The position numbers and the translations under genes were made by a program. Shown here one piece after another: positions 1 to 64,000 of a DNA stretch of 64,000 nucleotides. The stretch's first letter is position 1. Each line of letters begins with the position of its first letter. The DNA is from Candidatus Binatia bacterium (GTDB taxonomy: Bacteria; Desulfobacterota; Binatia; HRBIN30). The notes beneath the pieces were generated by a model. It was not told the origin of the DNA and did not search any database. It saw nothing but the letters and a program-made list of their open reading frames with translations. The stretch covers positions 1,721 through 65,720 of the forward strand of contig JAKLJW010000008.1 in the NCBI GenBank assembly GCA_023150935.1, in the 5' to 3' direction.

Positions 1-4
1 CGAC

Positions 5-1534
5 ATGGCGGCATACACGATCAACGTCGCCTCGCTCATCGGCCTCGGGGTCGCTATCGACTACTCCCTGTTCATCGTCAGCCGCTACCGGGACGAACTC
101 GCCGCGGGGGCGGACTACGAGCGGGCGCTCGGCCGGGCGGTGGCGAAGACGGGTCGGGCGGTGGTCTTTTCCGGCGTTGCGGTGGGCGTGGGACTGTCCG
201 GGCTGGTGTTCTTCCGCGGCTCGTTTCTCGCCTCCATGGGCATCGCGGCGGCCATTGTCGTAACGCTGGCGGTCATCTTCGCCCTGACCTTTCTGCCCGC
301 GTTGCTCGCGGTACTCGGCCCGGCAATCGACACCGGCCGGGTAAGCATACCCGGGGCGGGCCGATACGCGGGCCTCTGGCGACGCATCGCGCACTGGGTG
401 ATGAAGCGCCCCGTGCTGGTGCTGTTACCGACCCTGGCGTTCGTGACCATGCTGGGGTTGCCGTTTTGGGATCTGCGTCTGGCGGGCGCCGACGTCACCA
501 CGCTGCCCGCCTCGGTCGAGGCGCGCGAGGGGTTCGAGCTGCTGAAGCGGAGTTTCCCGGACCAGCTCGGCAATCGCATCCTGGTGCTCGTGCGTTTCCC
601 TTCCGCCCCGGTCCTGACGGTACCGAGGGCGCGGGCGCTCTACGATCTCGGCCAGCGCATTCGAGCCCTGCCCGGCGTCCACGACGTCGAGAGCATCGTC
701 GAACTCGGGCCCGAACTGGCGGCCACCCTGGCCACCACGCCGCCCATGTTCCTGCCGCCCGAGGCGCGGCTCGCGCTGAAGGGCACCGTCGGCCGCGACT
801 TCGCGCTGCTGCAGGTATCGAGCGATCTGCCGCCCGCCGGCAAGGAGGCAGCGGCGCTCATCGAAGCCATCCGCGAGCACCGGCAGGTGGCCGACGGCAC
901 CTTACTGGTCGGCGGCAACGCGGCGTTGGATCTCGACACGACCAACTTCATCCTCGAACGGGCGCCGGCGGCGATCGCGTTCGTCGTCGTGGTCACCATG
1001 ATCGTGCTGTTCCTGTCGTTGCGATCGGTGGTGCTCCCGATCAAGGCGGTGGTCATGAACTTCCTGTCGATCACCGCGTCGTTCGGCGCCCTGGTGTGGA
1101 TCTTTCAGGAAGGACACCTGCAGTGGCTGCTGCATTTCCAGGCCGGACCGATCGATCCGACGCTGCCGGTGCTGCTGTTCTGTTCGGTCTTCGGGCTCTC
1201 GATGGACTACGAAGTCCTGATGCTGACCCGGATGCGCGAGGAGTACGACCGCACCGGCGACAACACGCAGGCGGTGGCCGACGGCCTCGAACGAACCGGC
1301 AAGGTGGTCACCAGCGCCGCGGCGATCATGGTCGTCGTCTTCGGCGCATTCGGCCTGTCCCGGGTCGTCGTCGTAAAGGCGATGGGCGTGACGCTGGCAC
1401 TTGCCATCGCCCTCGACGCCACTCTGGTGCGCGTGCTCATCGTACCGGCGACGATGCGTTTATTCGGCGATCTCAACTGGTGGGCCCCGGCCCCCCTGCT
1501 ACGGGTGCTCGATCGGTTGCGCGACGAGGCGTGA
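5..1534 (+). CDS. MMPL/RND-superfamily membrane transporter, C-terminal ~509 aa (5' end outside window)
   Basis: ORF is open to the window edge. Two hydrophobic multi-helix blocks are separated by a soluble loop, typical of MMPL-type transporters. Its stop overlaps the start of the next gene. Confidence 0.7.
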   Translation: MAAYTINVASLIGLGVAIDYSLFIVSRYRDELAAGADYERALGRAVAKTGRAVVFSGVAVGVGLSGLVFFRGSFLASMGIAAAIVVTLAVIFALTFLPALLAVLGPAIDTGRVSIPGAGRYAGLWRRIAHWVMKRPVLVLLPTLAFVTMLGLPFWDLRLAGADVTTLPASVEAREGFELLKRSFPDQLGNRILVLVRFPSAPVLTVPRARALYDLGQRIRALPGVHDVESIVELGPELAATLATTPPMFLPPEARLALKGTVGRDFALLQVSSDLPPAGKEAAALIEAIREHRQVADGTLLVGGNAALDLDTTNFILERAPAAIAFVVVVTMIVLFLSLRSVVLPIKAVVMNFLSITASFGALVWIFQEGHLQWLLHFQAGPIDPTLPVLLFCSVFGLSMDYEVLMLTRMREEYDRTGDNTQAVADGLERTGKVVTSAAAIMVVVFGAFGLSRVVVVKAMGVTLALAIALDATLVRVLIVPATMRLFGDLNWWAPAPLLRVLDRLRDEA

Positions 1535-2706
1535 TGCGCATTGCATTCGTCATCGATTCGCTCGACGGACTCGGCGGGGGCGTGGCCACGGCGCGGCGCT
1601 TCGTCGCCGCGCTGCGGCAGCGGCACGACGTCACGCTGGTAACCACGGGTCCCGCCGGCGCGGGCCGGGTGACTGTCCCTGGATTCGAGCTGCCGCTGCA
1701 TGCGATGCGCGCGCAGCAGTTCGCTTTCGGCTGGCCCGTCCGAGCGACGCTGGAACGGGTGTTGGCTGCCGTCGATGTTGTCCACCTGCAGTTCCCGTTC
1801 TTGCTCAGCTTCGCGGCGCTGCGCATCGCGCGCAGGCGGGGCCTGCCGGTGGTCGCTTCCTTCAATGTCCAGCCCGAGAACCTACTGCACGGCCTCGGCA
1901 TCCGTGCGCCGTGGCTCAACCGGTTTGCCTATCGCCTGTGGACCCGCGCCTTCTACGAACGCGCCGACCTGGTTTTGTGTCCGACCGCGTTCGCGGAAGA
2001 GCTGCTGCGCGAGCACGGCCTTCGCAAACCGGTGGCGATCGTGTCGAACGGCGCACCGCCGGGGTGGGGGCGTGCGACCCCCCGGCAGCCGCCGGCACCG
2101 GATGCTCCTGTGCACGTTCTCTCCGTCGGGCGCTTCGCGCGCGAGAAGCGCCACGACGTCATTCTCGAAGCCGTCGCGCGCTCGCGGCACCGGGCCCGGT
2201 TACGGTTGGCGTTCGCGGGCGCCGGGCCTCTCGACCGGGAGATCCGCGCTCATGCGGCGCGCCTGGGCCTACCACTGGATATCGAGTACGCGTCGCCCGA
2301 GCGTCTGCGCGCCCTGTACGAGGAGGCCACCGTGTTCGTCCACGCCAGCGAGGTCGAGCTGGAGGGCATGGCCGTGGTCGAGGCGCTGGTCATGGGGCTG
2401 CCGCTGCTGCTCGCCGACGCGCCCGCCAACGCCTCGGCGCGCTATGCGCCCGGCCCCGACTTCCTGTTCCGGAGCGGCGATCCGGCGGCACTTGCGGCGC
2501 GCCTCGACGCGCTCCTCGACGACCCCGAGGCGTACGCGGCCGCGAGCGCGTTCTGCGTCAAGCTCGCTCCGCAGTTCGACTTCGCCACCTGCGTGCGCCA
2601 GCTCGAACGCGCCTACGCCCGCGTCGTCGAGCAGGCCGCCGCCGCCGAAGCGGCGCCGGTCAAAGGCGACCGCCCCGACGTTCCGCCGCGGCTCGCGGCG
2701 GAGTGA
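1534..2706 (+). CDS. GT4-family glycosyltransferase
   Basis: ATG at 1534 overlaps the MMPL TGA (ATGA). The C-terminal E-x7-E motif (EVELEGMAVVEALVMGLP) and overall layout match retaining GT4 enzymes. The longer 466..2706 ORF is an Arg/Ala-rich artefact upstream of this ATG. Confidence 0.8.
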   Translation: MRIAFVIDSLDGLGGGVATARRFVAALRQRHDVTLVTTGPAGAGRVTVPGFELPLHAMRAQQFAFGWPVRATLERVLAAVDVVHLQFPFLLSFAALRIARRRGLPVVASFNVQPENLLHGLGIRAPWLNRFAYRLWTRAFYERADLVLCPTAFAEELLREHGLRKPVAIVSNGAPPGWGRATPRQPPAPDAPVHVLSVGRFAREKRHDVILEAVARSRHRARLRLAFAGAGPLDREIRAHAARLGLPLDIEYASPERLRALYEEATVFVHASEVELEGMAVVEALVMGLPLLLADAPANASARYAPGPDFLFRSGDPAALAARLDALLDDPEAYAAASAFCVKLAPQFDFATCVRQLERAYARVVEQAAAAEAAPVKGDRPDVPPRLAAE

Positions 2707-2718
2707 ACACGGCCCCGG

Positions 2719-3333
2719 TCAGTCGCCGCGAACGATACCCTGCTGCATCATTTTCTTGACGACGAGATCCGCCAGCTCGGTCTTCTCCGAGCGCGGATCG
2801 CGGAACGCCTTGGTTTCCGTTGTCGCCGACCAGACACGTTGCGCCGTGCGGCTATCGAAGACGATGCTCTCGAGCGTGACCAGCGCGTATTCGGCCGGCG
2901 GGGGCGCCATCGCGGCTCGGTAGTAACCGAAAAAGTCCCCCGCGTTCGAGCGGTCGCCATAGCGAGCCGTCGGAGCATTGGCGCCGGCACTGCGCCTGTC
3001 GACGTCACGGATGCGCACGGCCAGCACGGCATCGAGATGGGCATCCGCGACGATCCGTTCGACGGTCGGCCGATCGATCGGGGCGCCGGCGGGAATCACT
3101 TCGTAGTCGGGCACGGCCGTCACGCCGCGTGCGCGCAACGCCTGCACGAATGCACCCTCGATGGTCCGCCGCAAATCCTGGTTAGCGGTGACCGCTACGA
3201 CCAGCACCGAGGCGTAGGCCGGCTTCGGGCGATCCGGGTCCTGCCACACCTCGACCATCCGACTGCGCGAACACGCCGCCGCCGCCGCAACCGCCAACAC
3301 GGTCAGTGCCAGATAGATCCGCCGAATCGCCAT
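2719..3333 (-). CDS. Hypothetical lipoprotein (signal peptide plus lipobox AAAACS)
   Basis: N-terminal hydrophobic segment ends in a Cys lipobox. No enzymatic motif recognised; possibly DUF4136-like. Confidence 0.45.
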   Translation of the reverse strand: MAIRRIYLALTVLAVAAAAACSRSRMVEVWQDPDRPKPAYASVLVVAVTANQDLRRTIEGAFVQALRARGVTAVPDYEVIPAGAPIDRPTVERIVADAHLDAVLAVRIRDVDRRSAGANAPTARYGDRSNAGDFFGYYRAAMAPPPAEYALVTLESIVFDSRTAQRVWSATTETKAFRDPRSEKTELADLVVKKMMQQGIVRGD

Positions 3334-3346
3334 GCCGCTCGTCCTC

Positions 3347-4480
3347 TCACAGCCCCAACTGCCGCGAGGCCAGTTCTTTCATGATCTCCTCCGCGCCGCC
3401 GCCGATGGCATTGACCTTGACCTCGCGGTAGATGCGCTCGACCCGGGTGCCGCGCATGTAGCCCATACCGCCGTGGATCTGCACCGCCTCCGACGCGCAG
3501 AAGGCCATGGTTTGCGTCGCCTGGTTCTTCAGCATGGCGATGTCTGCAACCGGCGAGTCACCGTTCTGTATCCGCCACGCCAGCATTTCGAGGTACGCCT
3601 GGGTGGCGTTGATGCGCATCGCCATGTCGACCAGCTTGTGGCGGATAACCTGCTGGTGCATGAGCGGCTTACCGAAGACCATCCGTTGCCGCGCCCAGGC
3701 GATGGCTTCCTCGAGGCAGACGCGCGAGAACGCGTTGGCGCTGGCGGCCATGCCGATCCGTTCGCCGTTGAAATTGAGCATGATGCCGAGGAAGCCCATG
3801 TTTTCTTCGCCGATCAGATTGGTGACGGGCACGCGCACGTCGTCGAAGATCAACGTCGCGGTGTCGGAAGCCCACCAGCCCATTTTCTTCAGCGGCGTCC
3901 GCGTGAAGCCGGGCATGTCCTTTTCCAGCAGCAGGAGAGAGATGCCGCCCATGCCGGGCCCGCCGGTGCGCACCGCAACGGTGACGAAGTCGGCGCGCAT
4001 GCCGGAGGTAATGAAGGTCTTGCTGCCGTTGACGACGTAGTGGTCGCCGTCGCGGCGTGCGCTGGTGCGCAAGCTGGCGACGTCGGAGCCGGCGTCCGGT
4101 TCGGTAATCGCGAGGGCGCTGATCTTGTCGCCGGCGAGAACGGGCGGGAGCACGCGGCGTTTCATTTCCTCGCTGCCGAGGCGGGCGATCGGCGGACAAC
4201 CGATGCCGTGGCTCATAAGACTGGCGGAAATGCCACCGGACCCCGCGCGGGCGAGTTCCTGCGCGGCGACAATGGCGAAGAAGAGATCGGCGGGCGTTCC
4301 TCCGTACTCCTCGGGAAAGCCCGCGCCGATCAGGCCGACGGCGGCAGCTTTCTTGTAGAGTTCGCGGGGAAACCCTTCGGCCTCGTCCCACTCGTCGACG
4401 TGGGGGGTGATTTCCTGCTCGACGAAGCGGCGGATGGTGGCGCGGAATTCCTCGTGGCTGGGGGTATAAAACGGGCTCAT
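3347..4480 (-). CDS. Acyl-CoA dehydrogenase
   Basis: Full-length ACAD fold signature (…GGMGYMRG…EIYEG… pattern, FAD/CoA-binding layout). Start is either ATG 4480 (MSPFYTPSHEEF) or the upstream ATG at 4507. Confidence 0.85.
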   Translation of the reverse strand: MSPFYTPSHEEFRATIRRFVEQEITPHVDEWDEAEGFPRELYKKAAAVGLIGAGFPEEYGGTPADLFFAIVAAQELARAGSGGISASLMSHGIGCPPIARLGSEEMKRRVLPPVLAGDKISALAITEPDAGSDVASLRTSARRDGDHYVVNGSKTFITSGMRADFVTVAVRTGGPGMGGISLLLLEKDMPGFTRTPLKKMGWWASDTATLIFDDVRVPVTNLIGEENMGFLGIMLNFNGERIGMAASANAFSRVCLEEAIAWARQRMVFGKPLMHQQVIRHKLVDMAMRINATQAYLEMLAWRIQNGDSPVADIAMLKNQATQTMAFCASEAVQIHGGMGYMRGTRVERIYREVKVNAIGGGAEEIMKELASRQLGL

Positions 4481-4855
4481 CGGGGGGTCCCACAAACTCA
4501 TGTGCATCCTCTTTCGACCGGCTCACCGCCGCTACGCGGCCACAGGCGTTCGCTGGTTTGCCGACGAGACGCACGACGCGCCGTCCCATCGGCGTTCCGT
4601 CTTGACGGAAGTTCGCCGCCGGCGCAAGCCACCCGTACCGCACCGATCGTCCCAGGCAGCGCCGTCATCTCGGCGCGGGGCAGCGCCCGCAGCCCAAAGC
4701 GAACAACCAGCCCGTTCGCCCCTGCCGAGCCTGTCCCTCGATACGCCGCCTGAGAAGACGGCTGCTACTCGGGACGAACGGCAGGACACAGCCCTTACAT
4801 GGCCTGAAGATTTCTTCGCGCAGTGCGCGCAAACGCGGAATTCGTAAATCGGATC

Positions 4856-5575
4856 CTATCGCCGCGCGACGCGCCGGTCGCAGCGGAGGAACGCCGAGTC
4901 GGCCAGCCACTGGCGGTCGGGGTAGTACGCGAACACGGCCGTGCCGTCCTTGATACGGTCGATCACCGCGTCGTGCACTCCGAGAGGTAGCGCCGGGCAG
5001 CCCCAACTGCGCCCGAGCCGGCCGTGTTCCGCCAGATACGCCTCGCTGACGTACGGCGCCCCGTGCACCACGATCGCCCGATCCTCGGCGCGATCGTTAA
5101 CCCCCCACTCGAGCCCCGACAGGCGCAACGACTGTCCGTGCCGGCCCCAGTACGTCTGCTCGGTTCGAAACAGACCCAGACTCGATTGCCGCGAGCCCGG
5201 CGTGTTCGAGAAGGCCACCGCGTACGCTTCGCCGCTGCCCTCGCCGTGCGCCACCAGCTCGTTGAACAGCACCGTTCCGCGGTCGACGTCGATCACCCAG
5301 AGCCGGCGCGCCGCCGACGGCAGAGAGTAATCGATGACCGTCAACAAACTCCCCTGGAAATGCCCCGCGGAACGACCGCACTCGAAGGCTCTGAGCGCCA
5401 GGTCGAGCACTTCGGCGCGCGGACCCGAGGCTTCCATAGCGGACGGTACCGGGCGCCACGGCTCCTTCGTCCACCGCTTCGACGTCGACTGGTATCGGGG
5501 TGTCGCGCAGGCCGCAAGCGCCGTCGCCGCCGCCACCGCAACCACCACCACCTGGAGGACGCTTTTGCCCTTCAC
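4856..5575 (-). CDS. L,D-transpeptidase catalytic-domain family protein (YkuD_2-like), secreted
   Basis: GTG at 5575 is preceded by GGAGG at about 5 nt spacing. Signal peptide is present. HGxGSG and SWGCPA (catalytic Cys) motifs are present. Confidence 0.6.
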   Translation of the reverse strand: MKGKSVLQVVVVAVAAATALAACATPRYQSTSKRWTKEPWRPVPSAMEASGPRAEVLDLALRAFECGRSAGHFQGSLLTVIDYSLPSAARRLWVIDVDRGTVLFNELVAHGEGSGEAYAVAFSNTPGSRQSSLGLFRTEQTYWGRHGQSLRLSGLEWGVNDRAEDRAIVVHGAPYVSEAYLAEHGRLGRSWGCPALPLGVHDAVIDRIKDGTAVFAYYPDRQWLADSAFLRCDRRVARR

Positions 5576-5760
5576 TCCCGCCTCCTGAGCGTTGCGCGCC
5601 ACGCTTCTTATGCGGATCCGGAAACCGCTGCAAGGTATTTTTTCGAGTCGAAAGCCGAGACCAGCAACCGAAAGGGTGTTGCTCAATGTACCCGACTCCG
5701 GTTATCTGGGAGACGGATGCAGCGGAGATGAACCGACCTGGGCGGGGGAGGAAGTACGTA

Positions 5761-7533
5761 ATGGCGGTACAAGGGCAGCGCGATCGCCCACCGACTCGGG
5801 CGATGCGGGCGAGCCCGGCATCGTGCGCCCCGTCGGAAACGAGATCATTCGGTCTTGCAGTCGCCGCGGTGTTCTTGAGTATCGTCTGCGCGACACCGCT
5901 GCGCGCCGCACTCGACCCGGGAGCCGTCGCGCCGGCAGTCACGACGATGCTCGGGCGGCCGACGCCGCTGCTCGTCGACGGCACCGTGCTCGACGCCGAG
6001 ACTTTGCGGTTCGCTTACGAAGCGCGCGCCGGAGCGCCACTCTGGGTGGCTCGCGGCAAGGACGACGAGCAGCGGGTTCGCGCCGTGGCCGACGTGTTGG
6101 CCGCGGCGAACGGTGAAGGCCTCGACCCGCGCGCCTATCACGTCGGCCTCATCCAGCGCCGGCTCGGCACCGAAGAGCCTACCGGGCTCGTCGAGCTCGA
6201 GTTGCTGCTCTCCGACGGCGTCTTGCGATACGCCGCCCATCAGACCCGCGGCGTCAACCCGCCGCGGTATGGCAACGGAGAGCTAGGCTTCGAACGCGAA
6301 GCGCTCGACGCCCGGGGAACCCTGCTCGGCATCGCGGAAGCGCCGGACCCGGCGCGGGCTCTGCGCGACCTGGCGCCGCAACACGCCGGATATGCGCGCC
6401 TGCGCGACACGCTGCGCAACTACCGCGAGATCCAGAAAGCCGGCGGCTGGCCCACCCTACCCGACGGACCGAAGCTGGAAGTGGGCATGAGTGACGCGGC
6501 CGTCCCGGCCCTGCGCCAACGCCTGGCGGCGACCGCGGAATACGACGGCGCTCCGTCCGACTCCAGAATCCTCGACGCGGCGCTCGTCGACGCGCTGAAA
6601 CGGTTCCAAACGCGCAACGGATTGCTCGCCGACGGAATCCTCGGCAAAGGAAGCCGGGCGGCGTTGAACGTTTCTGTCGATCGGCACATCGACCAGATCG
6701 TCGTCAACATGGAGCGCTGGCGATGGCTTGGTCCCACGCTCGGCGACCGTCACGTCAAGGTCAACGTCCCGGCCTTCGCGCTCGAACTCGTCGAGAACAG
6801 CAAGGCCGTGATGGCGATGCCCGTCGTGGTCGGCAAGCAGAACCAGCGCACTCCGAATTTCAGCAGCGAGATCCGCCAGCTCGTGTTCAACCCCTCCTGG
6901 TTCATCCCGCCGAGCATCGCTCGCGCCGAGATCATGCCCAAAGCGCGCGTCGACTCGACGTACCTGAGCCGCAACGGTTACGTCGTGCGTTACGCCGCCG
7001 CGCCGACTCCGGCGACCGCGACCGACGCTGCCGCAGGGCCGCCACCCCCTTCGCCGGCGCCGCGGGTGATCGGCCTCAAGCAGCCGCCGGGTCCGAAGAA
7101 TCCGCTCGGACGCGTGAAGTTCGACCTACCGAACGCCTTCGGCGTGTATCTGCACGACACGCCGTCGCGTGCCAGCATTCAGCAGAGCGGCCGCGCCGCC
7201 AGTCACGGCTGCATCCGGCTCAGCAACGCCCTCGGCCTTGCCGATGCGCTCCTTACCGACAGCGGCGGCCTGTCCGACGCGCGGCGCAAGAAACTGCTGT
7301 CGACCTGGCAGACAAAGACCGTCACGCTGTCGCAGCCGGTCCCCGTGCACATCGTGTACGAAACCGTCTGGGTCGACGACAGCGGCGTCGTACACACACG
7401 TCCGGACGTCTACGGGCGCGACGACAAGCTGAAGAAGCAACTCACCGAGGCGCGGTCGGCACGGCCGACGGTCTACGCCCGCCGGCAGCCCGAGCCCCCG
7501 ATCGACGCCGAAAAGACCGTCGCCGCACCGTAA
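5761..7533 (+). CDS. L,D-transpeptidase, YcbB/LdtD-like (peptidoglycan-binding domain plus YkuD domain)
   Basis: HGCIRL catalytic motif near the C-terminus. Secreted, with an internal signal-like segment after MRAS at 5803. ATG 5761 is preceded by GGGGGAGGAAG; 5803 is an alternative start. Confidence 0.75.
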   Translation: MAVQGQRDRPPTRAMRASPASCAPSETRSFGLAVAAVFLSIVCATPLRAALDPGAVAPAVTTMLGRPTPLLVDGTVLDAETLRFAYEARAGAPLWVARGKDDEQRVRAVADVLAAANGEGLDPRAYHVGLIQRRLGTEEPTGLVELELLLSDGVLRYAAHQTRGVNPPRYGNGELGFEREALDARGTLLGIAEAPDPARALRDLAPQHAGYARLRDTLRNYREIQKAGGWPTLPDGPKLEVGMSDAAVPALRQRLAATAEYDGAPSDSRILDAALVDALKRFQTRNGLLADGILGKGSRAALNVSVDRHIDQIVVNMERWRWLGPTLGDRHVKVNVPAFALELVENSKAVMAMPVVVGKQNQRTPNFSSEIRQLVFNPSWFIPPSIARAEIMPKARVDSTYLSRNGYVVRYAAAPTPATATDAAAGPPPPSPAPRVIGLKQPPGPKNPLGRVKFDLPNAFGVYLHDTPSRASIQQSGRAASHGCIRLSNALGLADALLTDSGGLSDARRKKLLSTWQTKTVTLSQPVPVHIVYETVWVDDSGVVHTRPDVYGRDDKLKKQLTEARSARPTVYARRQPEPPIDAEKTVAAP

Positions 7534-7542
7534 GTCCGCGCC

Positions 7543-7572
7543 CTTGCGAGCCCGGAACCACGCTCGCAAGGT
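7543..7572 (+). terminator. Perfect 10-bp inverted repeat (ccttgcgagc…gctcgcaagg) 10 nt after the ldtD-like stop
   Basis: Read directly from the sequence. There is no U-tract, so function as an intrinsic terminator is uncertain. Confidence 0.3.
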
Positions 7573-7743
7573 GCGAGGCCAGCCGAGGCTCAGTCGGCGC
7601 ATCGGCAGCGGTCATCCTTCCCCAATCGGGATTCTGGAAAACTCGGCGTCGTCTTTCGAGCCAGCGGAACCGGCTTGCGAGCCCCCCGCATGAGCCTCGA
7701 TTGCAGTAATGCGTCCGTGCTAATGAGGAGACGGAGAAAGGCA

Positions 7744-7986
7744 ATGCGGTACTCGGTGTTTCTGGAACCGGTCGAAGAAGCAGGCTTTGACGGGTTTTAC
7801 TACGCGCATATTCCGGTCCTGGACCTCACGACCCACGGTCCCGGAGTCGAAGGTGCGCTCGCTGCTGCGCGCGACCTGGCTCGAGCGTGGGTTGCCGAAA
7901 AGCGCTGTCATGGAGACCCGCTGCCCGTCGAAACCACGGCTTTGATCGGTCACATCGACCTTCCCGATACCGTACTCGCCCCGTGA
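7744..7986 (+). CDS. hicB: HicB-family antitoxin (UPF0150)
   Basis: [32 protein letters not shown] matches the HicB N-terminal fold. GGAG lies 7 nt upstream of ATG 7744. Confidence 0.75.
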
Positions 7987-8173
7987 GGTCCTGACGCGGC
8001 TTCTCCGTGCGGGCTTTGTCGAGGTTCACCAGACAGGTAGCCACAAGGTGCTTCGCCATCCCGACGGTCGCCAGACGTACGTGGCGATGCACACCGCGAC
8101 GCTTCCCACCGGAACCTTCCGCAAGATTCTGAAGCAGGCAGGTCTGACCGAGGAGGAGTTCCGAGATCTGTAG
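7946..8173 (+). CDS. hicA: HicA-family toxin (YcfA-like) lacking a canonical start codon
   Basis: Frame translates to …[63 protein letters not shown], a clear HicA signature. No ATG/GTG/TTG exists between the upstream in-frame stop (7943-7945) and the conserved region; the only CTG is at 7991. The gene overlaps the hicB stop (7984-7986). Confidence 0.6.
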
Positions 8174-8202
8174 GTTTCCGATTCCGTCCCGACCCTGCTC
8201 GG

Positions 8203-8340
8203 TTCCCTCTCCCTCAACTTCTGCTTCGAAAATCCGGGAGGGCAAGCGCAATGGCGGGTAGCCATCGGGGTCGGCATCGGTATCGGAATCGGTATCGATT
8301 CGAATGCCTCGATCCCGATAGCGATTCCGACCCCGACCCC
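8203..8340 (+). repeat. Repeat family copy A (core ~8241-8340; contains GGNATC hexamer run)
   Basis: About 100 bp at roughly 90% identity to 20032-20126, with weaker similarity extending about 40 bp upstream (…gtccctctcc…). It lies in the convergent gap between hicA and rnfD. Confidence 0.7.
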
Positions 8341-8403
8341 GCAGAGGGCACCACATTTTCATCCTCTTCAGACGACCGCCAGGTCATGGGCGGCATGTGC
8401 GGC

Positions 8404-8424
8404 AACGCGCGCGGAGCGCGCGTT
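8404..8424 (+). terminator. GC hairpin aacgcgcgc-gga-gcgcgcgtt (copy A), shared component of the repeat element
   Basis: Perfect 9-bp stem with 3-nt loop. An identical hairpin sits at 20534-20554. It is 128 bp downstream of the rnfD stop. No U-tract. Confidence 0.35.
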
Positions 8425-8551
8425 CCACCCGGGCGACTCGACTCCCCGCTTGCACCACCTGCCGCACGGGGATCCCGGCGTGCCACTGGCGCCCTGCCGG
8501 CCAGGGAAGTCGAAATCGTCGCGCCGGGCACACATCCGCGGGAATCGCAAC

Positions 8552-9502
8552 TCAACAGCCCGTCGCACGATCGAGGAGCGGCACCGCCGCGTTCGCTACC
8601 AGAACCGCCAACGCCGCACCGTCGGGGTAAGGAGTGTAGTAGCGCACCGCCATCGTATAGACCGCCGCGAGCACCGCGAAGATCACCCGCCCCCGGGCCG
8701 AGAACGGCGCGGTCACCGGATCGGTGAGCATGAAGAAGGCCGCCAGCAAAGCGCCGCCGGATAGCAACTGCGCCAACGCATCCCCCGCCAGCCACGGGGC
8801 GTGCCCTGCCATTCTCGCGCCCGGCGGAAGAACCAATGCCAGCAACGCCACCCCGGCCAGATACGTCAACGGCACACGCCAATCGACGGTCCGCATCAGG
8901 ATCAAGCATAACCCGCCGCCGAGCACCGCCAGCGGCGCCGCCTCGGCAAGCGCGCCCGGGTGAAGCCCGAACAACAACTCCCTCACCCCCGGTGCCACCG
9001 CACCGATCTCCTTCGCCAACGGCGTCGCCGCACTCACCCCGTCGACACCCGACCACGCCGGCGCAAGGAGCCGCGCCGGAACGATGCCCATGAGAACCAC
9101 CCGCCCCACCGCCGCCGGGTTGAACACGTTGTTGCCGAGACCGCCGAACAGGTGCTTGCCGACGAGAATCGCCGCCGCCGCACCCACCGGCCCAAGCCAG
9201 ATCGGCCCACTTGCCGGCATCGACAGCGCCGTAACAATCCCCGCAACCACGGCACTGCCGTCGAACGCTCGCCGCGCATCGCACGCCAGGTCGAATACCC
9301 ACGCCACCACCACGGCCAGACCGAGCGGCACGGCCGCCGCCGTTCCGTATCGCCAGATCGCCACCACACAAATCGGCAATAGCGCCAGCACCACTTCGAA
9401 CATCAGCCGCCGCAGAGTCCGCCCGCTATGGAGGAACGGACCCGTCACCTCGCCGGCCGCGGCGGTCGGTTTCATCCATGCCGGCGGTCGCGCATCGGTC
9501 AT
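8552..9502 (-). CDS. rnfD: Rnf/Nqr-type complex subunit D (RnfD/NqrB family)
   Basis: GGLGNNVFNPA motif, multi-TM layout, and C-terminal SAATPL (FMN-attachment Thr context). ATG 9502 overlaps the stop of the upstream gene (ATGA). Confidence 0.8.
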   Translation of the reverse strand: MTDARPPAWMKPTAAAGEVTGPFLHSGRTLRRLMFEVVLALLPICVVAIWRYGTAAAVPLGLAVVVAWVFDLACDARRAFDGSAVVAGIVTALSMPASGPIWLGPVGAAAAILVGKHLFGGLGNNVFNPAAVGRVVLMGIVPARLLAPAWSGVDGVSAATPLAKEIGAVAPGVRELLFGLHPGALAEAAPLAVLGGGLCLILMRTVDWRVPLTYLAGVALLALVLPPGARMAGHAPWLAGDALAQLLSGGALLAAFFMLTDPVTAPFSARGRVIFAVLAAVYTMAVRYYTPYPDGAALAVLVANAAVPLLDRATGC

Positions 9503-10297
9503 CGGAACACGTACGCCAGCGGCTGAAGCGCAAAGTACACGATCGCACACGCCGCCAGACCCATCGGCACGCCCTGTAACCGCACCGCCACTTCGTCACC
9601 GAACTGCAACCGCTCGACAATCGCATCGACCAGAGCCGTCGCCGCCACCCACAGCGCCATGGCTCGCAGCACTTCCCCGACACCTTCGTACTCCGGCACG
9701 GCAAGCACCAGAGCCACGGGCGCAACCCGGGGCGCCGCCAGCACGATCAGGCCCGCCGCCAGCGGGAATCCCAACCCGGCCGGCCACGGCCCAATGGCAC
9801 CCGCCCAGGCAATCGCCGGCGCCAGCACCGCCACCCAGCGACCCGGCCCCGGCCCGATCGACACGGCAACCGCGACGGCCAGGAAGACCAGGTCATACGC
9901 GGTCACGAGGTCTCCCGAGCGCAACGATCGCCACCGCGCACCCCAGCAGCAGCACGCCCGCCGTGCGGAATTGCAGCGGCACAAACAGCGCGACTGGCGG
10001 CCCGGCGACGGCCGCTACCAGTAGATTAGGCCACCGTCCCGCCAGTAGACCCGCCGCAACGATCGCCATCGCATTCACCCCCGGAACCACCGCCGCAGAC
10101 GCCCACGCCACGGCAATCCAGCGCAGAGGCGAGGCGTTCGCAACCGCTGCGCCAACGACCAGCGCCGCCGACCAGGCCAGCGCTCCCGACCACGACAGAT
10201 CGGCCACCGCCGGCAACAACGCAGCGACGACCCCGGCGCCTATCCACGCCTCCGACACCGGCACCGCCAACGCGCCAGCCGACTCGCCCGAGTTCAC
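9499..10297 (-). CDS. Rnf membrane subunit of the RnfA/RnfE (NqrD/E) family; reading frame switches within ~9896-10014
   Basis: N-terminal part: GTG 10297 (GTGA overlap with the rnfG stop) runs to TGA 9893. C-terminal part is in another frame, open 10014..9499, with its stop overlapping the rnfD ATG. The combined ~266 codons are polytopic. Only about 800 bp lie between rnfG and rnfD, which fits one A/E-type subunit, not two. Confidence 0.5.
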
Positions 10298-10776
10298 GGA
10301 GTCACCGCCTTCCATGCCTGCAGCCGTTCGTTGACGGCATCCACGACGCGCTGAGAGGACACCGTCGCACCGGTCACCGTGTGTACCACGAGAGGCGGCG
10401 TTGCCGCCCGGCCGCGGAACCGCTCGAGGAAGTCGCTCCGAAGCAGCGCGGTCCGATCGACTCCTTCGTGCCCGCGCACGAGCAGGACTTGCTCGATACC
10501 CCCTTCATCGACGACCACCGCGCCGCGCACGGGACCCTGCACACCGACGACATCGAAGAACAGCACCGCCGCCGAGCCGGCCCGGAACGCCGGCGGCCCG
10601 GACACGGCGACCGGCTCGACCGGACCGATCAGCGACTCCGCCAGTCGACGCGCAGCGTCGGGTCGCGGCAACGCCACGTTGAGTCCCAGTGCGCACGCCA
10701 GGAGCACGGCCCCCAGCCGATCCGCTCGCCCCACACCGGCCATGACCGCGGTCCGGACGCGGCTCGCCACAGTCAT
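10294..10776 (-). CDS. rnfG: Rnf subunit G (FMN-binding domain)
   Basis: C-terminal VHTVTGATVSSQRVVDAVNERL matches the RnfG/NqrC FMN_bind SGAT motif. ATG 10776 overlaps the rnfC TGA (ATGA). Confidence 0.75.
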   Translation of the reverse strand: MTVASRVRTAVMAGVGRADRLGAVLLACALGLNVALPRPDAARRLAESLIGPVEPVAVSGPPAFRAGSAAVLFFDVVGVQGPVRGAVVVDEGGIEQVLLVRGHEGVDRTALLRSDFLERFRGRAATPPLVVHTVTGATVSSQRVVDAVNERLQAWKAVTP

Positions 10777-11900
10777 GCACAACCCCCGGCCACGCGCGCG
10801 ACGAAATCGCGCTTCAGCACCCGCATGCGCGCCACCAGACGCCGCTCGGAAGGACAGACGAATTCGCACAGACCGCACTCGACACAATCGAGCACGGCCG
10901 CGGTCGGCCGCCGGATCAACCGGCTAACCGGCAGCTCGAACGGACAAGCCGCAAGGCACCGCCCGCACCTCACGCAACGCTCGTCCCGCCGTCCACTCAC
11001 CTCGTCGTGCGTCAGCGCCAGCACGGCAATCGTGCCGGCGGCGATCGGCGTCTCCGGCGCCGCGGCGTATCCCATCATCGGCCCACCGCAGATAACCGCC
11101 GCGACCCGCTCCATGTCGACCTCACAGCTCGCCAGTACGTGTCCGACCTCGGTGCCGATCGGAACGACGTAGTTGCCCGGCCGGCCGACGGCGCCCCCGT
11201 CCACGGTGATCACACGATCGACCAGGGGACGGCGTTCGTTGACCGCACGGTGGATCGCCCGGATCGTCTGCACGTTCAGCACCACGGCCCCGACCGCAGG
11301 CGGACGACCGCCCCGCGGCACCTCGCGCGCAAGCGTTCGACGAACGAGCATGCGCTCGTCGCCTCCCGGGTAGCCGCGATCGTCATCCACCACCAGCGCG
11401 CGCGCGGCGCCGACCGCCGCAACCGCCAACCCGGCCCCCGCCTCGATCTCCGCGCCATGCTCGGCAAGCACCCGGCTGTCGCAGGTCACGTACGGTTCGC
11501 TTTGCAGCGCGTTGACGACCACCGTATCGAGGCCCGGCCGCGAGGCGACGCGCGAGAGCTTGAGGTAAGTGGGAAACATCGCCCCGCCCATGCCCACCAC
11601 TCCGGCATCGCGCACGGCGTCGACGACATCCGCACCACGGGCAAGCGGCCGCACGACGTCCGGCTCGCCCGCAACCGCGATCTCGCCGCCGACGCCGACC
11701 ACGGTCCCGGATAGCGGCGAATGGACGCGCAACTGCCATGCGGCGCCTTGCGCCGATCGCGCCAGCAGGTCGCCGGCGCGGACGCGGTCGCCCGACTGCA
11801 CGACGCAGTGCAGGTCTCGCACCGGCAGGCGAACCAGCGGCGGCGCCACCAGCGGCGCGATGCGCGAGTCCGCCGTGCGCTTGCGAGCAGGTATTCTCAC
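10773..11900 (-). CDS. rnfC: Rnf subunit C (2x[4Fe-4S] ferredoxin motifs)
   Basis: GMGGAMFPTYLKL (RnfC core) and two CxxCxxCxxxCP motifs (CVRCGRCLAACP, CVECGLCEFVCP). GTG 11900 overlaps the cytochrome TGA (GTGA). Confidence 0.8.
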   Translation of the reverse strand: MRIPARKRTADSRIAPLVAPPLVRLPVRDLHCVVQSGDRVRAGDLLARSAQGAAWQLRVHSPLSGTVVGVGGEIAVAGEPDVVRPLARGADVVDAVRDAGVVGMGGAMFPTYLKLSRVASRPGLDTVVVNALQSEPYVTCDSRVLAEHGAEIEAGAGLAVAAVGAARALVVDDDRGYPGGDERMLVRRTLAREVPRGGRPPAVGAVVLNVQTIRAIHRAVNERRPLVDRVITVDGGAVGRPGNYVVPIGTEVGHVLASCEVDMERVAAVICGGPMMGYAAAPETPIAAGTIAVLALTHDEVSGRRDERCVRCGRCLAACPFELPVSRLIRRPTAAVLDCVECGLCEFVCPSERRLVARMRVLKRDFVARVAGGCA

Positions 11901-12430
11901 GGTGCCCACTCCTCGATGCGATGGCACTCGGCACATTGCGCGGCGAAGTATTCCGCGTGGCATTCGAGGCACCCCGCGCCCCGTTCGAGCCCGGCGCTCG
12001 CATGTTCCTGTCGCGCACGCCGGTCCCGTCCCGGATCGCGTACCGATTCGGTATGCCACGGCGGCACCTGCCTGACGTGGCAGTCGCGGCACTGCTCGGT
12101 CCGATGGCAGCCAAGGCACTGAGGGCGATCGGCTACCGCCGCGGCGCCGTGGGTCAGCGTCACGAACGCCGCGTCGTGCGTGGCCTGCACGCGGCCCCGG
12201 TGGCACTCGGCGCAACCCTGCGACGCCTCGCCACCGCGCGGGACGGGATCGCGACGAACTGCATTGACGCCCGCCCAGGCAAACGCCGCGACCAGCACAA
12301 CGCCGGCCAGTCCCGTCGCCGCCACGGGTCCGAGCATGCCCCTACCGGCTCGCCCGAGAACGGCGGCCGAGCCCGGAGCAGGAAGCCTCGCGCGGAGACG
12401 ACGCGCGTTCGTTTCGAAGTCCGTGCCCAT
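11897..12430 (-). CDS. Membrane-anchored pentahaem c-type cytochrome
   Basis: One N-terminal TM helix, then five CxxCH motifs (CAECH, CLGCH, CRDCH, CLECH, CAECH) in about 120 aa. Start is uncertain: ATG 12430 or TTG 12469. Confidence 0.65.
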   Translation of the reverse strand: MGTDFETNARRLRARLPAPGSAAVLGRAGRGMLGPVAATGLAGVVLVAAFAWAGVNAVRRDPVPRGGEASQGCAECHRGRVQATHDAAFVTLTHGAAAVADRPQCLGCHRTEQCRDCHVRQVPPWHTESVRDPGRDRRARQEHASAGLERGAGCLECHAEYFAAQCAECHRIEEWAP

Positions 12431-12559
12431 GCCCGGGTACCGTGTTCCCCGATCGGAGCGGTTTTTCAACCCGCCCGCAGCCCGAAGCGATCCGCGCCGT
12501 CGCCCCCGCGGGTCCGCCGAGCGACTCCTCGCCGGGCGGCATATCGACGCCCGCGGCGG

Positions 12560-15500
12560 CTAGCGCGGAACGCCGAGATCGATCCAGCGTACAACGGCCG
12601 CCAGCTCCTGCTCCGAAAGAGGATGCGCCGACGGATGCGGCCGGTCCCCTGCGATCGCGCCCGGTGCGTGCAACTCCCGACCCAGCAACTTCTCCGTCAG
12701 AGCGCTCTCGATCGCCAGTCCCTCGCCCGCCGTGTATCGGCGCAACGCCTCGTACGCCTCCGTGCCGGTCAGGTTCACCCCCGCCGCAGGGTCTTTGCCC
12801 GCGTGGCAGCTCGCACAACGCGCCTCGACGATCGGCCGCACATCGGTGTCGAAACTCGCCTCGCGCAACTCCACGGGTCCGTCGCCCGACCAGTTCGCAG
12901 GCATACGGCCCGTACCGCTTTCCTGGCTCCAGTTCGCCAGCGTCCGCGACGCCGAAGTCATCGCGTCGGGCCGGCGCAGGGTATCGGCCGGCCTCCCCGT
13001 CAGTCCGCCGTGACAGCCCCCACAGGTCTGCGCGAAGAGACGCCGCGGAATCGACAGGGTGTGCAGCTCGCCCGGCTGCGCGTACAGCCAGCGGTTCGGC
13101 GAACGCAACGCCATGCCCCGGCCGTTCAGCGACTGGAGGTCGAAAGCGAGCCCCGACGGCACCGCGGCGTAGAACGAACCGTCGGGTTCGAGCGGCAGCT
13201 CCGCGATAGTGACGCGCCTGTCGTCGCGCCATCCCACCAGTCTGACCCCCTGCACCTGATCGACGTCGGGCGTTTCCGTACCGCAGATCGGGCAGCTCGC
13301 CGTCGCGATGTGACGAGGCCCCACCGGCACGATCTGCTCGAAGAACGCATCGAGCAGCGGCAGGTCGGCCACGTGCAAGACGGCCGGCGTTCCTTCCGGA
13401 TAGCCGGCAAAGCCGCGCACGACCGCCGGCGCCCCGAACAGTCTCTCCTGCCGCAGCAACGACTTGCCCACCGGCTCCTTAAGACGGGCAACGACCGGGC
13501 GCGGCCACAGCTCGGAGTCGGGACCCCCGATCGTCGGCTCGCGCCGGAAAGCGCCGGGGGCGAACCCGTCCGGGGTCTGCCACGCCGGCGCCGGTACAAG
13601 TCGAAAGATGTCGAAGTCGGGATCGGCCCCCGCATCGGTCAGATCCAATGGCCCCTGCGCCCATGCAACAACGACGCTCCCGTCGGGCATCGGGAAAGGA
13701 TCGCGGTACGCACCGCCGGCCGACACACCGCGGGCCGCAGCCGTTGCATCGAGCGCCAACCACCCCGGCACGAAGCGCGGCAGCGACGTCACCGGCGTGC
13801 CGGTCGCATACGGATGATCGAGATTGTCGGTGGGGTTGTCGGCCTCGATCGTCGGGCCGAACTGGTGATCGGAAAGAATCAGACTGCCGCCCCACCACGA
13901 ATCGGCGTCACGGCCGATGCGGACCTCGAGGCCGTTCGGCAACTCGCGGTCGTCGGCGAAGATCGGCACTCCCGAACGGTTGCCGTTGTGGGTGTGGAAG
14001 TTCGAGCCGTCGACGTGGGTGCGGAACAACGCGCCGTTGAAGAACGGCCGGCCGTCCTGTTCTCCGGTACGCAGCGACGTGAACACGATCTCGCCCGACG
14101 ATCTCATCGTCGGACGCCTGACCTGACTCGGCGAGTAGGTCATACGCCGCAGCGTCGACCGCAACGTCTCCCGTTCCTGCCCCGGCGCCGCCAGTCGCAT
14201 ACGATAAGCGTCGAAACACGGCGCCAAGCGCGGCGTGCCTTCGATCACGTAGTGCGTCGTCGAGTCGATCGCGCGCGGCAGGGGCGCGTCGAGCAGCAGC
14301 TTCCCGGTTTCGTGACGCCGGACACGCCGCAGCGCTCCGGCGTTGCTGCCGCGAACGAAACGCACGGTACGACCGTCGTAGGCGCCCGCTCGCTCGGTGA
14401 GCTGGTCGTCGAGCAGCGCCGTCGAGCTGCCACCCTCGGCCTCGCCGAGGCGGCCGGCCGGACTCGACCGGCAAGCGCCCGCGTCGAGATTGGAGACGAA
14501 CACCAGCGCCGCGCGCGACAGGTCGTCGCCGTCACGGTCGTCCGGGTCCGGCACGTACAACGGATCGAGGAAGTGTACCGCCGGATCGGTCGAGAACGTC
14601 AATTGCCGCGCGGCACCGGTCGCGAGTTCGATCTCCCACAAGTCGAACGGTTCCTCCGCCGACCGGCGCATCGCAAAGACCACGCGGCGGGCGTCATAGC
14701 TCACCGCGGGCGCGCGCACGTCGGCCGCGGTGCCCTTGTGCAGGCCGGCCGTGAGGTTGACCTCCTCGCCGTCGCTGCGCCGCCAGTAGAGATCGCCCCC
14801 CGGCAGAAAGGTCAGGTCCTCGAAGAACCGTTCGGGGGAGTGACGTGGCCGGCGCACGAACACGAAGCCCCGCACCTCGCCGAGGGCGGCCGCCGTCCGC
14901 CGGCGGGCATCCTCGGCTTCGAGCCGCAGCCATTCGACCAGTAACCGGTAATCGGGATCGTCCTTGCGGAAAAAGTCGTTCCCGCCCTTGTGCACGATGC
15001 CGCCCTGCTCGACCGGGATGTTCTTGAGCAGTTGCTTCGACTGCTCGACGTCGCCGTCGAGCGCGACGAGCCGGGTGACCTTGCCGAGCATCGCCTGCCG
15101 GTTCGCACGGTGCATCGCGCCGGAAAACCGCGCCGGCAGGGCCGGCATACCGGCATCCAGCTTGAGGTCGTTGAAGGCCAGCTCGCCGTGGCAGTTGGCG
15201 CCCAGGCAGGTCTTGCGCACGAGGATCGGCGCGACCCGGCCGGCGAAGAACTCCTCGGTGGCACTCGGCGGGGACGGTGCGGACTGACGGGTGCGCGCCT
15301 CGACCTCGAGCCAGGCAACCAGTTCCGCGTAATCCGGGTCGTCGGGCGAGGCGAACACCTCCGGATGCCGCCAGTACCCGGAGTAGGCGGTCGCCAGCGG
15401 GGCGCGGGCAAGGAGACTTGCGGCCGGCGTTCCCGGATCGATCGGGCGCAGCGTGCGCGTCTGAGTCTCCCGGATCCGGGTACACCGATCGTAAGCGGCA

Positions 15501-15808
15501 CGCCGCTGGTCGGCCGAACCGATCCGACCTCGGTCGTCGGTGGGCCATTGCAGCAGCGCCGGCGCAGCGGCCTCCTCCTCCATCGCCCGGTAGCGCGCTT
15601 CGCGGACACCGTGACAGCCGCCGCAGCGCCGATCGAGGACGGGCACGACGCGCTCGCCGAACCGCGCCTCGGAATCCTCTTCAGCGACCGGCGGGGCATA
15701 GACCCACGGCAACCAGACCGAGCCTCCGGCGGCCGCGATCACAGCGCCGATTCCCAGTAAGGCGAGGGCCACGCCGCGCCGGCGTCTATGCGGTCGGGGC
15801 TCGATCAT
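12560..15808 (-). CDS. Large (~1080 aa) exported multi-domain protein: three c-type haem motifs plus PD40/TolB-like beta-propeller region
   Basis: CGGCHG twice and CASCHAG (CxxCH), each in a (V)RPIL…C..CH context resembling planctomycete-type cytochrome domains. Propeller-like repeats in the middle and an N-terminal TM/signal. ATG 15808 overlaps the apbE TGA. Upstream codons (to 16495) are an Arg-rich artefact overlapping apbE. Confidence 0.6.
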   Translation of the reverse strand: MIEPRPHRRRRGVALALLGIGAVIAAAGGSVWLPWVYAPPVAEEDSEARFGERVVPVLDRRCGGCHGVREARYRAMEEEAAAPALLQWPTDDRGRIGSADQRRAAYDRCTRIRETQTRTLRPIDPGTPAASLLARAPLATAYSGYWRHPEVFASPDDPDYAELVAWLEVEARTRQSAPSPPSATEEFFAGRVAPILVRKTCLGANCHGELAFNDLKLDAGMPALPARFSGAMHRANRQAMLGKVTRLVALDGDVEQSKQLLKNIPVEQGGIVHKGGNDFFRKDDPDYRLLVEWLRLEAEDARRRTAAALGEVRGFVFVRRPRHSPERFFEDLTFLPGGDLYWRRSDGEEVNLTAGLHKGTAADVRAPAVSYDARRVVFAMRRSAEEPFDLWEIELATGAARQLTFSTDPAVHFLDPLYVPDPDDRDGDDLSRAALVFVSNLDAGACRSSPAGRLGEAEGGSSTALLDDQLTERAGAYDGRTVRFVRGSNAGALRRVRRHETGKLLLDAPLPRAIDSTTHYVIEGTPRLAPCFDAYRMRLAAPGQERETLRSTLRRMTYSPSQVRRPTMRSSGEIVFTSLRTGEQDGRPFFNGALFRTHVDGSNFHTHNGNRSGVPIFADDRELPNGLEVRIGRDADSWWGGSLILSDHQFGPTIEADNPTDNLDHPYATGTPVTSLPRFVPGWLALDATAAARGVSAGGAYRDPFPMPDGSVVVAWAQGPLDLTDAGADPDFDIFRLVPAPAWQTPDGFAPGAFRREPTIGGPDSELWPRPVVARLKEPVGKSLLRQERLFGAPAVVRGFAGYPEGTPAVLHVADLPLLDAFFEQIVPVGPRHIATASCPICGTETPDVDQVQGVRLVGWRDDRRVTIAELPLEPDGSFYAAVPSGLAFDLQSLNGRGMALRSPNRWLYAQPGELHTLSIPRRLFAQTCGGCHGGLTGRPADTLRRPDAMTSASRTLANWSQESGTGRMPANWSGDGPVELREASFDTDVRPIVEARCASCHAGKDPAAGVNLTGTEAYEALRRYTAGEGLAIESALTEKLLGRELHAPGAIAGDRPHPSAHPLSEQELAAVVRWIDLGVPR

Positions 15809-16851
15809 CGCAGCCATTGCAAGCGGTCGCCTTCGAGACGCAGGCCCCGCGACAGATGTACTCGGCCATCGCGATCGACGGCGAGAGCCTCGACGTCCGG
15901 CAGTGCGTCGGCCAGCGCAATCCCCCGTTCCCAGCCGAGCACGGCGATCGCGGTAGCCAGCGCGTCGGCGGCGGTGCCGTTGCCGGCGATCGCGGTCGCA
16001 CCGGTCACTTCGCGTGCCGGCCAGCCGGTGCGCAGGTCGACGATATGCTGATAGCGCGTGCCATCGACGGCGAAGAACCGTTCGTAGTCGCCGGAAGTGG
16101 CGATCGCGCAGTCGGTGGCCGGGAGCGTTGCGAGCAGGGTGTCGCGGCGCGGATCGCGCACCCCGACGATCCACGGGGCACCGTCCCGAGAGCCGCCGAC
16201 GACGACGTCGCCACCCGCATCGACGATGAAATTCGGGAAGCCGATCTGCCGCAGCCGCGCGGCCATGCGGTCGGCGGCGAAGCCCTTGCCGATGGCGCCG
16301 AAGCCGAGCTTCATGCCCGCACGGGCAAGGCCGATGCGGGCGCCTTCCTGCCGAATGCCCCGGTAGCCGACCAGTGCCTGGCGTGCGGCGATTTCCGCGC
16401 CGGCCGGCAGCCTTCGGGTCAGCCGCGCCCGCTCCCACAACTCGAAGAGCGGTCCCCCGGTGACGTCGAAGGCGCCGTCGCTGCGGCGCGCCCATTCAAT
16501 CGATCGCTCTACCAGCTCCTGCAGTTCGGGTCCGACGGCCACCGTCGCGGCCCCGGCCGCGGCATTGATCGCCGACGTCTCGCTGCCCGGCTGCCACTCG
16601 CTGATGCGCGCCTCGATCGCGGCGGCCAGGTCGAGCGCCTCGTTGGCGGCCGCGGCCGCGCGCGGCTGAGCGCCCGCTTCCGCCCACACCGACACCTCCA
16701 CCAGCGTACCCATCATGGGCCGCGCCACCCGGACGATCGCTCCGGCCGAACCGGGCCGGCCGCGCCGCTCGGCAACGCCGAGCGCGACCAGCACGGCAAC
16801 GCCCACCGCGACCGCCGCTATTCGATAGATAGGACGTACCGTGTCAGGCAT
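15805..16851 (-). CDS. apbE: FAD:protein FMN transferase (ApbE family)
   Basis: GAIGKGFAADRMAARL, DAGGDVVVGG and TSGDYERFF motifs. Signal/TM at the N-terminus. Start ATG 16851 verified codon-by-codon (MPDTVRPIYRIA…). Confidence 0.8.
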   Translation of the reverse strand: MPDTVRPIYRIAAVAVGVAVLVALGVAERRGRPGSAGAIVRVARPMMGTLVEVSVWAEAGAQPRAAAAANEALDLAAAIEARISEWQPGSETSAINAAAGAATVAVGPELQELVERSIEWARRSDGAFDVTGGPLFELWERARLTRRLPAGAEIAARQALVGYRGIRQEGARIGLARAGMKLGFGAIGKGFAADRMAARLRQIGFPNFIVDAGGDVVVGGSRDGAPWIVGVRDPRRDTLLATLPATDCAIATSGDYERFFAVDGTRYQHIVDLRTGWPAREVTGATAIAGNGTAADALATAIAVLGWERGIALADALPDVEALAVDRDGRVHLSRGLRLEGDRLQWLR

Positions 16852-19800
16852 TCGATATCCCAGACGGTCAGGTGCGACGTGACGCCGTGTGTGTCCGGCA
16901 ACCCGTCCCGCTCGTTGAGTCCCCGCTCGCGTTGGTCGGGCCGGTCGGCGTCGGGCCGCGGAGCCGGCAGGCGGCCCAGCGCGGGATGGTCGGGAGTGCA
17001 GAGCACCTCGCGCAAGCTGACCGCGTGTCCGTGGTGCAGAAACCGCGGCGGCCGCGCCCACAGGCCGCGCAGCGACGGCGCCACGAAGAACCCTTCGCGC
17101 TCCTCGACGCGCCCGCCATCGTCCGGATCCCAGGGGCGAACGTAGCCGTTGATCGCGTCGATCCGGTCAGCGCTGACGAGGGTGTGCGCGTCGTCTCGGG
17201 CGGCCGGTGTGACGAGCGGCGGGAAGGCCCGGTTCTGATTGTACGCGTGTTGTTTGTCGGTAAAGGCCGGCGCCGGATGACAGCCGGCGCAGCCGACCCG
17301 CGGGCTTTCGAACAGCGCCCGTCCGTGCCGCACCATCGGGTCGCCGGGATCGACCGGGTTGGGCAGCAGGCGCGGCTCGCCGCGCTGGTAGTCGCCGATG
17401 AACTTCTGCAGCTCGCGGAACGAGTAGGCGCGGCCGAGGTATCTTGCCGAGATCCGTGCAAAGTGCCGGTCGCGCCGCTTGAGCAGGTCGGCCAGCGTCA
17501 CGCCTTCCCGGTTCCACGCCCGGCCGGTGGCAACCACGATCGTGTCGGCCGAGGTCGCGTAACGGGCGGCGTCCTCGGCGGTGACACGGATGCCGTCGAA
17601 ATCGCCCGCCGGCGTGTGCCCCTGGAAGTCGACCAGCGGGTTGTGCTCCATCATCATGGTCAAGGGCTCGTCGATCGACAGTGTGCCTTCGACGAAGAAG
17701 GGGACCTTCTGAACCAGCGCCCGGAGGTCGGGAACCTCACGGCTGCCTCCCGTACGCTCGTCGCCGTGGCGGCTCTGGCCCATAACCTGGCTGACGCTCC
17801 ACTGCTTCCCGTCGGAGGTATCGCGGTAATGGCAATGAACGCAGCTCTGATCCTGGTCGACCGAGAACACGCTGGTCTGCACGAAGAACTCGCCGCGTTC
17901 GAAGTCAGTGGCCGGGAACGCTTGGGGTAGCCGCGATACCGAGCGGGTGACGGTTGTACCGTCGCGCATATCGACGAACGTGACGCTCTCGTCGAGGTGG
18001 TTGGCGACCACCAGCGTCGACCCGGCGACCGCCAGACCCGTAGGTTTGAGGCCGGTGGCGAAGACGCGACCGGGGCGCAGTCGCCCGGACGGCGGCGCAT
18101 CGACCGAAACGTGCCATTCCTGCACTTCGAAGGTGCCCGACATGGAGACGAACAGGCGGTCGCCGTCCGCGGCGATCTGTTCCGGGAAGGCGCCGGCGAC
18201 GCGCAGAAGATCCGGCGGCAGATCGCCTTTGACGTCGCCGGGAAGGGCTTCGAACGAATCGGACGTGTAGCGAGTGAAGGTCTCCGAAGCCGTGTACACA
18301 TCGACGCGCTCAGCGCCCGGATCGAGGATGACGATGTCGTTGCCGATGTCGCGGAACTTCTCCTGCGCGGTGCCGTCGACGGCATCGAACCGACCGAGCG
18401 GCCGTTGCCTGTCGAGCGGCAGCGGCCGGGCCGTGGCGGGATCGCGCCACAGCGTGAAATCGGCGTTCGGCTCGCGGGAATCGAGGCTCTCGCGACCGGC
18501 GTCGTGGTCGCCAGGGTGTCCCGAACCGACGTTGAGCGTGGCGAACACGAGTCGGCCTCGCGCCCAGGCGATGTCGTTGACCGGCGAACGGGTGAAGATG
18601 CGCCGCGTCTCGCGCCGCGAGCCGAGATCGACCACCGACACGTCGAGCGACCCGGTGTTGGCGACGTACAGCGTGCTGCCGTCCGGCGCGATGGCCATGT
18701 CGCGCGGTTTGTCGCCGACGGAGATGCCAGGCCCCTCGGTGCCGTCGGCGATCCAACGGCGCAGCGCTGCGAAGTCGGGATCGCGGTCCGGTTCCGGAAA
18801 CACGACGCCGCCGGGGTGATGCTTGCCGTCGATGCTGTCGGCACGGCCACCGTGACGCGTTGCGGTCACCGCAAGGAGAAGCGGACTGAGTTCCGGCGCT
18901 CCGGCGCGCGCGTGGACGACCGTGCTCCGAAAGATCTGCCGGTCGTCGCGACCGGCATAGAACCCGCCGGCCGCATAGAGGTGGCAGCTCGCCGTGCCGC
19001 AGCGGGCGCGCAGGACGCCTTTGATGCCGTCGGGACCGCCCGTTTGCGGGGGCGGGGCGATTTCCTCGAGCGGGGCGAAGCCGCAGCGCACGCACCGGGT
19101 CGCCGCCGGGTTGGCATCGCGCCATCCACACATGGGACACTTGCGCCACCCGGTCGGGTGGCGCCGTGGCGTACCGAAAAACCGGCGGCGGTCGAAACCC
19201 AGCTCGCGCAGCCGACCGGAGAGCCGGTCGTCGTCCCACGTCAGGTCGACCACGAGCACCTGGTTCGTCCAGAAGTTCGAGACGTAGACCGTGCGCCCAT
19301 CCGGCGCGAAGATCAGATCCTCGGCGTAGAACGGCACGGGGATGCTGGAGACGACGCGGTCGGTGGCGACGTCGATCACGGATAGGTAGTTGGAGAATCG
19401 ATTGGTGACGACGACCCAGCGACCCGTGGGGTGCAGAGCGATTCCGTACGGGTGGGACCCGACGGCGACGCGGCCGATCTCGCGCCGGCGGGGCACGTCG
19501 AAGACAACGACCTCCGACCCCGGAGCGATCTCCTTGCCGGCGAGCGTCACGTAGGCCCTGGCACCGTCGAGGGTGGCCGCGACGCGGTAAGGCCGGGTGC
19601 GAAGCGGCTGGCGGGGCAGCGACGGATCGGGGTTGGCGACGGGCAACAGGTTCCGGGGCGCCTCCGGGGCCGAGCTATCGTCGGGCGTGCCTGCAAGGTC
19701 AACCGGCGGTGCCACCGGCACCGCCCGCCCGGCATCGTGGTTGCCGGCAGAATTACGGTACAGCGAAACCCCGATGCCGGTAACGAGCGCGGCGCACGCC

Positions 19801-19892
19801 AGGACGGCGAGCCAGAGATCTCCCCTGTCTTGGCGGTCGATCGGCCGCCGTCGAGGGCGAGGGATTCGACTTGATCCCGGAAGCTCGAACAT
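16818..19892 (-). CDS. Large (~1020 aa) exported protein: YVTN-type beta-propeller repeats, zinc-ribbon, and C-terminal di-haem cytochrome c peroxidase (CCP/MauG)-family domain
   Basis: YVTLAG/VVVTN/VYVSN repeats. CPMCGW…CVRCGF zinc ribbon. CVHCH and CAGCH motifs about 170 aa apart. C-terminal …APSLRGLWARPPRFLHHGHAVSLREVL matches the CCP-family PSLRN…PYFHDG…TLEEVV motif. Ends with TAG at 16818-16820. Confidence 0.6.
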   Translation of the reverse strand: MFELPGSSRIPRPRRRPIDRQDRGDLWLAVLACAALVTGIGVSLYRNSAGNHDAGRAVPVAPPVDLAGTPDDSSAPEAPRNLLPVANPDPSLPRQPLRTRPYRVAATLDGARAYVTLAGKEIAPGSEVVVFDVPRRREIGRVAVGSHPYGIALHPTGRWVVVTNRFSNYLSVIDVATDRVVSSIPVPFYAEDLIFAPDGRTVYVSNFWTNQVLVVDLTWDDDRLSGRLRELGFDRRRFFGTPRRHPTGWRKCPMCGWRDANPAATRCVRCGFAPLEEIAPPPQTGGPDGIKGVLRARCGTASCHLYAAGGFYAGRDDRQIFRSTVVHARAGAPELSPLLLAVTATRHGGRADSIDGKHHPGGVVFPEPDRDPDFAALRRWIADGTEGPGISVGDKPRDMAIAPDGSTLYVANTGSLDVSVVDLGSRRETRRIFTRSPVNDIAWARGRLVFATLNVGSGHPGDHDAGRESLDSREPNADFTLWRDPATARPLPLDRQRPLGRFDAVDGTAQEKFRDIGNDIVILDPGAERVDVYTASETFTRYTSDSFEALPGDVKGDLPPDLLRVAGAFPEQIAADGDRLFVSMSGTFEVQEWHVSVDAPPSGRLRPGRVFATGLKPTGLAVAGSTLVVANHLDESVTFVDMRDGTTVTRSVSRLPQAFPATDFERGEFFVQTSVFSVDQDQSCVHCHYRDTSDGKQWSVSQVMGQSRHGDERTGGSREVPDLRALVQKVPFFVEGTLSIDEPLTMMMEHNPLVDFQGHTPAGDFDGIRVTAEDAARYATSADTIVVATGRAWNREGVTLADLLKRRDRHFARISARYLGRAYSFRELQKFIGDYQRGEPRLLPNPVDPGDPMVRHGRALFESPRVGCAGCHPAPAFTDKQHAYNQNRAFPPLVTPAARDDAHTLVSADRIDAINGYVRPWDPDDGGRVEEREGFFVAPSLRGLWARPPRFLHHGHAVSLREVLCTPDHPALGRLPAPRPDADRPDQRERGLNERDGLPDTHGVTSHLTVWDIECLTRYVLSIE

Positions 19893-19986
19893 CCCCCAAC
19901 CGCCGTAGTCCCGTGAGGAGTTGAAGACAGCCAGCATATGCGACGCGAACGAAGGGGCGGTCAAGTACCTCATCCCGCTGCGCAGT

Positions 19987-20126
19987 CAGGTCCCTCTCCT
20001 TCGAACATTGGGATGGGTGGGACCGGGGATGGGCAAGTGCAATGGCGGGCAGCCATCGGGGTCGGCATCGGCATCGGTATCGATCCGATTCCCTCGATCC
20101 CGATAGCGGTTCCGACCCCGACCCCA
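19987..20126 (+). repeat. Repeat family copy B (core ~20032-20126)
   Basis: Same orientation as copy A, about 90% identical over the core. Lies about 100-250 bp upstream of the start of the 16818..19892 gene. Confidence 0.7.
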
Positions 20127-20142
20127 CGGCAACAGCACCCCA

Positions 20143-20500
20143 CCGCGGAGTCAGGTCCCTCTCCCAGCGGGAGAGGTCAGGTGAGGGGATCCACATCCTC
20201 CCGCAGTTCAGTCCCGTGTCACGATCGCCACGCCCCGCACCGCTTCCCCAATTCTCGCCAGCACACCCTCGATGTTTTCAATCACGTCGTTGTTCCAGAA
20301 CCGCACAACCCGGCACCCCGAGAGTTTCAGAAACCGGGCACGCTCTTGGTCGTATTCCCGTTGCTCCAAGTGCTGACCGCCATCTACTTCCACCACCAGC
20401 CTCGATTCCACGCAACAGAAGTCGACGTGACGCTCGTGCCTCATTCGATCTTATCCCCTCACCTGTCCTCTCCCGCCGGGAGAGGAACCTGACTCCGCGG
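20143..20500 (+). mobile_element. MITE/REP-like cassette: 48-bp inverted repeats (20143-20190 and 20453-20500, 45/48 identical) flanking a DUF559 gene fragment
   Basis: Each arm is itself a palindrome (cctctccc-agc-gggagagg). The cassette is the only material present in repeat copy B but absent from copy A, which suggests a nested insertion. Confidence 0.5.
20208..20444 (-). pseudogene. N-terminally truncated DUF559 (very-short-patch-repair-like endonuclease fold) protein fragment
   Basis: …VDFCCVESRLVVEVDGGQHLEQREYDQERARFLKLSGCRVVRFWNNDV… is the conserved C-terminal two-thirds of DUF559 proteins. The N-terminal region is replaced by the inverted repeat. Confidence 0.6.
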
Positions 20501-20533
20501 CGGGGTGCTGTTACCGTGCTGTGGCGGGCATCG

Positions 20534-20554
20534 AACGCGCGCGGAGCGCGCGTT
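20534..20554 (+). terminator. GC hairpin aacgcgcgc-gga-gcgcgcgtt (copy B)
   Basis: Identical to 8404-8424. It is about 20 bp downstream of the TAA of the 20575..23127 gene. Confidence 0.35.
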
Positions 20555-20574
20555 TCACCTGGGCGGGCCGGTGG

Positions 20575-23127
20575 TTACTGCGGTACCGCCCGCCAACTCC
20601 GGTGCGCCGGCACGCCGATCTCCGGCGCATGGCCGAGCACCGCGTACGGATATGCGAAGGCCAGGGCATCGCGCTGCACGTCGAGCGGCGGGGCGTCGCC
20701 CAGGTACGGCGCGATCAGCAACCGGAAATGCTGCCGCTGTCCGTTGTAGGAAGGCGCATGCGGATCGGTAGTGTCCGCCAGCTTCTCCGCCAGGAACTTG
20801 CCGAGACCCGTGACCCCCGTGGCGTAAGAGAGTTGCCGGCCGTAGTAGCTGCCGAAGGGATTGAGAAAGATGAGCGTCTCGTTGCCGTCGCGGCGCGTGC
20901 GCATCGGGCAGAACGCGAAACACGCCATCGCATCGGCCGTCTGCGCAACCAGCAACCCGCGTTCGCCGTCGCTGACGGCGACCCAGCCGTGGGTGACGTG
21001 GTTGTTGAACGCGTCGAGTTCGCGGTTAGCCGAGAAGGCGCCGTACTCGGGCTCGTAGCTGCTGACGTGCCCGAAGTAATTGTGCTTCCACACCCGCAGC
21101 GGGCGTCCCGGTCGACCGCGCAACGCCGGCACGATCTCGCACGGCATCACCTCGTGCCAGTGGCCGTCGTAAACCTGTTCGAGGCGCCGTGCCCGCTCGC
21201 GCTTGAAGTTGCGCGAGTGCGTGTGCGGATAGCGGACGCGCGTATCCACGAACAGGTACGGCAGGCCGGTCGCCAACAGGTACTCGCGCTCGAACTCCAC
21301 GTCGGCGGCAGGCTCGCTGTAGATGGTCGCTTTCCCGCGCACACCCACGATCCCGATATTGCCATCGCCGAGTGCGGCTACGGTCGTGGGTTCCCATTGC
21401 GTCACCCGGGTTACGGCCCCGCGGTAGGTCACGGCGCTGCGCATGACTTCTCCCGCGCTCCATTGCTGTCCGAGCGCGGTCAGGCCCACTGGCCGGCCCG
21501 CGGCGTCGAAGGCGAGGGTCAGATGCTCGTTAAGCAGCACACCGTCGCGCGCGATGACGGTCCCCGACGACGGCGCGATCGCGGGTGCTCCCAGTTCGAG
21601 GCGGTACGGGCGCCGCTCGCCCGCCTCCAGCGTCGCCACGAAGAGCAGTTCGCCGTCGGCGTTGCCGGGAGCGCCGGAAAGGCCACGCACCGCCGCGGTC
21701 TGCCTCCGGCCGTCGCCGGTGACGACCGCGGCGCCAGCCGGCGGCGCGGCAGCGAGGCGCAGCGGCAGTCGCACCAGCGCCCGCGACGGGGCGGCGGCGT
21801 AGGTTACGGCGTCGGTGGAGACGCCGCGCACGTAGTCCACGAGCGAGAACGAAAAGCCCTGCGGATCTTCGGCCGTGGCGCCGGCGGCCAGATCGAAGGC
21901 CCGGGCGGCCTCGGCGACCGCTTCGTCGACCAGGGCGGTGACCGTGTGCAGCCGGGTCTTGTTGACGATCGGGGAGGCCAGACCGAAGTGAGTGGTCGAA
22001 AGCGCGAGGAGGCGCGCCTGCGCCGCGGCCTCGAGCCGCGCCGCGATGACGTCGCGGTCGCCGCCGGAGAGGGAATCGTCGCACAGGCGGCGCGCCTGCA
22101 GGTCGAGGATGCGGGCCCGTTCGATGCCCGTCCAGATGTGATGGTTCGACCATTTCTCCGCCCAGCTCGAGTAACCGTCGAAACTGCCGTCGGCCGTGTC
22201 CTGCGCAATGACGATATCGGCCAGAGGGGGGTGGGTTTCCAGGTACGCGCCGGGGGTCGTGAAGGCGACGAAGTCGAGCCCGCGGGCAATATCGATCAAA
22301 CCGTCGAGGCCGCGAAGCTCCGGCATGAGACGATCGATCAGCGGCACGGAGACCCCGGCCCAGAAAGGGTCGTCGGCGTCGGCATCGAGCAGGAGCAGGA
22401 AGTCGATCGGCTCCGCCATGGCGAGTTGATAGCGCCGCAAGCGCCGCAGCCAGCGCGCGAACGAGACGTGCTCGGCGAGGTCGCCGTGGTTGTGCGCCGG
22501 CAGGAGGACCATGGAGCGCTCGATACCCGAGTAGGTCAGGCGCAGCGGATTGCAGCGCCGTTCGAGGGGCAACGGCGGCACGAAGTTGCTGAAGGCGTTG
22601 AACGGCACGCCGCTGTAATAGAGGCTGATGCAGTCGATGCCGTGGCGCGGGTACAGAGCCAGGTGCAGCGGCGTGTACATCATCTCCTGCGGGCGTACGA
22701 TCGGCGCGAAAGTGCCGAAGAGGTCGCGTACGCCCGACCCGGCTGCGTTGGTCAGGGCGCGAGAGATAGCGGCGTCGAATTCGCTGGCCGTGTGCGCGGC
22801 AATCAAACCGTTGTTGTACGACATCGCCTCGACTTCGTCCTGCCCGGCGGCGACGCGGCGCCGGATAGCGGCGATCAGGTCGGGGCAGTGCGCGGGCATG
22901 ATACGTTCGAGCGAGAAGTAGTTCTCGATATCCCAGGTGCCGCGCACCGGCACGCCGCGCGCATTCCAGGTGTCGAGGACCTCGACGATCCGGCGGATGA
23001 TGCGGATGTCCTTGCCGAAGCCGTCCTCGTCGACCGTGTCGCCGCGGTAGGAATGGTAGAAGTTCGCGTGAAAGCGAAACGCGAGATGGATCCGCGGCGC
23101 AGAGGCGGCTGCCGGCGTGCCTGCCAT
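20575..23127 (-). CDS. Large (~850 aa) putative carbohydrate-active enzyme (GH57/GH38-like N-terminal domain); function uncertain
   Basis: N-terminus RIHLAFRFHANFYHSYRGD…DIENYFSLE loosely resembles the GH57 motif. Start ATG 23127 (MAGTPAAAS…) was chosen over upstream Arg-rich codons. Confidence 0.4.
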   Translation of the reverse strand: MAGTPAAASAPRIHLAFRFHANFYHSYRGDTVDEDGFGKDIRIIRRIVEVLDTWNARGVPVRGTWDIENYFSLERIMPAHCPDLIAAIRRRVAAGQDEVEAMSYNNGLIAAHTASEFDAAISRALTNAAGSGVRDLFGTFAPIVRPQEMMYTPLHLALYPRHGIDCISLYYSGVPFNAFSNFVPPLPLERRCNPLRLTYSGIERSMVLLPAHNHGDLAEHVSFARWLRRLRRYQLAMAEPIDFLLLLDADADDPFWAGVSVPLIDRLMPELRGLDGLIDIARGLDFVAFTTPGAYLETHPPLADIVIAQDTADGSFDGYSSWAEKWSNHHIWTGIERARILDLQARRLCDDSLSGGDRDVIAARLEAAAQARLLALSTTHFGLASPIVNKTRLHTVTALVDEAVAEAARAFDLAAGATAEDPQGFSFSLVDYVRGVSTDAVTYAAAPSRALVRLPLRLAAAPPAGAAVVTGDGRRQTAAVRGLSGAPGNADGELLFVATLEAGERRPYRLELGAPAIAPSSGTVIARDGVLLNEHLTLAFDAAGRPVGLTALGQQWSAGEVMRSAVTYRGAVTRVTQWEPTTVAALGDGNIGIVGVRGKATIYSEPAADVEFEREYLLATGLPYLFVDTRVRYPHTHSRNFKRERARRLEQVYDGHWHEVMPCEIVPALRGRPGRPLRVWKHNYFGHVSSYEPEYGAFSANRELDAFNNHVTHGWVAVSDGERGLLVAQTADAMACFAFCPMRTRRDGNETLIFLNPFGSYYGRQLSYATGVTGLGKFLAEKLADTTDPHAPSYNGQRQHFRLLIAPYLGDAPPLDVQRDALAFAYPYAVLGHAPEIGVPAHRSWRAVPQ

Positions 23128-23171
23128 GATGTCGCTCCTTTCCTCGTCCGCCGGTGCGCCCGGTCTGGGAA

Positions 23172-26100
23172 CTAAGTGGTGTGGCCGCGGTCGATTGCCG
23201 GCGTTGCCGCCGGCGGTAGACCGGGGGCCGCCGAAGGCACACGATCGGCTCGGCGTCCGCTGATTCGCGCCAGGAAGCGGCCGATATCCTCGAGAACCAG
23301 GTACCCGCACGGAACCACGAGCAGCGTGATAAGCGTTGCGAACAGCACCCCATAACCGAGCGAGATGGCCATCGGGATTAGAAACTGCGCCTGGACGCTT
23401 TGCTCCGTCATCAGAGGCAACAATCCGACGAAGGTCGTCAGTGAAGTCAGCACGATGGGCCGAAACCGGGCCACGCCCGCTTCGGTAATCGCGTCGTGGA
23501 CGGTCACGCCTTCGCTGCGGGCCTCGTTGACGAAGTGCACCAACACCAGACTCGCGTTCACCACCACACCGGAAAGGGCGACGATACCGATCACCGACAT
23601 CATGCTCAGATGTCGACCCATCAAGAGGTGCCCGCCGATCGCACCGACGATGCCGAACGGAATCACGCTCATGATGATGAACGGCTGGGTATACGAACCC
23701 AGCGGGATCGCCAGCAACGCGTACACCGCGAACAGCGCCAGAACGTACGCGCCCAGCAAACCCGACAGCGCGCGGGTCTGCTCGCGTTGCTCCCCTTCGA
23801 GATCGTAAGACACCGACGGGTAGTCGGCGAGGATGCGCGGCAGCTTCTCGCCGGTCATATCCTCCAGCACTTCGTTTGCCGTCGTCACCGCGCGGTCGAC
23901 GTCGGCCGTAACGTTGACGACGCGCTTGCGGTCGGTGCGCCGGATCGTCGAATAGCCGCGGCCGAGATCGACCGTGGCCACCGTCGAAAAGGGCACCTCG
24001 GTGCCGTCCGGGGCGCGCACGCGGAGATTTTCGAGATCGCCGATCGAAGTTCGATCGCGCTCCGGGTACCGGACCATGACCCGGATGTCGTCGCGCCCGC
24101 GCTGGATGCGTTGCGCCTCCTGTCCGTAGAAAGCCTGCCGCACCTGACGCGCGAGGTCCTGCAGGGTCAACCCCAGCAATTCGGCCGACGGTCGGATGCC
24201 GAGCTTGATCTCGCGCTTGCCGGCACGAAAGGAGTCGGCGATGTCGACGACGCCGGGATAACGCGCGAGTTCGTCCTTTACGCGCCGTGCCGCCTGCGCC
24301 AGTTCATCGATGTCGGTGCCGGCCAACTCGATATCGATGGCGTTGCCGGCCGAAAACAGGTCGGAGGCATACCCGAGCTCGGTCGCTCCCGGCACGGCGC
24401 CGACGAGATCGCGCCAGCGCTGGCCGATCTCCCCGGTGCTGATGTCGCGCTCCTCGGAAGGCACGAGCCCGATCACCACCTCGGCGACATTGCCGCGCAC
24501 TTCGCCGATCCCCTGCACCGCCGCGGGGTTATTGTCCTGCCGGTCCTTCAACGGCTGCGCCCCGACCGCCGTGAGCACGTTCTTGAATAGACTGGCGCCG
24601 GGCCGCGCGTGCGCCGCGTCGATCTCCTGCCGCAACGGCCCCACGGCCGCCGCGATACGGTCGACCGCCGCCTGCGTGACTTCGGCGGTCGTGCCCGGCG
24701 GCATCGTCAGACGGGCTGACAGGTAATCCGCCTCGATGGGCGGAAAGAAGGAGAAGTGCATGCGGCCGCTGGCAACCACCGTGAACGCCAGCAGCAACAG
24801 TACCATCGCAATGGCAATGGTCGTGTAGCGCCATTCCTGCGCCAGCACCAACACCGGGCGGTAGACCTTGTGCGCGAAAGCTATCAACCCATCGCTGCAG
24901 CGGTCTTGCAGCCCCACCCATGCGCGCCCGACTCGGGTACGAGGTCCGCGGTGCGGATGGGCGTGACCGAGATGAGCGGGCAGCACGAATTGCGACTCGA
25001 TCAGCGAACACACCAGGCACGCGATCGACACGATGCCGGCGACGGCGAACACCTGGCCCATCGGGCCCGGCAGCACCACCATCGGCACGAACGTCGCCAC
25101 GGTCGTCAGGACGCCGAAGACCACCGGTACCGTCACCTGTTGCGTGCCGATCACCGCGCCTTCGAGGTTGTTGCCGAGCTTCTCCTGCCAGGTGTGAACG
25201 CTCTCGCCGACCACCGTGGCGTCGTCGACGAGGATGCCGAGCACGACGATGAACGCGAACAGCGAAATGACGTTGATCGAGATGCCGAGCGGATTGAACA
25301 GCGCGAGAGCGCCGAGGAAGGAAATCGGGACGCCGAGGGTTACCCACGCCGCCAGTCGCGTGTGCAGGAACAGCGTGAGCACGATAAACACGAGAATGAA
25401 CCCGCTTCTCGCGTTGCTCAGCAGCGTTTCGAGCCGGCCGCGCAACGGCACCGAATCGTCTTGCCAGACGGTCAGCGAGACGCCCTCGGGCAGCCGCGGT
25501 TGGGCCGTGGCGACGTATTCTTTGACCGCCTCCGCGATCTCGATAACGTCCTGCTGCCCGACCCGAAACACCTGGATCAGCAGCGCGGGTTTTCCGTCGA
25601 AACGTCCCGAGACGCTGGTATCCGCGAAGCCGTCGACGACCGTGGCGACGTCGCCGAGCGTTACCCGGGTGCCGTCGGCGCGCGTGAGGACGATGATGTC
25701 CTCGAAGTCCGGCCCGCGGTACGCCTGCCCTTTCGCGCGCAGCAGGATTTCTCCGCCGGCCGTCTCGATGGTGCCTCCGGGCAGATCGAGCGAAGAGCGG
25801 CGGACGGCGGCGGCGACATGATCGAACGTGATGCCGTGGCGGCGCAGCGCCTCCTCGGAAATCTCGATCGAGATCTCGAACGGCCGCGCCAGTACCACGT
25901 CGACCTGAGTGATCGCCGGATGGGCGGCAAGCTCGTCGCGGATCCGTTCGGCAATGGCGCGCAGGCTGCGCTCGTCGGCGGGCCCGTAGAGGGCGATGTC
26001 GCTCACCGGGCGCCGAATCGTAACGCGCGCCACGATCGGCTTCTCCGTCTCCGTGGGAAACGTGTTGATGGCATCGACGCGGTTCTTGATGTCGGTGAAC

Positions 26101-26414
26101 ACGCGATCGACGTCGGAGCCGGCGAGCACCTCCGCAATAACCGCACATGCTCCCTCGGCGGCCGTCGAACGAATGCGGTCGATGCCGTCGATACCGTCGA
26201 TCTGCTCTTCGATGCGAACGCAGACGCCCTCTTCGACTTCCTCGGGCGCGGCGCCCAGGTACTCGACGGCGACGCTCACCATGTCGATATCGATGTCCGG
26301 GAAGGTCTTTTGCGGAATCGACGGCAGGGCCATCAGGCCGCCGACGACGAGAACCATCATCAGCAGGTTGGCCGCGACGTTGTTGCGCGCGAACCAGGCT
26401 ACCGCCGTCTTCAT
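23172..26414 (-). CDS. RND-family efflux permease (AcrB/CzcA superfamily)
   Basis: About 1080 aa with 12-TM RND topology and two large periplasmic loops. Start at MKTAVAWFARNNVAANLLM (ATG 26414). Confidence 0.85.
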   Translation of the reverse strand: MKTAVAWFARNNVAANLLMMVLVVGGLMALPSIPQKTFPDIDIDMVSVAVEYLGAAPEEVEEGVCVRIEEQIDGIDGIDRIRSTAAEGACAVIAEVLAGSDVDRVFTDIKNRVDAINTFPTETEKPIVARVTIRRPVSDIALYGPADERSLRAIAERIRDELAAHPAITQVDVVLARPFEISIEISEEALRRHGITFDHVAAAVRRSSLDLPGGTIETAGGEILLRAKGQAYRGPDFEDIIVLTRADGTRVTLGDVATVVDGFADTSVSGRFDGKPALLIQVFRVGQQDVIEIAEAVKEYVATAQPRLPEGVSLTVWQDDSVPLRGRLETLLSNARSGFILVFIVLTLFLHTRLAAWVTLGVPISFLGALALFNPLGISINVISLFAFIVVLGILVDDATVVGESVHTWQEKLGNNLEGAVIGTQQVTVPVVFGVLTTVATFVPMVVLPGPMGQVFAVAGIVSIACLVCSLIESQFVLPAHLGHAHPHRGPRTRVGRAWVGLQDRCSDGLIAFAHKVYRPVLVLAQEWRYTTIAIAMVLLLLAFTVVASGRMHFSFFPPIEADYLSARLTMPPGTTAEVTQAAVDRIAAAVGPLRQEIDAAHARPGASLFKNVLTAVGAQPLKDRQDNNPAAVQGIGEVRGNVAEVVIGLVPSEERDISTGEIGQRWRDLVGAVPGATELGYASDLFSAGNAIDIELAGTDIDELAQAARRVKDELARYPGVVDIADSFRAGKREIKLGIRPSAELLGLTLQDLARQVRQAFYGQEAQRIQRGRDDIRVMVRYPERDRTSIGDLENLRVRAPDGTEVPFSTVATVDLGRGYSTIRRTDRKRVVNVTADVDRAVTTANEVLEDMTGEKLPRILADYPSVSYDLEGEQREQTRALSGLLGAYVLALFAVYALLAIPLGSYTQPFIIMSVIPFGIVGAIGGHLLMGRHLSMMSVIGIVALSGVVVNASLVLVHFVNEARSEGVTVHDAITEAGVARFRPIVLTSLTTFVGLLPLMTEQSVQAQFLIPMAISLGYGVLFATLITLLVVPCGYLVLEDIGRFLARISGRRADRVPSAAPGLPPAATPAIDRGHTT

Positions 26415-26418
26415 CCGC

Positions 26419-27615
26419 TCAGTGCGCCCCGGCGGCGGCCGTCGCCACCGCCGCGTTGTTCCGCATGGCCGGGCGGACGCGCATGCCGTCGACGGCGGTC
26501 TCGATCGCCGAGGTGACGATGCGATCTCCGCGTGCGAAGGTCTTCGCGGCCAGCACAACGTCGCGGCGCTCCCGGCGGATCACATCGGCGCGGCGCATTC
26601 GCAGTCGGTCGTCCGCATCCACCACCAGGACGTGATCTCGATCGCGCATCGCCGCCCGGGGCACCACGACGACCTCGTCGACGGTCCGGCCCAGGATCTC
26701 GGCCTCGACGAACAGACCGACCGCCAGGGGCGGCGCCCCGTCGTTGTCGCCGTAAGGATCGTCGACCGCGGCAACCAGGTTCACCAGGCGACTGCGCGTG
26801 TCGATCTCGCCCTCGGTGCGCACGACATGTCCGCGCCACTCCTGTTCGCGACCGGCAAACTCGGCGCGCAGGACGACTTCCGGGTTTTCGGCCGGCGGCA
26901 GACCGCTACGGCTCAGGAGCGGCACATCGATAAAAGCCAGTTCCGCATCGGCGATCGGCAGGCGGACTTCGGCGCGGTCGATGGCGTACAGGTGAGCCAC
27001 AGGAGCGCCGCGGCTAACGAACTGGCCGACGTCGACGGTCTCGCGGCGCACTCGTCCCGTAAACGGCGCGCGCAGCCTGGTCCGATCGAGATCGCGCTCG
27101 GCCTGTTCGAGTGCGGCCCGAGCCTCCCGCAACGTCGCCGCGGTTACGCGTTCGGCACGCTCGACGTCGTCGAGTTGAGCCTGGCTGGCGACGCCCGTCT
27201 TGATCAGGCCGCGCAGCCGCTCGAGTTCCTTGTCGGCGCGGACGTGCTCGCTTTCGGCGCGGGCCAGCGCCGCCCGCGCCCGCTCGCGCGCCACTTCGTA
27301 GTCGGCGGGTTCGATCTCGATCAGGACCTCCCCCTCCTCGAAGAACCCGCCCGAAACCAGTCGCGGCGATACCCAGACCGCCTTGCCCGAGACCTGCGGC
27401 ACCAGATCGCTCTCGGTCCGGGCCGAGACGGTACCCTGGGTACGCACCCGCATCCGGTGACGGGTGACGTTAACCGGGGCCACTTCGACCGCCGGCGCGA
27501 CCGCCTCCGGGACCCGTTCCGTTACATCCGGCGCGGTTGCGAACAACAGCGCCACGGCACCCAGGCCGGCCGCGAACACGGCAACCGGTAGCACGATCTT
27601 GAGGGTTCGCTTCAC
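26419..27615 (-). CDS. RND efflux periplasmic adaptor (membrane fusion protein, HlyD family)
   Basis: Signal anchor, coiled-coil hairpin, and lipoyl/beta-barrel regions. GTG 27615 (VKRTLKIVLPVAVFAAG). Ends 5 nt before the permease start. Confidence 0.8.
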   Translation of the reverse strand: MKRTLKIVLPVAVFAAGLGAVALLFATAPDVTERVPEAVAPAVEVAPVNVTRHRMRVRTQGTVSARTESDLVPQVSGKAVWVSPRLVSGGFFEEGEVLIEIEPADYEVARERARAALARAESEHVRADKELERLRGLIKTGVASQAQLDDVERAERVTAATLREARAALEQAERDLDRTRLRAPFTGRVRRETVDVGQFVSRGAPVAHLYAIDRAEVRLPIADAELAFIDVPLLSRSGLPPAENPEVVLRAEFAGREQEWRGHVVRTEGEIDTRSRLVNLVAAVDDPYGDNDGAPPLAVGLFVEAEILGRTVDEVVVVPRAAMRDRDHVLVVDADDRLRMRRADVIRRERRDVVLAAKTFARGDRIVTSAIETAVDGMRVRPAMRNNAAVATAAAGAH

Positions 27616-27719
27616 GATCGCGACTATAGGAGGTCGCCTGCCCCAATCAAGGTAGAGCCTCGACGGGGCGGCTCGAGGCATCGCCGGACCCCGGCGGGCG
27701 CTCGGCCGCGGTTGGCGAC

Positions 27720-30389
<2,670 letters not shown>

Positions 30390-30635
30390 GGCGACTGCTA
30401 CCCGGCGAGAGCGTCGAACGGCACCGGCTCGGCACGATCCGCATGCCCCGCCCCCGTGCAGGGACGCTCCGGCGTCGTCCGGGTCGGGACTCTCGGCCAC
30501 GATCGACGGCTAACGGGGCATCGCAGTCGAACCCACCGCGGGCCCGCACAAGCGATCTGTTCATCCGCGGCCGTCATTCACGCAGCTTGTACTTGACGCA
30601 AGCTGCCCCGTCGAGACGGCCGGGTTCCAGCGGGG

Positions 30636-30671
30636 GCCCGTCGTGTGCGGGTCCCCGTCGTGTGCGGGTCG
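30636..30671 (+). repeat. Tandem duplication of a 16-18 bp unit (ccgtcgtgtgcgggtc x2)
   Basis: Read directly from the sequence in the 630-bp non-coding gap upstream of the ATPase. Confidence 0.5.
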
Positions 30672-31127
30672 GACCACTTCAACCTGCGGTAATCGCTGGA
30701 TCTACGTAACGAAATCAGGCGCATTTTGCGGCTATGGCGTCGTTTTCGACGCCAGAACCGCCAGGATACGCCGCCGCTTCCTCACGCAGGACATGGGGCG
30801 CCGCCCTCACCCACCCGATTCCGAGGCAAAAAACGACCGCATAGACCCGTCTTTGAAGCCAGAATAAGCGACTTGTCAAATAAATGCGCGTACATCCGGA
30901 GGTCCGACCCACGCGACTCCGCAGGGTGCGAATTCCCACCGTTTCTCGCTGCGGGCTATGGCGTCCTTCCCGCCCCGTCCCGGCTTGTCCCGGACCGTTC
31001 GTTTGCAGAATGTTTGCGCCTCGTCGGTTCCGGATCTCGGTGGGATGTTGCATCACTCCGAGGGCGACATGGCGACCGTTCGGGCAGGCGCCGGCATCGG
31101 TGGGTGACGGTGCCCGAGTGGCCGCGA

Positions 31128-31400
31128 TCAGTACCTATCGATGTTCTCTCTCAGGATCAGCTTCAGCATTGTCTGATAAGGCAAGCCGCGTTTCTTCCCC
31201 TTCTGGGTCAGACGCGCGATAAGATCCGCCTCCAATTTGATGGAGGTTGGCCGGAGGGGCCGAACCACGACCGCCGAACCGGCCGCCTGTGCTGCGTCCG
31301 CCCAGTCCCCGCCCACCGTATCATTGCGGGTATTCCTCACTACGCCGATTCGCTTTCCCGCCGCCGCCGGTTTCCTCTTCCCGGCCGATGAGGCTCTCAT
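31128..31400 (-). CDS. brnA: BrnA antitoxin (ribbon-helix-helix type)
   Basis: C-terminal PTSIKLEADLIARLTQKGKKRGLPYQTMLKLILRENIDRY matches the BrnA family. Start is uncertain; the ORF overlaps the brnT 3' end. Confidence 0.65.
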   Translation of the reverse strand: MRASSAGKRKPAAAGKRIGVVRNTRNDTVGGDWADAAQAAGSAVVVRPLRPTSIKLEADLIARLTQKGKKRGLPYQTMLKLILRENIDRY

Positions 31401-31710
31401 AGAATTTCCTTTCCTTACGCCCCATGGGGCGACAACTGATTACACGTACCTTCGCGCCGCGGCGGGTGAAGACCATCGTGAGCCGTTTGCCGGTGTCTGT
31501 CTCTCCGAAGAGCACCCAGCGGGGTTCCGCATAGACCGGACTCACGACGCGGCCGGCGAGCACGAACACGCGTTCGATCAGGGACTCCGCCTCGTCGCAG
31601 GTCACGCCGTGCTTGGTCGTGCTCTTCAGGCTGTTGCCCTGGTCCCATACAAACGGGGGACGCCGCGCAAGCCACGCCGCCGTCTCCTCATCCGCAACGA
31701 GCCGCCTCAT
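31321..31710 (-). CDS. brnT: BrnT toxin (DUF497 ribonuclease toxin)
   Basis: FVWDQGNSLKSTTKHGVTCDEAESL…VISCRPMGRKERKFYE matches the BrnT signature (FEWDenK…HGVsFeEA…IISaRkAtkrErk.Y). Confidence 0.7.
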   Translation of the reverse strand: MRRLVADEETAAWLARRPPFVWDQGNSLKSTTKHGVTCDEAESLIERVFVLAGRVVSPVYAEPRWVLFGETDTGKRLTMVFTRRGAKVRVISCRPMGRKERKFYESLIGREEETGGGGKANRRSEEYPQ

Positions 31711-31826
31711 TGCCCACCAGCAACGTAGCTACCGCGTAGCTACCCGTCAATCATCGTACGGAGCCGCGCCCGCGATGCTTTGCGTTGCCGGCGTTGCTCC
31801 GCTCCTTGATCCCGTTGGGCGGAACC

Positions 31827-31862
31827 GACGAGACACCCACGTGCGAACCCGACCCGCCACCG
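31827..31862 (+). repeat. 36-bp imperfect direct repeat, copy 1 (gacgagacacccacgtgcgaacccgacccgccaccg)
   Basis: 33/36 identical to 32069-32104. Both lie downstream of the tRNA-Sec 3' end. Confidence 0.55.
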
Positions 31863-32068
31863 ATGAGCGCAGGGTGAGCGGGGGAAACCCAATCAAATTC
31901 CACCACCGCTCAGGCTGAGCCTGTCGAAGCCGGGTTTGGCCGCTTATCGACAGTCTCTTTCGCGGGAATGACGAAGGTCCCGCCGAGGCTTTGCAGGACG
32001 GCCACCCACGCGGTTTTCGCTGACCCTTGCCACAGGCTGCCGAGCATCCGTTAGTGTAACTGACGAAC

Positions 32069-32104
32069 TGACGACACACCCACGTGCAAACCCCACCCGC
32101 CACC
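32069..32104 (+). repeat. 36-bp imperfect direct repeat, copy 2
   Basis: See copy 1. Lies about 205 bp from the tRNA-Sec 3' end. Confidence 0.55.
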
Positions 32105-32309
32105 GTTCGTGCCGAGTAGCGCCGCTTCCTCAGGCGCGTATCGAGGCACGTCCGCTGTCACCCCTCGATACGGCCCCTGAACAAACGGGTCCTACTCGGG
32201 GCGAACGGGGAGTTGCGGGCATTGGGTTGCGGGGGGTAGCCCGCGCGATGTTCCAGGAGGAGGAGGACAAGTCCTCCGTAGCCCCCGCGTCAGATGAAGC
32301 GTGCGCGGG

Positions 32310-32403
32310 GGCGGAGGAGGAAGGGAGTCGAACCCTCCGTCCGACTTGCGCCGGACCACGCGGTTTTGAAGACCGGGGAGGCCACCGGGCCCCATCCTCC
32401 TCC
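32310..32403 (-). tRNA. selC: tRNA-Sec (selenocysteine tRNA, anticodon UCA)
   Basis: Hand-folded. 8-bp acceptor stem (GGAGGAGG/CCTCCTCC). 6-bp D-stem with 4-nt loop. 6-bp anticodon stem (one C·C mismatch) with loop CUUCAAA, identical to the E. coli tRNA-Sec loop. Long variable arm (5-bp stem). 5-bp T-stem with GTTCGACTC T-loop. Discriminator G. CCA is not encoded. Confidence 0.8.
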
Positions 32404-32580
32404 GTACCGTCCGCAAGACTATTCGATTTGAGAACATGGGCAAGGCGGGGATGAAGGGCCTGGGGGATCCACCACCTCACGTCCCCACGCCCTCATGCCC
32501 CCATGCCCTCACGCCCCAAGCCCCCAGCCATTGTCCCCGCCCTCCGTTTGCGTATTCTCTGGGCCCGGAGGACCGTACTC

Positions 32581-33786
32581 ATGCCTGCAGAACACGGCGC
32601 GCCCCCGTGGCGTAGCTTCGATCTCTTCGCCCCCACCGACGAACACCGCATGCTCGCCGACACTCTGCACACTTTCGTCCGCGACGAGGTGGAACCGCAA
32701 GCCGCCGCTTACAACCGCGACGAGCGCTTCAACCTTGCCCTGTTCCGCCGCGCCGGCGAACTCGGCCTGCTCGGGCTCACCATCCCCGAAAGCGAAGGCG
32801 GCGCCGGACTCGATGCCACCGCCGCGGTCATGACCCACGAGGCCCTCTCGTATGCCGACCCCGCCTTCTGCCTCTCGTACCTGGCGCACGCCGTGCTCTT
32901 CGCCCACAACTTCGCCCACAACGCCACCCCCGCCCAGCTTGCCCGCGTCCTGCCCAAAGCCATCAGCGGCGAGTGGATCGGCGGCATGTGCATGACCGAA
33001 CCGGACGCCGGCACCGACGTCCTCGGCATGCGCTCCACCGCCGTCCGCCAGGGCGATCACTACGTCCTCAACGGCCGCAAAATGTTCATCACCAACGGCG
33101 CTGTCGACGACCACACCCTCGGCGACGTCTTCCTCGTCTACGCCAAGACCGACGGCAAGATCAGCACCTTCCTGATCGAGAAGGGATTTCCCGGATTCGC
33201 CCTCGGCCAGCGCCTGCACGACAAGCTCGGCATGCGCGCCTCGATGACCGCCGAGCTGGTCTTCGATAACTGCATCGTGCCCGCCGGCAACCTCATCGGC
33301 CACGAAGGCGAGAGCATGAAACACATGATGCGGAACCTCGAGATGGAACGTCTGACCCTCGCCGCCATGTCGCTCGGCATCGCCATGCGCGCGGTCGAGG
33401 TCATGTTCCGCTACGCCAACGAGCGGAAGGCGTTCGGCACCGCCATCCGTGACTTCGGTCAGGTTCAGGCCCACCTCGCCAACTCGTACGCCGAGTTCAA
33501 AGCCGCCCGCGCCCTGGTCTACGATGTCGCGCGCCGGCTCGACCCCAGCACCTTCGGCAACCGCGCCGACGCCGACGCCGCTAAACTGTTCGCCGCCCGC
33601 ATCGCCAAAGACATCGCCGACCGCGCCATTCAGGTCCTCGGCGGCTACGGCTACATCGGCGAGTACGTCGTCGAACGCCTGTGGCGCGATGCCAAGTTGC
33701 TGGAGATCGGCGGCGGCACCAACGAGGCGCACCAGAAGAACATCACCAAAGACGTCTCCCGCACCCCGGAGATGATCCGCCGGTGA
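32581..33786 (+). CDS. Acyl-CoA dehydrogenase (isovaleryl/short-branched-chain type)
   Basis: Canonical ACAD architecture with …GGYGYIGEYVVERLWRDAKLLEIGGGTNE… C-terminus. ATG 32581. Confidence 0.85.
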   Translation: MPAEHGAPPWRSFDLFAPTDEHRMLADTLHTFVRDEVEPQAAAYNRDERFNLALFRRAGELGLLGLTIPESEGGAGLDATAAVMTHEALSYADPAFCLSYLAHAVLFAHNFAHNATPAQLARVLPKAISGEWIGGMCMTEPDAGTDVLGMRSTAVRQGDHYVLNGRKMFITNGAVDDHTLGDVFLVYAKTDGKISTFLIEKGFPGFALGQRLHDKLGMRASMTAELVFDNCIVPAGNLIGHEGESMKHMMRNLEMERLTLAAMSLGIAMRAVEVMFRYANERKAFGTAIRDFGQVQAHLANSYAEFKAARALVYDVARRLDPSTFGNRADADAAKLFAARIAKDIADRAIQVLGGYGYIGEYVVERLWRDAKLLEIGGGTNEAHQKNITKDVSRTPEMIRR

Positions 33787-34745
33787 ACCGCCCCATTCTC
33801 GCCGCAATGGTCACGCTCGCGGTCGCCGCCGGCACCGCATGCGCCCACCCCCCGCACGCCTCCACGTCCCCACGCCCCCACGCCCTCACGCCCCCACGCC
33901 CCCCCCGCTTCTTCGTCCACGGCGACGGCCGTTTACGGCTCCGCCACGCCCACTTCAACAGCGTCCTCGACGTTCGCTATCGCCGCCCCGACGGCACTTA
34001 CGATCCGGCGGCGCTGGCCGAGATCCGGCACTTCTTCCGTTCCCGCGGCGACGGACGCGAAGGCCGCATATCGCTGCGACTGATCGAGCTGCTCGGCTAC
34101 GTACAAACCCACTACCGGCCACGGACGATGACCCTCGTCTCCGGATATCGCAGTCCGGACTACAACGAAGGAATCCGCTCGGCCGGGGCGCTGGCGGCGC
34201 AAACCTCGCTGCACACCCAGGGCCTTGCCGCGGACGTGGCAATGACCGGCGTCAACTTGAAGCGGCTCTGGACCGACCTGCGCGCCGAACAAGTCGGCGG
34301 CGCCGGGTACTACCGTAGCGGCAACTTCCTGCACCTCGACACCGGGCCGCCGCGCTTCTGGGAGGAAACGACCTCGCGGGTGAAAGACAACCTCTCCGCC
34401 GACAACGCGCGCGTCTTCGTTCGCACGGACTTCGACTACTACGACCGGCTCGACGGCGCCCGGGTGGAGCTGCACAGCGTCACGGCGTTTCCCCTCGCGA
34501 TCCGCCGGGAAGCGTCCGTGGGGGGAACGCAGGTTGTGCTCGAAGCGGCGGACAACACGCCGGCGACGCGGCGCGGCGATTGCCTCGTCATCGACGCCCC
34601 GGCCGACGCCTACGTCTTCAACGTACGCTCCGCCGACGGGCACGGTTCCGCCGGCAAGGCGCCGCTGGTGCTCACCACCTGCGCGCCGCGCACCGGCAAG
34701 ACGAAGGCCGAACTGGTCTCGAATCCGATCGAGGCGGAGCGGTAG
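33783..34745 (+). CDS. DUF882 / peptidase M15A family protein (YcbK/MepK-like), secreted
   Basis: GTG 33783 overlaps the ACAD TGA (GTGA). Signal peptide present. SGYRSPDYNEGIRSAGALAAQTSLHTQGLAADV…LHLDTG core of DUF882 zinc peptidases. Confidence 0.7.
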   Translation: MNRPILAAMVTLAVAAGTACAHPPHASTSPRPHALTPPRPPRFFVHGDGRLRLRHAHFNSVLDVRYRRPDGTYDPAALAEIRHFFRSRGDGREGRISLRLIELLGYVQTHYRPRTMTLVSGYRSPDYNEGIRSAGALAAQTSLHTQGLAADVAMTGVNLKRLWTDLRAEQVGGAGYYRSGNFLHLDTGPPRFWEETTSRVKDNLSADNARVFVRTDFDYYDRLDGARVELHSVTAFPLAIRREASVGGTQVVLEAADNTPATRRGDCLVIDAPADAYVFNVRSADGHGSAGKAPLVLTTCAPRTGKTKAELVSNPIEAER

Positions 34746-34828
34746 CGGCACTTCGTACGCGCGGCGCACCGAACCCGGGCAAGTGCGGGGCGGCAGCCGG
34801 CGCCGCTCTGCGGCGGGTTGGGTCCTGC

Positions 34829-35635
34829 CTATTCGGGCTTTTCGAGGGCGTCGAGCTGGGGCGGCTCGATCTTCTTGAAGCCGGCGGGGACGGCGAACAC
34901 GTCGGCCGGCGGGGTTTCCGACTTTACCTCGATGGCCTCGGTCGTCGTCGAGGTCCGCTCCCCTCCGGCGCCCCAATCGATGGTCGTGCGCAGCGGAACG
35001 CCCTGCACGCTGGCCAGCGTTTCCATCACGCGAGCCATGTCCCAGCCTTCGCCGAGGTCTTTCGTCGCCGCCACGGCCTTCTCGGCGTAACCCGGCGGCA
35101 GGCGCAACGACTCGGCCACCCACGCCTCGATCGACGAGTCGCCGCTGCGGGCGGCGTATTCTTTGGTCTCGTAACCGGCGATCCGTTCCGTCTTGCCCGT
35201 GGGTTTCAATTCCGCGGCCGGGGAGTTGGCCATGCCGCCCTCGCCCCCGCCCATCTTACCCAGGTATTGTTGGGCACGGGCGCGGGCTTCCGGGGGCATT
35301 TCCGCCATCTGCTGTTCGAGCTGACGGCGCATCTTGTCCATGTGCACCCGCACCCCGCGCACGCGTTCCCGCATGGCCACGAAGCTCTCGCTGTAATAGG
35401 TCTTGTCTTCCTTGTTCACGAAGGTCAGGCGATCGGTGTCAAGGTCCAGTATGAGCCGCATCGCCCTGGTATCGACGGCCATCTTGCCGCCCGACCAGTA
35501 CTGGGTCGACTCCTCCGGCGGCGTGCCCATGCCGGCGTTGGTGACACGCTGGCGAACGATCAAATCGAGCGCCGACGCCGGCGACGCCAGCGTCGCTACA
35601 ATCGTCACGATCCACAATCCCTTCACGCGCTTTAC
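34829..35635 (-). CDS. Hypothetical secreted protein (DUF4412-like)
   Basis: Signal peptide (VKRVKGLWIVTIVATLASPASA). No catalytic motif recognised. Confidence 0.4.
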   Translation of the reverse strand, partial: VKRVKGLWIVTIVATLASPASALDLIVRQRVTNAGMGTPPEESTQYWSGGKMAVDTRAMRLILDLDTDRLTFVNKEDKTYYSESFVAMRERVRGVRVHMDKMRRQLEQQMAEMPPEARARAQQYLGKMGGGEGGMANSPAAELKPTGKTERIAGYETKEYAARSGDSSIEAWVAESLRLPPGYAEKAVAATKDLGEGWDMARVMETLASVQGVPLRTTIDWGAGGERTSTTTEAIEVKSETPPADVFAVPAGFKKIEPPQLDALEKPE

Positions 35636-35808
35636 GCTTCTCACGGCCGGTCCTCCTGGCTGCATTGCGACGCCACCGGCACTCAGGACCGGGGAGTGGC
35701 GCCCCGTGCTTACGGCGACCGGCGCCCGCCGTCAACGGCGCGGGGTCCATTATACGATCGTGAACCCGCGCCCCTTGCCTCTTGGGGTCGATGCGGTATC
35801 GTCCGCGC

Positions 35809-37065
35809 ATGCACGTCGAGGAAACGGTGGTGGCGCTGTGCCGCGAGGCGCGGCAGGCGGCGCGGCGGCTGGCTACCGCCGGTACGGAGACGAAGAACCG
35901 CTGCCTGCGCGACGCCGCGGGGCGGTTGCGCCGGGCCGGAGCCCGACTGCTGGAGGCCAATCGAGACGACGTGGCAAGAGGGCGAGAGGCCGGCATGTCG
36001 GCGGCATTCGTCGACCGGCTGACCCTCAACGAGGCGCGGATCGAGGCGATGGCCGCGGGGGTCGAGCAGGTGGCCGCCCTGCCCGATCCGGTCGGTGAAA
36101 CGATCGCGCAATGGAAGCGGCCGAACGGTCTCGAGATCGGTCAGGTGCGCATCCCGCTCGGCGTCGTCGGCGTGATCTACGAATCCCGCCCCAACGTAAC
36201 CGCCGACGCGGCGGCCCTGTGCCTGAAGGCGGGCAACGCCACGATCCTGCGGGGCGGGTCCGAGGCGATCATCACCAACCGGGCCATCGCCGGCGAGCTC
36301 GCGGCCGCGGCCGCCGCCGTGGGCCTCCCGGCCGCGGCCATCCAACTGGTGCCGACGACCGACCGCGAGGCGGTCCAGGTGTTGCTGCGGCAGAGCACCT
36401 ACATCGACGTCATTATTCCGCGCGGCGGCGAAAGCCTGATCCGCGCCATCACCGAGTCGTCGAAGATCCCGGTGGTACAGCACTATGCCGGGGTCTGCCA
36501 TACCTACGTCGACGCGCACGCCGACCTGGCCATGGCGGAACGGATCTGTTTCAACGCCAAGGTGCAGCGGCCCGGGGTCTGCAACGCCATGGAGACCATG
36601 CTGGTCCACGCCGCCGTGGCCGAGCGCTTCCTCCCCGCGATGCTGCGGGCGTTCGCCGACGCCGGAGTAAGGTTGCGCGGTTGCGATCGGACCAGAGCGA
36701 TCGTGCCGGCGGTCGATGCGGCGACCGAAGACGACTGGCGGACCGAGTACCTCGACCTCATCCTGGCGGTGAAGGTAGTCGACTCGCTCGACGAGGCGAT
36801 CGACTTCATTGCCGTTTACGGCACCGGTCACTCGGACGCGATCGTCACCGAGCATTACGGTAACGCGCGGCGGTTCCTCGCCGAGGTCGACTCGGCCGCC
36901 GTCTACGTCAACGCCTCGACGCGTTTCACCGACGGCTACGAATTCGGCTTCGGCGCCGAAGTGGGGATTTCGACCAATCGCCTGCACGCACGCGGTCCGA
37001 TGGGACTGCGTGAGCTGACCACATACAAGTACACGGTGCTCGGCAGCGGCCAGATTCGGCAATGA
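35809..37065 (+). CDS. proA: Gamma-glutamyl phosphate reductase
   Basis: Full-length match to the ProA layout (…VIYESRPNVT…CNAMETMLVH…ASTRFTDGYEFGFGAEVGISTNRLHARGPMGL…). Confidence 0.85.
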   Translation: MHVEETVVALCREARQAARRLATAGTETKNRCLRDAAGRLRRAGARLLEANRDDVARGREAGMSAAFVDRLTLNEARIEAMAAGVEQVAALPDPVGETIAQWKRPNGLEIGQVRIPLGVVGVIYESRPNVTADAAALCLKAGNATILRGGSEAIITNRAIAGELAAAAAAVGLPAAAIQLVPTTDREAVQVLLRQSTYIDVIIPRGGESLIRAITESSKIPVVQHYAGVCHTYVDAHADLAMAERICFNAKVQRPGVCNAMETMLVHAAVAERFLPAMLRAFADAGVRLRGCDRTRAIVPAVDAATEDDWRTEYLDLILAVKVVDSLDEAIDFIAVYGTGHSDAIVTEHYGNARRFLAEVDSAAVYVNASTRFTDGYEFGFGAEVGISTNRLHARGPMGLRELTTYKYTVLGSGQIRQ

Positions 37066-37075
37066 AGTCCCGGGC

Positions 37076-37783
37076 GTGAACAGCGCGGCGCATCGACGCC
37101 GCCGAGCGCCCCGCCGGCGGGCGGTGAGGATCGGCATACTCGGCGGCACCTTCAATCCCATTCACCTCGCGCACCTGCGCTGTGCGGAGGAGGTGGGTCA
37201 GGCGCAGGCGCTCGACCGGGTTCTGTTCGTGCCGAGCGCGACGCCGCCGCACAAGGGCGCCGACAACCTGGCCCCGGCGGCCGCTCGGCTGGCCATGGTG
37301 CGGCTCGCCATTGCCGGCAACCCGCGCTTCCGCGTCTCCACGCTGGAGATCGACCGTGGCGGCCGTTCGTACTCGGTCGACACGTTACTGGCCTTGCGCG
37401 CGGCCATGCCGGAGGCGCACCTCACCTTCATCTTGGGCATGGACGCCTTCCGCGAGATCGAAACGTGGAAGCGTTACGCCCAACTGTTCGAGCTCTGCGA
37501 CCTGGTGGTAACTTCCCGGCCACCGTTGCCCGACCCGCCGGCACGCCTCATCTTGCCCGTTGCCGTGCGACGGCAGTTCTGGTATCAGCCCGAACAGGGA
37601 ATCTTGGAGCATCACAGGGGTACGAAAGTCATTTTCCAACCGATCACCGCCCTCGACATCTCCGCCTCGGCCATCCGGCAGCGTCTCGCCACCGGGGCGT
37701 CGGTTCGCTACCTCGTCCCCGACTCTGTCCTCCGATACATTCGACGGCACGGGCTGTACGCGCCGGAAGCGGTGTCGCATTGA
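37076..37783 (+). CDS. nadD: Nicotinate-nucleotide adenylyltransferase
   Basis: GILGGTFNPIHLAHL (HxGH-type motif) and SxTxxR region. Conserved proA-nadD-rsfS order. Confidence 0.85.
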   Translation: MNSAAHRRRRAPRRRAVRIGILGGTFNPIHLAHLRCAEEVGQAQALDRVLFVPSATPPHKGADNLAPAAARLAMVRLAIAGNPRFRVSTLEIDRGGRSYSVDTLLALRAAMPEAHLTFILGMDAFREIETWKRYAQLFELCDLVVTSRPPLPDPPARLILPVAVRRQFWYQPEQGILEHHRGTKVIFQPITALDISASAIRQRLATGASVRYLVPDSVLRYIRRHGLYAPEAVSH

Positions 37784-38181
37784 CGTCCAACAGCTCGCTG
37801 GAAAAGGCCCTCCAGTGCGTCCGTTTCGCGCTCGAGAAGAAGGCGTACGACCTGGTGCTGATGGACGTCGAGGCTTTGACTTCGCTCGCCAGCTATTTCC
37901 TGATCTGCACGGGCCGTTCCGACACACAGGTCCAGGCGATCGCCCAGGCGATCGAGGGAAACCTGAGTCTGGTGGGGTTCAAGCCCCTATCGATCGAGGG
38001 ATACACCGCCGGTCAGTGGGTGATCCTCGACTTCGGCGACGTGCTCGTCCACGTCTTCTACGAGCCGGTGCGCGAGTTCTACGATCTCGAGCGGCTGTGG
38101 GCGCGGGCCCCCCGCGTCGCGCTCCCCGAGCCCTACCGCAGTCAGGCCAACGATCTGCGCCTGGCCGGTCACGGGCGCTGA
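37780..38181 (+). CDS. rsfS: Ribosomal silencing factor RsfS (Iojap family)
   Basis: TTG 37780 overlaps the nadD TGA. KALQCVRFALEKKAYDLVLMDV…FLICTGRSDTQVQAIA matches RsfS. Confidence 0.8.
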   Translation: MTSNSSLEKALQCVRFALEKKAYDLVLMDVEALTSLASYFLICTGRSDTQVQAIAQAIEGNLSLVGFKPLSIEGYTAGQWVILDFGDVLVHVFYEPVREFYDLERLWARAPRVALPEPYRSQANDLRLAGHGR

Positions 38182-38205
38182 ATCTTCGCGCCCGGGTGAC
38201 GAGAT

Positions 38206-39501
38206 ATGCGCCGGCTGTTCGCCATCGTCGTCGGCCTGCTCGTGGTGCTCGGGGTGGTCTACCTGGCCTCGGTCAATCCGACCCACGTGGACTTCCATTA
38301 CGGACCGGTCCACCGTCTCGAACAGGTGCACGTCGTCACGTTGCTGGTAGCGGCGTTCACGGGCGGAGTAATTCTGGTGGTCCTCGTGCTCCTGCTGCAG
38401 GCGGGCTGGAGGACCGTTGCCGGCTGGGGGCCGAGCCGACGCGAGCGACGCAGCGATCGAGTCATGGAATGGACCGCCGCCGGACAAGATCTGGTGTGGC
38501 GCGGCGATGCGCAACGGGGACGCAGCCTGCTGCAGAGAGCCTGGCGATCCCGGCCGGACGACCCGTCCCCGCTGGTGGCCCTGGCGGCCTCGTACCGGGA
38601 GGCCGGCGAGGTCGGGCGGGCGCGGGCCCTGCTCATGGAAAAGGCGCGCGATCACCATACCGACCCCGACGTGCTTCTGGCTCTGGCGGAGGCACAGCAG
38701 GCCGACGGCGACCGCGGTGCGGCCATAGAAACTCTTGAACGGCTGCGGGCCTTGCACCCGCGCGCCGCACGCGGCCTGCGCGCACTGCGGGACGCGTACA
38801 TCGACGCCGGGCGCTGGCAGGACGCCGCCTCCGTACACGAGGCGTGGATCGCGACGTTGAGCGATCCGAGACAGATGGCTCGCGAGCGGGACCATCTGGT
38901 CGTCCTGCGTTACGCCGCGGCGGTGGATCTAAAGGATGCACCGGCACGGGTTGCGGCGTTCGAGGCGCTCGCAGAGGGCCGGGTGGTTAGTGTCCCGGTG
39001 CTGGTCGGTCTCGGCGACGCGCTGCTCGGGGCGGGGCGCAGCGACGAGGCTTCAGTGTTGTGGGAACGAGCGTTGCGGGCAGCGCCGCGGACCGTGTTCG
39101 TCGAGCGGCTGACGGCGATGGCAAACGAGCCTGCGCATCGGGAGCGAATACGCAACCTGCTCCGCAAGTTGCGCGCGGATCACGTACAGCCGGACAGCGT
39201 GCTCTTGCTGCTTGCGCAGTTGAGCCTTCTGGACGGTGAGCCGGAGGAGGCGGCGCGGGCGTTGGAGGGCTTGCAGTCGCCGCCCCGCCACGCCGCGCTG
39301 CTCCACCACCTCTGGGGAGAAGTGCACCGGCGCCGGGGCGCGCTGGAACGGGCGGTGGCTGCCTACGCCCTGGTCAACGATGCGCCGTGGGCGTACCGCT
39401 GCCGCAACTGCAGCCGCCAGAGTCAGGCCTGGGTGGCGTACTGCCCGCAATGCCGGGGCTGGGACTCGTACCGCTCGGTGGCTGAAATCGGCCGTGACTG
39501 A
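38206..39501 (+). CDS. LapB/YciM-like TPR protein with C-terminal rubredoxin-type zinc ribbon and LapA-like two-helix N-terminus
   Basis: Two N-terminal TM helices, TPR-like helical repeats, and C-terminal CRNCSRQSQAWVAYCPQCRGW (CxxC…CxxC). Confidence 0.6.
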   Translation: MRRLFAIVVGLLVVLGVVYLASVNPTHVDFHYGPVHRLEQVHVVTLLVAAFTGGVILVVLVLLLQAGWRTVAGWGPSRRERRSDRVMEWTAAGQDLVWRGDAQRGRSLLQRAWRSRPDDPSPLVALAASYREAGEVGRARALLMEKARDHHTDPDVLLALAEAQQADGDRGAAIETLERLRALHPRAARGLRALRDAYIDAGRWQDAASVHEAWIATLSDPRQMARERDHLVVLRYAAAVDLKDAPARVAAFEALAEGRVVSVPVLVGLGDALLGAGRSDEASVLWERALRAAPRTVFVERLTAMANEPAHRERIRNLLRKLRADHVQPDSVLLLLAQLSLLDGEPEEAARALEGLQSPPRHAALLHHLWGEVHRRRGALERAVAAYALVNDAPWAYRCRNCSRQSQAWVAYCPQCRGWDSYRSVAEIGRD

Positions 39502-39507
39502 GCGCCG

Positions 39508-40125
39508 TCACTCGGCGCGCGGGATGTAGCCGTTGGCCTCGAGGTAAGACAGAATGACAGCGAGGCTTTCTTCCTGCGTCTGGCGGTGGGTTTGCACCGT
39601 GATTTCGGGCCGCTCGGGGGCCTCGTACGGAGCCGAGATGCCGGTGAACTCCGGGATTTCCCCCGCGCGAGCTTTCTTGTAGTGGCCCTTGGGGTCTCTG
39701 CGCTCGCACTCGTCGACACTGCACTCGACGTAGGTTTCGACGAACTCGCCGGGTTCCATGATGGCGCGGACACGGTCGCGATCGCTGCGGTACGGCGAAA
39801 TGAAGGCGGTGACATTGATGACCCCGGCGGTAGTAAACAGCTTGGCAACCTCGCCGATGCGACGGATGTTCTCGTTGCGGTCCTCGGGCGAAAACCCGAG
39901 GTCCTTGTTGAGTCCGTGCCGCACGTTGTCGCCATCGAGCACGAAGGAGTGTACGCCGCGCTCCCAGAGCGCCTTCTCGAGCGCGACGGCCAGCGTCGAC
40001 TTGCCGGAGGCCGGGAGTCCGGTCATCCACAGGGTACACGACTTGTGTCCGGTGATCGCCTCGCGATCGGCCTTGGTGACCATGCCCGGGTGCCACACGA
40101 CATGCTTCGACTTGAGATTTGCCAT
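39508..40125 (-). CDS. cysC: Adenylyl-sulfate kinase (APS kinase)
   Basis: P-loop [19 protein letters not shown], and FISPYRSDR motifs. Start [12 protein letters not shown] (ATG 40125). Confidence 0.85.
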
Positions 40126-40211
40126 GAAACGCTTGTCCTTTGCCGCGAAAGTGGAGAGGCTTCTAGCCAACGCCCGCCGCCGCCTCAAGGCCGGCAGGAA
40201 GGACGTGCACA

Positions 40212-42044
40212 ATGACTCGAACGAATGACTCGCCGGCCGCGGGCGTCACCTGGGACCTCGGCGATCTTTACGCCGGCCCCGCCGACCCGCGCCTCGCCGC
40301 CGATCTCGACGCGGCCATGGCCGCCGCACAGCAGTTCGCCGGCGACTTCCGGGGCCGCATCGGAACGACACCCGGGCCGGCACCCGCCGTGGTCCTCGAA
40401 GCCGTAACCCGCCTCGAAGCGATCCTGGAGCAGGTCGGCCGGGCGGTCGTCTTTGCCGATCTGTTGCACGCGGCCGACGCCACCGTCGCGGAGCACGGCG
40501 CCCTGGTTGCCCACACCCAGGACCTGGCGTCGGCGATCAGGCGGGAGCTGATCTTCTTCGAGCTCGAGTGGATCGCCCTCGAAGATGACGCGGCCAGGCG
40601 AATAATCGAGGCCCCCGAGTGCGCGCGCTACCGCCATTTCCTGGCGAGCCTGCGCCGCTACCGGCCGCACGTGCTGTCCGAACCGGAGGAGCGGGTCCTC
40701 GAACTCAAGGCCAACACGGGGGCACGGGCGTTCGCCCGGCTTTTCGACGAGCTGGTCGCCGAGCTGTCGTTCGAGGTAACCGTCGACGGCGAGTCGAAGG
40801 CGCTCAACGAGAGCGAGACGCTCGCCCTGCTTTACGACGAGCGCCGGGAGGTGCGGCGAGCGGCAGCGGCGGCCCTGACCGCGGGACTGCAAGACAACCA
40901 GCTCGTCATCGGATTCGTCTTCAACACGCTGGTGCACGACCACGCCGGTGACGATCGCTTGCGGCGTTTTACGACGCCGATGTCCGCCCGTCACCTCGCG
41001 AACGAGATCGACGCCGGGACGGTGGAGGCGTTGATGAACGCCTGCGAAGCGCGGCACGACATTGTCCACCGGTACTACGCCCTCAAGCGCCGCCTGCTCG
41101 GGCTCGACGAGCTTCTGGACTACGATCGCTACGCGCCGGTGGCGGCGGATAACGCGGCGGTACCGTGGCAACGCTGCCGCGAGATCGTGCTCGACGCCTA
41201 CGGCGGCTTCGCGCCGCGTATGCGCGAGCTGGCGACGTGGTTCTTCGAGCGCCGCTGGATAGATGCCGAGGTCAGGAACGGCAAACGCGGCGGCGCCTTC
41301 AGTGCCTCCACCGTAACCAGCGCGCATCCCTACGTGCTGGTCAACTACACCGGCACGCGCCACGACGTGCTCACGGTGGCGCACGAGCTGGGTCACGGCG
41401 TCCACCAGTATCTTTCGCAACCGCGCGGCTACCTGCAGGCCGATACTCCCCTGACGCTCGCCGAGACCGCCAGTGTCTTCGGCGAAATGCTGGTCTTCGA
41501 GCACCTCCTCGGCGGCGAAACGGACCGGGCCGCGCAACTCGGCCTGCTCTGCGGCAAGATCGAGGACGCGATCGCGACCGTCTTCCGGCAGGTCGCGCTG
41601 ACCCGCTTCGAGGAACGGCTGCACGCCGCGCGGCGGGCCGAGGGCGAGCTTGCGCGCAACCGCATCTGTACGCTCTGGCAGGACACCAACGCCGCGCTCT
41701 ACGGCACGTCGGTGCGGCTGACCGAGGATTACCGCTGGTGGTGGGCTTACATCTCGCACTTCGTTCACACGCCCTTCTATTGTTACGCGTACGGGTTCGG
41801 CGAGCTTCTGGTCCTCGCACTGTACGAGTTGTACCGCCGCGAGGGCTCGTCGTTCGTGCCGCGGTATCTCGACTTGCTGGCGGCCGGCGGTTCGGCGCCA
41901 CCGGACGCCCTCCTGCGGCCGTTCGGACTGGACATCCGCGATCCGGGTTTCTGGAACATGGGGCTGGAACCGCTGGCGGCCATGGTGACCCGCGTCGAGG
42001 AACTGATCGACGCCTCGGGAGCCGCATTGGTGACCTCGCCTTGA
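40212..42044 (+). CDS. pepF: Oligoendopeptidase F (M3B family)
   Basis: HELGHGVH zinc-binding motif and overall M3B length and layout. Confidence 0.85.
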
Positions 42045-42094
42045 CCCCGTTGGGGCACGGTGTTAGCGGAGCGACCGCGCCGAGAATCACGCGC

Positions 42095-42766
42095 ATGCGT
42101 CTTCCCCAACCTTTTACTTCCGTGCTGCCCGTTCTGGTCGCTTCGACCATGGCCGGGTGCAGCCTTGTCGGTTGGAGGCATCCCGAGGCCCTACCGACGG
42201 TAACCCTCCGGGCGTCGACTGTGACGGCTCTGAGCGAGGGCGAGATCGCGGCCACCATCGTGCTGACGGTGCGCAACCCCGATTCGAACCCTGTACGGGT
42301 CGGGCGCGTTCGTTACCGGCTCACCTTCCCCGGAGGCGCCGAGGCCGGGGGCGCGGTAATCGTGAACGCGACCGTACCCGGCGGCGACGGCCATCTCGAT
42401 ATCGAGCTTCCGGTGCGTATAGCGAAGCGCCGTCTCCTGCCGGGGGCGGCGCCGATGCTGCTTTTGGGCGAGTTGCCGTACGACCTCGACGTCGGCGTGA
42501 GCATCGGAGCGCCGCTATTCGGCCACACCATCGACGTGCAGACATCCAGCGCGCTGCGGCTCGATCTGCCTCTGGAGCTGGTGCGACCCGGTCCCGGGCG
42601 GGACCCGGCCGGGGCCACGGCAAAGTCGTTCACCGAGGGGCGAACGGTTTTCAGGCATTACGGAACCCGGAATCCGTTCGGGCCGAGTAGCCGCCTTCTT
42701 CTGGCGGCGTATCGAGGCTCCGTCCCCGACTATGCCGTGGCCCTGGGGACTCGGCCCCCGGTTTGA
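42095..42766 (+). CDS. Lipoprotein with LEA14/WHy-like (water-stress / NDR1-HIN1-type) domain
   Basis: Lipobox MAGCS. A tandem beta-rich domain resembles the LEA_2 family. Confidence 0.45.
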   Translation: MRLPQPFTSVLPVLVASTMAGCSLVGWRHPEALPTVTLRASTVTALSEGEIAATIVLTVRNPDSNPVRVGRVRYRLTFPGGAEAGGAVIVNATVPGGDGHLDIELPVRIAKRRLLPGAAPMLLLGELPYDLDVGVSIGAPLFGHTIDVQTSSALRLDLPLELVRPGPGRDPAGATAKSFTEGRTVFRHYGTRNPFGPSSRLLLAAYRGSVPDYAVALGTRPPV

Positions 42767-42872
42767 ATTCGCCTCCGGCGGCTGGCAAACGAGGTAGAGG
42801 TTGCCGGTGCCGCGGCACCGGATGCCGGCCGCTGCCGATACGATCATCCCCGCAAAGGAGACACCGAACACC

Positions 42873-44522
42873 ATGGCCTTTACGCTTGCCGACATCAACG
42901 AAGCACTGGCCGGAGCCTTTCCGGAACGCGAATGTCTCGTCTTCGGTAAGCGCCGCGACTCGTGGCGGGAACTGAACTTGCGCACGCGGCGGCTCGCCAA
43001 CTTCCTCGTCAGTCAGGGGCTCGGCTGCCATCGCGAACGCGACCAATTGCAGAACTACGAGTCCGGCCAGGACCACCTCGGCATCTACCTGTACAACGGC
43101 AACGAGTATCTCGAATCCATGATCGGCGCGTTCAAGGCTCGCGTCGCCCCCTTCAACGTCAACTACCGCTACGTCGCCGACGAACTGATCTATTTGCTCA
43201 ACGACGCCGACTGCCGAGCGCTGGTCTACCACGCACGGTTCGCGCCGGTTCTGGAACAAATCCGGGCCGAGTTGCCGCATCTCCGATCGCTCATCCAGGT
43301 GGAAGACGAGTCGGGCAATCCTCTCCTCCCGGGCGCGGTCGATTACGAGGCCGCCCTGCGGCAGTCATCGGACGCGCGGCCGGCCCTGCTATGGTCCCCC
43401 GACGATCTCTACATCCTGTACACCGGCGGGACGACGGGCATGCCCAAGGGCGTGCTGTGGCGGCAGGAGGACATCTTCTTCGGCGCACTCGGCGGGCATC
43501 CACCGGGGGCTCCAAAGCACGAAACGATGGACACCGTGCTGGCCGCCGCGGGCAGCGGTTCGCTGCGCGCGCTCCCGGCCCCCCCGTTCATGCACGGCGC
43601 CTCGCACTGGATGGCCTTCAATTGCCTGCATCAGGGCGGGACCGTGATCATCCAGGACAAGCCGGGCCACCTTGACGCCCACGACATATGGGCGACCATC
43701 GAACGCGAGAAGGTGACGTTTCTGACCATCGTCGGGGACGCCTTCGGTCGCCCTCTCATCGATCAACTGGCCAAGCACGACTACGACCTGTCGTCGCTGG
43801 CGGTAATCCTGTCCGGCGGCGCGATTCTCACCCCCGCCCTCAAACAGGCGTTCCTCGAACGCATCCCGCAGATAATGATCATCGACGGCTTCGGCGCCTC
43901 CGAGACCGGCGGACACGGCACCCAGATCACCATGGCCGGAATGAAGCCGACTACCGGGTCGTTCCAGATGAACGAACAAACCACCGTACTCACGCACGAC
44001 CTGAGCGGGCGCCTGACCTCGGGCAGCGAAGAGTCGGGGTGGCTCGCGCGAAGCGGCCACGTCCCCCTCGGATATTTCAAGGACGCCGAGAAGACCGCCA
44101 GGACGTTCCCGGTGATCGGCGCCACGCGATACGCCGTTCCCGGCGACCACGCCACCATCGCCGCCGACGGCACCATCGTCGTGCTGGGGCGCGGTTCGGT
44201 GAGCATCAATTCCGGCGGCGAGAAGATCTATCCCGAGGAGGTCGAAAAGGCCCTCAAGCATCACCCGTCGGTGTACGACGCCGTGGTCGTCGGCACCCCT
44301 AACGAGCGCTTCGGCCAACAGGTAACCGCCGTCGTTCAGGCCCGTGCCGGGGAAGAACCTACCGAGCAAGAGTTGGTGGACTTCTGCGGCCGACACCTGG
44401 CGCGCTACAAGCTGCCGCGGGCGGTGGTCTTCGTCGACGAAATGGTGCGGAGTCCGTCGGGGAAAGCCGACTACCGCTGGGCGAAGGCGACGGCCCTGAA
44501 GCACCTCGGCATCGAAACCTGA
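42873..44522 (+). CDS. Acyl-CoA synthetase (AMP-binding / ANL superfamily)
   Basis: AAGGAG lies 12 nt upstream of ATG 42873. YTGGTTGMPKG AMP-binding motif and C-terminal …GKADYRW. Confidence 0.8.
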   Translation: MAFTLADINEALAGAFPERECLVFGKRRDSWRELNLRTRRLANFLVSQGLGCHRERDQLQNYESGQDHLGIYLYNGNEYLESMIGAFKARVAPFNVNYRYVADELIYLLNDADCRALVYHARFAPVLEQIRAELPHLRSLIQVEDESGNPLLPGAVDYEAALRQSSDARPALLWSPDDLYILYTGGTTGMPKGVLWRQEDIFFGALGGHPPGAPKHETMDTVLAAAGSGSLRALPAPPFMHGASHWMAFNCLHQGGTVIIQDKPGHLDAHDIWATIEREKVTFLTIVGDAFGRPLIDQLAKHDYDLSSLAVILSGGAILTPALKQAFLERIPQIMIIDGFGASETGGHGTQITMAGMKPTTGSFQMNEQTTVLTHDLSGRLTSGSEESGWLARSGHVPLGYFKDAEKTARTFPVIGATRYAVPGDHATIAADGTIVVLGRGSVSINSGGEKIYPEEVEKALKHHPSVYDAVVVGTPNERFGQQVTAVVQARAGEEPTEQELVDFCGRHLARYKLPRAVVFVDEMVRSPSGKADYRWAKATALKHLGIET

Positions 44523-44530
44523 CGGCCGGG

Positions 44531-44550
44531 CCCCCCGGCGGGGGGTTTGT
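44531..44550 (+). terminator. Rho-independent terminator (cccccc-ggc-gggggg followed by TTT)
   Basis: Read directly from the sequence, 9 nt after the acyl-CoA synthetase stop. Confidence 0.6.
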
Positions 44551-44667
44551 GCTTGCCGAGAAAAAGCTTTCCAACCGGCTTGAGTTGGCCCACGCGGTGT
44601 GCTGTAACCGCCGCGCAGCAGCGGCACGACAGTGAGGGGCACAGCGATCTCAGGAGGTACGTGATCG

Positions 44668-45054
44668 ATGTCGAGGCTCGTTGAAGAAAAGGAAACGGCG
44701 TGGCCCGGACTCACCGCCCTGCGCACACTCACTCCGGTCTGTGGTGGCGAAACGCGCGTCGGGCAACCCACGGGGGTCAAGGCCCTGATGTTGGCCGTCC
44801 TGGAAGACGGCATCCGCAGCGTCTTGAGCCACGTGCCGCAAATTCGTGCCGAAGCCGAATACTGGGTGATGAGCAAACAGCGCCGTTCCCCGTTCTCCTT
44901 TGCGATCGTCTGCGAATCGCTTGGCCTCGACCCGAGCGCCGCGCGGCGGGCGATCCTCGATATGCGCGCCGAAGCCCGAGCGGGTAGTCAACCCGTTCGT
45001 CGCAGTCGCCCGAACGTCCACCGCCGCGGCCGCCTCAGCCCTTCGAAGAACTAG
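44668..45054 (+). CDS. Hypothetical protein (128 aa)
   Basis: GGAGG lies 8 nt upstream of ATG 44668. No recognisable family. Confidence 0.4.
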   Translation: MSRLVEEKETAWPGLTALRTLTPVCGGETRVGQPTGVKALMLAVLEDGIRSVLSHVPQIRAEAEYWVMSKQRRSPFSFAIVCESLGLDPSAARRAILDMRAEARAGSQPVRRSRPNVHRRGRLSPSKN

Positions 45055-45296
45055 CGCGGCCTCGGAGAATCCGCTGCGCCCGGTGCGGGCACCGCGGCGA
45101 GATTCGGCCGGCTTCGGACGCGAGGCAGATCGCCGCCGAGATCGGTTCTAACCCCGTTCGGGCTCACAAGGCCTGCCGACTCGAACCCCGATCGGTTCCC
45201 CGGCGAAGCGCCCGCGCCACCGTTTATCGAAAGTCGCCTCCGCGCAGCCGGCGGACAACCTCGCCGTCCCGCGCAACGATCTCCGCCCACCGCGGT

Positions 45297-47357
45297 TCAG
45301 AGGCCGAGCAGTTCCCGCACCGAGCGAGCCGCGCCGGCCGCCGTAACGCCGTACTTCTCGAAGATCAGGTCGCCCGGCGCCGAACTGCCGAACCGATCCA
45401 CGCCGATGGCGCGGCCATGAGCGCCAATCCAGCGCTCCCAGCCGAGCGTGACCCCGGCCTCGATCGACACCCGGGCGGCCACGTTGCGCGGCAGGACGGT
45501 CTCCCGATACTCGGCACTCTGCGCCGCAAACAGCTCCCACGACGGCATCGACACGACGCGCACGCGGAGGCCGTCGCGCGCCAGCGCCGCGCGCGCCGCC
45601 AACGCCACCTCGACTTCGGAACCGGTGGCGATCAGGATCGCCTGCGGGGCGCCGCCTGCTGACTCGGCAATGACGTACGCACCGCGATCTAATCCACCGC
45701 CCGGGAGCGCCTCGCGACGATCGAGAACCGGCACCTTCTGCCTGGTCAATATAAGGGCCACGGGTCCATCGCGGTATGCCATCGTCCACCGCCATGCCGC
45801 CGCGGTTTCGAAGGCATCCGCCGGGCGGATGACCGTAAGGCCGGGAATTACCCGCAACGACATGAGCTGCTCAACGGGCTGGTGAGTGGGTCCGTCCTCG
45901 CCGACACCGATCGAGTCGTGTGTCCACACGTAGATGACCGGCAGCGCGTTCAACGCCGCCAGCCGCACCGGCGGGCGCATGTAATCCGAGAAGCAGAAAA
46001 ACGTCGCCGCAAACGCGCGCAGGCCGCCGTGATAGGCGATACCGTTGATCGCCGCTCCCATGACGTGTTCGCGCACGCCGAAGTGCAGGTTGCGACCCGC
46101 ACCGGTCTGCCCGTCGAACGAACCGCCATCGGCGATCGCGGTCATCGTCGAGCTGGACAGATCGGCATCGCCGCCCACCAGCCACGGCACCCGCGCGGCA
46201 ACGGCGTTCATCGCCTTGCCGGCCGCAACCCGCGTCGCCACGGCGTCGCCTACCTTCCATACCGGCAACTGGCCGTCCCAGCCGTCCGGGAGTTCTCCGC
46301 GCCCGGCGCACCGCCACTCCCGCGCAAGGTCGGGGTACGCCGCCGCCCAGCTATCGAAACGTTTCTGCCACTCCGCCTGCAACCGGGCACCGCGATCGAC
46401 CGCGCCGCGGAAGTGTGCCAGCGCCGCCTCGGGAACCAGAAACTTCTCCTCCGGATCGAAGCCGAGGTTAGTCTTGGTCAGCGCGACTTCCTCGACGCCG
46501 AGCGGGCTACCGTGCGCCTCGGACTTGCCCTGCTTGTGTGGCGCGCCGTAGCCGATCGTCGTTTCGACGATAATCAAACTCGGCCGTTCGGCGTCGGCCT
46601 CCGCGGCGGTCAGCGCGTTGTCGATCGCCGCGGTGTCGGTGTTGCCGTCGGCGACGCGCAGCACCTGCCATCCGTAGGCGGCGTAGCGCGCGGCGACGTC
46701 TTCGCGGGAAAAGGCCAGGGTGGTCGGCCCGTCGAGGGACACGTGGTTGCTGTCGTAGACGACGATCAACTTGCCCAGCCGCAGGTGGCCGGCGAGCGAG
46801 GCGGCTTCGGCGGAGACGCCTTCCATCAGGTCGCCATCGGAGGCCAGCACGTAGGTCCGATGGTCGACGATCCGATGCCCCGGTCGGTTGAAGCGATGCG
46901 CGAGCATGCGCTCGGCTATCGCCATGCCGAGGGCATTCCCGGTCCCCTGCCCCAGCGGCCCGGTCGTGGCCTCGACTCCCGGGGTCAAGAGCATCTCCGG
47001 ATGCCCGGGCGTGCGACTCTCCCACTGCCGGAAGGCGAGCAGGTCGTCCATCGACACGGCGTAGCCCGTGAGGTGAAGCAGCGCGTAGAGGAGCATCGAC
47101 CCGTGCCCGGCCGACAACACGAAACGGTCGCGGTCCGGCCACGACGGATCGGCGGGGTTATGACGCAGATGTCGCTGCCAGAGCACGTAGGCGGCGGGCG
47201 CCGCTCCGAGAGGAAGCCCGGGATGCCCCGAGCCGGCCTTCTGGATGGCGTCGATCGCCAGGGTCCGGATTGTATTGATGCACAGACGCTCGGTTTCTCT
47301 ATCGTCCCCTGCCACTTGCCCCGGCTCCGTCGTCGCGAGATGCGGGTCTCCTAGCAA
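45297..47357 (-). CDS. tkt: Transketolase
   Basis: GSGHPG thiamine-diphosphate motif, GDGDLMEG, and C-terminal transketolase domain. The exact start within the first ~30 codons is uncertain. Confidence 0.85.
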
Positions 47358-47400
47358 ACGGGCGGAGAGAACTGCAAATGGGGGCGCGGCTGCCTGGGGG

Positions 47401-48369
47401 TCAGCGGTCTCCTCCGGCGGGGATGGCGGTGGCTGTCTCCGACGCGTCTCGCTTCTGCGTGGCTTTGGCCACGGTCATTGCCGTACCGATCATCGAGGCA
47501 ACGTCAGCCACGTTGGCGGGCAGGATGAGGGTGTTGGTCGTCCTTGCCAGTTCGCCGAAGCGGGAGATGTACTGTTCGGCCACGCGCAACTGCACGGCCT
47601 CGAATCCGCCGGGTAGTCGGATCACGTCGGCCACAGCGCGGATGCCATCGGCCGTCGCCGTCGCCACGGCGCGGATCGCCGCCGCCGCCCCTTCGGCCTC
47701 GTTGATTTGCTGTTGCTTCTTCGCCTCCGACGCCTTGATGACCTGCTGCTTATCGCCTTCGGCGACGTTGATCGCCGCGTCGCGTTCCCCCTCTGAGGTC
47801 AGGATGGTGGCCCGCTTTTCGCGCTCGGCCCGCATCTGCTTCTCCATCGCCGCCAGCACGTCCCGCGGGGGCGTGATGTTCTTGATCTCGTAGCGCAACA
47901 CCTTGATGCCCCACGGCTCGGATGCCTTGTCGAGTTCGTTGACCACCTGGGTATTGATGTGGGAGCGCTCTTCGAACGTGCGGTCGAGCTCGATGCGGCC
48001 GACCTCGCTACGCAGCGTCGTCTGCGCAAGCTGGGAAATGGCGAACAGGTAGTCGGCCACGCCGTAAGAAGCGCGTTCGGGGTTCAGGACCTGCAAATAC
48101 AGCACACCGTCGACGTGCACCTGCACGTTGTCGCGCGTAATGCAGACCTGTTCGGGAATATCGACGGCAGTTTCCTTGAGCCCGTGGCGATAGCGAATCA
48201 CATCCACGAACGGCACCAGGATGTGGAAGCCGGCGCCCAGCGTCTTCTGGTACCTGCCGAGACGCTCGACCACGAAGGCGCTTTGCTGCGGTACTACGAC
48301 GGCGGTCTTCGCCAGCACGACGATCACCAGCACCGCCAGGAAAACCGCGACGAACAGTGCTCCGGTCAT
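47401..48369 (-). CDS. SPFH/band-7 (stomatin/prohibitin-like, QmcA-type) membrane protein
   Basis: N-terminal TM helix, SPFH core, and C-terminal Glu/Ala-rich coiled coil. Confidence 0.8.
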
Positions 48370-48412
48370 CCCTTGCTCCCTCCTCTCGCGTTACGCCCGC
48401 CGACAGCGCATC

Positions 48413-48847
48413 TCATTCGGCACCGACCCACAGCATCAAACCATCGACGCGCCGCACCCGGCAGCGTTGCCCGCGGTGTAGCGGCCCGGTGCCGGCATTG
48501 CGCACGGTCCACGTGGTACCGCGCAGCTCGGCTTTGCCCACCGCACCCGGATCGAGGTCGTCGGCCAGCACCGCGACCTCGCCGACGAGGGTTTCCACGC
48601 CCACCCCGTGGCCCTGCGCTCCCTGCAGTAACTGCCGCAAGCGGCTCCGTAAGAACACCAGAGAAGAAACCGACAGTGCGGAGAACCACAGGCACTGCGC
48701 CCAGAGCGGCCCGCCCGCGCCGAGGGCCACCAGCACCCCGACCGCAACGGCACCGACACCGAAGAACACCACGAAGAAGCCGCCGGGGGTGAGCAGCTCG
48801 AGGCCCATCAGAACCAGCCCGGCCAGTATCCAGATCCACCAATCCAT
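48413..48847 (-). CDS. NfeD-family membrane protein (stomatin-operon partner)
   Basis: Three TM helices followed by a C-terminal OB-fold-like region. Lies immediately upstream of the SPFH gene. Confidence 0.7.
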   Translation of the reverse strand: MDWWIWILAGLVLMGLELLTPGGFFVVFFGVGAVAVGVLVALGAGGPLWAQCLWFSALSVSSLVFLRSRLRQLLQGAQGHGVGVETLVGEVAVLADDLDPGAVGKAELRGTTWTVRNAGTGPLHRGQRCRVRRVDGLMLWVGAE

Positions 48848-48980
48848 GGGTGAGCAGGCGTCTACACCCTGCCCTGCGGCAGGTCAACGCGACCCGCCGC
48901 GCAAGCCGTCATCCGCTGCACGACGAAGGCCGCAATCGCGCCTTCGTCGGCTGTGGGGAAGGAGGCTCGGGAATCGTCGA

Positions 48981-50666
48981 TCAACGCGGCATGCGTACGG
49001 CCACTTCGCCCTCGACGTGTAACGTGCCCACGTCGACCGCGAGCCGTCCCGGTTCGTCGCGCAACGCCCACAGGTCGGCCGCCGTCGCGGTCAACCAGAA
49101 ACGCAACCGCCCCCCGCCCAGTGTCGTCCAGCGCAGGCGCACCCGGCGGCCGTCGTCGTCCTCGTAGATCGCCCGCCGCGAACCGTCGACAACCGGCGTT
49201 GCGGTGACGTGCACGACACACCCGCCCACACCCCGCAGGTCGAGGGTCAACGAGTCCCGCCGTGGATCGAGATCGGTCCCCACCGGTAATGAGATCTCGC
49301 CAACCACCGTCAGCCGGCCGATACCGGAGACGTCCGGACGCCCGACGGCGCGCGCGTCGGCCAGCCGTACCGCGACCGGCACCACCTCGAAGGCCCCCCG
49401 GTCCACGCCCCCGCCCAGCGGCCGCGCCACGCCACGCACATCGGCGGGCGGCGATCCCCTGGAGTCGGCACTGTCGATCGCCGCGCTGCCGGCGCCCGGC
49501 ACACCCGTCGTCGCCTCCAGCAACGGATCGATGGCGAAGGTGCCATCCCCCTGACCGGTCTCCTGCTGCCACCGGCCGTCGTTCACGTCGTTCCCCGAAT
49601 ACAACGCCGACCCGCCAACGCGGGTGAGCTCGATGAGTCGCTCCCTGGCCAGGGGCCTGTGGAAGATGTTGTGACTCTCGATCAGACGCACGCTGGCGTC
49701 GGCGACCAACGCCTTTGCGGGTCCGGTGACCACCGAGTTGCGCACCGTCAGCGTGTACGCCCCGCCGGTGGCGCGAATGCCGGTGTCGTTGTCGACCAGC
49801 GTACCGTTCAGAATGGTCGCCGCGGCGCCGGCACCGCCGATATTGATTCCCGTGCGCTGCCTTTCGACCACCAGGTTCTCGACCACGCCTCCGGCGGCGA
49901 GCTTCACTCCCGAGCACCCGTTGTCGCGTGCCCGGCTCGCGAGCAGCGTCACCGACGCGGTCTGCAGGTCGAAGCCGTCTTCGGAATTCCCGACTGCCTC
50001 GCAGCGTTCGAACAGGACGTCGGCCGTCGACTCGTCGGCACTGAAGCCGTCGGCATCTCCGGAGCAGCCGCCGCCGTCGTCGTTGCCGGCAGAGCGCGTG
50101 TCGGCCACGCGCACCCGCTGCGCTCCGGCGAAGATGCGCACGCCCGTGCGCGCCAGGCGCTCGATCACGCAGTCGCGCACCGTAACGTCGGTGGCGCCGG
50201 CAACCCAGATGCCGGCGTGATTGTCGTACAGGTGGAGCCCGGCCAGTTCGATCTCGCGGGCCCCGGGGCGCACGAACACCGTCTCGGCGAAGCCGGCGCG
50301 CAGCGTAAATCCCTCGATGCGCACGTGGGCCGCACCGGGAAGGACATCGAACGCCGACAGACTCGCCCCCGGGTTCGGACTTTCCAGCACGGCGCCGGGA
50401 AGGCCTCGGATGACGATCGGCACCCCCGGCGCGCCCGCCACGGCAACCGCGACCGCTTCGCGATAGACGCCGGGCAGCACAACGACATCGTCGCCCGGCA
50501 GGGCCGCGCGCACGCCCGCAGCTACGGTGCGAAACGGCGCGCGCTCACTGCCGACGTTGCCGTCGTCGCCCGTCGTCGCCACCACTCGCAGGACCGCTTG
50601 TGCCGCGGGCGGAAAGCTGGCGCCGAGCCAGACCACCGCGAGGACCATGAGCACGCGCGCCGTCAT
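48981..50666 (-). CDS. Secreted right-handed parallel beta-helix (pectate-lyase fold) repeat protein
   Basis: Signal peptide (MTARVLMVLAVVWLGA…AQA). Repeated …N.G…V. turns typical of PbH1 repeats. Confidence 0.55.
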   Translation of the reverse strand: MTARVLMVLAVVWLGASFPPAAQAVLRVVATTGDDGNVGSERAPFRTVAAGVRAALPGDDVVVLPGVYREAVAVAVAGAPGVPIVIRGLPGAVLESPNPGASLSAFDVLPGAAHVRIEGFTLRAGFAETVFVRPGAREIELAGLHLYDNHAGIWVAGATDVTVRDCVIERLARTGVRIFAGAQRVRVADTRSAGNDDGGGCSGDADGFSADESTADVLFERCEAVGNSEDGFDLQTASVTLLASRARDNGCSGVKLAAGGVVENLVVERQRTGINIGGAGAAATILNGTLVDNDTGIRATGGAYTLTVRNSVVTGPAKALVADASVRLIESHNIFHRPLARERLIELTRVGGSALYSGNDVNDGRWQQETGQGDGTFAIDPLLEATTGVPGAGSAAIDSADSRGSPPADVRGVARPLGGGVDRGAFEVVPVAVRLADARAVGRPDVSGIGRLTVVGEISLPVGTDLDPRRDSLTLDLRGVGGCVVHVTATPVVDGSRRAIYEDDDGRRVRLRWTTLGGGRLRFWLTATAADLWALRDEPGRLAVDVGTLHVEGEVAVRMPR

Positions 50667-50933
50667 CAGCGCGGGCAAGGAGCAACCGACATGCCTGTGC
50701 CGGGGACCAAGCCGACGGCTCCTCGTCCGCTTCCCGGCCCCCGCCCGCCGCACCGTCCCCGCCGATTCCGCCGCAACCGTCAAATTCGCGGCTAACTCCC
50801 GCGATTTGCGCTATGCACCCTGCCGCGGCGCCGGCTGCGACACCGCGCATGGCGAACGCGCGGCGCGAGAAAATCCTTGGGTCTCGCCGGCGGTGTTGGT
50901 AGGGTGCCGGCATCCCTACCGGAGGTACTCTCG

Positions 50934-52496
50934 ATGCGTCGTCCGGCACTCGCCCTCGTCCTGGTTGCTCTCGGCATTGCCTTGCCCGTACTCCCCGCCG
51001 GGGCCGCCGAAACCTGCGAACGGGCGGGCGCGTCGTTTCTGGTGTCGATCATCGGCGCCGCCCGGACCTGCCTGACCAAGGACGTGCCGGCGGGGCGTTC
51101 CTGCACAAGGCGCAACCGCGGCATGGAGCGGCGCGCCGAACTGGTAACGTCCCTGTGCGCTTCCGGCACGGTCGAACGGCTGACCTGCACCGCCCGCCAG
51201 GCGATTCTCGCCGCGGGCCTGCCCTATGCCGCAATGACCGGGACGGGCTTCGGCTACCTGTGCACGACGACGTCGTGCGGCAACGGCGTCACCGAACCGC
51301 CCGAGCAGTGTGACGACGCCAATGTGATCGGCGGCGACGGCTGCTCCGCAATCTGCCAACTCGAGGGCGGGGCCTGTACGGACGTCTGCGCCGGCATCGT
51401 ACCGGTAACCGGCACGTCCATCCGTGCGGAACGGGTTGCCACCGGACTGTCCCAACCGGTGTTCGTGGTCGCGCCGCCGCGCGACACGACGCGAGTGTTC
51501 ATCGTCGAGAAGACCGGCCGAATACGCATCCTCAAGTTCGGTACGTTGCTCCCGACCGCGTTTCTCGATCTCGCCGCCCTGATTTCCGGAGGCGGCGAGC
51601 AAGGCCTACTGGGACTGGCTTTCCACCCGAGCTACGCCGACAACGGACGCTTCTTCGTCAATTACACGGACACCGATGGCGACACCGTCGTGGCCGAGTA
51701 CCGCGTCTCGGCCAACCCCGACATTGCCGACGCCGGCAGTCAGGAAATCCTGCTGCAGATCGATCAGCCCTTCGACAACCACAACGGCGGTCAGGTGTCG
51801 TTCGGTCCGGACGGGTTTCTGTACATCGGCACCGGCGACGGCGGCAGCGGCGGCGATCCAATGGACAACGCCGAGAACATCGACTCGCATCTCGGGAAGC
51901 TGCTGCGCATCGACGTCGACAACGGCACCACCTACGTCAGCCCACCGACCAACCCCTTCTTCGGCGCCGTGCCCGGACTGGACGAGATCTGGGCGTACGG
52001 GCTGCGCAACCCATGGCGGTTCAGCTTCGATCGCCTCAACGGCGACCTGTATATCGGCGACGTCGGTCAGGGGAGCTGGGAAGAGATCGACTGGCGCCCG
52101 GGGAGCAGCACGGGCGGCGAAAACTACGGATGGGACGTGATGGAAGGTTTGCACTGCTTCGAGCCGCCGAGCGCGTGCACGCAGACCGGTCTGACCATGC
52201 CCGTTCTCGAGTACGATCACGGGCAAGGATGTTCGGTGACCGGTGGCTACGTCTACCGCGGATGTAAGATGCCCGACCTCGCCGGAACCTACTTCTACGC
52301 CGACTACTGCACCGAGTTTGTGCGCACGTTGACCATGTCCGGCGGCGTCGCCACCAACTTGCAGGACCGAACGGCGGAGCTGGAGTCCGGGGGCGTGAGC
52401 ATCGACGCCATCACCTCATTCGGCGAGGACGCGCGCGGCGAGATCTACATCACCGACCAGGGCGGCGAGGTGTTCAAGATCGTTCCGGGACCGTGA
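50934..52496 (+). CDS. Secreted PQQ-dependent sugar dehydrogenase (soluble GSDH / SGL family) with N-terminal Myxococcus-type cysteine-rich repeat
   Basis: GGAGG upstream of ATG 50934. CGNGVTEPPEQCDDANVIGGDGCSAIC repeat. GSDH beta-propeller motifs (…FDNHNGGQVSFGPDGFLYIGTGDGGSGGDP…LRNPWRFSFD…). Confidence 0.7.
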   Translation: MRRPALALVLVALGIALPVLPAGAAETCERAGASFLVSIIGAARTCLTKDVPAGRSCTRRNRGMERRAELVTSLCASGTVERLTCTARQAILAAGLPYAAMTGTGFGYLCTTTSCGNGVTEPPEQCDDANVIGGDGCSAICQLEGGACTDVCAGIVPVTGTSIRAERVATGLSQPVFVVAPPRDTTRVFIVEKTGRIRILKFGTLLPTAFLDLAALISGGGEQGLLGLAFHPSYADNGRFFVNYTDTDGDTVVAEYRVSANPDIADAGSQEILLQIDQPFDNHNGGQVSFGPDGFLYIGTGDGGSGGDPMDNAENIDSHLGKLLRIDVDNGTTYVSPPTNPFFGAVPGLDEIWAYGLRNPWRFSFDRLNGDLYIGDVGQGSWEEIDWRPGSSTGGENYGWDVMEGLHCFEPPSACTQTGLTMPVLEYDHGQGCSVTGGYVYRGCKMPDLAGTYFYADYCTEFVRTLTMSGGVATNLQDRTAELESGGVSIDAITSFGEDARGEIYITDQGGEVFKIVPGP

Positions 52497-52514
52497 CCGG
52501 GCGGCCGGCGGTTC

Positions 52515-53894
52515 TCACGCTTCCTCGCGCTTGCCGCGTTGGCGCTCTTTCCGGAGCAGCAGCTCGGCGCTCACGTCTTTACGGATCGCGCCCTGGCGCC
52601 GGAAGAGCACGCCGCTCATGCACTGCAGCGATACCGTGTCGTCGGCGCTGAGGGTGGTGCAGTTGGTGTTGAGCACCACGGGAAGCAAGGCGGCCGGGTA
52701 GCGGTCGATCTTGATGGCAAAGAAGGTGGCGGCCGCCAGCTTCAGCAGCGGGGGCAGCAGCCCGATCGAGCGCGGCCGCAGCGATACCGCGCAGGCGGCC
52801 ATGAAAGTGAACGCGCGAACCGCAAACGGCGAGCGCGCGAAGCGCTCCCAGACGCGCAACGCCGCGCCGAAGCGCCGCATGTTCAGGTAGTGGGTAATCG
52901 GCGCCAGGCTGCCGCGGCGGCGCACGAAGATCATGATCTGCGTGTACAGGCAAAGTCGCACGCCCATAAGGTTGAGCGCTGCCAGCATCATCTTTTGCAG
53001 CTCGAACCAGTCCCCGCGGTCGCCCGACCCGTAGCGCCGGTGCAGTACGTCCATCATCTCGTCGGGCATGATCATCATCGACGAGTCCATCCCCCGCCCC
53101 TCGCCGACCCACGCGAAGCCGTTGACCGATAGCTCCCTTACGAACGGCTTGTCCCGGGCGAACTCGATCGCCTCGACCAGCAGGTCCTCGTTGACGCCGC
53201 GAAAAATCGTCGGCGAAAGGACGGTGGCGATTCCCAGTTCGCCGAGATTCTGCAAGGCTTTCAACTTCAACGAATAGAACGCGTCGTCGTATGCGCCCAG
53301 CGTCGAGTCGGAGCCAAGCGACTCGATCGACACCCGGACCTCGTTCAACTTCGCCGCCGCCATGCGATCGCAATAGTCGCGGCGGGCGAACTGTATGCCG
53401 TTGGTTGCCAACTGCGTTGTCAGACCGAGCGCGTGGGCCTCGCGGAAGAAGTCCTCGGCGTTGGGATGCAGGGTGGCCTCCCCGCCCGACAGGGTCAGCT
53501 TGTCCTTCCCGAAGCGCCGCAGAATGCCGCGCAAATCGTCGAGCGACATGGTCTCGAACCATGGCGACTCGACTTCGGTCTGACAGAACGCGCAGTTCAT
53601 CTGGCAGCGCGGCGTCGACAACACCCAGTAGTTCGTGATCCGCCCGCTCGGCGCCCGGCCGTTGCCGAGCACCTCGAAGAAGAAGCGCTCCAGATCGCGG
53701 TACAGGGGGCCGTTGGCCGAAAGCAGGAAATCCCGCGGACCGTGTTCCGGACAGGTCCGGCACAGCAACGCCTTGCCGTCCACTTCCCGTATCGTTCCGT
53801 CGAGCGGGCGAACGCAGACCGGACAGACCGTCCGCGTCTGCCGCGGGGCGGCGCCGGCGCCGGCCGGTGCGTTGGAAACGAAGCTCGATGCCAC
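52515..53894 (-). CDS. Radical SAM protein with N-terminal zinc-ribbon and hydrophobic C-terminal region; function unknown
   Basis: CQMNCAFCQ (Cx3Cx2C) motif and upstream CPVC…CRTC ribbon. Start is uncertain: GTG 53894 is the first plausible start, and the GTA at 53963 is not a start. Confidence 0.6.
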   Translation of the reverse strand: MASSFVSNAPAGAGAAPRQTRTVCPVCVRPLDGTIREVDGKALLCRTCPEHGPRDFLLSANGPLYRDLERFFFEVLGNGRAPSGRITNYWVLSTPRCQMNCAFCQTEVESPWFETMSLDDLRGILRRFGKDKLTLSGGEATLHPNAEDFFREAHALGLTTQLATNGIQFARRDYCDRMAAAKLNEVRVSIESLGSDSTLGAYDDAFYSLKLKALQNLGELGIATVLSPTIFRGVNEDLLVEAIEFARDKPFVRELSVNGFAWVGEGRGMDSSMMIMPDEMMDVLHRRYGSGDRGDWFELQKMMLAALNLMGVRLCLYTQIMIFVRRRGSLAPITHYLNMRRFGAALRVWERFARSPFAVRAFTFMAACAVSLRPRSIGLLPPLLKLAAATFFAIKIDRYPAALLPVVLNTNCTTLSADDTVSLQCMSGVLFRRQGAIRKDVSAELLLRKERQRGKREEA

Positions 53895-54014
53895 GATGAG
53901 GCGATGCTGGCACTTTCTCGGGCGGGGAACAAACTCTTCCGGCGAGGTGTCGATTCGGAGTACGCTGGGGATCGTGGATCTCTGGCAACCTCGCCGCTGG
54001 TGGCGCGTGCGACC

Positions 54015-55046
54015 ATGAACATATCTGTCGCCCTTGTCGACGGGACGGCCTTGGACGAGGTCCTGAACCGGCTCTTGCCCGCGGAAACGGAGCTGCCTTA
54101 CGCCAACTTCGCTCCGATCGCGGCGCGCCCGGGCGCCATCGTCGAACTGCATCGCGGGCGTTGGCTTGCCGCCGGCGAGCGCATCGAGGTGCTGGCCGCC
54201 TATGCAGGCGACCGCCCTCTCGGGGCGGTGCGCATCGAACATCGGCCCTTCGAGTCGGATCACTTCGGCTTACGCATGGCGCGCATCGACCAACCCATCG
54301 CCGTCAATGACTGCGTTGCACGCCGGACCGTGCTGCGCGAGCTGTACGCCGCGGCATTCGACAGCTTGCGTGGGCGCGGGTACCGGCACGTCAGCTCCAG
54401 AGCCTCGGCGAACGACAGCGCCGCGTCATGGGTCCTGCAGGAGCTGGGGGCGTTTCACGTCGACACGCAGGTGTCGTGGATGAGTTCTCTCGACGGTCCC
54501 GCGCCGGCGGACAATCTGGCTCCGGGCCTGACGGTCGAAATCCTGGACAAGCCCGCCCTGCGACGGCTCGACCGGGAATCCTGGCGTCAGGTGGTGGAGT
54601 GGACCGCGCAGGCCTTCGAGCGCGGCCCGTTGGTGTTCGACCACACGCTGCCGCGCGACCGCGCCGCCGGCGTGTACGGGGTCTGGGCCGAGCGCGCCAT
54701 GTGCGGCGATTGGGCCGACGCGGTTTGTGTGGTGCGCGACGGGAGCAAGATCGTGGCGTTCGGCTCCATGCTGCTTTTGGCAGACGTTTCCGCGCACGGA
54801 GGGGTTCGCGTGTGCGGTCGCGGTCTCGCCGCGACGCTGCCGAAGTATCGCGGCCTGTTCACCGCCATTCATCGCGAACTCATCGTGCGCAAGCCGCTCG
54901 GCGCCCAGTTCGCCGAGACCGACACCCAGGTGACCAATCTGGGTAGCGTCAACGTCTGCGTCAAACTCGGGTTCCGGTGCTTACGAGTCACCTCGACGTT
55001 CAGTCGCCGGCTCGACCAGGCCGCCGCCGGCACGGAGACTGGTTAA
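54015..55046 (+). CDS. Hypothetical two-domain protein, possibly tandem GNAT-like acyltransferase
   Basis: Weak resemblance only. ATG 54015 (MNISVALVDG). Confidence 0.35.
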   Translation: MNISVALVDGTALDEVLNRLLPAETELPYANFAPIAARPGAIVELHRGRWLAAGERIEVLAAYAGDRPLGAVRIEHRPFESDHFGLRMARIDQPIAVNDCVARRTVLRELYAAAFDSLRGRGYRHVSSRASANDSAASWVLQELGAFHVDTQVSWMSSLDGPAPADNLAPGLTVEILDKPALRRLDRESWRQVVEWTAQAFERGPLVFDHTLPRDRAAGVYGVWAERAMCGDWADAVCVVRDGSKIVAFGSMLLLADVSAHGGVRVCGRGLAATLPKYRGLFTAIHRELIVRKPLGAQFAETDTQVTNLGSVNVCVKLGFRCLRVTSTFSRRLDQAAAGTETG

Positions 55047-56011
55047 GAGTCTCGGGGTGACTCGCCGGCCCGGGCCCGGGTGCTGCCGTTTCGCGGTCCC
55101 TGCCGCACGACGTACGCGGGTTCGGCGCCGGCGACGAGGCGATACACGCGACCCAGGTACAGGCCCAGCATGCCGCCCGCGAAGAACACGGCACCGGTCA
55201 GCACCAGCGTGAGGGCGGCGGCGGGGATGACCCAGCCCGCGCCATCCAGGATGGCCCACAGGATCAGCATCGCCACGCCGGCCACAGTGCAGAGGGCCCC
55301 CGCCGCGCCCATGAGAGCGAGGGGCAGGGTGGTGAACGCGGTGATGAGGTCGAAGTTGATGCGCAGCAGCTTGAGCAGCGAGTACTTCGACGTGCCGAAG
55401 CGGCGGGGTTCGTGCCGGACAGTCACCTCGGTTACCGAGTGCCCCAGCCAGAGCGCCAGCGGGAAAAAGGGCTTACCGGGCGCCCAGGCGCGCCGCGTCG
55501 TCTCCAGCGCATCGCGACGGTAGGCTTTGAAGTTACCGCCGTAGTCCTCGATCTCGACTCCCGTCAGTCGGCACGCGAGCCAATGGATCGCCCGCGAACC
55601 GAGCCAGCGGAGGAGGCCCTCGTACCGACTGCCGCGCCGCGCGGTGGCAACGGCCGCGCCCGCCTCGATGGCGTCGAGCAGGCGCGGGATCTCTTCGGGT
55701 GGATTCTGCAGATCGCCGTCGAGGGTCACTGTCACCGCCCCGATCGCGGCAAAGAGCCCGCAGGCTAGAGCGGCGGCCTGCCCGAAGTTGCGGGTGAGCT
55801 CGAAGACGCGCACCCGCGCGTCTTGCGCCTCGATGGCGCGCAACAGCGCGACCGTTCCGTCACGGCTGCCGTCGTCGACGAAGATCAGCTCGAAAGTCTC
55901 GCCGCGCGCCGCTAACGCCGCGCTCGTGCGGTCAGCCAACTCCTTGACCGTATGGACGTCGTCGTAAACCGCGACGACGACCGAGATGGCAGGGGTTGTC
56001 TCAAGAGTCAT
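55043..56011 (-). CDS. GT2-family polyprenyl-phosphate glycosyltransferase (ArnC/DPM1-like)
   Basis: ISVVVAVYDD…FVDDGSRDGT…DGDLQNPPE (DxD) motifs, with C-terminal TM helices typical of ArnC/GtrB. Confidence 0.75.
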   Translation of the reverse strand: MTLETTPAISVVVAVYDDVHTVKELADRTSAALAARGETFELIFVDDGSRDGTVALLRAIEAQDARVRVFELTRNFGQAAALACGLFAAIGAVTVTLDGDLQNPPEEIPRLLDAIEAGAAVATARRGSRYEGLLRWLGSRAIHWLACRLTGVEIEDYGGNFKAYRRDALETTRRAWAPGKPFFPLALWLGHSVTEVTVRHEPRRFGTSKYSLLKLLRINFDLITAFTTLPLALMGAAGALCTVAGVAMLILWAILDGAGWVIPAAALTLVLTGAVFFAGGMLGLYLGRVYRLVAGAEPAYVVRQGPRNGSTRARAGESPRDS

Positions 56012-58523
56012 CGCGTGCCGATTCCGCTGCGGCCAGATAGCGCGCGGCGGTTTCACCCAGTACCTCGGCGAGCGCCGCATCTCCCCGCGCAAGTGCGGCT
56101 GCCTTGCCGCGCTGCGCAGCCTCGGCCGCGGCGCTCCAGCGACGGTCCGCCGCGTACGCCGCCGCCAGAGTGGCGAGTGTGCCCGGATCCGCGAACCGGG
56201 TGGTCTGGCAGGCCCGCTCCGCCCAGTGCACCGCCTCCTCGGTCAGTCCCGGCGCCCGGCCGTCGAGCAGGGCTCGCGCCGTTGCCTCGAAGAGCGCCGT
56301 TTGCGCGAAGTTCCGCCGCACCGCCGTGCGCAACTCCTTCCGGGCTGCGTCGGGCTCCCCGCGCGTTTCGAGCTCTCGCGCCTCGGCCAGCACTGCCCCC
56401 GCCCAGGTCGCTTCCGTCTCGAGCCGCGCGCGGCATCCCACCTCGACCCATTCCCGATCGGGCAGCGCCGGAACCCACCCGGGACCGGTGGGACGCGCCA
56501 CGAACGCGCGTGAGAACCCCGCCCGGTCCGTGAGCACGTACACTGCGGCCGCCGGCCACTCGCGACATATCGCTTGCCGGACGAGCGCGTCTTCTTCGAG
56601 GGCCGGGTTCCAGACAATCAGTTCGGCCTCGCCCCCATTCGCTCCCGCCTGCCGCGGCGGACTTCCGTCGAACGGCCGCACCGACACCGGGTGCCGCACG
56701 AGGTCCGCGGCAAACTCGTTCAGGTACCAGTACGGAAAGCCGCGCGGATTCGGATGGTCGAGGAAGAGCACGCCACCCGGTACGGCGGCCGCCCCCAATG
56801 CCCGTAGAGAAACACTCACCCACGACGCCGGTAAGGTGTGGGGGACGACGCGGTCGAAAACGAAGCTCCCGCCAGCCGCGACTCCCAGGGCGGCGAGGGC
56901 GGCGGCGACCGTCGCGGTCCACCCCTGAAGACGGAGCCAGCGTTGCAACGTCGTCCATCCGACCCCCGCCAGCAACGCCATCGGCACGGTCATCGCCACC
57001 AGTCGTATCACGGAGATCCGATCCTGACTCGACAGAACCGCGGGCCCGGCGCCCAGAACCAACGTGCCCAGGAGCAGGCGTGCCGGCCACCCGCGGGTGA
57101 GAGCGCCGAGGGCCATGACGGCACCGACCACGGCGAGGGCCGTGCCGACGGGATCGAAAAGCGCGTCGCCGATCTTCCGCAGCGGGGTGCGAGCCACCGC
57201 TACGGGGGACAGCGCGGCGGCAAGTACGATGTCCCACGGTCGGGGGCTGGCGGCTTCCACCACGTACTCGGACCGTCGCGGCGAGATCTGGCCGAAGGCC
57301 GCCGTTTCGTGCCCGGCCCACTGGGCCCGGCCTTGCGAGTACGTGGCAGCTACCGACCGCAGGTTGCCGAAGTCGGTGCGGCCCGTGACTGCGCCGGCAA
57401 AGAACAGGAGTATCGCGGTGAGCACGACCTGGAGCCGCTGCGGGCGCGGCCACGCACGGCAACACATCAGCCCGGCAACCATCACTGCGAGCGCAACCAG
57501 GTTTGCCGTGTGCAGGGTCACCCCGATGCCGGCGAGCCCGCCAAGGCCGACCAAAGCCGCTGCGGACTGCCGCAGGCGGACCGCCGCGAAGAGGCCGATC
57601 AGCCCGGCGACGACCAGCGGGAAGAAGAAGAAGGGCAGCGGCGTCAGGACCAGAGCCAGCACGTAAGGCGAGAACAACAATGCCGCGGCCGCGACGGCGG
57701 CGGCGCCGAGGCCGAAAAGACGGCCCGCGATCCATCCGACGAGCAACCCGCACACCGGGAACCAGATCAGGTGGGCCGCCTGAGCGACGCGGCCGGCGAG
57801 ATCGATCCCCACCGTGCGTAACAGCGGCGCCCCTTGCAAGATGAAGTGATACGCCCCGGCGCCCGTCATTACTCGATCGGTGAGGAGGTTGTAATCGGGC
57901 TGCGTTACCTGAGAGAGGAACCGGATCCCCACCCAGGTGTCGGCGAGGTCGGCGGCGTCCGGCGACCGCCACATCGACGGCCCGCGCACGGCGAGCCAAC
58001 CGACAGCCACCAACGCGGCGACGGCCACACTGCCGGCCGTCCGCAGGCGGCGCGGCCGCGGCCGGGTGACCAGCACGAGGGGTGGCACCGCAAGACCCGC
58101 CACGTAAAGGAGCTGTCCCGCACGGCCGAACCTGTCCGCCCACAGACCCGCGACTGCCAGCAGGCCGGCGACCGCGAGGGCCACCCGTACGCGCCAGGTC
58201 GCCGCACGATCGGCGGGCGTCACCATCCGCAGACGCTCGTCGCACAGTGGGTTTGCCGATGGCGGAACCAGCCCGAGCAGCAGCAAGCCGGCGGCCGCGA
58301 GGCAGCCGAGCCGCCCGACGACCCACCACCCGGGCACGCCCGGGAAGAGCCGGTCCAGCAGCGTCGCACCCGGGGCGATGGGAACGATCGGTTGGCCCGG
58401 CGGCGGGACGAACAACGGCAGGCAGTACGCCGCAAGCAGCGCCAGTACCAGCCAGGGGCCGGCCCGGACCGCAAGGCGTTGCGGCGGCGGGTTTCCCGTC
58501 GGCGTGTGCATCGATCGGTGCAT
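56001..58523 (-). CDS. GT-C-fold (ArnT/PMT-like, GT39/GT83-type) polytopic glycosyltransferase with C-terminal TPR domain
   Basis: At least 12 predicted TM helices with arginine-rich loops, then a soluble domain ending in TPR-like repeats. ATG 58523 shares one nucleotide with the upstream TGA. The 759 upstream in-frame codons are a GC artefact. Confidence 0.6.
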   Translation of the reverse strand: MHRSMHTPTGNPPPQRLAVRAGPWLVLALLAAYCLPLFVPPPGQPIVPIAPGATLLDRLFPGVPGWWVVGRLGCLAAAGLLLLGLVPPSANPLCDERLRMVTPADRAATWRVRVALAVAGLLAVAGLWADRFGRAGQLLYVAGLAVPPLVLVTRPRPRRLRTAGSVAVAALVAVGWLAVRGPSMWRSPDAADLADTWVGIRFLSQVTQPDYNLLTDRVMTGAGAYHFILQGAPLLRTVGIDLAGRVAQAAHLIWFPVCGLLVGWIAGRLFGLGAAAVAAAALLFSPYVLALVLTPLPFFFFPLVVAGLIGLFAAVRLRQSAAALVGLGGLAGIGVTLHTANLVALAVMVAGLMCCRAWPRPQRLQVVLTAILLFFAGAVTGRTDFGNLRSVAATYSQGRAQWAGHETAAFGQISPRRSEYVVEAASPRPWDIVLAAALSPVAVARTPLRKIGDALFDPVGTALAVVGAVMALGALTRGWPARLLLGTLVLGAGPAVLSSQDRISVIRLVAMTVPMALLAGVGWTTLQRWLRLQGWTATVAAALAALGVAAGGSFVFDRVVPHTLPASWVSVSLRALGAAAVPGGVLFLDHPNPRGFPYWYLNEFAADLVRHPVSVRPFDGSPPRQAGANGGEAELIVWNPALEEDALVRQAICREWPAAAVYVLTDRAGFSRAFVARPTGPGWVPALPDREWVEVGCRARLETEATWAGAVLAEARELETRGEPDAARKELRTAVRRNFAQTALFEATARALLDGRAPGLTEEAVHWAERACQTTRFADPGTLATLAAAYAADRRWSAAAEAAQRGKAAALARGDAALAEVLGETAARYLAAAESARDDS

Positions 58524-59719
58524 CAGGCGCTGAAGTGTTGGACCAGACGCAGAAGCGCCTCGATGACGTCGTCCTGGTCGGCGTCGGTCATGGCCGGATG
58601 CAGCGGCAACGACAGCAACCGTCGCGACGCATCGGCCGCCACGGGCACTGCCTCCGGCGGCGTACCCAGCACCGCGCGGAAATGCCGGTGCAGGGGCAGA
58701 GCACGGAAGTGCACGCCGACGCCGATATTTTCGGCCAGTAATCCGCGCAGCACTTCGTCCCGATCGATGCGCAGTCGCTCGAGATCGAGCAATACCGGGA
58801 ACAGGTGCGCGGCGGTCTCGGCGCCGCCGGGGCCGACGACCGGTCGAACGGCGGGGACCAGTGCCAGGCGTTCCCGGTATCGCGCATCGAGCGCCCGGCG
58901 GCGCGCCAGCAGTACCGGCAAACGCTCGAGCTGGGCAAGACCGATCGCCGCCTGCAAGTCCGTCAGGTTGTACTTCCAACCGAGCGAGACGGCTTCCCAG
59001 TGGGCGAAGTTCGTCCCCCGGCGTTGGCTCGCATCGAGGTCGATACCGTGCAGGCGTTCCCGCCGCAGCCGCGCGACCAGGGCGGCGCGCTCGGTGGCGA
59101 TCATGCCGCCCTCGCCGGTGGTGATGCTCTTCGTCGGATAGAAGCTGAAGACCGCGGCGTCGCCAAGCGTTCCGACGGCGCGCCCGTCGAGAGTGGCGCC
59201 AAGCGCGTGTGCCGCATCTTCGATCGCGAACGCGCCTTGCGCCCGGGCCAACGCCAGCAACGGAGGCATCGTGCACGGCCACCCGGCATAGTGCACCGCA
59301 ACTACGGCACGCGTGCGCGCTGTCCAGGCCGCCGCGACGGCAACGGGGTCGAGCGTCAGGCGGTCGGGGAGGACATCGGCAAGCACCGGCCGCGCTCCGG
59401 CGTGCAGGATTGCGTTCGCGGTTGCGGCGAAGGTCATCGGTGACGTGATGACATCGTCACCGGGTCCGAGCGCGAAAGCCCGCAGAGTCAAGTGCAACCC
59501 GGCAGTGCACGACGCCACCGCAACGGCGCGCTCGGCCCCGATGGTCGCGGCGAAGCGGTTCTCGAACTCCGCCGTGCGCGGGCCGGTTCCCAGCCAACCC
59601 GAGCGCAGTACGTCGATGACGGCGGCCTCCTCGGCCGCGCCCAGCACCGGGCGCGACAGCGGCAAGAACGTCGTGCGAACGGGCGTTCCGCCGGCGATCG
59701 CCGGTCGCTCCGCGCTCAT
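58523..59719 (-). CDS. DegT/DnrJ/EryC1/StrS-family PLP aminotransferase (ArnB-like sugar aminotransferase)
   Basis: Full-length match, including the …SFYPTKSITTGEGGM… PLP-lysine region. Confidence 0.85.
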   Translation of the reverse strand: MSAERPAIAGGTPVRTTFLPLSRPVLGAAEEAAVIDVLRSGWLGTGPRTAEFENRFAATIGAERAVAVASCTAGLHLTLRAFALGPGDDVITSPMTFAATANAILHAGARPVLADVLPDRLTLDPVAVAAAWTARTRAVVAVHYAGWPCTMPPLLALARAQGAFAIEDAAHALGATLDGRAVGTLGDAAVFSFYPTKSITTGEGGMIATERAALVARLRRERLHGIDLDASQRRGTNFAHWEAVSLGWKYNLTDLQAAIGLAQLERLPVLLARRRALDARYRERLALVPAVRPVVGPGGAETAAHLFPVLLDLERLRIDRDEVLRGLLAENIGVGVHFRALPLHRHFRAVLGTPPEAVPVAADASRRLLSLPLHPAMTDADQDDVIEALLRLVQHFSA

Positions 59720-60034
59720 CTCGTTTCCGGTATCCGGCCGGTGCGGCGACTGCGGTCAACCACCGATGTCACACCGGCCCTGCGAATTGCGCTGTGTATG
59801 CAAACCGCTCGCGTTGCCCTCAAGAAGGCCGAACCAGGCGCCGGACAGCCGCCCGAGTCGCCGGACGTTGCACCTTCTCGATTCATTGCGCCGACGTCGC
59901 AAGTTCATTGCACCGGGACGCGGAGCATACCGAATGCGTGTCGCCGAGGGCAAGGAACCGGGGGCCGTAAGCCCGGCGGTATGCGCAGGGGCTAGTGGAA
60001 AACACCGGCCGCTGCATGCTAGCCATCGTACCCG

Positions 60035-60571
60035 ATGCGCGCGTGGGTTCGCAAAATTCTTCGCCGGCAGGTACCCGCAGAGAGCATCCCGGAGGTGCGG
60101 CAGGAGATAGCCACGACGCTCGAGGCCGCGCAGCGGTCGGCCCGCGCGGTTGCCCGGCTGGGGCTACGTTTGGACCAGGTGGAGTCGAAGCTCGAGGGCG
60201 GCTTCGCCGATCTGCGGGCCCAGCTAAGTACGTTTCGCAGCAATGGCGTGCCGGCGTCTCGCCCGCCCTTCGAGCTGCTCTTCGACGCTGCCGACCTCCT
60301 CGACGAAGCCGCACGGCTGAGTGCTTCGCCCGGTCACGCGGCGGGGCTCGCCGGCATTCGCGAGCGACTGGAGCGGTTTCTTTTCGAAGCCGGCCTGCAA
60401 CGAGTGGCGCAAGTGGACGGTCCGGTGGATCCGCTGCGCTTTCGCGTCGTGGGCCGCGAGGACGGCGGCGCGAGGCCGCGCGTGATACGTGCGGCAATCC
60501 TCGACGGCGAGCGGCTGGTTCGCGAGGGCGAGATCGTTCTGGAACGCGAGAGGGAGGAAGCCACAACATGA
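60035..60571 (+). CDS. GrpE-like nucleotide-exchange factor (divergent)
   Basis: Coiled-coil N-terminus. C-terminus GLQRVAQVDGPVDPLRF…RAAILDGERLVREGEIVL aligns to the GrpE beta-domain (G.EVI……P.DP…GYTLNGRTIRAAMVTV). Stop overlaps the Hsp70 ATG. Confidence 0.5.
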   Translation: MRAWVRKILRRQVPAESIPEVRQEIATTLEAAQRSARAVARLGLRLDQVESKLEGGFADLRAQLSTFRSNGVPASRPPFELLFDAADLLDEAARLSASPGHAAGLAGIRERLERFLFEAGLQRVAQVDGPVDPLRFRVVGREDGGARPRVIRAAILDGERLVREGEIVLEREREEATT

Positions 60572-62253
60572 GTGCCTTCGGTATAGATCTCGGAACGACC
60601 AATTCCTCCATCTCGCGCATCGTCGACGGCCGCCCGGTAGCGTTGTCCGTGGACGGCTATCCGCTGCTGCCTTCGGTGGTGCTGTACCGCGACGGCGGCG
60701 TGACGGTCGGGCGCGAGGCTCGCAATCTCGAGCTGCAATGGCCCGAACACACCCTGCGCTCTGTCAAGCGCAAGATGGGGACCGGACACCGCTGGACGGT
60801 GGCCGGACGCGAGGTCGGTCCCGAGGAAGCTTCCGCCGAGATCCTCGCGGCACTGAAGCGCGGCGCCGAGGCGGCCACCGGGGAAACCGTTCGCGATGTT
60901 GTCATTACCGTGCCCGCCTACTTCGATGACGCCCAGCGGCGTGCGACCCTCAAGGCGGGCGAGCTGGCGGGTTTGAACGTCCTGCGCCTCTTGAACGAGC
61001 CGACCGGCGCATCGCTGGTCTACGATCAGGTTCGGCAGACCACGGCCCAGCCGGAGATCGTCATGGTCTACGATCTCGGCGGCGGCACCTTCGATGTGTC
61101 GGTGCTGGAGGTCTTCGAGGGGGTGCGCGAGGTCCGCGCCACGGCCGGCAACACTCACCTGGGCGGTGACGACTTCGACACGGCACTGGTCCGTTTTTTT
61201 GCCGATCGTCTCAAAGCCGAGGCGCACGTAGATCCACTCGGCGACGCGCATGCTCGCGTACGGCTTGCGCGCGTGGCCGAGGCCACGAAGATCCGCCTGT
61301 CGGCCGAAACGGAGGTCGACGTTGCCGAGGAGTTCCTGCTTGCCGACGACAAGGGCAAGCCGGTCCACCTGCGCCTGCAGGTCACGCGCCGTCAGCTCGA
61401 AGAAGCCATCGCGCCGCTGTTGGGGTCCACGATCGATCTGTGCCGGCAGGCGCTTGCCGAGGCGCGGCTCACGGGCGGACAGCAGCTCGCGCGGATTCTG
61501 CTGGTGGGCGGTTCCACACGTCTTCCCATGGTGCGCCGGTTGCTCCGCGAGGCCTTTCCCGATGCGCCCGTACACGAGGAGGTCGATCCCGACCTCGCCG
61601 TAGCGCTTGGCGCGTCGGTCCAGGCCGGGTTGCTGCGCGGAATCGCCCTCGAGCGGATACTCGTCGATGTCACGGCGCATTCGCTCGGCATGTGCGTTCT
61701 GAGCGAAGCCGACGATTTCAGGGAGAAGCCCGACACGTACGCCCCCATCCTGCACCGCAACACCGTGCTTCCCGCAGTGCGCGCCGAGGAGTTCTACACC
61801 CTTTTCGACGATCAGCCCGGGGTGACGGTCGACGTTTACCAGGGCGAGGCGCCCCGGGCCTCGCAGAACAACCACATCGGGTCGTTCCGCTTCCCGCTGC
61901 AGCCGGCGCCCGCGGGCTGCCCGGTGCGGGTAGAGTTCGCATACGATCTCAATGGAGTCGTGCGCGTGAGCATTGCCCAGTCCGGTACGGACAACGCCAA
62001 GACTGTGGCTTTGTCCGTTGCCGACACCGGCGTTCCCGTCAGCTCGGTCGACGCGCTCGAACGCCGGGTGGGCGCCCTGCTCGATCGCATTGCGGGCGAG
62101 GACAAGCCGGCGCTCGAAGCGGCGCTGGCAGCATGGCGCGTGGCACAGGGCGAGAGGCGTCAGGCTGCCGAGGACGCGTTGATCGATCTCTTGCTGTTCC
62201 TCGAAGACGAGGCCGAGGCCGACGGTATCGATGAGGAGGGCGATGGCGTCTGA
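60568..62253 (+). CDS. Hsp70-family ATPase (DnaK-like, short C-terminus)
   Basis: AGGGAGGAAG RBS. GIDLGTTNS, DLGGGTFDVS, and GGSTRLPMV motifs. About 560 aa, lacking the full DnaK lid. Confidence 0.8.
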   Translation: MSAFGIDLGTTNSSISRIVDGRPVALSVDGYPLLPSVVLYRDGGVTVGREARNLELQWPEHTLRSVKRKMGTGHRWTVAGREVGPEEASAEILAALKRGAEAATGETVRDVVITVPAYFDDAQRRATLKAGELAGLNVLRLLNEPTGASLVYDQVRQTTAQPEIVMVYDLGGGTFDVSVLEVFEGVREVRATAGNTHLGGDDFDTALVRFFADRLKAEAHVDPLGDAHARVRLARVAEATKIRLSAETEVDVAEEFLLADDKGKPVHLRLQVTRRQLEEAIAPLLGSTIDLCRQALAEARLTGGQQLARILLVGGSTRLPMVRRLLREAFPDAPVHEEVDPDLAVALGASVQAGLLRGIALERILVDVTAHSLGMCVLSEADDFREKPDTYAPILHRNTVLPAVRAEEFYTLFDDQPGVTVDVYQGEAPRASQNNHIGSFRFPLQPAPAGCPVRVEFAYDLNGVVRVSIAQSGTDNAKTVALSVADTGVPVSSVDALERRVGALLDRIAGEDKPALEAALAAWRVAQGERRQAAEDALIDLLLFLEDEAEADGIDEEGDGV

Positions 62254-64000
62254 TGGGTCGGCATGAGGAAAAACGGCGCAAGCGTGCCGGCGAGGCACTG
62301 ACGCGCGCCTTGCGGCGGGGGGAGGCAGAACCGGCGCTGGCAGCGCTGCTCGATCTGCCTCCGGACGAGCGGTCTGCGCACTCGCGAGCGGTGGGAGATC
62401 TCGTGACGGCGGCGGTAGCGGCCGACTTCCGGGCGCACCGCTGGGACCGGCTCGGATTCTGGGCGGCTCGAATCGAGCGCTGCGGGGGGTGGCTCGACGA
62501 CGAGAGTGGCGAACTGCGCTGGGCATTTTTCTGGGGCAGCGCGCGCACCGGCGCATGGGCTCGGGCGACAGCGCTCGTCGACGGCCTCGCCGGTCGGTTG
62601 CCGGCGGCCCTTGTCGATGCCCTCCGGGGATATGTCGCCGCCGCCGGCACTCCGGCTCCCGAGGGCCTCGATCGATGGGTTCCTCCGGCACTTACGGTGG
62701 CTGAGGCCGCGGACCCGCGCCTGGGGTACGACCGTGGGCAGGTGCCGGTAGCGCCCGCAGGCGAGCCCGAGGCTCCCGTCACGCCCGACGAGGTCGAGGA
62801 GAGAGTGCTGGCGGCGTGGGCTAGCCTCGGCTGGAACCGTTTCACGACCATGACCGGCAGTTGGGCGGCGAGGACACCGGCTCTCGCCCGTCCGATACGG
62901 CTGCTGGCTGCGCAATTGTCGGTTCGTACGCTGCTGGTGCGGGCGCGGGCCGCCGATGCAGGCTGGGAACAGGCGGCGCGGTTCATTGCCGCCGCGTGCG
63001 AGGATCTGAATCGCCCTGAAGAGCTGCGCGAAGCGATGGCATTGGCGGTGCGGGTTTCCCTGCGCGGCGGCAACGGTACGGTCGGTGGGGCGCTGACCGC
63101 CTGCCGGATGGCTAAAGCGGCGCTGGGTTATTCCGATCTTGCCAGCCTGGCGGTAACGGCATTCTGCGACCTGCCGAAAGTGGACCTGCACCGAGAGAAC
63201 GTTGTGACCCCGGACGAGGAGCGCCTCGCGCGCGAGATGCTCGCTCTGGGGCAGCGGTTACTCGAAAGGCATCCGGACCCTCACCTGTTCTGGCACGCCA
63301 TGCGCGTATGGGAGGGAGCGGGCGACGAGCCGAAGGTTCCGGGATGGTTGGGAAATGCCGTATCGACGCTGCTCGCGGACGGGGCGGACCTCGGCGGAGG
63401 ATTGCTGCAGATGGCGCCGGAAGATTGGCCGCGGTGCCTTTTTATCGCTGTGCACGCCCTGCCGCCGCCGATCGTGGAGCAGGTGCTGGAGTGCACGTGG
63501 GAGGCGGGGGGTCCGGCCCTCCGGCCCCACCTGGCGCAAGCGGCCGGATGCCTGATCGAGCGCCTGCGGCCAAAGACGCTCGGCAAAGAGCGGCTCGCCG
63601 AGGAGGCGCGGATCCTGCGCGAGAAGACAGGAATCGCGCTCTCGTTGGACGAGGTGCGGGCCATGTTCGAAAGCGCCGGAGGCCCGCTCCTCGACCTGCT
63701 CGGGGAGCGGACGGAAGGGCCGTTATCCGGGAAGGCGCTGGCGTTCTGGAAGCGCTTCGGCGAGCGTATCCTGCCCTACGACATTCGGCACCTGGAGTAC
63801 GCACTGGAAGTCGGGCCGGATCGGGCCACCCAGGAGACAGCTCTCGACCGCTACCTGGAACGGCGAGCCGATGCGGAGGCGATGCTCGACGAGATCCGCG
63901 CGGCGGATGGCGACGCCTGTGTTCTCGCCGCGGCGGCGATCGAAAGACGACTTCTGGAGCGATACGAGCGCGATCCGGCGGCGCTGGCCGGGGCGTTCCT
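62253..64000 (+). CDS. Hypothetical large helical protein, translationally coupled to the Hsp70 gene (3' end outside window)
   Basis: ATG 62253 shares the A of the Hsp70 TGA (TGATG). The frame is open to the window end (>580 codons). No family recognised. Confidence 0.4.
   Translation, partial: MGRHEEKRRKRAGEALTRALRRGEAEPALAALLDLPPDERSAHSRAVGDLVTAAVAADFRAHRWDRLGFWAARIERCGGWLDDESGELRWAFFWGSARTGAWARATALVDGLAGRLPAALVDALRGYVAAAGTPAPEGLDRWVPPALTVAEAADPRLGYDRGQVPVAPAGEPEAPVTPDEVEERVLAAWASLGWNRFTTMTGSWAARTPALARPIRLLAAQLSVRTLLVRARAADAGWEQAARFIAAACEDLNRPEELREAMALAVRVSLRGGNGTVGGALTACRMAKAALGYSDLASLAVTAFCDLPKVDLHRENVVTPDEERLAREMLALGQRLLERHPDPHLFWHAMRVWEGAGDEPKVPGWLGNAVSTLLADGADLGGGLLQMAPEDWPRCLFIAVHALPPPIVEQVLECTWEAGGPALRPHLAQAAGCLIERLRPKTLGKERLAEEARILREKTGIALSLDEVRAMFESAGGPLLDLLGERTEGPLSGKALAFWKRFGERILPYDIRHLEYALEVGPDRATQETALDRYLERRADAEAMLDEIRAADGDACVLAAAAIERRLLERYERDPAALAGAF

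What the first reader, a model, noticed from the sequence alone, without database searches (positions are those of the whole stretch)
8552..19892. Non-canonical cytochrome-coupled Rnf-type cluster: two giant beta-propeller/haem proteins, ApbE, a pentahaem cytochrome and rnfC-G-(A/E)-D
Nine consecutive minus-strand genes are joined by stop-start overlaps. They are: a ~1020-aa YVTN-propeller/CCP-type di-haem protein, an ApbE flavin transferase, a ~1080-aa tri-haem/PD40 protein, a membrane pentahaem cytochrome, then RnfC, RnfG, one RnfA/E-type subunit and RnfD. Canonical Rnf operons encode six subunits (A, B, C, D, G, E) in the order ABCDGE or CDGEAB. Here rnfB and one of rnfA/rnfE are absent from the cluster, the order is C-G-X-D, and haem proteins occupy the position where some anaerobes carry a multihaem cytochrome (MmcA in Methanosarcina, DhcA in Desulfovibrio). 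ApbE is the enzyme that flavinylates RnfG/RnfD. The combination of an Rnf core with about 11 c-type haems and two >1000-aa periplasmic propeller proteins is not a described architecture that I recognise. It suggests a periplasm-facing electron conduit, for example peroxide or extracellular-acceptor reduction, driven by an Rnf-like ion pump.
Basis: partly seen in the sequence, partly recalled or inferred. Interest (0 to 1): 0.85.

Follow-up and report, generated by a model that had tools for sequence, protein, structure and literature searches.

The report
Hydrazine-synthase-like haem enzyme on a half-Rnf
A nine-gene operon in an uncultured Binatia bacterium, conserved across at least seven other bacterial lineages, joins distant relatives of the anammox enzyme hydrazine synthase to a cut-down Rnf complex that most likely carries electrons between cytoplasmic NADH and the periplasm; I found no description of this combination, and its chemistry is unknown.

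Summary
Window 8552-19892 (minus strand) holds nine intact genes, and seven of the eight junctions overlap.

The Rnf assignment holds for RnfC and RnfD, which pass the NCBIfam cut-offs, and for an RnfG-type FMN_bind protein. One small membrane protein is a truncated, cysteine-less RnfA remnant. A second has no detectable relatives. RnfB and RnfE are absent.

They are distant homologues of hydrazine synthase (HZS). G3 matches HZS-alpha and G1 matches an HZS-beta-gamma fusion. Both lack the catalytic hallmarks of true HZS.

There are 12 haem c motifs (3 + 4 + 5).

The cassette keeps the same gene order in MAGs of Acidobacteriota, Planctomycetota, Verrucomicrobiota, Myxococcota, Gammaproteobacteria and Bacteroidota. 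A more distant HZS-like pair is linked to an RnfD-NuoF fusion and a homologue of the same small cytochrome, which independently supports the wiring.

Best reading: NADH -> RnfC -> RnfD-FMN -> RnfG-FMN -> pentahaem -> HZS-like enzyme in the periplasm. The substrate is unknown; a small nitrogen oxide is my leading guess. An ion-pump role is not supported.

I found no paper describing this architecture.

The parts
16818..19892 (-). G1, 1024 aa (an upstream ATG at 19973 would give 1051 aa). It has an N-terminal membrane anchor, a seven-bladed YVTN propeller with an inserted CX4CH haem domain (plus a 4-Cys knuckle), and a C-terminal di-haem domain. It is a homologue of an HZS beta-gamma fusion. Three haem c motifs: C298x4C303H, C684xxC687H, C868xxC871H.
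   Evidence: - Sequence families.
- Family profile against PDB sequences: HZS-beta 1.2e-21 and HZS-gamma 2.9e-10.
- Gamma-domain profile alone: HZS-gamma 2.4e-11, best CCP 0.014.
- AF2 model: pLDDT 78.9, pTM 0.81.
- Foldseek top hit 5c2v_B, 3.7e-17.
- Invariant haem motifs.
15805..16851 (-). G2, 348 aa. ApbE flavin transferase with an N-terminal anchor.
   Evidence: Pfam ApbE, E = 1.7e-77. ApbE sits between G1 and G3 in most related loci, is absent from that position in some, and is fused to G3 in P0043.
12560..15817 (-). G3, 1085 aa. It has an N-terminal anchor, a ~300-aa two-haem extension, a TolB/PD40-like propeller, an HZS_alpha middle domain and a C-terminal cytochrome c domain. It is a homologue of HZS-alpha. 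Four haem c motifs: C65xxC68H, C204x4C209H, C932xxC935H, C1001xxC1004H.
   Evidence: - Pfam HZS_alpha and NCBIfam hydrazine_alpha, both weak.
- Family profile against PDB sequences: 5c2v_A at 5.4e-28, collinear over the propeller, middle and haem domains. Nothing else scores below 0.005.
- AF2 model: pLDDT 87.7, pTM 0.87.
- Foldseek: 5c2v_A at 2.8e-25 over 919 columns; the next hit is TolB at 3e-10.
11897..12430 (-). G4, 146-190 aa depending on the start codon. Membrane-anchored small pentahaem cytochrome c with five invariant CxxCH motifs and conserved extra histidines.
   Evidence: - Pfam Cytochrome_C7, weak.
- The family alignment A7 has five invariant CxxCH motifs, and H54, H63 and H112 are also invariant.
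- No NapC, NrfH or CymA match in PDB sequences.
- A homologue sits in the second architecture, L038 (hhalign 98.8%, 8.5e-17).
10773..11900 (-). G5, 375 aa from GTG 11900 (396 aa from ATG 11963). RnfC: cytoplasmic, with an NADH/FMN site and two [4Fe-4S] motifs.
   Evidence: - TIGR01945 rnfC, 266 bits, above the cut-off; Pfam RnfC_N, Complex1_51K, SLBB and Fer4.
- E. coli RsxC tblastn, 6.7e-38.
- The GMGG(A/G)xFPT loop is largely conserved across 24 orthologues. The cysteines of both CxxCxxCxxxCP motifs are conserved in all but one (L006 has Ala at one cysteine position); the final Pro varies in a few.
- No hydrophobic segment.
10294..10776 (-). G6, 160 aa. RnfG/NqrC-type FMN_bind protein with a flavinylation motif [ST]GA[TS](V/I)SS (T137).
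   Evidence: - Pfam FMN_bind, 27.9 bits, above the cut-off.
- hhalign against E. coli RsxG: P = 0.0016 over 118 columns, including the flavinylation motif.
- The motif is conserved in 21 orthologues.
9893..10315 (-). G7, 140 aa. Polytopic membrane protein of unknown family. It is variable and is missing from some related loci.
   Evidence: No match in Pfam, NCBIfam, PDB sequences or hhalign against RsxA, RsxE or G8. Absent in L001, L004, L011 and L019.
9499..9906 (-). G8, 135 aa. Polytopic membrane protein, probably a truncated RnfA-derived remnant corresponding to roughly the C-terminal 100 residues of RnfA. It has no conserved cysteine.
   Evidence: - Family profile against PDB sequences: the only real hit is A. 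woodii RnfA (9eri_A), E = 8.3e-5, residues 80-183.
- hhalign against E. coli RsxA: P = 3.4e-4 and 5.9e-4 on the last two helices; nothing against RsxE.
- No Pfam hit.
- Only 29 clusters of ~130-aa proteins among 1.84 billion representatives.
8552..9502 (-). G9, 316 aa. RnfD, with the flavinylation site D-G-x-[ST]-x-A-[ST]-P-L conserved (T159).
   Evidence: - Pfam NQR2_RnfD_RnfE, 6.9e-80; TIGR01946 rnfD, 212.5 bits, above the cut-off.
- RsxD tblastn, 4.6e-38.
- The motif is conserved in 15 orthologues.

Best explanation
The locus encodes one membrane-bound redox machine made of two modules.

Module 1 is half of an Rnf complex. It keeps RnfC (cytoplasmic NADH/FMN site and two [4Fe-4S] clusters), RnfD (membrane, covalent FMN) and an RnfG-type subunit (periplasmic covalent FMN). 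ApbE, encoded in the operon, attaches the flavins. The ferredoxin branch is gone: there is no RnfB and no RnfE, and RnfA survives only as a cysteine-free stub (G8).

Module 2 is periplasmic and anchored to the membrane. It comprises a small pentahaem cytochrome (G4) and a heterocomplex of G3 (HZS-alpha-like, 4 haems) with G1 (HZS-beta-gamma-like, 3 haems).

The most likely electron path is NADH -> RnfC -> RnfD-FMN -> RnfG-FMN -> G4 haems -> entry haems of G3/G1 -> two catalytic haems. This delivers low-potential electrons to the periplasm without passing through the quinone pool.

What is shown: the parts, their cofactor motifs, their homologies and their strict co-inheritance.

What is inferred: complex formation, the electron path and its direction.

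What is guessed: the substrate. My leading candidate, at roughly one in three, is a small nitrogen oxide such as NO or hydroxylamine. It is not a true hydrazine synthase, and there is no evidence that it pumps ions.
For: - RnfC and RnfD pass curated family cut-offs. FMN_bind and ApbE are present.
- The NADH/FMN loop, both FeS motifs and both flavinylation motifs are conserved in 15-25 orthologues, with one cysteine substitution in L006.
- In Rnf and Nqr, RnfC, RnfD and RnfG make up exactly the branch that joins the periplasmic flavins to cytoplasmic NAD(H) (review PMC12174285).
- G1-G4 and ApbE each have a single N-terminal hydrophobic segment, and G1, G3 and G4 carry haem c motifs, so they are periplasmic. 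G5 has no such segment.
- HZS homology is shown by profile searches and predicted folds.
- Gene order G1-(ApbE)-G3-G4-G5-G6-(G7)-G8-G9 is kept in related loci from six other named lineages. rnfD was detected in 19 fetched loci and is missing at only one locus whose contig extends far enough, L027.
- Independent second wiring in L038: a 38%-identical HZS-like pair is followed by a G4 homologue, an RnfD-Complex1_51K-NADH_4Fe-4S fusion that keeps the flavinylation site, and a NuoG-like FeS protein.
- Still more distant pairs sit with ApbE or DUF3570, a family already linked to flavinylation in PMC8238504.
- The electron-entry haems of true HZS titrate near -330 mV, close to the NAD+/NADH couple (PMC12607021).
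- A related concept exists: two-subunit 'Nqr/Rnf-like' systems proposed to pass electrons from NAD(P)H outwards (PMC8238504, PMC10979944).
Against: - There is no experimental datum. Complex formation between modules was not modelled.
- The direction of electron flow is not fixed by sequence. With entry haems near NADH potential, either direction is feasible.
- Neighbouring genes give almost no functional hint. A census of 111 flanking genes in 16 loci found only a recurrent two-component system. NnrS appears in two closely related loci and NnrU in one.
- The HZS catalytic hallmarks are absent. There is no Cys between the two gamma-type haem motifs, and a Thr or Ser stands where HZS-alpha has its Tyr591 ligand. 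Analogy to HZS chemistry is therefore weak.
- G7 is unexplained.
- One locus (L027) lacks the rnfD end.
Confidence: 0.6

Rival explanations
1. Same machine run in reverse. The HZS-like periplasmic enzyme oxidises a low-potential substrate (for example hydroxylamine, hydrazine or another reduced small molecule). The electrons pass through the haems and flavins to RnfC and reduce NAD+, making NADH directly from a periplasmic oxidation.
For: - Rnf's RnfG-RnfD-RnfC branch normally carries electrons towards NAD+ (PMC12174285).
- HZS entry haems lie near -330 mV, so the chain is close to isopotential with NAD(H).
- Nothing in the sequence fixes the direction.
Against: - It needs a donor well below -320 mV.
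- The carriers are mostly lineages known as heterotrophs (my own knowledge). No lithotrophy genes recur near the cassette.
- The related two-subunit Nqr/Rnf-like systems are proposed to run outwards.
Confidence: 0.15
2. An NADH-driven periplasmic peroxidase. The di-haem domain of G1 works like a bacterial cytochrome c peroxidase or MauG, and the system detoxifies H2O2, or uses it for an oxidation.
For: - HZS-gamma and G1's C-terminal domain belong to the CCP/MauG fold class.
- Pfam CCP_MauG gives a sub-threshold hit, E = 0.0055.
- A CCP chain is the second-best PDB sequence match, E = 0.014.
- Many carriers are probably aerobes (my own knowledge).
Against: - The match to HZS-gamma is about nine orders of magnitude better than to any CCP. 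It includes the C-terminal D-x-HG-x-TSHL motif that CCPs did not match.
- A peroxidase does not need a second 1085-aa HZS-alpha-like haem protein, which is strictly co-inherited.
- Known CCPs take electrons from small cytochromes or cupredoxins rather than from NADH through flavins (my own knowledge).
Confidence: 0.15
3. A normal ion-pumping Rnf complex whose missing subunits (RnfB, RnfE, full-length RnfA) are encoded elsewhere. The cytochromes would be accessory electron outlets, as with MmcA in Methanosarcina.
For: - RnfC and RnfD are bona fide family members.
- Rnf complexes with an added multihaem cytochrome exist (PMC12174285).
- Only 64 kb of the genome could be inspected.
Against: - In 19 fetched loci from seven lineages the cassette never includes rnfB or rnfE.
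- The position of rnfA/E is occupied by a ~130-aa cysteine-free remnant that forms its own tight family.
- The second architecture fuses RnfD directly to a NuoF-like NADH module and also lacks RnfA, RnfB and RnfE.
Confidence: 0.07
4. A genuine hydrazine synthase, meaning a cryptic anammox-type N-N bond-forming pathway outside the Brocadiia.
For: Both HZS subunit types are present, adjacent and co-inherited.
Against: - Identity to HZS is 13-22% in the structural alignments.
- The gammaCys165 equivalent is absent: G1 has no Cys between H688 and C868.
- Position +4 after the alpha-I-type CxxCH is Thr or Ser, not the Tyr ligand.
- Hagglund et al. reached the same conclusion for other HZS-like clades (PMC12758564).
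- No hydrazine dehydrogenase lies near any locus.
Confidence: 0.02

Closest known systems
Anammox hydrazine synthase, HZS-alpha/beta/gamma (Kuenenia stuttgartiensis, PDB 5C2V)
   Same: G3 is collinear with HZS-alpha across the propeller, the middle haem domain and the C-terminal haem domain. G1 is a beta-type seven-bladed propeller followed by a gamma-type di-haem domain, like the fused beta-gamma of Scalindua. The two genes are adjacent, and a membrane-bound electron-transfer module is encoded alongside them.
   Different: - Identity is only 13-22%.
- There are extra haems: two in an N-terminal extension of G3 and one inserted in the G1 propeller.
- There is no third covalent Cys and no Tyr ligand.
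- Both proteins carry membrane anchors.
- Electron supply comes from an Rnf-derived NADH module. In Kuenenia, as I recall and did not check here, the hzs cluster is accompanied by a membrane-bound cytochrome electron-transfer module.
- The hosts are not anammox bacteria.
HZS-like alpha + beta-gamma pairs outside anammox (clades I-IV of Hagglund et al. 2025, PMC12758564; 'hzs-like' genes of PMC10732223)
   Same: They are distant, co-located alpha and fused beta-gamma homologues that lack the HZS key residues, with function unknown.
   Different: - Those clades came from RefSeq genomes. They have alpha upstream of beta-gamma (clades I-III) and neighbours of the FG-GAP/CRTAC1 and ABC-binding-protein types. 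Neither paper mentions an Rnf-type module in the text I searched; ApbE was not among my search terms in either.
- Here the order is beta-gamma, (ApbE), alpha, and an Rnf-derived module follows. All members found are from MAGs.
Two-subunit 'Nqr/Rnf-like' flavinylated systems (Meheust et al. 2021, PMC8238504; Huang et al. 2024, PMC10979944)
   Same: They are a partial Rnf/Nqr apparatus that keeps a single transmembrane path, associated with ApbE and proposed to move electrons from NAD(P)H to an extracytosolic acceptor.
   Different: - Those systems have RnfD fused to a PF00175 NAD-binding domain plus an RnfG-like subunit.
- The RnfD flavinylation Thr is not conserved in them.
- They occur mainly in Actinobacteria and CPR, and no terminal enzyme is defined.
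- Here RnfC is a separate FeS flavoprotein, the RnfD flavinylation site is conserved, an RnfA remnant persists, and a defined 12-haem terminal module is attached.
Canonical Rnf (RnfABCDGE), and Rnf with an extra multihaem cytochrome (MmcA of Methanosarcina acetivorans)
   Same: RnfC, RnfD and RnfG-type subunits, dependence on ApbE, and a c-type cytochrome encoded with the rnf genes.
   Different: - There is no RnfB and no RnfE. RnfA is truncated and lacks the [2Fe-2S] cysteines, so no ferredoxin branch is encoded in the cluster and the RnfA/E coupling unit is missing.
- The gene order is C-G-x-A'-D.
- The cytochrome is an unrelated small pentahaem.

Membership tests
Rnf complex (RnfABCDGE) | RnfC subunit with an NADH/FMN site and two [4Fe-4S] clusters | tested here: met
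   TIGR01945 scores 266 bits against a cut-off of 246. The motifs are conserved in 24 orthologues, apart from one cysteine substitution in L006.
Rnf complex (RnfABCDGE) | RnfD subunit with a flavinylated Thr in [ST]xA[ST]PL | tested here: met
   TIGR01946 scores 212.5 bits against a cut-off of 207. The motif is conserved in 15 orthologues. Flavin attachment itself was not tested.
Rnf complex (RnfABCDGE) | RnfG subunit: membrane-anchored periplasmic FMN_bind domain with an SGAT motif | tested here: met
   Pfam FMN_bind is above its cut-off. hhalign against RsxG gives P = 0.0016. The motif is conserved. The NCBIfam rnfG models are not reached.
Rnf complex (RnfABCDGE) | RnfA-RnfE heterodimer holding an intramembrane [2Fe-2S] cluster through four cysteines | tested here: not met
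   Only a ~135-aa RnfA-like remnant (G8) is present. It matches RnfA residues 80-183 at E = 8.3e-5 and has no conserved Cys. There is no RnfE homologue in the window.
Rnf complex (RnfABCDGE) | RnfB polyferredoxin subunit | tested here: not met
   RsxB gives no significant tblastn hit in the 64-kb window. No rnfB gene was identified in the cassette in any related locus. The rest of the genome could not be searched.
Hydrazine synthase (HZS) | Alpha subunit architecture: propeller + middle haem domain + C-terminal haem domain | tested here: met
   Profile against 5c2v_A gives 5.4e-28 and is collinear. Foldseek gives 2.8e-25 over 919 columns.
Hydrazine synthase (HZS) | Beta seven-bladed propeller plus gamma di-haem subunit | tested here: met
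Hydrazine synthase (HZS) | Third covalent haem link from gammaCys165 at the gamma-I active site | tested here: not met
   G1 has no cysteine between H688 and C868.
Hydrazine synthase (HZS) | Haem alpha-I ligated by Tyr591 (CxxCH-x3-Y), with the His diverted to zinc | tested here: not met
   Position +4 after H936 is Thr in 19, Ser in 13 and Asn in 1 of 33 family members.
Hydrazine synthase (HZS) | NCBIfam equivalog scores for hydrazine_alpha, _beta, _gamma and _BC | tested here: not met
   Scores of 18-57 bits against cut-offs of 560-1250.
Hydrazine synthase (HZS) | Hydrazine production, and co-occurrence with hydrazine dehydrogenase | not testable with these tools
   No HAO/HDH-type gene lies in the window region or in the loci inspected. 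Whole genomes were not available.
Bacterial di-haem cytochrome c peroxidase / MauG | Pfam CCP_MauG above the gathering score | tested here: not met
   17.8 bits against a cut-off of 25.6. The best CCP chain scores E = 0.014, against 2.4e-11 for HZS-gamma.
Nqr/Rnf-like two-subunit system (Meheust 2021) | RnfD domain fused to a PF00175 NAD-binding domain | tested here: not met
   G9 is a stand-alone 316-aa RnfD. The distant locus L038 has an RnfD-NuoF-type fusion (Complex1_51K), which is also not PF00175.
NapC/NirT/NrfH quinol dehydrogenases (for G4) | Sequence similarity to the tetra/pentahaem NapC/NrfH family | tested here: not met
   No Pfam or NCBIfam hit to these families. The profile against PDB sequences gives only generic haem-motif matches.

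The most novel reading that the evidence does not exclude
The cassette encodes a previously unrecognised periplasmic nitrogen-cycle enzyme. In this reading, an NADH-powered HZS-like two-site haem complex reduces NO or hydroxylamine, or forms or cleaves an N-N or N-O bond, in non-anammox bacteria spread over at least seven lineages: Binatia, Acidobacteriota, Planctomycetota, Verrucomicrobiota, Myxococcota, Gammaproteobacteria and Bacteroidota. That would be a new reaction or route in environmental nitrogen turnover. It would also be a living relative of the ancestor from which hydrazine synthase evolved.
Probability: 0.25. Interest if true: 0.9.

Novelty: new variant of a known kind. Interest (0 to 1): 0.72.

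Why it matters
Hydrazine synthase was long regarded as unique to anammox bacteria. Distant homologues were reported only recently, and nothing was known about how they are supplied with electrons.

This cassette gives those homologues a defined partner: an ApbE-flavinylated half-Rnf that links them to cytoplasmic NAD(H). That makes their function directly testable, because the nine genes could be expressed together and fed NADH plus candidate substrates.

It also shows a new way in which the Rnf/Nqr machinery has been dismantled and reused. The NAD(H)-side branch (RnfC-RnfD-RnfG) is kept as a transmembrane wire, and the ferredoxin branch decays to a stub.

The spread of an intact cassette across unrelated, mostly uncultured soil, groundwater and marine lineages suggests a selectable trait that moves horizontally.

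Tried and rejected
- G7: no homology by Pfam, NCBIfam, PDB profile, or hhalign against RsxA, RsxE or G8. It remains unexplained.
- G8 as a Pfam Rnf-Nqr member: none of 11 members hit that family. A single-sequence search of 1.84 billion representatives found only 29 proteins, nearly all ~105-146 aa (one of 193 aa), and no obvious full-length RnfA/E. The RnfA link rests on profile-level evidence only.
- Function from neighbours: the Pfam census of 111 flanking genes gave only a recurrent histidine kinase and response regulator. NnrS and NnrU are too rare to use.
- Promoter and terminator scans were uninformative in this 68-70% GC DNA.
- Rfam found nothing in or near the cluster.
- G4 as a NapC/NrfH-type quinol dehydrogenase: rejected.
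- An MshEN-like reading of the N-terminal extension of some G7 orthologues was not confirmed by Pfam.
- A search for a second rnfABE locus was possible only within the window and was negative.
- Alignment A1 was too diverse for the locus search. A narrower alignment was used instead.

Full report
**What is in the window**

The region 8552-19892 carries nine intact minus-strand ORFs with the GC3 > GC1 > GC2 pattern of real genes in this 68-70% GC DNA. I call them G1 to G9, from 19892 down to 8552.

Seven of the eight junctions are stop-start overlaps of 4-34 nt. The exception is G3>G4, a gap of 90-222 nt depending on which G4 start is used. G5 most likely starts at GTG 11900, giving a 4-nt overlap. 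An independent gene call on an identical public contig uses the same start.

The flanks are unrelated: an AcrB efflux pump upstream and L,D-transpeptidases downstream. The rest of the window is ordinary chromosome, with proA, transketolase and an acyl-CoA synthetase. The transketolase is 100% identical to an NCBI protein from a 'Candidatus Binatia bacterium', so the window comes from an uncultured Binatota genome.

**The Rnf-derived half**

- G5 is RnfC. TIGR01945 scores 266 bits against a cut-off of 246, and Pfam finds RnfC_N, Complex1_51K, SLBB and two Fer4 motifs.
- G9 is RnfD. TIGR01946 scores 212.5 bits against a cut-off of 207.
- G6 carries an FMN_bind domain above the Pfam cut-off.
- G2 is ApbE.

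E. coli RsxC and RsxD hit only these genes in the window, at about 1e-38. RsxA, RsxB, RsxE and RsxG hit nothing. A profile of G6 orthologues aligns with RsxG over 118 columns, including the flavinylation motif (P = 0.0016).

Across 15-25 orthologues, four features are conserved:
- the NADH/FMN loop GMGG(A/G)xFPT, with occasional substitutions;
- the cysteines of both CxxCxxCxxxCP motifs, apart from one substitution in L006;
- the RnfG-type [ST]GA[TS](V/I)SS site;
- the RnfD-type DGx[ST]xA[ST]PL site.

Two small polytopic membrane proteins lie between G6 and G9.

G8 (135 aa) has no Pfam hit. A profile of 11 orthologues finds one meaningful PDB sequence, RnfA of Acetobacterium woodii (9eri_A, E = 8.3e-5). 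It aligns to RnfA residues 80-183 and includes the C-terminal 'RL...vP..lRG.Pi.Ll..G' signature. Two different G8 profiles align the same region of E. coli RsxA (P = 3.4e-4 and 5.9e-4), and neither aligns RsxE. The RnfA cysteine in 'TNC' aligns to 'APRxAP', and the family has no conserved cysteine. So G8 looks like a truncated RnfA remnant that cannot hold the [2Fe-2S] cluster. It forms a tight family of only 29 clusters of ~130-aa proteins among 1.84 billion representatives.

G7 (140 aa) has no detectable relatives and is missing from some related loci.

**The haem half**

G3 (1085 aa) has the Pfam HZS_alpha middle domain and a weak NCBIfam hydrazine_alpha hit.

- A profile of 33 family members matches HZS-alpha (5c2v_A) at E = 5.4e-28, collinearly over the propeller, middle domain and C-terminal haem domain. 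No other chain scores better than 0.005.
- A confident AF2 model (pLDDT 87.7, pTM 0.87) has HZS-alpha as its top Foldseek hit (2.8e-25, 919 columns). TolB propellers follow at 3e-10.
- Four haem motifs are invariant: C65xxCH, C204x4CH, C932xxCH and C1001xxCH.

G1 (1024 aa) has YVTN repeats and weak hydrazine_beta, hydrazine_BC and hydrazine_gamma hits.

- Its family profile matches HZS-beta (1.2e-21) and HZS-gamma (2.9e-10) in that order.
- A profile of the C-terminal domain alone gives HZS-gamma at 2.4e-11, against 0.014 for the best cytochrome c peroxidase. The match covers both haem motifs and a shared C-terminal D-x-HG-x-TSHL motif.
- Three haem motifs are invariant or nearly so.

G4 is a small membrane-anchored cytochrome with five invariant CxxCH motifs and conserved extra histidines. 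It is not related to NapC, NrfH or CymA.

The total is 12 haem c motifs. G1, G2, G3 and G4 each have one N-terminal hydrophobic segment. G5 has none.

**Not a true hydrazine synthase**

- G1 has no cysteine between H688 and C868, so the third covalent haem link (gammaCys165) is absent.
- In G3 the residue four positions after H936 is Thr or Ser in nearly all 33 family members, not the Tyr591 ligand.
- NCBIfam equivalog scores are far below the cut-offs.

Hagglund et al. (PMC12758564) drew the same conclusion for other HZS-like clades.

**Conservation**

Homologues of G3 and G1, about 90 clusters each, are all unnamed or 'hypothetical' and come from MAGs. A scan of GTDB species representatives gave 30 loci, again all MAGs: Acidobacteria/Vicinamibacterales, Planctomycetota, Akkermansiaceae, Myxococcota, Chromatiales and other Gammaproteobacteria, Maribacter and Parabeggiatoa.

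In every locus with a G3 at least 50% identical, the order is G1-(ApbE)-G3-G4-G5-G6-(G7)-G8-G9. rnfD was detected in 19 fetched loci. It is missing at only one locus whose contig extends far enough, L027.

ApbE is absent from that position in some lineages and is fused to G3 in P0043.

Flanking genes differ from locus to locus. A Pfam census of 111 neighbours in 16 loci found only a recurrent histidine kinase and response regulator (6-8 loci). NnrS appears in two related Acidobacteria loci and NnrU in one gammaproteobacterial locus. The cassette therefore behaves as a self-contained unit that is probably mobile.

**An independent second wiring**

More distant HZS-like pairs (30-39% identity, with alpha upstream of beta-gamma) lack the RnfC/G/D genes.

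In L038, however, the pair is followed by:
- two FGE-sulfatase genes;
- a small cytochrome homologous to G4 (hhalign 98.8%, 8.5e-17);
- a 756-aa fusion of RnfD with Complex1_51K, SLBB and NADH_4Fe-4S, whose RnfD part is 32% identical to G9 and keeps the flavinylation site;
- a NuoG-like FeS protein.

Other distant pairs sit with ApbE (L033), or with DUF4266 and DUF3570 (L031) or DUF3570 (L032). DUF3570 was already linked to flavinylation-based electron transfer (PMC8238504).

So two different gene architectures join an HZS-like pair to an RnfD-type flavin conduit with a cytoplasmic NADH module. This is the strongest argument that the link is functional.

**How it most likely works**

In Rnf and Nqr, electrons cross the membrane twice. 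The RnfC-RnfD-RnfG branch connects the periplasmic flavins to cytoplasmic NAD(H). The RnfB-RnfA/E branch connects them to ferredoxin (PMC12174285).

Here only the first branch is intact. I infer the path NADH -> RnfC (FMN, 2x[4Fe-4S]) -> RnfD-FMN -> RnfG-FMN -> G4 -> G3/G1. The entry haems of true HZS titrate near -330 mV (PMC12607021), which fits a donor at NADH potential better than a quinol.

The direction is inferred, not shown. The reverse direction, periplasmic oxidation reducing NAD+, is a real alternative.

The RnfA/E unit, one of the two proposed coupling sites, is lost. That gives no basis for calling the system an ion pump, although RnfD-based translocation cannot be excluded.

The substrate is unknown. 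The HZS-gamma-like site, rare NnrS/NnrU neighbours, and FGE-sulfatase genes beside the distant pairs point weakly to a small nitrogen oxide. The FGE link rests on my recollection that NirV, encoded with nirK, belongs to that family. Peroxide is the main alternative.

**Literature**

I found no paper that combines hydrazine synthase homologues with Rnf, ApbE or flavinylation. The nearest concepts are:
- HZS-like clades I-IV (PMC12758564) and 'hzs-like' genes (PMC10732223). Neither mentions an Rnf module in the text I searched.
- The two-subunit 'Nqr/Rnf-like' systems (PMC8238504, PMC10979944). These differ in architecture and lack a defined terminal enzyme.

**Verdict**

The feature is real, conserved and apparently undescribed. 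I classify it as a new variant of known kinds: flavinylated extracytosolic electron-transfer systems and HZS-like haem enzymes. Its mechanism is plausible but untested, and its chemistry is unknown.

Noticed in passing
window 32310-32403 (-): A selenocysteine tRNA gene (Rfam 77.7 bits; ARAGORN anticodon TCA). The genome therefore probably encodes selenoproteins. The adjacent ORFs checked are an acyl-CoA dehydrogenase and a MepK-like peptidase, not selA or selB.
   Followed up: partly
window 45297-47282 (-): The transketolase is 100% identical to an NCBI 'Candidatus Binatia bacterium' protein, and the next-best named hits are also Binatia MAGs. This identifies the source lineage.
   Followed up: yes
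window 16818-19892 (-), G1 residues 252-270: A 4-Cys knuckle (CPMC...CVRC) lies inside the insertion in the G1 propeller. It is present as an indel in 19 of 33 family members. It may be a zinc- or iron-binding site in a periplasmic protein.
   Followed up: partly
L003 15427-16098; L021 15316-15915; L036 15355-15948; L028 (not separately checked): In L003, L021 and L028, G7 orthologues carry an extra N-terminal soluble extension of ~80 aa (FGRVALNLGL...EELE...). The L036 product is similarly long (197 aa). The L003, L021 and L036 products gave no Pfam match. This hints at a regulatory add-on.
   Followed up: partly
L029 16762-21832; L030 16521-20016; L037 5789-17598; L038 16755-19228: A more distant HZS-like subfamily (alpha then beta-gamma) is consistently followed by one or two FGE-sulfatase genes. 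In L029, L030 and L037 it also sits with DAHP-synthase-like genes, and in L030 and L037 with RidA-like (Ribonuc_L-PSP) genes; L029 also has ResB/CcsA. This is a second conserved context of unknown meaning.
   Followed up: partly
L031 5864-8500; L032 13160-14386; L033 17008-17904: Still more distant alpha/beta-gamma pairs are interleaved with DUF4266 and DUF3570 (L031) or DUF3570 (L032), or are followed by ApbE (L033). This again links HZS-like proteins to flavinylation-associated systems.
   Followed up: partly
L027 3696-7828: A Pirellulales MAG has G3-G4-G5-G6 but then an unrelated 1226-aa protein instead of G7-G9 (no rnfD). This may be a real truncation, a rearrangement or a misassembly.
   Followed up: no
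P0043 (1444 aa; protein): A natural fusion of the HZS-alpha-like protein with ApbE, reinforcing the functional link between the flavin transferase and this enzyme family.
   Followed up: no
L001 952-2949 (-) and L004 2534-4531 (-); L003 20565-21167: An NnrS-ScdA_N-DUF1858 fusion protein lies upstream of the cassette in two Acidobacteria MAGs, and NnrU lies nearby in a gammaproteobacterial MAG. Both families are associated with NO responses (my own knowledge), but they are too rare here to count as evidence.
   Followed up: partly

Follow-up and report, generated by a model that had tools for sequence, protein, structure and literature searches.

What is a fragment of a DUF559 nuclease gene doing between two long, structured inverted repeats in the genome of a Candidatus Binatia bacterium? 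The locus lies in a 64-kb (64,000-nt) stretch of contig JAKLJW010000008.1, called the window here, and the first-pass annotation had described it as a 358-bp insert (20143–20500) bounded by 48-nt repeats. We show that the locus is a decayed member of a widespread class of cassettes, each of which consists of a triplex repeat, a YcjD-family DUF559 gene and a second repeat in inverted orientation.

An inverted-repeat search over the 64-kb window returned a single short-range pair of long arms, at 20116–20190 and 20453–20527 (75 nt, 88% complementary, 262 nt apart). By exact counting, 20125–20190 agrees with the reverse complement of 20453–20518 at 61 of 66 positions (92%), and the local alignment score of the arms is 107, as compared to a maximum of 23 in shuffled flanks. 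The repeats noted originally are therefore real, with 45 of 48 positions identical over the inner 48 nt (exact counting), but their full length is 66 nt, and because the repeat is 66 rather than 48 nt long, the bounded element is 394 bp (20125–20518) instead of 358 bp. As the gene is encoded on the minus strand, the left arm (20125–20190, plus strand) lies 3' of it, i.e. downstream. Within this arm are a pyrimidine arm CCTCTCCC (20158–20165), the loop AGC, a purine arm GGGAGAGG (20169–20176), the spacer TCA and a mirror purine tract GGTGAGGGG (20180–20188) that is turned toward the gene. The right arm (20453–20518, minus strand) lies 5' of the gene, ends 8 nt short of the ATG of the ORF, and carries the same motif when read on the minus strand; in plus-strand letters its parts are CCCCTCACC (20455–20463), the spacer TGT, CCTCTCCC (20467–20474), the loop GCC and GGGAGAGG (20478–20485). 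The palindrome reported within each repeat (cctctccc-N3-gggagagg) is indeed present in both arms, as CCTCTCCC-N3-GGGAGAGG at 20158–20176 and 20467–20485, and the window has no other palindrome of this kind.

At its core, the window repeat is an already described element, the BoxC / PIT / TM "potential intrastrand triplex" motif, and not a new REP or MITE. These repeats have been known since the 1990s and have been described in over 260 genomes besides E. coli (Hoyne et al. 2000; Holder et al. 2015, PMC4666352), with the consensus CCCTCNCCC N3-6 GGGNGAGGG N3 GGGNGAGGG for TM/PIT; neither a function nor a mobility gene has been found for them, and no functional class stood out among the adjoining genes in the TM-repeat survey (PMC4666352). 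The folded unit is an intrastrand purine-motif triplex, whose formation was observed in vitro, with single strands of E. coli sequences only, and not in vivo (PMC4666352). In each unit, the pyrimidine arm and the complementary purine arm form a hairpin, and a second purine tract mirrors the first. As triplex criteria we used a pyrimidine arm, a loop of 3–6 nt, a complementary purine arm, a short spacer, and a third tract that can pair with the purine arm, in antiparallel direction, as G*G:C, A*A:T or T*A:T triplets. A strict hairpin-plus-mirror finder detected this arrangement in both window arms (20157–20186 in the left arm; 20457–20486, minus strand, in the right arm), and by hand CCTCTCCC / GGGAGAGG / GGTGAGGG gives 8 allowed triplets out of 8. 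The window arms share with BoxC/PIT/TM the architecture and a near-identical sequence (CCCTCNCCC-loop-GGGNGAGGG-N3-GGGNGAGGG). The second block, GGGAGAGGT, differs by one base from the E. coli consensus GGGNGAGGG, which puts the third tract one position out of register. Unlike the published repeats, the arms have 32 nt more of locus-specific inverted repeat (20125–20156 in the left arm). Nearest-neighbour folding gives only the 8-bp hairpin, with z-scores of -0.6 to -1.4; the left arm adopts it as single-stranded DNA. As for G-quadruplex potential, many repeat variants have four tracts of three or more Gs, and the window variant allows two tetrads at most.

Between the arms, the minus strand encodes a 78-aa ORF (20208–20444; MCK6554345.1 in the NCBI annotation), a 5'-truncated member of the DUF559/YcjD family of Vsr-like PD-(D/E)XK nucleases. 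It matches Pfam PF04480 (DUF559) with E = 2.4e-21 and 76.1 bits (cut-off 20.6), covering only positions 46–108 of the 109 in the profile; among NCBIfam models YcjD is the best (positions 48–108 of 117, below the equivalog cut-off), and PDB 3HRL is matched with E = 9e-15. The closest full-length relative is P0006, a 119-aa protein from Binatia, and the ORF corresponds to its residues 48–119 with 89% identity. An in-frame stop lies two codons 5' of the ATG and the repeat begins 8 nt from it, so the N-terminal truncation, which the first-pass annotation had also recognized, is real. Missing from the window ORF are the helices H4-14 and H18-27, the strand E38-43 and the first residues of the strand E46-52 of the P0006 model; the complete-domain test accordingly failed on the N-terminal helices and the first strand. 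The absent part includes the DUF559 invariant columns L12, R13, T17, E20, W24, F37, R39 and Q40, and the retained core residues are all kept (D49, F50, E60, D62, G63, G64, Q65, H66, D73, R76, R89, W91 and N92). A deletion from 8 nt inside the upstream repeat would have removed about 46 codons, and with both N-terminal helices, the first strand and the beginning of the second strand thereby lost, the gene is most likely dead. We consider the ORF to be probably a pseudogene and the element a dead relic that is unlikely to affect its neighbours. Recurrent truncation at this point was considered and rejected: the short database homologues P0012 and P0036 are full-length genes whose start codons had been called wrongly.

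The Vsr/restriction-endonuclease-like fold that had been ascribed to the protein is supported by the predicted structure of P0006 (pLDDT 90). Its top match is 3HRL (NGO0050), with a target-normalised TM-score (TMt) of 0.93, followed by 3R3P, the homing endonuclease I-Bth0305I (E = 1e-4, TMt 0.80), which also ranks second for the sequence profile (E = 0.0018) and which is the closest functionally characterised structural match of the model. Similarity of the P0006 model to Vsr itself (1CW0) is weaker and ranks after 3R3P (Foldseek E = 0.03). Defence-system models gave only weak matches to nuclease domains.

We then looked at relatives of P0006 with about 50–64% identity, at 76 DUF559 loci in GTDB genomes and another 61 in JGI metagenomes. 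By local alignment, flanking inverted repeats are present at about 70 of 78 DUF559 genome loci. The strict motif occurs on both sides, inverted, at 46 of 76 genome loci and on one side only at 11 more; the metagenome loci replicate this (37 of 61 on both sides, 14 on one side). The motif background is 0.05–0.13 per kb, and the 0.051 per kb of the genome set corresponds to about 0.009 expected per flank. The strict motif failed on both sides at 19 of the 76 genome loci and 10 of the 61 metagenome loci, and some of the loci without it have the opposite orientation (e.g. L022 and L030). The pairing is found in Alpha-, Beta- and Gammaproteobacteria, Binatia, Dehalococcoidia, SAR202, Nitrospirota, Desulfobacterota, Dadabacteria, Planctomycetota and a Syntrophomonadaceae (Firmicutes) MAG, and in unrelated contexts, for example between carA and carB, which the cassette splits. 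Thus, most of the sampled full-length YcjD-type genes, drawn from many phyla, lie between inverted copies of this kind of repeat, and the link of repeat and DUF559 proposed in the first-pass annotation is real and extends far beyond this one window; full-length copies lacking the repeats, which it had named as evidence to the contrary, are the minority. Published work on BoxC/PIT/TM does not describe repeats that systematically bracket DUF559 genes (ycjD is named only as the neighbour of TM #9, PMC4666352), and we found no report of a pairing of this nuclease with triplex repeats in the searchable literature.

The flanking arms elsewhere are 40–160 nt long with high identity, and in the cassettes the mirror tract is turned toward the gene on either side. 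Variants of the repeat (GGGAGAGGG/GGGTGAGGG, GGGGGAAGG/GGATGGGGG and GGGGAGGG/GGGTGGGG) retain both hairpin complementarity and mirror symmetry, and an unbiased test favoured the mirror over the direct arrangement (100 vs 45, p = 0.0013). That complementarity and mirror symmetry are kept across variants is evidence that the repeats are under selection. The variants also cluster with the nuclease phylogeny, and this co-variation, together with the co-localisation, could reflect co-inheritance of a unit. The E. coli-style "type A"/"type B" spacer pairing was considered as a general feature and rejected, as 38 cassettes showed no consistent asymmetry.

The spacing of head-to-head repeat pairs is bimodal, with one class of "empty" pairs 14–52 nt apart and a second class 316–500 nt apart. 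A DUF559 gene is present in 88 of the 90 pairs with a gap of 316–500 nt and in none of the 45 with a gap of 60 nt or less. The window pair, with a gap of 270 nt, lies between both classes, as fits an internal deletion of about 46 codons, and it is the only intermediate pair that holds a gene fragment. Like BoxC/PIT/TM repeats, the repeats studied here are intergenic, single or in closely spaced inverted pairs, and prone to deletion. Solo and paired gene-less copies occur in other genomes, so the proposal of a repeat family that travels with DUF559 is broadly right; the label "REP/MITE-like" is not. Nor is the gene a passenger remnant, as cassettes with an intact gene are the norm and the one in the window is decayed. 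In 120 IMG/VR contigs, 6 of 145 exact repeats are near a DUF559 gene. In many 20-kb loci the two flanking repeats are the only copies, and copy numbers are low in most genomes sampled.

The strongest competing explanation, which we nevertheless regard as unlikely, takes the flanking repeats as cis-acting parts for expression of the gene (as a hairpin or an insulator, while the G-rich mirror tract immediately ahead of the start codon would act like a Shine-Dalgarno sequence) that are simply co-inherited with it, with no special relation between nuclease and repeat and no mobility beyond ordinary horizontal transfer. It would fit the closeness of the upstream repeat, which ends a median of about 5 nt before the inferred start in many loci, and the many DUF559 ORFs that run into the downstream repeat and thereby gain C-terminal peptides such as PLPxGERG; the gene is also single-copy and positionally stable in populations, and co-variation with the protein clade is what co-inheritance predicts. 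It leaves unexplained, however, why solo copies and gene-less doublets are far more numerous, and why the repeats stand on both sides in inverted orientation. Mirror symmetry is kept across variants although it is irrelevant to an RNA hairpin or a Shine-Dalgarno sequence, and the published tests that PMC4666352 cites found no promoter or terminator activity of PIT/BoxC elements.

A second possibility, and a very improbable one in our view, is a non-autonomous MITE- or REP-like element with terminal inverted repeats of 48–66 nt, mobilised in trans by a transposase and carrying the DUF559 fragment as cargo. The window element does resemble a MITE in being short, with terminal inverted repeats (61/66) around a short non-functional ORF; of the two copies of a local repeat, B has it and A lacks it, and some genomes hold many solo or paired related repeats. 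But MITE-type transposition should leave target-site duplications, and none is visible at the ends of the window cassette or, above control, at the repeat boundaries of 94 cassettes, where the distribution equals that of the control. No further intact copy of the repeat exists in the 64-kb window beyond the two arms, and among 241 million metagenome records none matches the outer, window-specific part of the repeat exactly. No transposase or recombinase is encoded within about 10 kb of the cassette, where the neighbouring products are beta-propeller and cytochrome proteins, ApbE, RnfC, an RND pump, HlyD and a P-type ATPase, and the published repeat survey found no association with transposases (PMC4666352). 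The inverted repeats of the window element, unlike those of a MITE, belong to a known structured repeat whose copies normally enclose an intact gene, and the full-length gene in 88 of 90 filled pairs marks DUF559 as the resident gene rather than a remnant captured by a MITE.

Nor is copy B simply copy A plus a 358-bp insert, as had been proposed. Copy A has 63 unrelated nt (8341–8403) where copy B has 408 nt (20126–20533), and with the cassette subtracted about 40 nt of copy A are still without counterpart in copy B, so there is no clean insertion. Outside the cassette, the shared part at 20031–20125, which adjoins the left arm, has 89–92% identity to 8240–8340, and a second shared block at 20534–20565 matches 8404–8435. 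Copy A was also considered as a further-decayed cassette and rejected, as the comparison of its 63 nt with B scores 16, against 14 for the wrong strand, which is not significant. Two additional half-sites had been placed at about 19979 and about 8202. The first holds up as a degenerate solo repeat at the start of copy B (19985–20033, plus strand), with an exact 15-mer GTCAGGTCCCTCTCC at 19985–19999, a 10-nt loop and a G-rich tract GGGATGGGTGGGACCGGGGATGGG; its hairpin is broken and the strict motif finder rejects it. The second, CTCGGTTCCCTCTCC at the start of copy A (8198–8212, plus strand), has 3 mismatches and as a count is not above chance (4 matches vs 2.4 expected), and the two half-sites occupy homologous positions where the A/B repeat begins. 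No known RNA families, promoters or terminators were found in 19800–20700. Logan contigs with the neighbouring 1051-aa gene stop 122 nt upstream of that gene, and because they end inside the A/B repeat they are uninformative on polymorphism of the cassette; a protein-based metagenome scan for the intact cassette gave no relative above 63% identity.

The inverted repeats might instead be the ends of an invertible segment, programmed or RecA-mediated, whose inversion reverses the nuclease gene with respect to a promoter outside it. Arms of 40–160 nt with high identity are long enough for recombination, and among predicted inversion targets "DUF559 domain-containing protein" is 14-fold and "endonuclease domain-containing protein" 9.6-fold enriched (PMC9881135). 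This enrichment means that DUF559 genes carry inverted repeats, and it is not independent evidence of inversion because the targets were predicted from the presence of inverted repeats. With no invertase gene or other site-specific recombinase nearby, no promoter-like site in or beside the cassette, and gene-less doublets and solo repeats left unexplained, we hold inversion to be highly improbable. Equally remote is a fragile-site coincidence, in which BoxC-type repeats are general recombination hotspots and DUF559 merely a frequent arrival: BoxC/TM loci are indeed hotspots of deletion and rearrangement (PMC4666352), and the E. coli fabI-sapF interval holds either ycjD with BoxC or the eef (efflux) operon, but the pairs with a 316–500-nt gap hold DUF559 in 88 of 90 cases and nothing else, the gene is centred between the arms, the motif orientation is fixed and the repeat variant tracks the nuclease clade.

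As for mobility at present, there is no sign of ongoing movement of the cassette. All 3378 E. coli genomes with ycjD have just one copy of the gene, and neither second copies nor ycjD-occupied repeat doublets were found in 5426 E. coli genomes. The identical proteins P0040 and P0058 were each seen in one context (about 12 contigs), homologues are present on 36 of 72,556 plasmids, and no filled/empty polymorphism was found at a single locus. E. coli ycjD has a degenerate repeat at its stop codon and BoxC #9 about 170 nt downstream, with none upstream; in one E. coli without ycjD, the eef operon junctions showed no more than a faint G-rich stretch.

The reading we prefer, and judge reasonably probable taken as a whole, is that of a decayed cassette whose nuclease and repeats form a cognate pair. 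The pairing suggests that each of two poorly understood elements, the DUF559 nuclease and the triplex repeat, explains the other, and we infer a functional link between them. The Vsr-fold nuclease would recognise or cut the folded or palindromic repeat, and the module may persist and spread as a unit, via break-induced recombination or homing into head-to-head doublets; alternatively, the nuclease might disperse the repeats as RAYT disperses REP. Transposase-type cut-and-paste with target duplications would not be used. The published deletion-proneness of the repeats would explain the decay at this locus as well as the "empty" doublets elsewhere.

We thus read the window element as the relic of a nuclease-plus-cognate-repeat module, by analogy with RAYT/REP or a homing endonuclease. 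As in RAYT/REP (REPIN) systems, a single-copy nuclease-type gene lies between inverted, short, structured palindromic repeats, the repeat is much more abundant elsewhere as solo copies and inverted doublets, its variant tracks the gene lineage, and target-site duplications are absent. The cassette differs in that its gene is a PD-(D/E)XK Vsr-fold nuclease rather than a Y1/HUH (IS200/IS605-like) transposase, its repeats include a mirror-symmetric third tract (triplex or G-rich), absent from REPs, and its copy numbers are low in most of the sampled genomes. Homing endonuclease genes, of which I-Bth0305I (PDB 3R3P) has the closest functionally characterised catalytic fold, are likewise small, selfish-looking genes in unrelated intergenic contexts, and the two discrete size classes of "empty" and "filled" palindromic sites may be homing-like; unlike homing genes, the cassette gene is free-standing, with no intron or intein, and shows neither filled/empty polymorphism at one locus nor second copies in the E. 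coli genomes. Vsr belongs to the same superfamily as DUF559, and the Caulobacter DUF559 protein VsrA is an active DNA-damaging nuclease in vivo (PMC12907096). Unlike Vsr genes, the cassettes examined have no adjoining cytosine methyltransferase partner, and there are no reports of Vsr genes bracketed by triplex repeats.

More tentatively, as a possibility that we would not put at even chances, YcjD-family DUF559 nucleases may be the missing trans-acting partner of BoxC/PIT repeats, nicking or cutting the repeat and thereby driving its spread, homogenisation and deletion as well as their own homing into repeat doublets. For annotation, the cassette accounts for recurrent spurious "PLPxGERG" C-terminal extensions and mis-called starts, and in assemblies cassette loci can be flagged as breakpoints. 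DUF559/YcjD is a large family with solved structures, and we know of no role assigned to it. If the proposed partnership is true, it would be a structure-specific, Vsr-fold counterpart of RAYT/REP, it would give DUF559/YcjD a function, and it would explain the origin and instability of the BoxC/PIT repeats.

The element occupies positions 20125-20518 of the window (394 bp) and lies between two minus-strand genes, one for a 1051-aa beta-propeller protein (16818-19973) and the other a 911-aa ORF with no Pfam match (20575-23310). Its ends are inverted-repeat arms of 66 nt each (20125-20190 and 20453-20518), which are identical at 61/66 positions. The 48-bp inverted repeat of the first-pass annotation exists as the inner part of these arms (45/48), but the true length is 66 nt. 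The arms align to each other with a score of 107 (as compared to at most 23 with shuffled flanks), and the whole element, as a single strand, forms one long stem (z = -7.9). The palindrome CCTCTCCC-N3-GGGAGAGG, followed by TCA or ACA and then by GGTGAGGGG, lies once in each arm and is found nowhere else in the 64 kb window. Neither a transposase or recombinase near the element nor a target-site duplication at it was found.

The sole ORF between the arms (20208-20444, minus strand) encodes a 78-aa DUF559 protein (MCK6554345.1 at NCBI, encoded on a 128-kb contig of a Candidatus Binatia MAG). It matches Pfam DUF559 with E = 2.4e-21 over profile positions 46-108 of 109 alone, has an in-frame stop two codons 5' of its ATG, and starts 8 nt from the repeat. 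Its closest relative, the full-length Binatia homologue P0006 (119 aa), aligns through residues 48-119 with 89% identity. Judged by the AlphaFold model of P0006 (pLDDT 90), the window ORF has lost two helices, the first beta-strand and the beginning of the second strand; all invariant residues of the retained part are present. Taken together, these observations indicate that the proposed N-terminal truncation is real, and that it is probably recent and probably inactivating. By both profile and structure comparison, the family is nearest to N. gonorrhoeae NGO0050 (3HRL), followed by the catalytic domain of the homing endonuclease I-Bth0305I (3R3P) and then Vsr. DUF559 members can be active nucleases, since in Caulobacter the DUF559 protein VsrA damages DNA in vivo if its cognate methylation is absent (PMC12907096). 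Foldseek with the P0006 model also found a DUF559-like domain in several Toxoplasma and Tetrahymena mitoribosomal large-subunit proteins (query-normalised TM-scores 0.6-0.7).

The two copies of the local repeat, A (8185-8445) and B (19972-20575), share two blocks, 8240-8340 matching 20031-20125 and 8404-8435 matching 20534-20565; between these blocks copy A carries 63 nt unrelated to the 408 nt of copy B. Describing copy B as copy A plus an insert is thus only roughly right, and there is no target-site duplication. Several structured pieces make up the A/B repeat, namely a degenerate half-site of the triplex motif, an imperfect palindrome (GGGGTCGGCATCGG...CCGACCCCGACCCC) and a hairpin with 9 perfect base pairs (AACGCGCGC-GGA-GCGCGCGTT, at 8404-8424 and 20534-20554). 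Logan short-read contigs containing the neighbouring gene end within it, which suggests further copies elsewhere in the genome. Other repeats in the window include tandem C-rich octamer and 16-mer repeats (CCCACGCC)n at 32456-32533 and 33841-33918 (about 1.36 kb apart), and a 157-nt inverted match (4001-4157 with 32943-33099; 73% complementarity, 28.8 kb separation) that is probably paralogous coding sequence on opposite strands.

A literature search with the sequence string identified the repeat core as an element known from Holder et al. 2015 (PMC4666352), CCCTCNCCC-N3-6-GGGNGAGGG-N3-GGGNGAGGG, named successively BoxC, PIT (potential intrastrand triplex) and TM. E. coli K-12 carries 23 of them, five arranged as inverted pairs at close spacing, and many copies occur in more than 260 genomes (PMC4666352). 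The single strand forms a purine-motif triplex in vitro (none was detected in vivo), the element has no promoter or terminator activity, and its loci are rearranged unusually frequently among strains (PMC4666352). In the window arms, CCTCTCCC pairs with GGGAGAGG, and GGTGAGGG can lie antiparallel to the purine arm with 8/8 allowed triplets. Both arms pass a strict finder written for this analysis, which requires a hairpin plus a mirror third tract.

The first clue that this arrangement is general came from an unrelated, lower-GC metagenome contig (locus L001), in which a full-length DUF559 gene (67% protein identity) is flanked on either side by the same motif, its mirror tract toward the gene. 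PLPxGERG-like C-terminal peptides in many database homologues also represent read-through into the repeat. We then surveyed 80 DUF559 loci from GTDB representative genomes, picked by internal peptide patterns and blind to flanks. When the 300 nt upstream were aligned with the reverse-complemented 300 nt downstream, a strong inverted repeat was present in about 70 of 78 loci, nearly always the triplex motif itself or one of its sequence variants. The strict finder placed gene-facing motifs on both sides in 46 of 76 testable loci and on one side in 11, and the rate in the remainder of the same loci was 0.051 per kb; at many loci the flanking pair were the sole copies in 20 kb. A further set of 80 loci, taken independently from JGI metagenomes and of which 61 were counted, reproduced this, the corresponding numbers being 37/61 and 14/61, with an inverted repeat in 49/61. 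Hosts include Alpha-, Beta- and Gammaproteobacteria, Binatia, Dehalococcoidia, SAR202, Nitrospirota, Desulfobacterota, Dadabacteria, Planctomycetota and others, and two Neisseria loci (L017 and L034) are bracketed too. At a minority of loci, the motif is absent or reversed by the strict finder. These results show that the window element belongs to a conserved repeat-DUF559-repeat architecture built on BoxC/PIT/TM and has lost the 5' part of its gene.

The short database homologues P0012, P0036 and P0088 (72-82 aa; loci L286 and L287) are start-codon mis-calls of full-length genes rather than truncations, and many other DUF559 entries carry spurious C-terminal PLPxGERG-type tails from repeat read-through. 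At L286 (60-1849), an IS256-like (Transposase_mut) gene lies directly upstream of the DUF559 gene, at the expected place of the upstream repeat, and downstream, tandem copies of a 69-nt unit that includes the triplex motif extend to the contig end.

Motif variants include GGGAGAGGG with GGGTGAGGG, GGGGGAAGG with GGATGGGGG, GGGGAGGG with GGGTGGGG, and GGGAGGGG with GGGGGAGGG; in every variant, changes in the pyrimidine arm preserve the hairpin and changes in the third tract preserve the mirror of the purine arm. Among 238 perfect but asymmetric hairpins adjoining DUF559 genes (an unbiased mirror test), the third tract was better explained by the mirror model 100 times and by the direct-repeat model 45 times (Wilcoxon p = 0.0013). 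The variants group with the nuclease tree; a Nitrospirae MAG placed among Xanthomonadales has the same variant as theirs (mis-binning is possible). Because these non-coding flanks are still structured though the proteins have diverged to 50-60% identity, the data indicate that the repeats are under selection or continually copied from a genomic pool.

Repeats are far more numerous than genes: an exact generic-motif scan of IMG/VR returned at least 145 repeats on at least 120 contigs, and among the matches listed only 6 of 145 had a DUF559 gene within 600 nt. Head-to-head pairs (mirror tracts facing) from all fetched loci fall into two gap classes, one of at most 60 nt (45 pairs, none with a gene) and one of 316-500 nt (90 pairs, 88 with DUF559). 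Seven pairs are intermediate. The window pair is the only intermediate holding a DUF559 fragment; its 270-nt gap is below the smallest of intact cassettes (317-318 nt), as expected from an internal deletion of about 140 bp. REP-like proliferation is seen in some genomes, as shown by a Dehalococcoidia chromosome (OZ244908; locus L018, 5300-10650) where arrays of ~97-nt head-to-head doublets with conserved arms and variable spacers (~22-28 nt) flank the DUF559 gene on both sides (27 strict motifs in 20 kb).

In favor of mobility, cassettes occur in unrelated genomic contexts. At L288 (2630-3500; also L289-L296) a cassette splits the normally overlapping carA-carB, and both genes remain intact because each end of the intervening 843-nt segment carries a copy of 13 nt (ATGCCTAAGCGCA) of the carA stop/carB start overlap. 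The E. coli fabI-sapF interval holds either ycjD with BoxC (ycjD is in 3375-3378 of 5426 genomes) or the eefRABCD efflux operon, which replaces the whole ycjD segment in about 2050 of 5426, with homology stopping about 40 nt from TM #9. At L082 (E. coli K-12, 1349500-1353000) and L285, ycjD runs into a degenerate repeat at its own stop codon, followed by a partial duplicate of its 3' end and then BoxC/TM #9. In the window, an RND efflux pump (AcrB family), a P-type ATPase and an adaptor resembling HlyD are encoded at 23172-30500, some 2.7-10 kb away from the cassette; the parallel with the E. coli alternation is probably a coincidence. Against active mobility, identical proteins keep one context over many samples and the gene is on very few plasmids. 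No target-site duplications were found at inverted-repeat boundaries in 94 cassettes, and in E. coli ycjD was always single-copy, with no occupied doublets. Cassette movement, if any, is rare and of a non-transposase type.

We infer that nuclease and repeat are functionally coupled, and two mechanisms would be compatible with this. In a RAYT/REP-like scheme, the nuclease would act on folded repeats and thereby disperse or homogenise them; alternatively, by homing, a dimeric nuclease would cut the palindromic empty doublet and repair would copy the gene in, which would explain the two gap classes and the centred gene. The main rival is that the flanks are cis-acting and simply co-inherited with the gene, with no recognition; this accounts for cassette stability, but leaves unexplained both the excess of gene-less copies and the preserved mirror symmetry. 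A reading in terms of inversion rests on predictions drawn from the inverted repeats themselves (PMC9881135). The MITE-like element initially proposed fails, since no target-site duplications were found in the window or at the boundaries of the 94 cassettes and its supposed "cargo", DUF559, is the normal resident gene.

DUF559 and BoxC/PIT/TM are each known, but it appears that their systematic pairing is not: in Holder et al., ycjD is named solely in a supplementary table, as the gene 167 nt from TM #9, and no functional pattern is reported (PMC4666352), and we found no paper in the open-access library searched linking DUF559/ycjD/COG2852 to BoxC/PIT/TMECO. Functional coupling by either the RAYT/REP-like or the homing scheme predicts that YcjD-type proteins specifically recognise BoxC DNA. 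Taken alone, the window element is an ordinary relic; it points to two elements of unknown function, a protein family and a repeat, as testable and apparently unreported partners.

Follow-up and report, generated by a model that had tools for sequence, protein, structure and literature searches.

We analysed a stretch of 64,000 nucleotides (the window, to which all coordinates refer) that carries a selenocysteine tRNA gene (tRNA-Sec, selC). The window has a GC content of 68%, and ordinary chromosomal genes are found in it, among them a transketolase, an Rnf-like cluster, NadD/RsfS-type genes, an RND efflux pump and a Ca-type P-type ATPase. For an acyl-CoA dehydrogenase encoded beside the tRNA gene, the best genome matches were Candidatus Binatia MAGs (69–80% amino-acid identity). 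As the tRNA-Sec gene is located on the minus strand, its 3′ side corresponds to the lower coordinates. On that side it is followed by a repeat stretch, a brnTA toxin–antitoxin module, a non-coding spacer and the ATPase gene; on its 5′ side lie the divergently oriented dehydrogenase gene and a MepK-like M15 peptidase gene (Table 1).

Farther from the tRNA gene, the Rnf/Nqr-like cluster (8552–16495, minus strand) comprises RnfD-, FMN_bind- and RnfC-like ORFs. Beside it, a protein of 1311 aa combines cytochrome c domains with a middle domain resembling hydrazine synthase alpha. A DUF559 (endonuclease-like) fragment of 78 aa (20208–20444, minus strand) stands alone between large genes of unassigned function and may have been left behind by a mobile or restriction-related gene.

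Table 1. Features of the tRNA-Sec locus and related repeats in the window, in order of position (REP-like copies outside the locus are given last).
Feature	Position	Strand	Remarks
P-type ATPase (Ca-type)	27720 to about 30389	minus	
Non-coding spacer, brnA to ATPase	30390–31127		~740 nt
17-bp tandem duplication	30637–30670	plus	CCCGTCGTGTGCGGGTC x2, two perfect copies
brnA-like candidate antitoxin ORF	31128–31400	minus	90 aa; putative ribbon-helix-helix C-terminus
brnT, BrnT-family ribonuclease toxin	31321–31710	minus	129 aa; PF04365
Repeat stretch, brnT to tRNA-Sec	31711–32309		600 nt
41-nt direct repeat, copy 1	31822–31862	plus	
41-nt direct repeat, copy 2	32065–32105	plus	abuts the first REP-like unit
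REP-like hairpin doublet	32103–32149 and 32162–32208	plus and minus	inverted; REPIN/BIME-like
Second small hairpin	~32262–32277		follows the trailer hairpin
Trailer hairpin	32281–32312	minus	GC-rich, 9–11 bp; begins at the discriminator base
tRNA-Sec (selC)	32310–32403	minus	anticodon UCA; ARAGORN and Rfam RF01852
Divergent intergenic region	32404–32580		177 nt; tRNA-Sec / acyl-CoA dehydrogenase
Acyl-CoA dehydrogenase	32581–33786	plus	
MepK-like M15 peptidase	33783–34745	plus	
Other REP-like copies	4733–4781 and 42674–42718	minus and plus	intergenic

The identity of the tRNA gene was assessed with ARAGORN and Rfam. ARAGORN called a single tRNA in the 64 kb, a tRNA-SeC with the anticodon tca at position 35. 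Rfam family RF01852 was matched over the full model (1–91 of 91) at 32313–32403 on the minus strand, with 77.7 bits (gathering score 47; E = 2.9e-14), and was the single Rfam family above threshold in the whole window. A preliminary description of this DNA had placed a tRNA-Sec gene here, and its coordinates proved exact. The fold is the bacterial 8/5 cloverleaf, in which an acceptor stem of 8 bp and a T stem of 5 bp make up a 13-bp acceptor/T helix; the D stem has 6 bp and a 4-nt loop, the variable arm 6 bp and a 4-nt loop, and the discriminator base is G. The 7-nt anticodon loop, CUUCAAA, is carried by a five-pair stem that contains one bulged C and closes with a C-U mismatch. Read from the sequence, the gene is directly followed by CCC and encodes no CCA, which must therefore be added post-transcriptionally; CCA is encoded in the tRNA-Sec genes of most relatives and absent from several. 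The gene was 100% identical across five independent Logan assemblies.

We evaluated the conservation of the fold on 27 distinct tRNA-Sec variants, derived from the window, one Binatia MAG and 44 metagenome loci, the latter selected by an exact 28-nt pattern. In the cloverleaf alignment 98.9% of cells were paired, and nine pairs had changed on both sides: three in the acceptor stem, five in the variable arm and one in the T stem. The covariation score was 0.267, compared to 0.036–0.070 when the 3′ partners were slid by one to three columns. All six helices were 92.6–100% paired. Since the search pattern fixed the D and anticodon arms, these add no independent information, and the covariation signal is that of the acceptor, variable and T helices. 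For the same reason, the bulged anticodon stem common to all 27 variants is a consequence of how they were selected. The variable-arm sequence of the window was unique, being found in none of the 26 other variants retrieved. The fold with a CUUCAAA loop that had been proposed from the letters of the sequence is thus borne out by both predictors and by the compensatory changes.

Next, we looked for signs of selenocysteine use. Pfam scans of about 40 window ORFs revealed no SelA, SelB, SelD or Fdh, and a scan of the window for in-frame TGA codons with coding signal on both sides yielded no credible selenoprotein gene, in agreement with the preliminary description, according to which the window lacked selenocysteine machinery. 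One TGA candidate, at 2721 on the minus strand, was discarded, as the plus strand carries a glycosyltransferase gene to which its read-through frame is antisense. Beside the tRNA-Sec genes of relatives, the flanking genes inspected were unrelated to the Sel machinery, and a literature search for selenocysteine in Binatota or Binatia returned nothing relevant. In one metagenome locus (L124), the tRNA-Sec gene adjoins a NiFe hydrogenase, which was considered as a possible NiFeSe enzyme; the contig ends within its large-subunit gene.

It is conceivable that the gene is an orphan, decaying in a genome where selenocysteine has gone out of use, and the 64 kb free of selenocysteine machinery and selenoprotein genes, the unencoded CCA, and the bulged C and C-U mismatch in the anticodon stem would all be in keeping with this. 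We nevertheless judge it highly improbable. The full Rfam model was matched 30 bits above threshold, all helices have been kept, with compensatory changes across relatives, and the two apparent irregularities recur elsewhere: the bulged stem in all 27 variants (as follows from their selection) and the missing CCA in several relatives. Genes for selenocysteine synthesis and use are usually scattered in genomes, so little can be read from not finding them in 64 kb. The tRNA-Sec gene is real and intact, and it is most likely functional. As it is intact, identical in five assemblies and maintained by compensatory substitutions, it is reasonable to suppose that the organism makes selenoproteins.

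The sequences immediately around the gene were then inspected. On its 3′ side, the RNA of 32225–32313 (minus strand) folds at −43 kcal/mol (z = −4.0), and the trailer hairpin within it would likely serve as a 3′ processing or termination structure. On the 5′ side, a weak promoter-like pair, TTGCCC-N16-TAGTCT, was recognised by eye and ends 12 nt before the tRNA-Sec gene. The promoter scan did not call it, and no consensus promoters or terminators were called by the scan of the locus; we take it as a candidate tRNA-Sec promoter. An Rfam search of 30300–32700 at E up to 5 returned the tRNA-Sec and otherwise chance matches of the miRNA type only.

The divergent intergenic region also contains an array of CACGCCCC octamers (32456–32541), which is G-rich on the tRNA-sense strand and lies about 53–138 nt upstream of the tRNA-Sec gene. 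A second CACGCCCC array (33844–33903) lies in the coding sequence of the MepK-like peptidase, where it gives rise to a His/Pro-rich linker behind the signal peptide. The two arrays form direct repeats flanking the acyl-CoA dehydrogenase gene (54 nt, ~80% identity). Neither was present in the related loci L014 and L123.

Past the trailer hairpins, the repeat stretch contains an inverted doublet of hairpin units, further copies of which lie in two other intergenic regions. Each unit has the layout CCGTTCG-NNCC-GAGTAG-(GC hairpin)-GTATCGAGG-NN, and the dispersed units were designated CCGTTCGNNCCGAGTAG units. The pattern GAGTAG-N10-35-TATCGAG had four matches in the window against zero expected. 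The stems vary between copies and yet stay paired through compensatory changes. The doublet as a whole can fold into one long hairpin, both as RNA of the tRNA-sense strand (−79.5 kcal/mol, z = −5.5) and as DNA (z = −4.5). GTAG-tagged REPs and REPINs are characterised by a palindrome behind a GTAG tag, by dispersed copies between genes and by inverted doublets (PMC3733652, PMC8266576). The defining features of REP/REPIN elements (PMC3733652) were all found here, namely an imperfect palindrome, the GTAG tag, dispersed copies and an inverted doublet. No RAYT/TnpA-REP (Y1 transposase) gene was detected among the scanned window ORFs, and none of the relatives examined had the unit in its tRNA-Sec flanks.

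The REP-like copies coincide with breaks in short-read assemblies. In many samples, contigs end at 31926–31941 and others start at 32204–32211, bracketing the segment 31936–32203 that holds the doublet, and one short-read contig ends at 42641, beside the copy at 42674. We attribute these breaks to disruption of the assembly by a multi-copy repeat.

The doublet and the trailer hairpins could alternatively represent a functional selC terminator or insulator placed before brnTA and not selfish DNA. The very stable folds on the tRNA-sense strand just past the tRNA-Sec gene would suit such a role, as would the fact that tRNA-Sec and brnTA share a strand on which no consensus terminator was called. 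The REP-like unit, however, also occurs in unrelated intergenic regions and in both orientations, and it is missing from the tRNA-Sec flanks of all relatives, and we regard a dedicated terminator or insulator as unlikely. Assignment of the doublet to a dispersed REP-like family accounts for part of what had been described as repeat debris: repeats are indeed present, and the GTAG-tagged doublet among them had gone unrecognised.

Two further duplications were identified on the 3′ side. The copies of the 41-nt direct repeat are identical at 37 of 41 positions (90%), and a degenerate 30-nt core of the repeat had two matches against 0.00 expected. These are the direct repeats that had been given as 36 bp; their presence stands and their length is corrected to 41 nt. 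We considered the 41-nt repeat as a part of the REP-like family and rejected this, given that the other REP-like copies have different flanks. It is a local duplication. The tandem duplication in the spacer had likewise been noted, with a period of 18 bp; the period is 17. It is present in the window, in contigs L007 and L008 and, judged by length, in L010. Three Logan contigs (L009, L011 and L012) hold a single copy, and the duplication thus varies between strains.

The brnT gene was assigned with confidence. Its product matched BrnT_toxin (PF04365) over the full profile (1–77 of 77) with 60.4 bits against a cut-off of 34.5 (E = 2.1e-16), and the protein was identical in 21 Logan contigs. The matches of the brnA-like ORF, which fell in its C-terminal ribbon-helix-helix region, were below threshold, both for CopG_antitoxin (E = 5.8e-4, 21 bits, cut-off 28) and for BrnA_antitoxin (E = 4.4e-3, 17.8 bits, cut-off 26.1). 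A PDB sequence search gave only weak matches for brnT and brnA, those of the brnA-like ORF being to the CopG family, and NCBIfam and PADLOC searches gave no matches for either gene. The brnA-like ORF overlaps the tail of brnT by 80 nt. Its size and its place directly after brnT fit a candidate antitoxin. The brnTA module of the preliminary description is therefore solid in its toxin half and weak in its antitoxin half. GC3 was 0.76 in brnT and 0.73 in brnA, compared to 0.88 in neighbouring genes.

The long non-coding gap that had been reported on this side was confirmed after brnA. Depending on the ATPase start (about 30326–30500), the spacer measures between 627 and ~800 nt. No credible ORF, Rfam match (E up to 5), consensus promoter or consensus terminator was found in 30390–31127, which presumably holds the promoter and leader of the ATPase gene. 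A perfect 7-bp hairpin is located at ~30735–30752 inside the spacer. Logan contigs from several samples also end within the ATPase gene itself (~28515–28584), at a conserved 10-residue motif, and these ends likely reflect assembly collapse with paralogous P-type ATPases.

The combination of features at this locus had been taken as typical of an integration hotspot, and we searched for the corresponding traces, first in the window. No integrase was found among the window ORFs between 20 and 38 kb. The last 27 nt of the tRNA, with up to three mismatches allowed, matched only themselves in the window. The best partial tRNA by local alignment (Smith–Waterman, compared to background windows) was 12 nt long (31999–32017) and at background level, and a 16-nt search with up to one mismatch revealed no second partial copy in the window or in the available sequence of the relatives' loci. 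Partial tRNA copies were accordingly rejected as att sites. No viral contigs carrying the tRNA 3′ end were found, and the window contains no recognisable island boundary. The segment 30390–32309, mostly non-coding DNA with two short genes, has a GC content of 0.645 against a window mean of 0.683, at about the 1st percentile of equal-sized windows, so its composition is mildly atypical; low GC is to some degree expected in non-coding DNA and short genes.

Comparison with relatives was more informative. In the loci L014/L109, L094, L107 and L117, the dehydrogenase and the M15 peptidase are kept 5′ of a near-identical tRNA-Sec gene, and similarity to the window ends at the discriminator base. One of them, L107, extends only 259 nt past the tRNA, so that the comparison of 3′ genes covers the others. 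There, these genes are related neither to one another nor to those of the window: L014/L109 encodes a ferric-reductase-like membrane protein, L094 a TIR-NTPase-WD40 protein (domains recognised by eye from the translation, with no scan) and L117 an NAD-dependent epimerase-like protein (also by eye from the translation). Other relatives carry on the 3′ flank a decayed tyrosine integrase (L087), a weakly matching integrase fragment (L111), an IS630-type transposase (L090), ParB-like genes (L098 and L125) or toxin–antitoxin pairs of the types RHH+ParE (L114/L116) and Phd+PIN (L119). The motif TTGCTAACCGATTGC was found ~100 nt after the tRNA-Sec gene in five loci (L087, L094, L107, L119 and L122). 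Together with the similar tRNA-proximal sequence, this shared motif suggests a single family of integrative elements with varied cargo, including the decayed integrase, the TIR-NTPase-WD40 protein and the Phd/PIN pair.

On the 5′ side, locus L118 has a complete tyrosine integrase (8336–9634) whose end lies 55 nt upstream of the tRNA-Sec gene. It is preceded by ~8 kb of small same-strand genes, phage-like by size and arrangement (no scan was run on them); elements integrated at a tRNA are not usually oriented in this way. In L123 (1–404, oriented), 155 nt separate the 5′ end of the tRNA-Sec gene from the start of the M15 peptidase gene, with no acyl-CoA dehydrogenase between them, which indicates that the 5′ flank is not fully stable either.

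Among the signs by which genomic islands are recognised, variable 3′ content next to a shared 5′ flank was observed, and an integrase adjoining the tRNA and an att repeat were not found in the window. Comparison of the relatives' loci marks the tRNA-Sec gene as a recurrent landing and breakpoint site in the lineage, for which the hotspot reading holds; for the window genome itself a hotspot is not demonstrated. The earlier claim thus draws its support from the relatives, the window having no integrase, att-like tRNA copy or island boundary to offer. Mobile DNA is known to use selC as an established integration site in other bacteria, at selC in E. coli and at tRNA-Sec in the case of the Pf phages of Pseudomonas (PMC6174562, PMC2704930, PMC7549136).

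No relative was found in which the tRNA-Sec gene is directly followed by the P-type ATPase, so the patch in the window cannot be delimited as an insertion, and a plain rearrangement is possible. One may therefore ask whether site-specific integration is needed at all. The 3′ end of tRNA-Sec could instead be a lineage-specific rearrangement breakpoint at which small selfish elements have gathered, with a toxin–antitoxin pair, REP-like hairpins and slippage duplications accumulating in permissive intergenic DNA. The window, with neither an integrase nor an att-like tRNA fragment, is compatible with this, as are the relatives' loci, which likewise have no second partial tRNA copy; moreover, REP-like copies are found in two further, unrelated intergenic gaps, and the genes past the patch (Ca-type ATPase and RND efflux pump) are ordinary chromosomal ones. 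On the other hand, integrases and a shared 3′-proximal motif at the tRNA-Sec of relatives make up the pattern left by site-specific integration, and selC is a known integration site elsewhere (PMC6174562, PMC2704930, PMC7549136). We take the breakpoint without integration to be a serious contender that nonetheless falls short of being probable.

Overall, we consider it probable, with good confidence, that the window holds a functional selC gene in a Binatia chromosome, with an accessory patch on its 3′ side at a recurrent break in gene order. Transcription of the tRNA-Sec, whose UCA anticodon reads UGA, would start in the 177-bp region divergent with the acyl-CoA dehydrogenase gene and follow the minus strand, and the GC hairpin starting at the discriminator base would be where the transcript terminates or is processed. 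CCA would be added after transcription. For the steps that follow, the fold suggests the usual bacterial route: charging with serine, conversion by SelA and delivery by SelB. The ~1.9 kb of accessory DNA on the 3′ side comprises the REP-like doublet, the 41-nt duplication, brnTA and the spacer with its 17-bp duplication. In the lineage, gene order would break repeatedly at the 3′ end of tRNA-Sec, with integrative elements and other selfish DNA landing there, and in the window genome only a patch with no integrase would remain.

Two more far-reaching readings can be entertained, and we put them forward tentatively, thinking them rather less likely than not. According to the first, integrative elements of an undescribed family use the 3′ end of tRNA-Sec as their dedicated attachment site in Binatia and relatives. 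Members of this family would be marked by TTGCTAACCGATTGC ~100 nt after the tRNA and would carry variable defence or toxin–antitoxin cargo, and the brnTA patch of the window may be a decayed member. According to the second, the units of the form CCGTTCG-NNCC-GAGTAG-hairpin-GTATCGAGG may constitute a new, lineage-specific family of GTAG-tagged REPs/REPINs.

An intact tRNA-Sec gene in an uncultured member of the Binatia makes it probable that this little-known phylum decodes selenocysteine, and the long-known habit of mobile DNA of landing at selC extends to this lineage. Neither of these alters current understanding. The main practical value lies in annotation: the repeats adjacent to the tRNA are REP-like and break short-read assemblies here.

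Finally, we compared the components of the locus to known systems. All of them are of known kinds: a tRNA-Sec, a BrnTA module, GTAG-tagged REPs and a tRNA-associated variable region. With the bacterial tRNA-Sec of E. coli selC, the gene shares the UCA anticodon and CUUCAAA loop, the 8-bp acceptor and 5-bp T stems, the 6-bp D stem with its 4-nt loop, the long variable arm and the G discriminator. It differs in having CCC in place of an encoded CCA and in the bulged C and closing C-U mismatch of its anticodon stem.

Like type II BrnT/BrnA toxin–antitoxin systems (PF04365/PF14384), the module pairs a BrnT that scores above the cut-off with a small ORF that has a putative ribbon-helix-helix C-terminus, the toxin coming first; unlike them, it has a sub-threshold BrnA, an overlap of 80 nt between the two genes and a BrnT with ~25 extra C-terminal residues. 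The REP-like units agree with GTAG-tagged REP/REPIN/BIME elements (PMC3733652, PMC8266576) in their short GC-rich imperfect palindrome directly after the GTAG tag, in the dispersal of intergenic copies in both orientations and in the one inverted doublet forming a long hairpin. Compared to a minimal REP, the four copies examined have longer conserved flanks (CCGTTCG..CCGAGTAG and GTATCGAGG).

In contrast to the selC islands of Enterobacteria, such as LEE and SHI-2, and to the tRNA-Sec-integrating Pf phages of Pseudomonas (PMC6174562, PMC2704930, PMC7549136), the window has neither an integrase nor an att duplication and holds ~1.9 kb of accessory DNA, which makes its patch at most a remnant. 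What the lineage shares with these systems is that the 3′ end of tRNA-Sec borders conserved and variable DNA and that integrases and accessory cargo are found at the tRNA-Sec of relatives.
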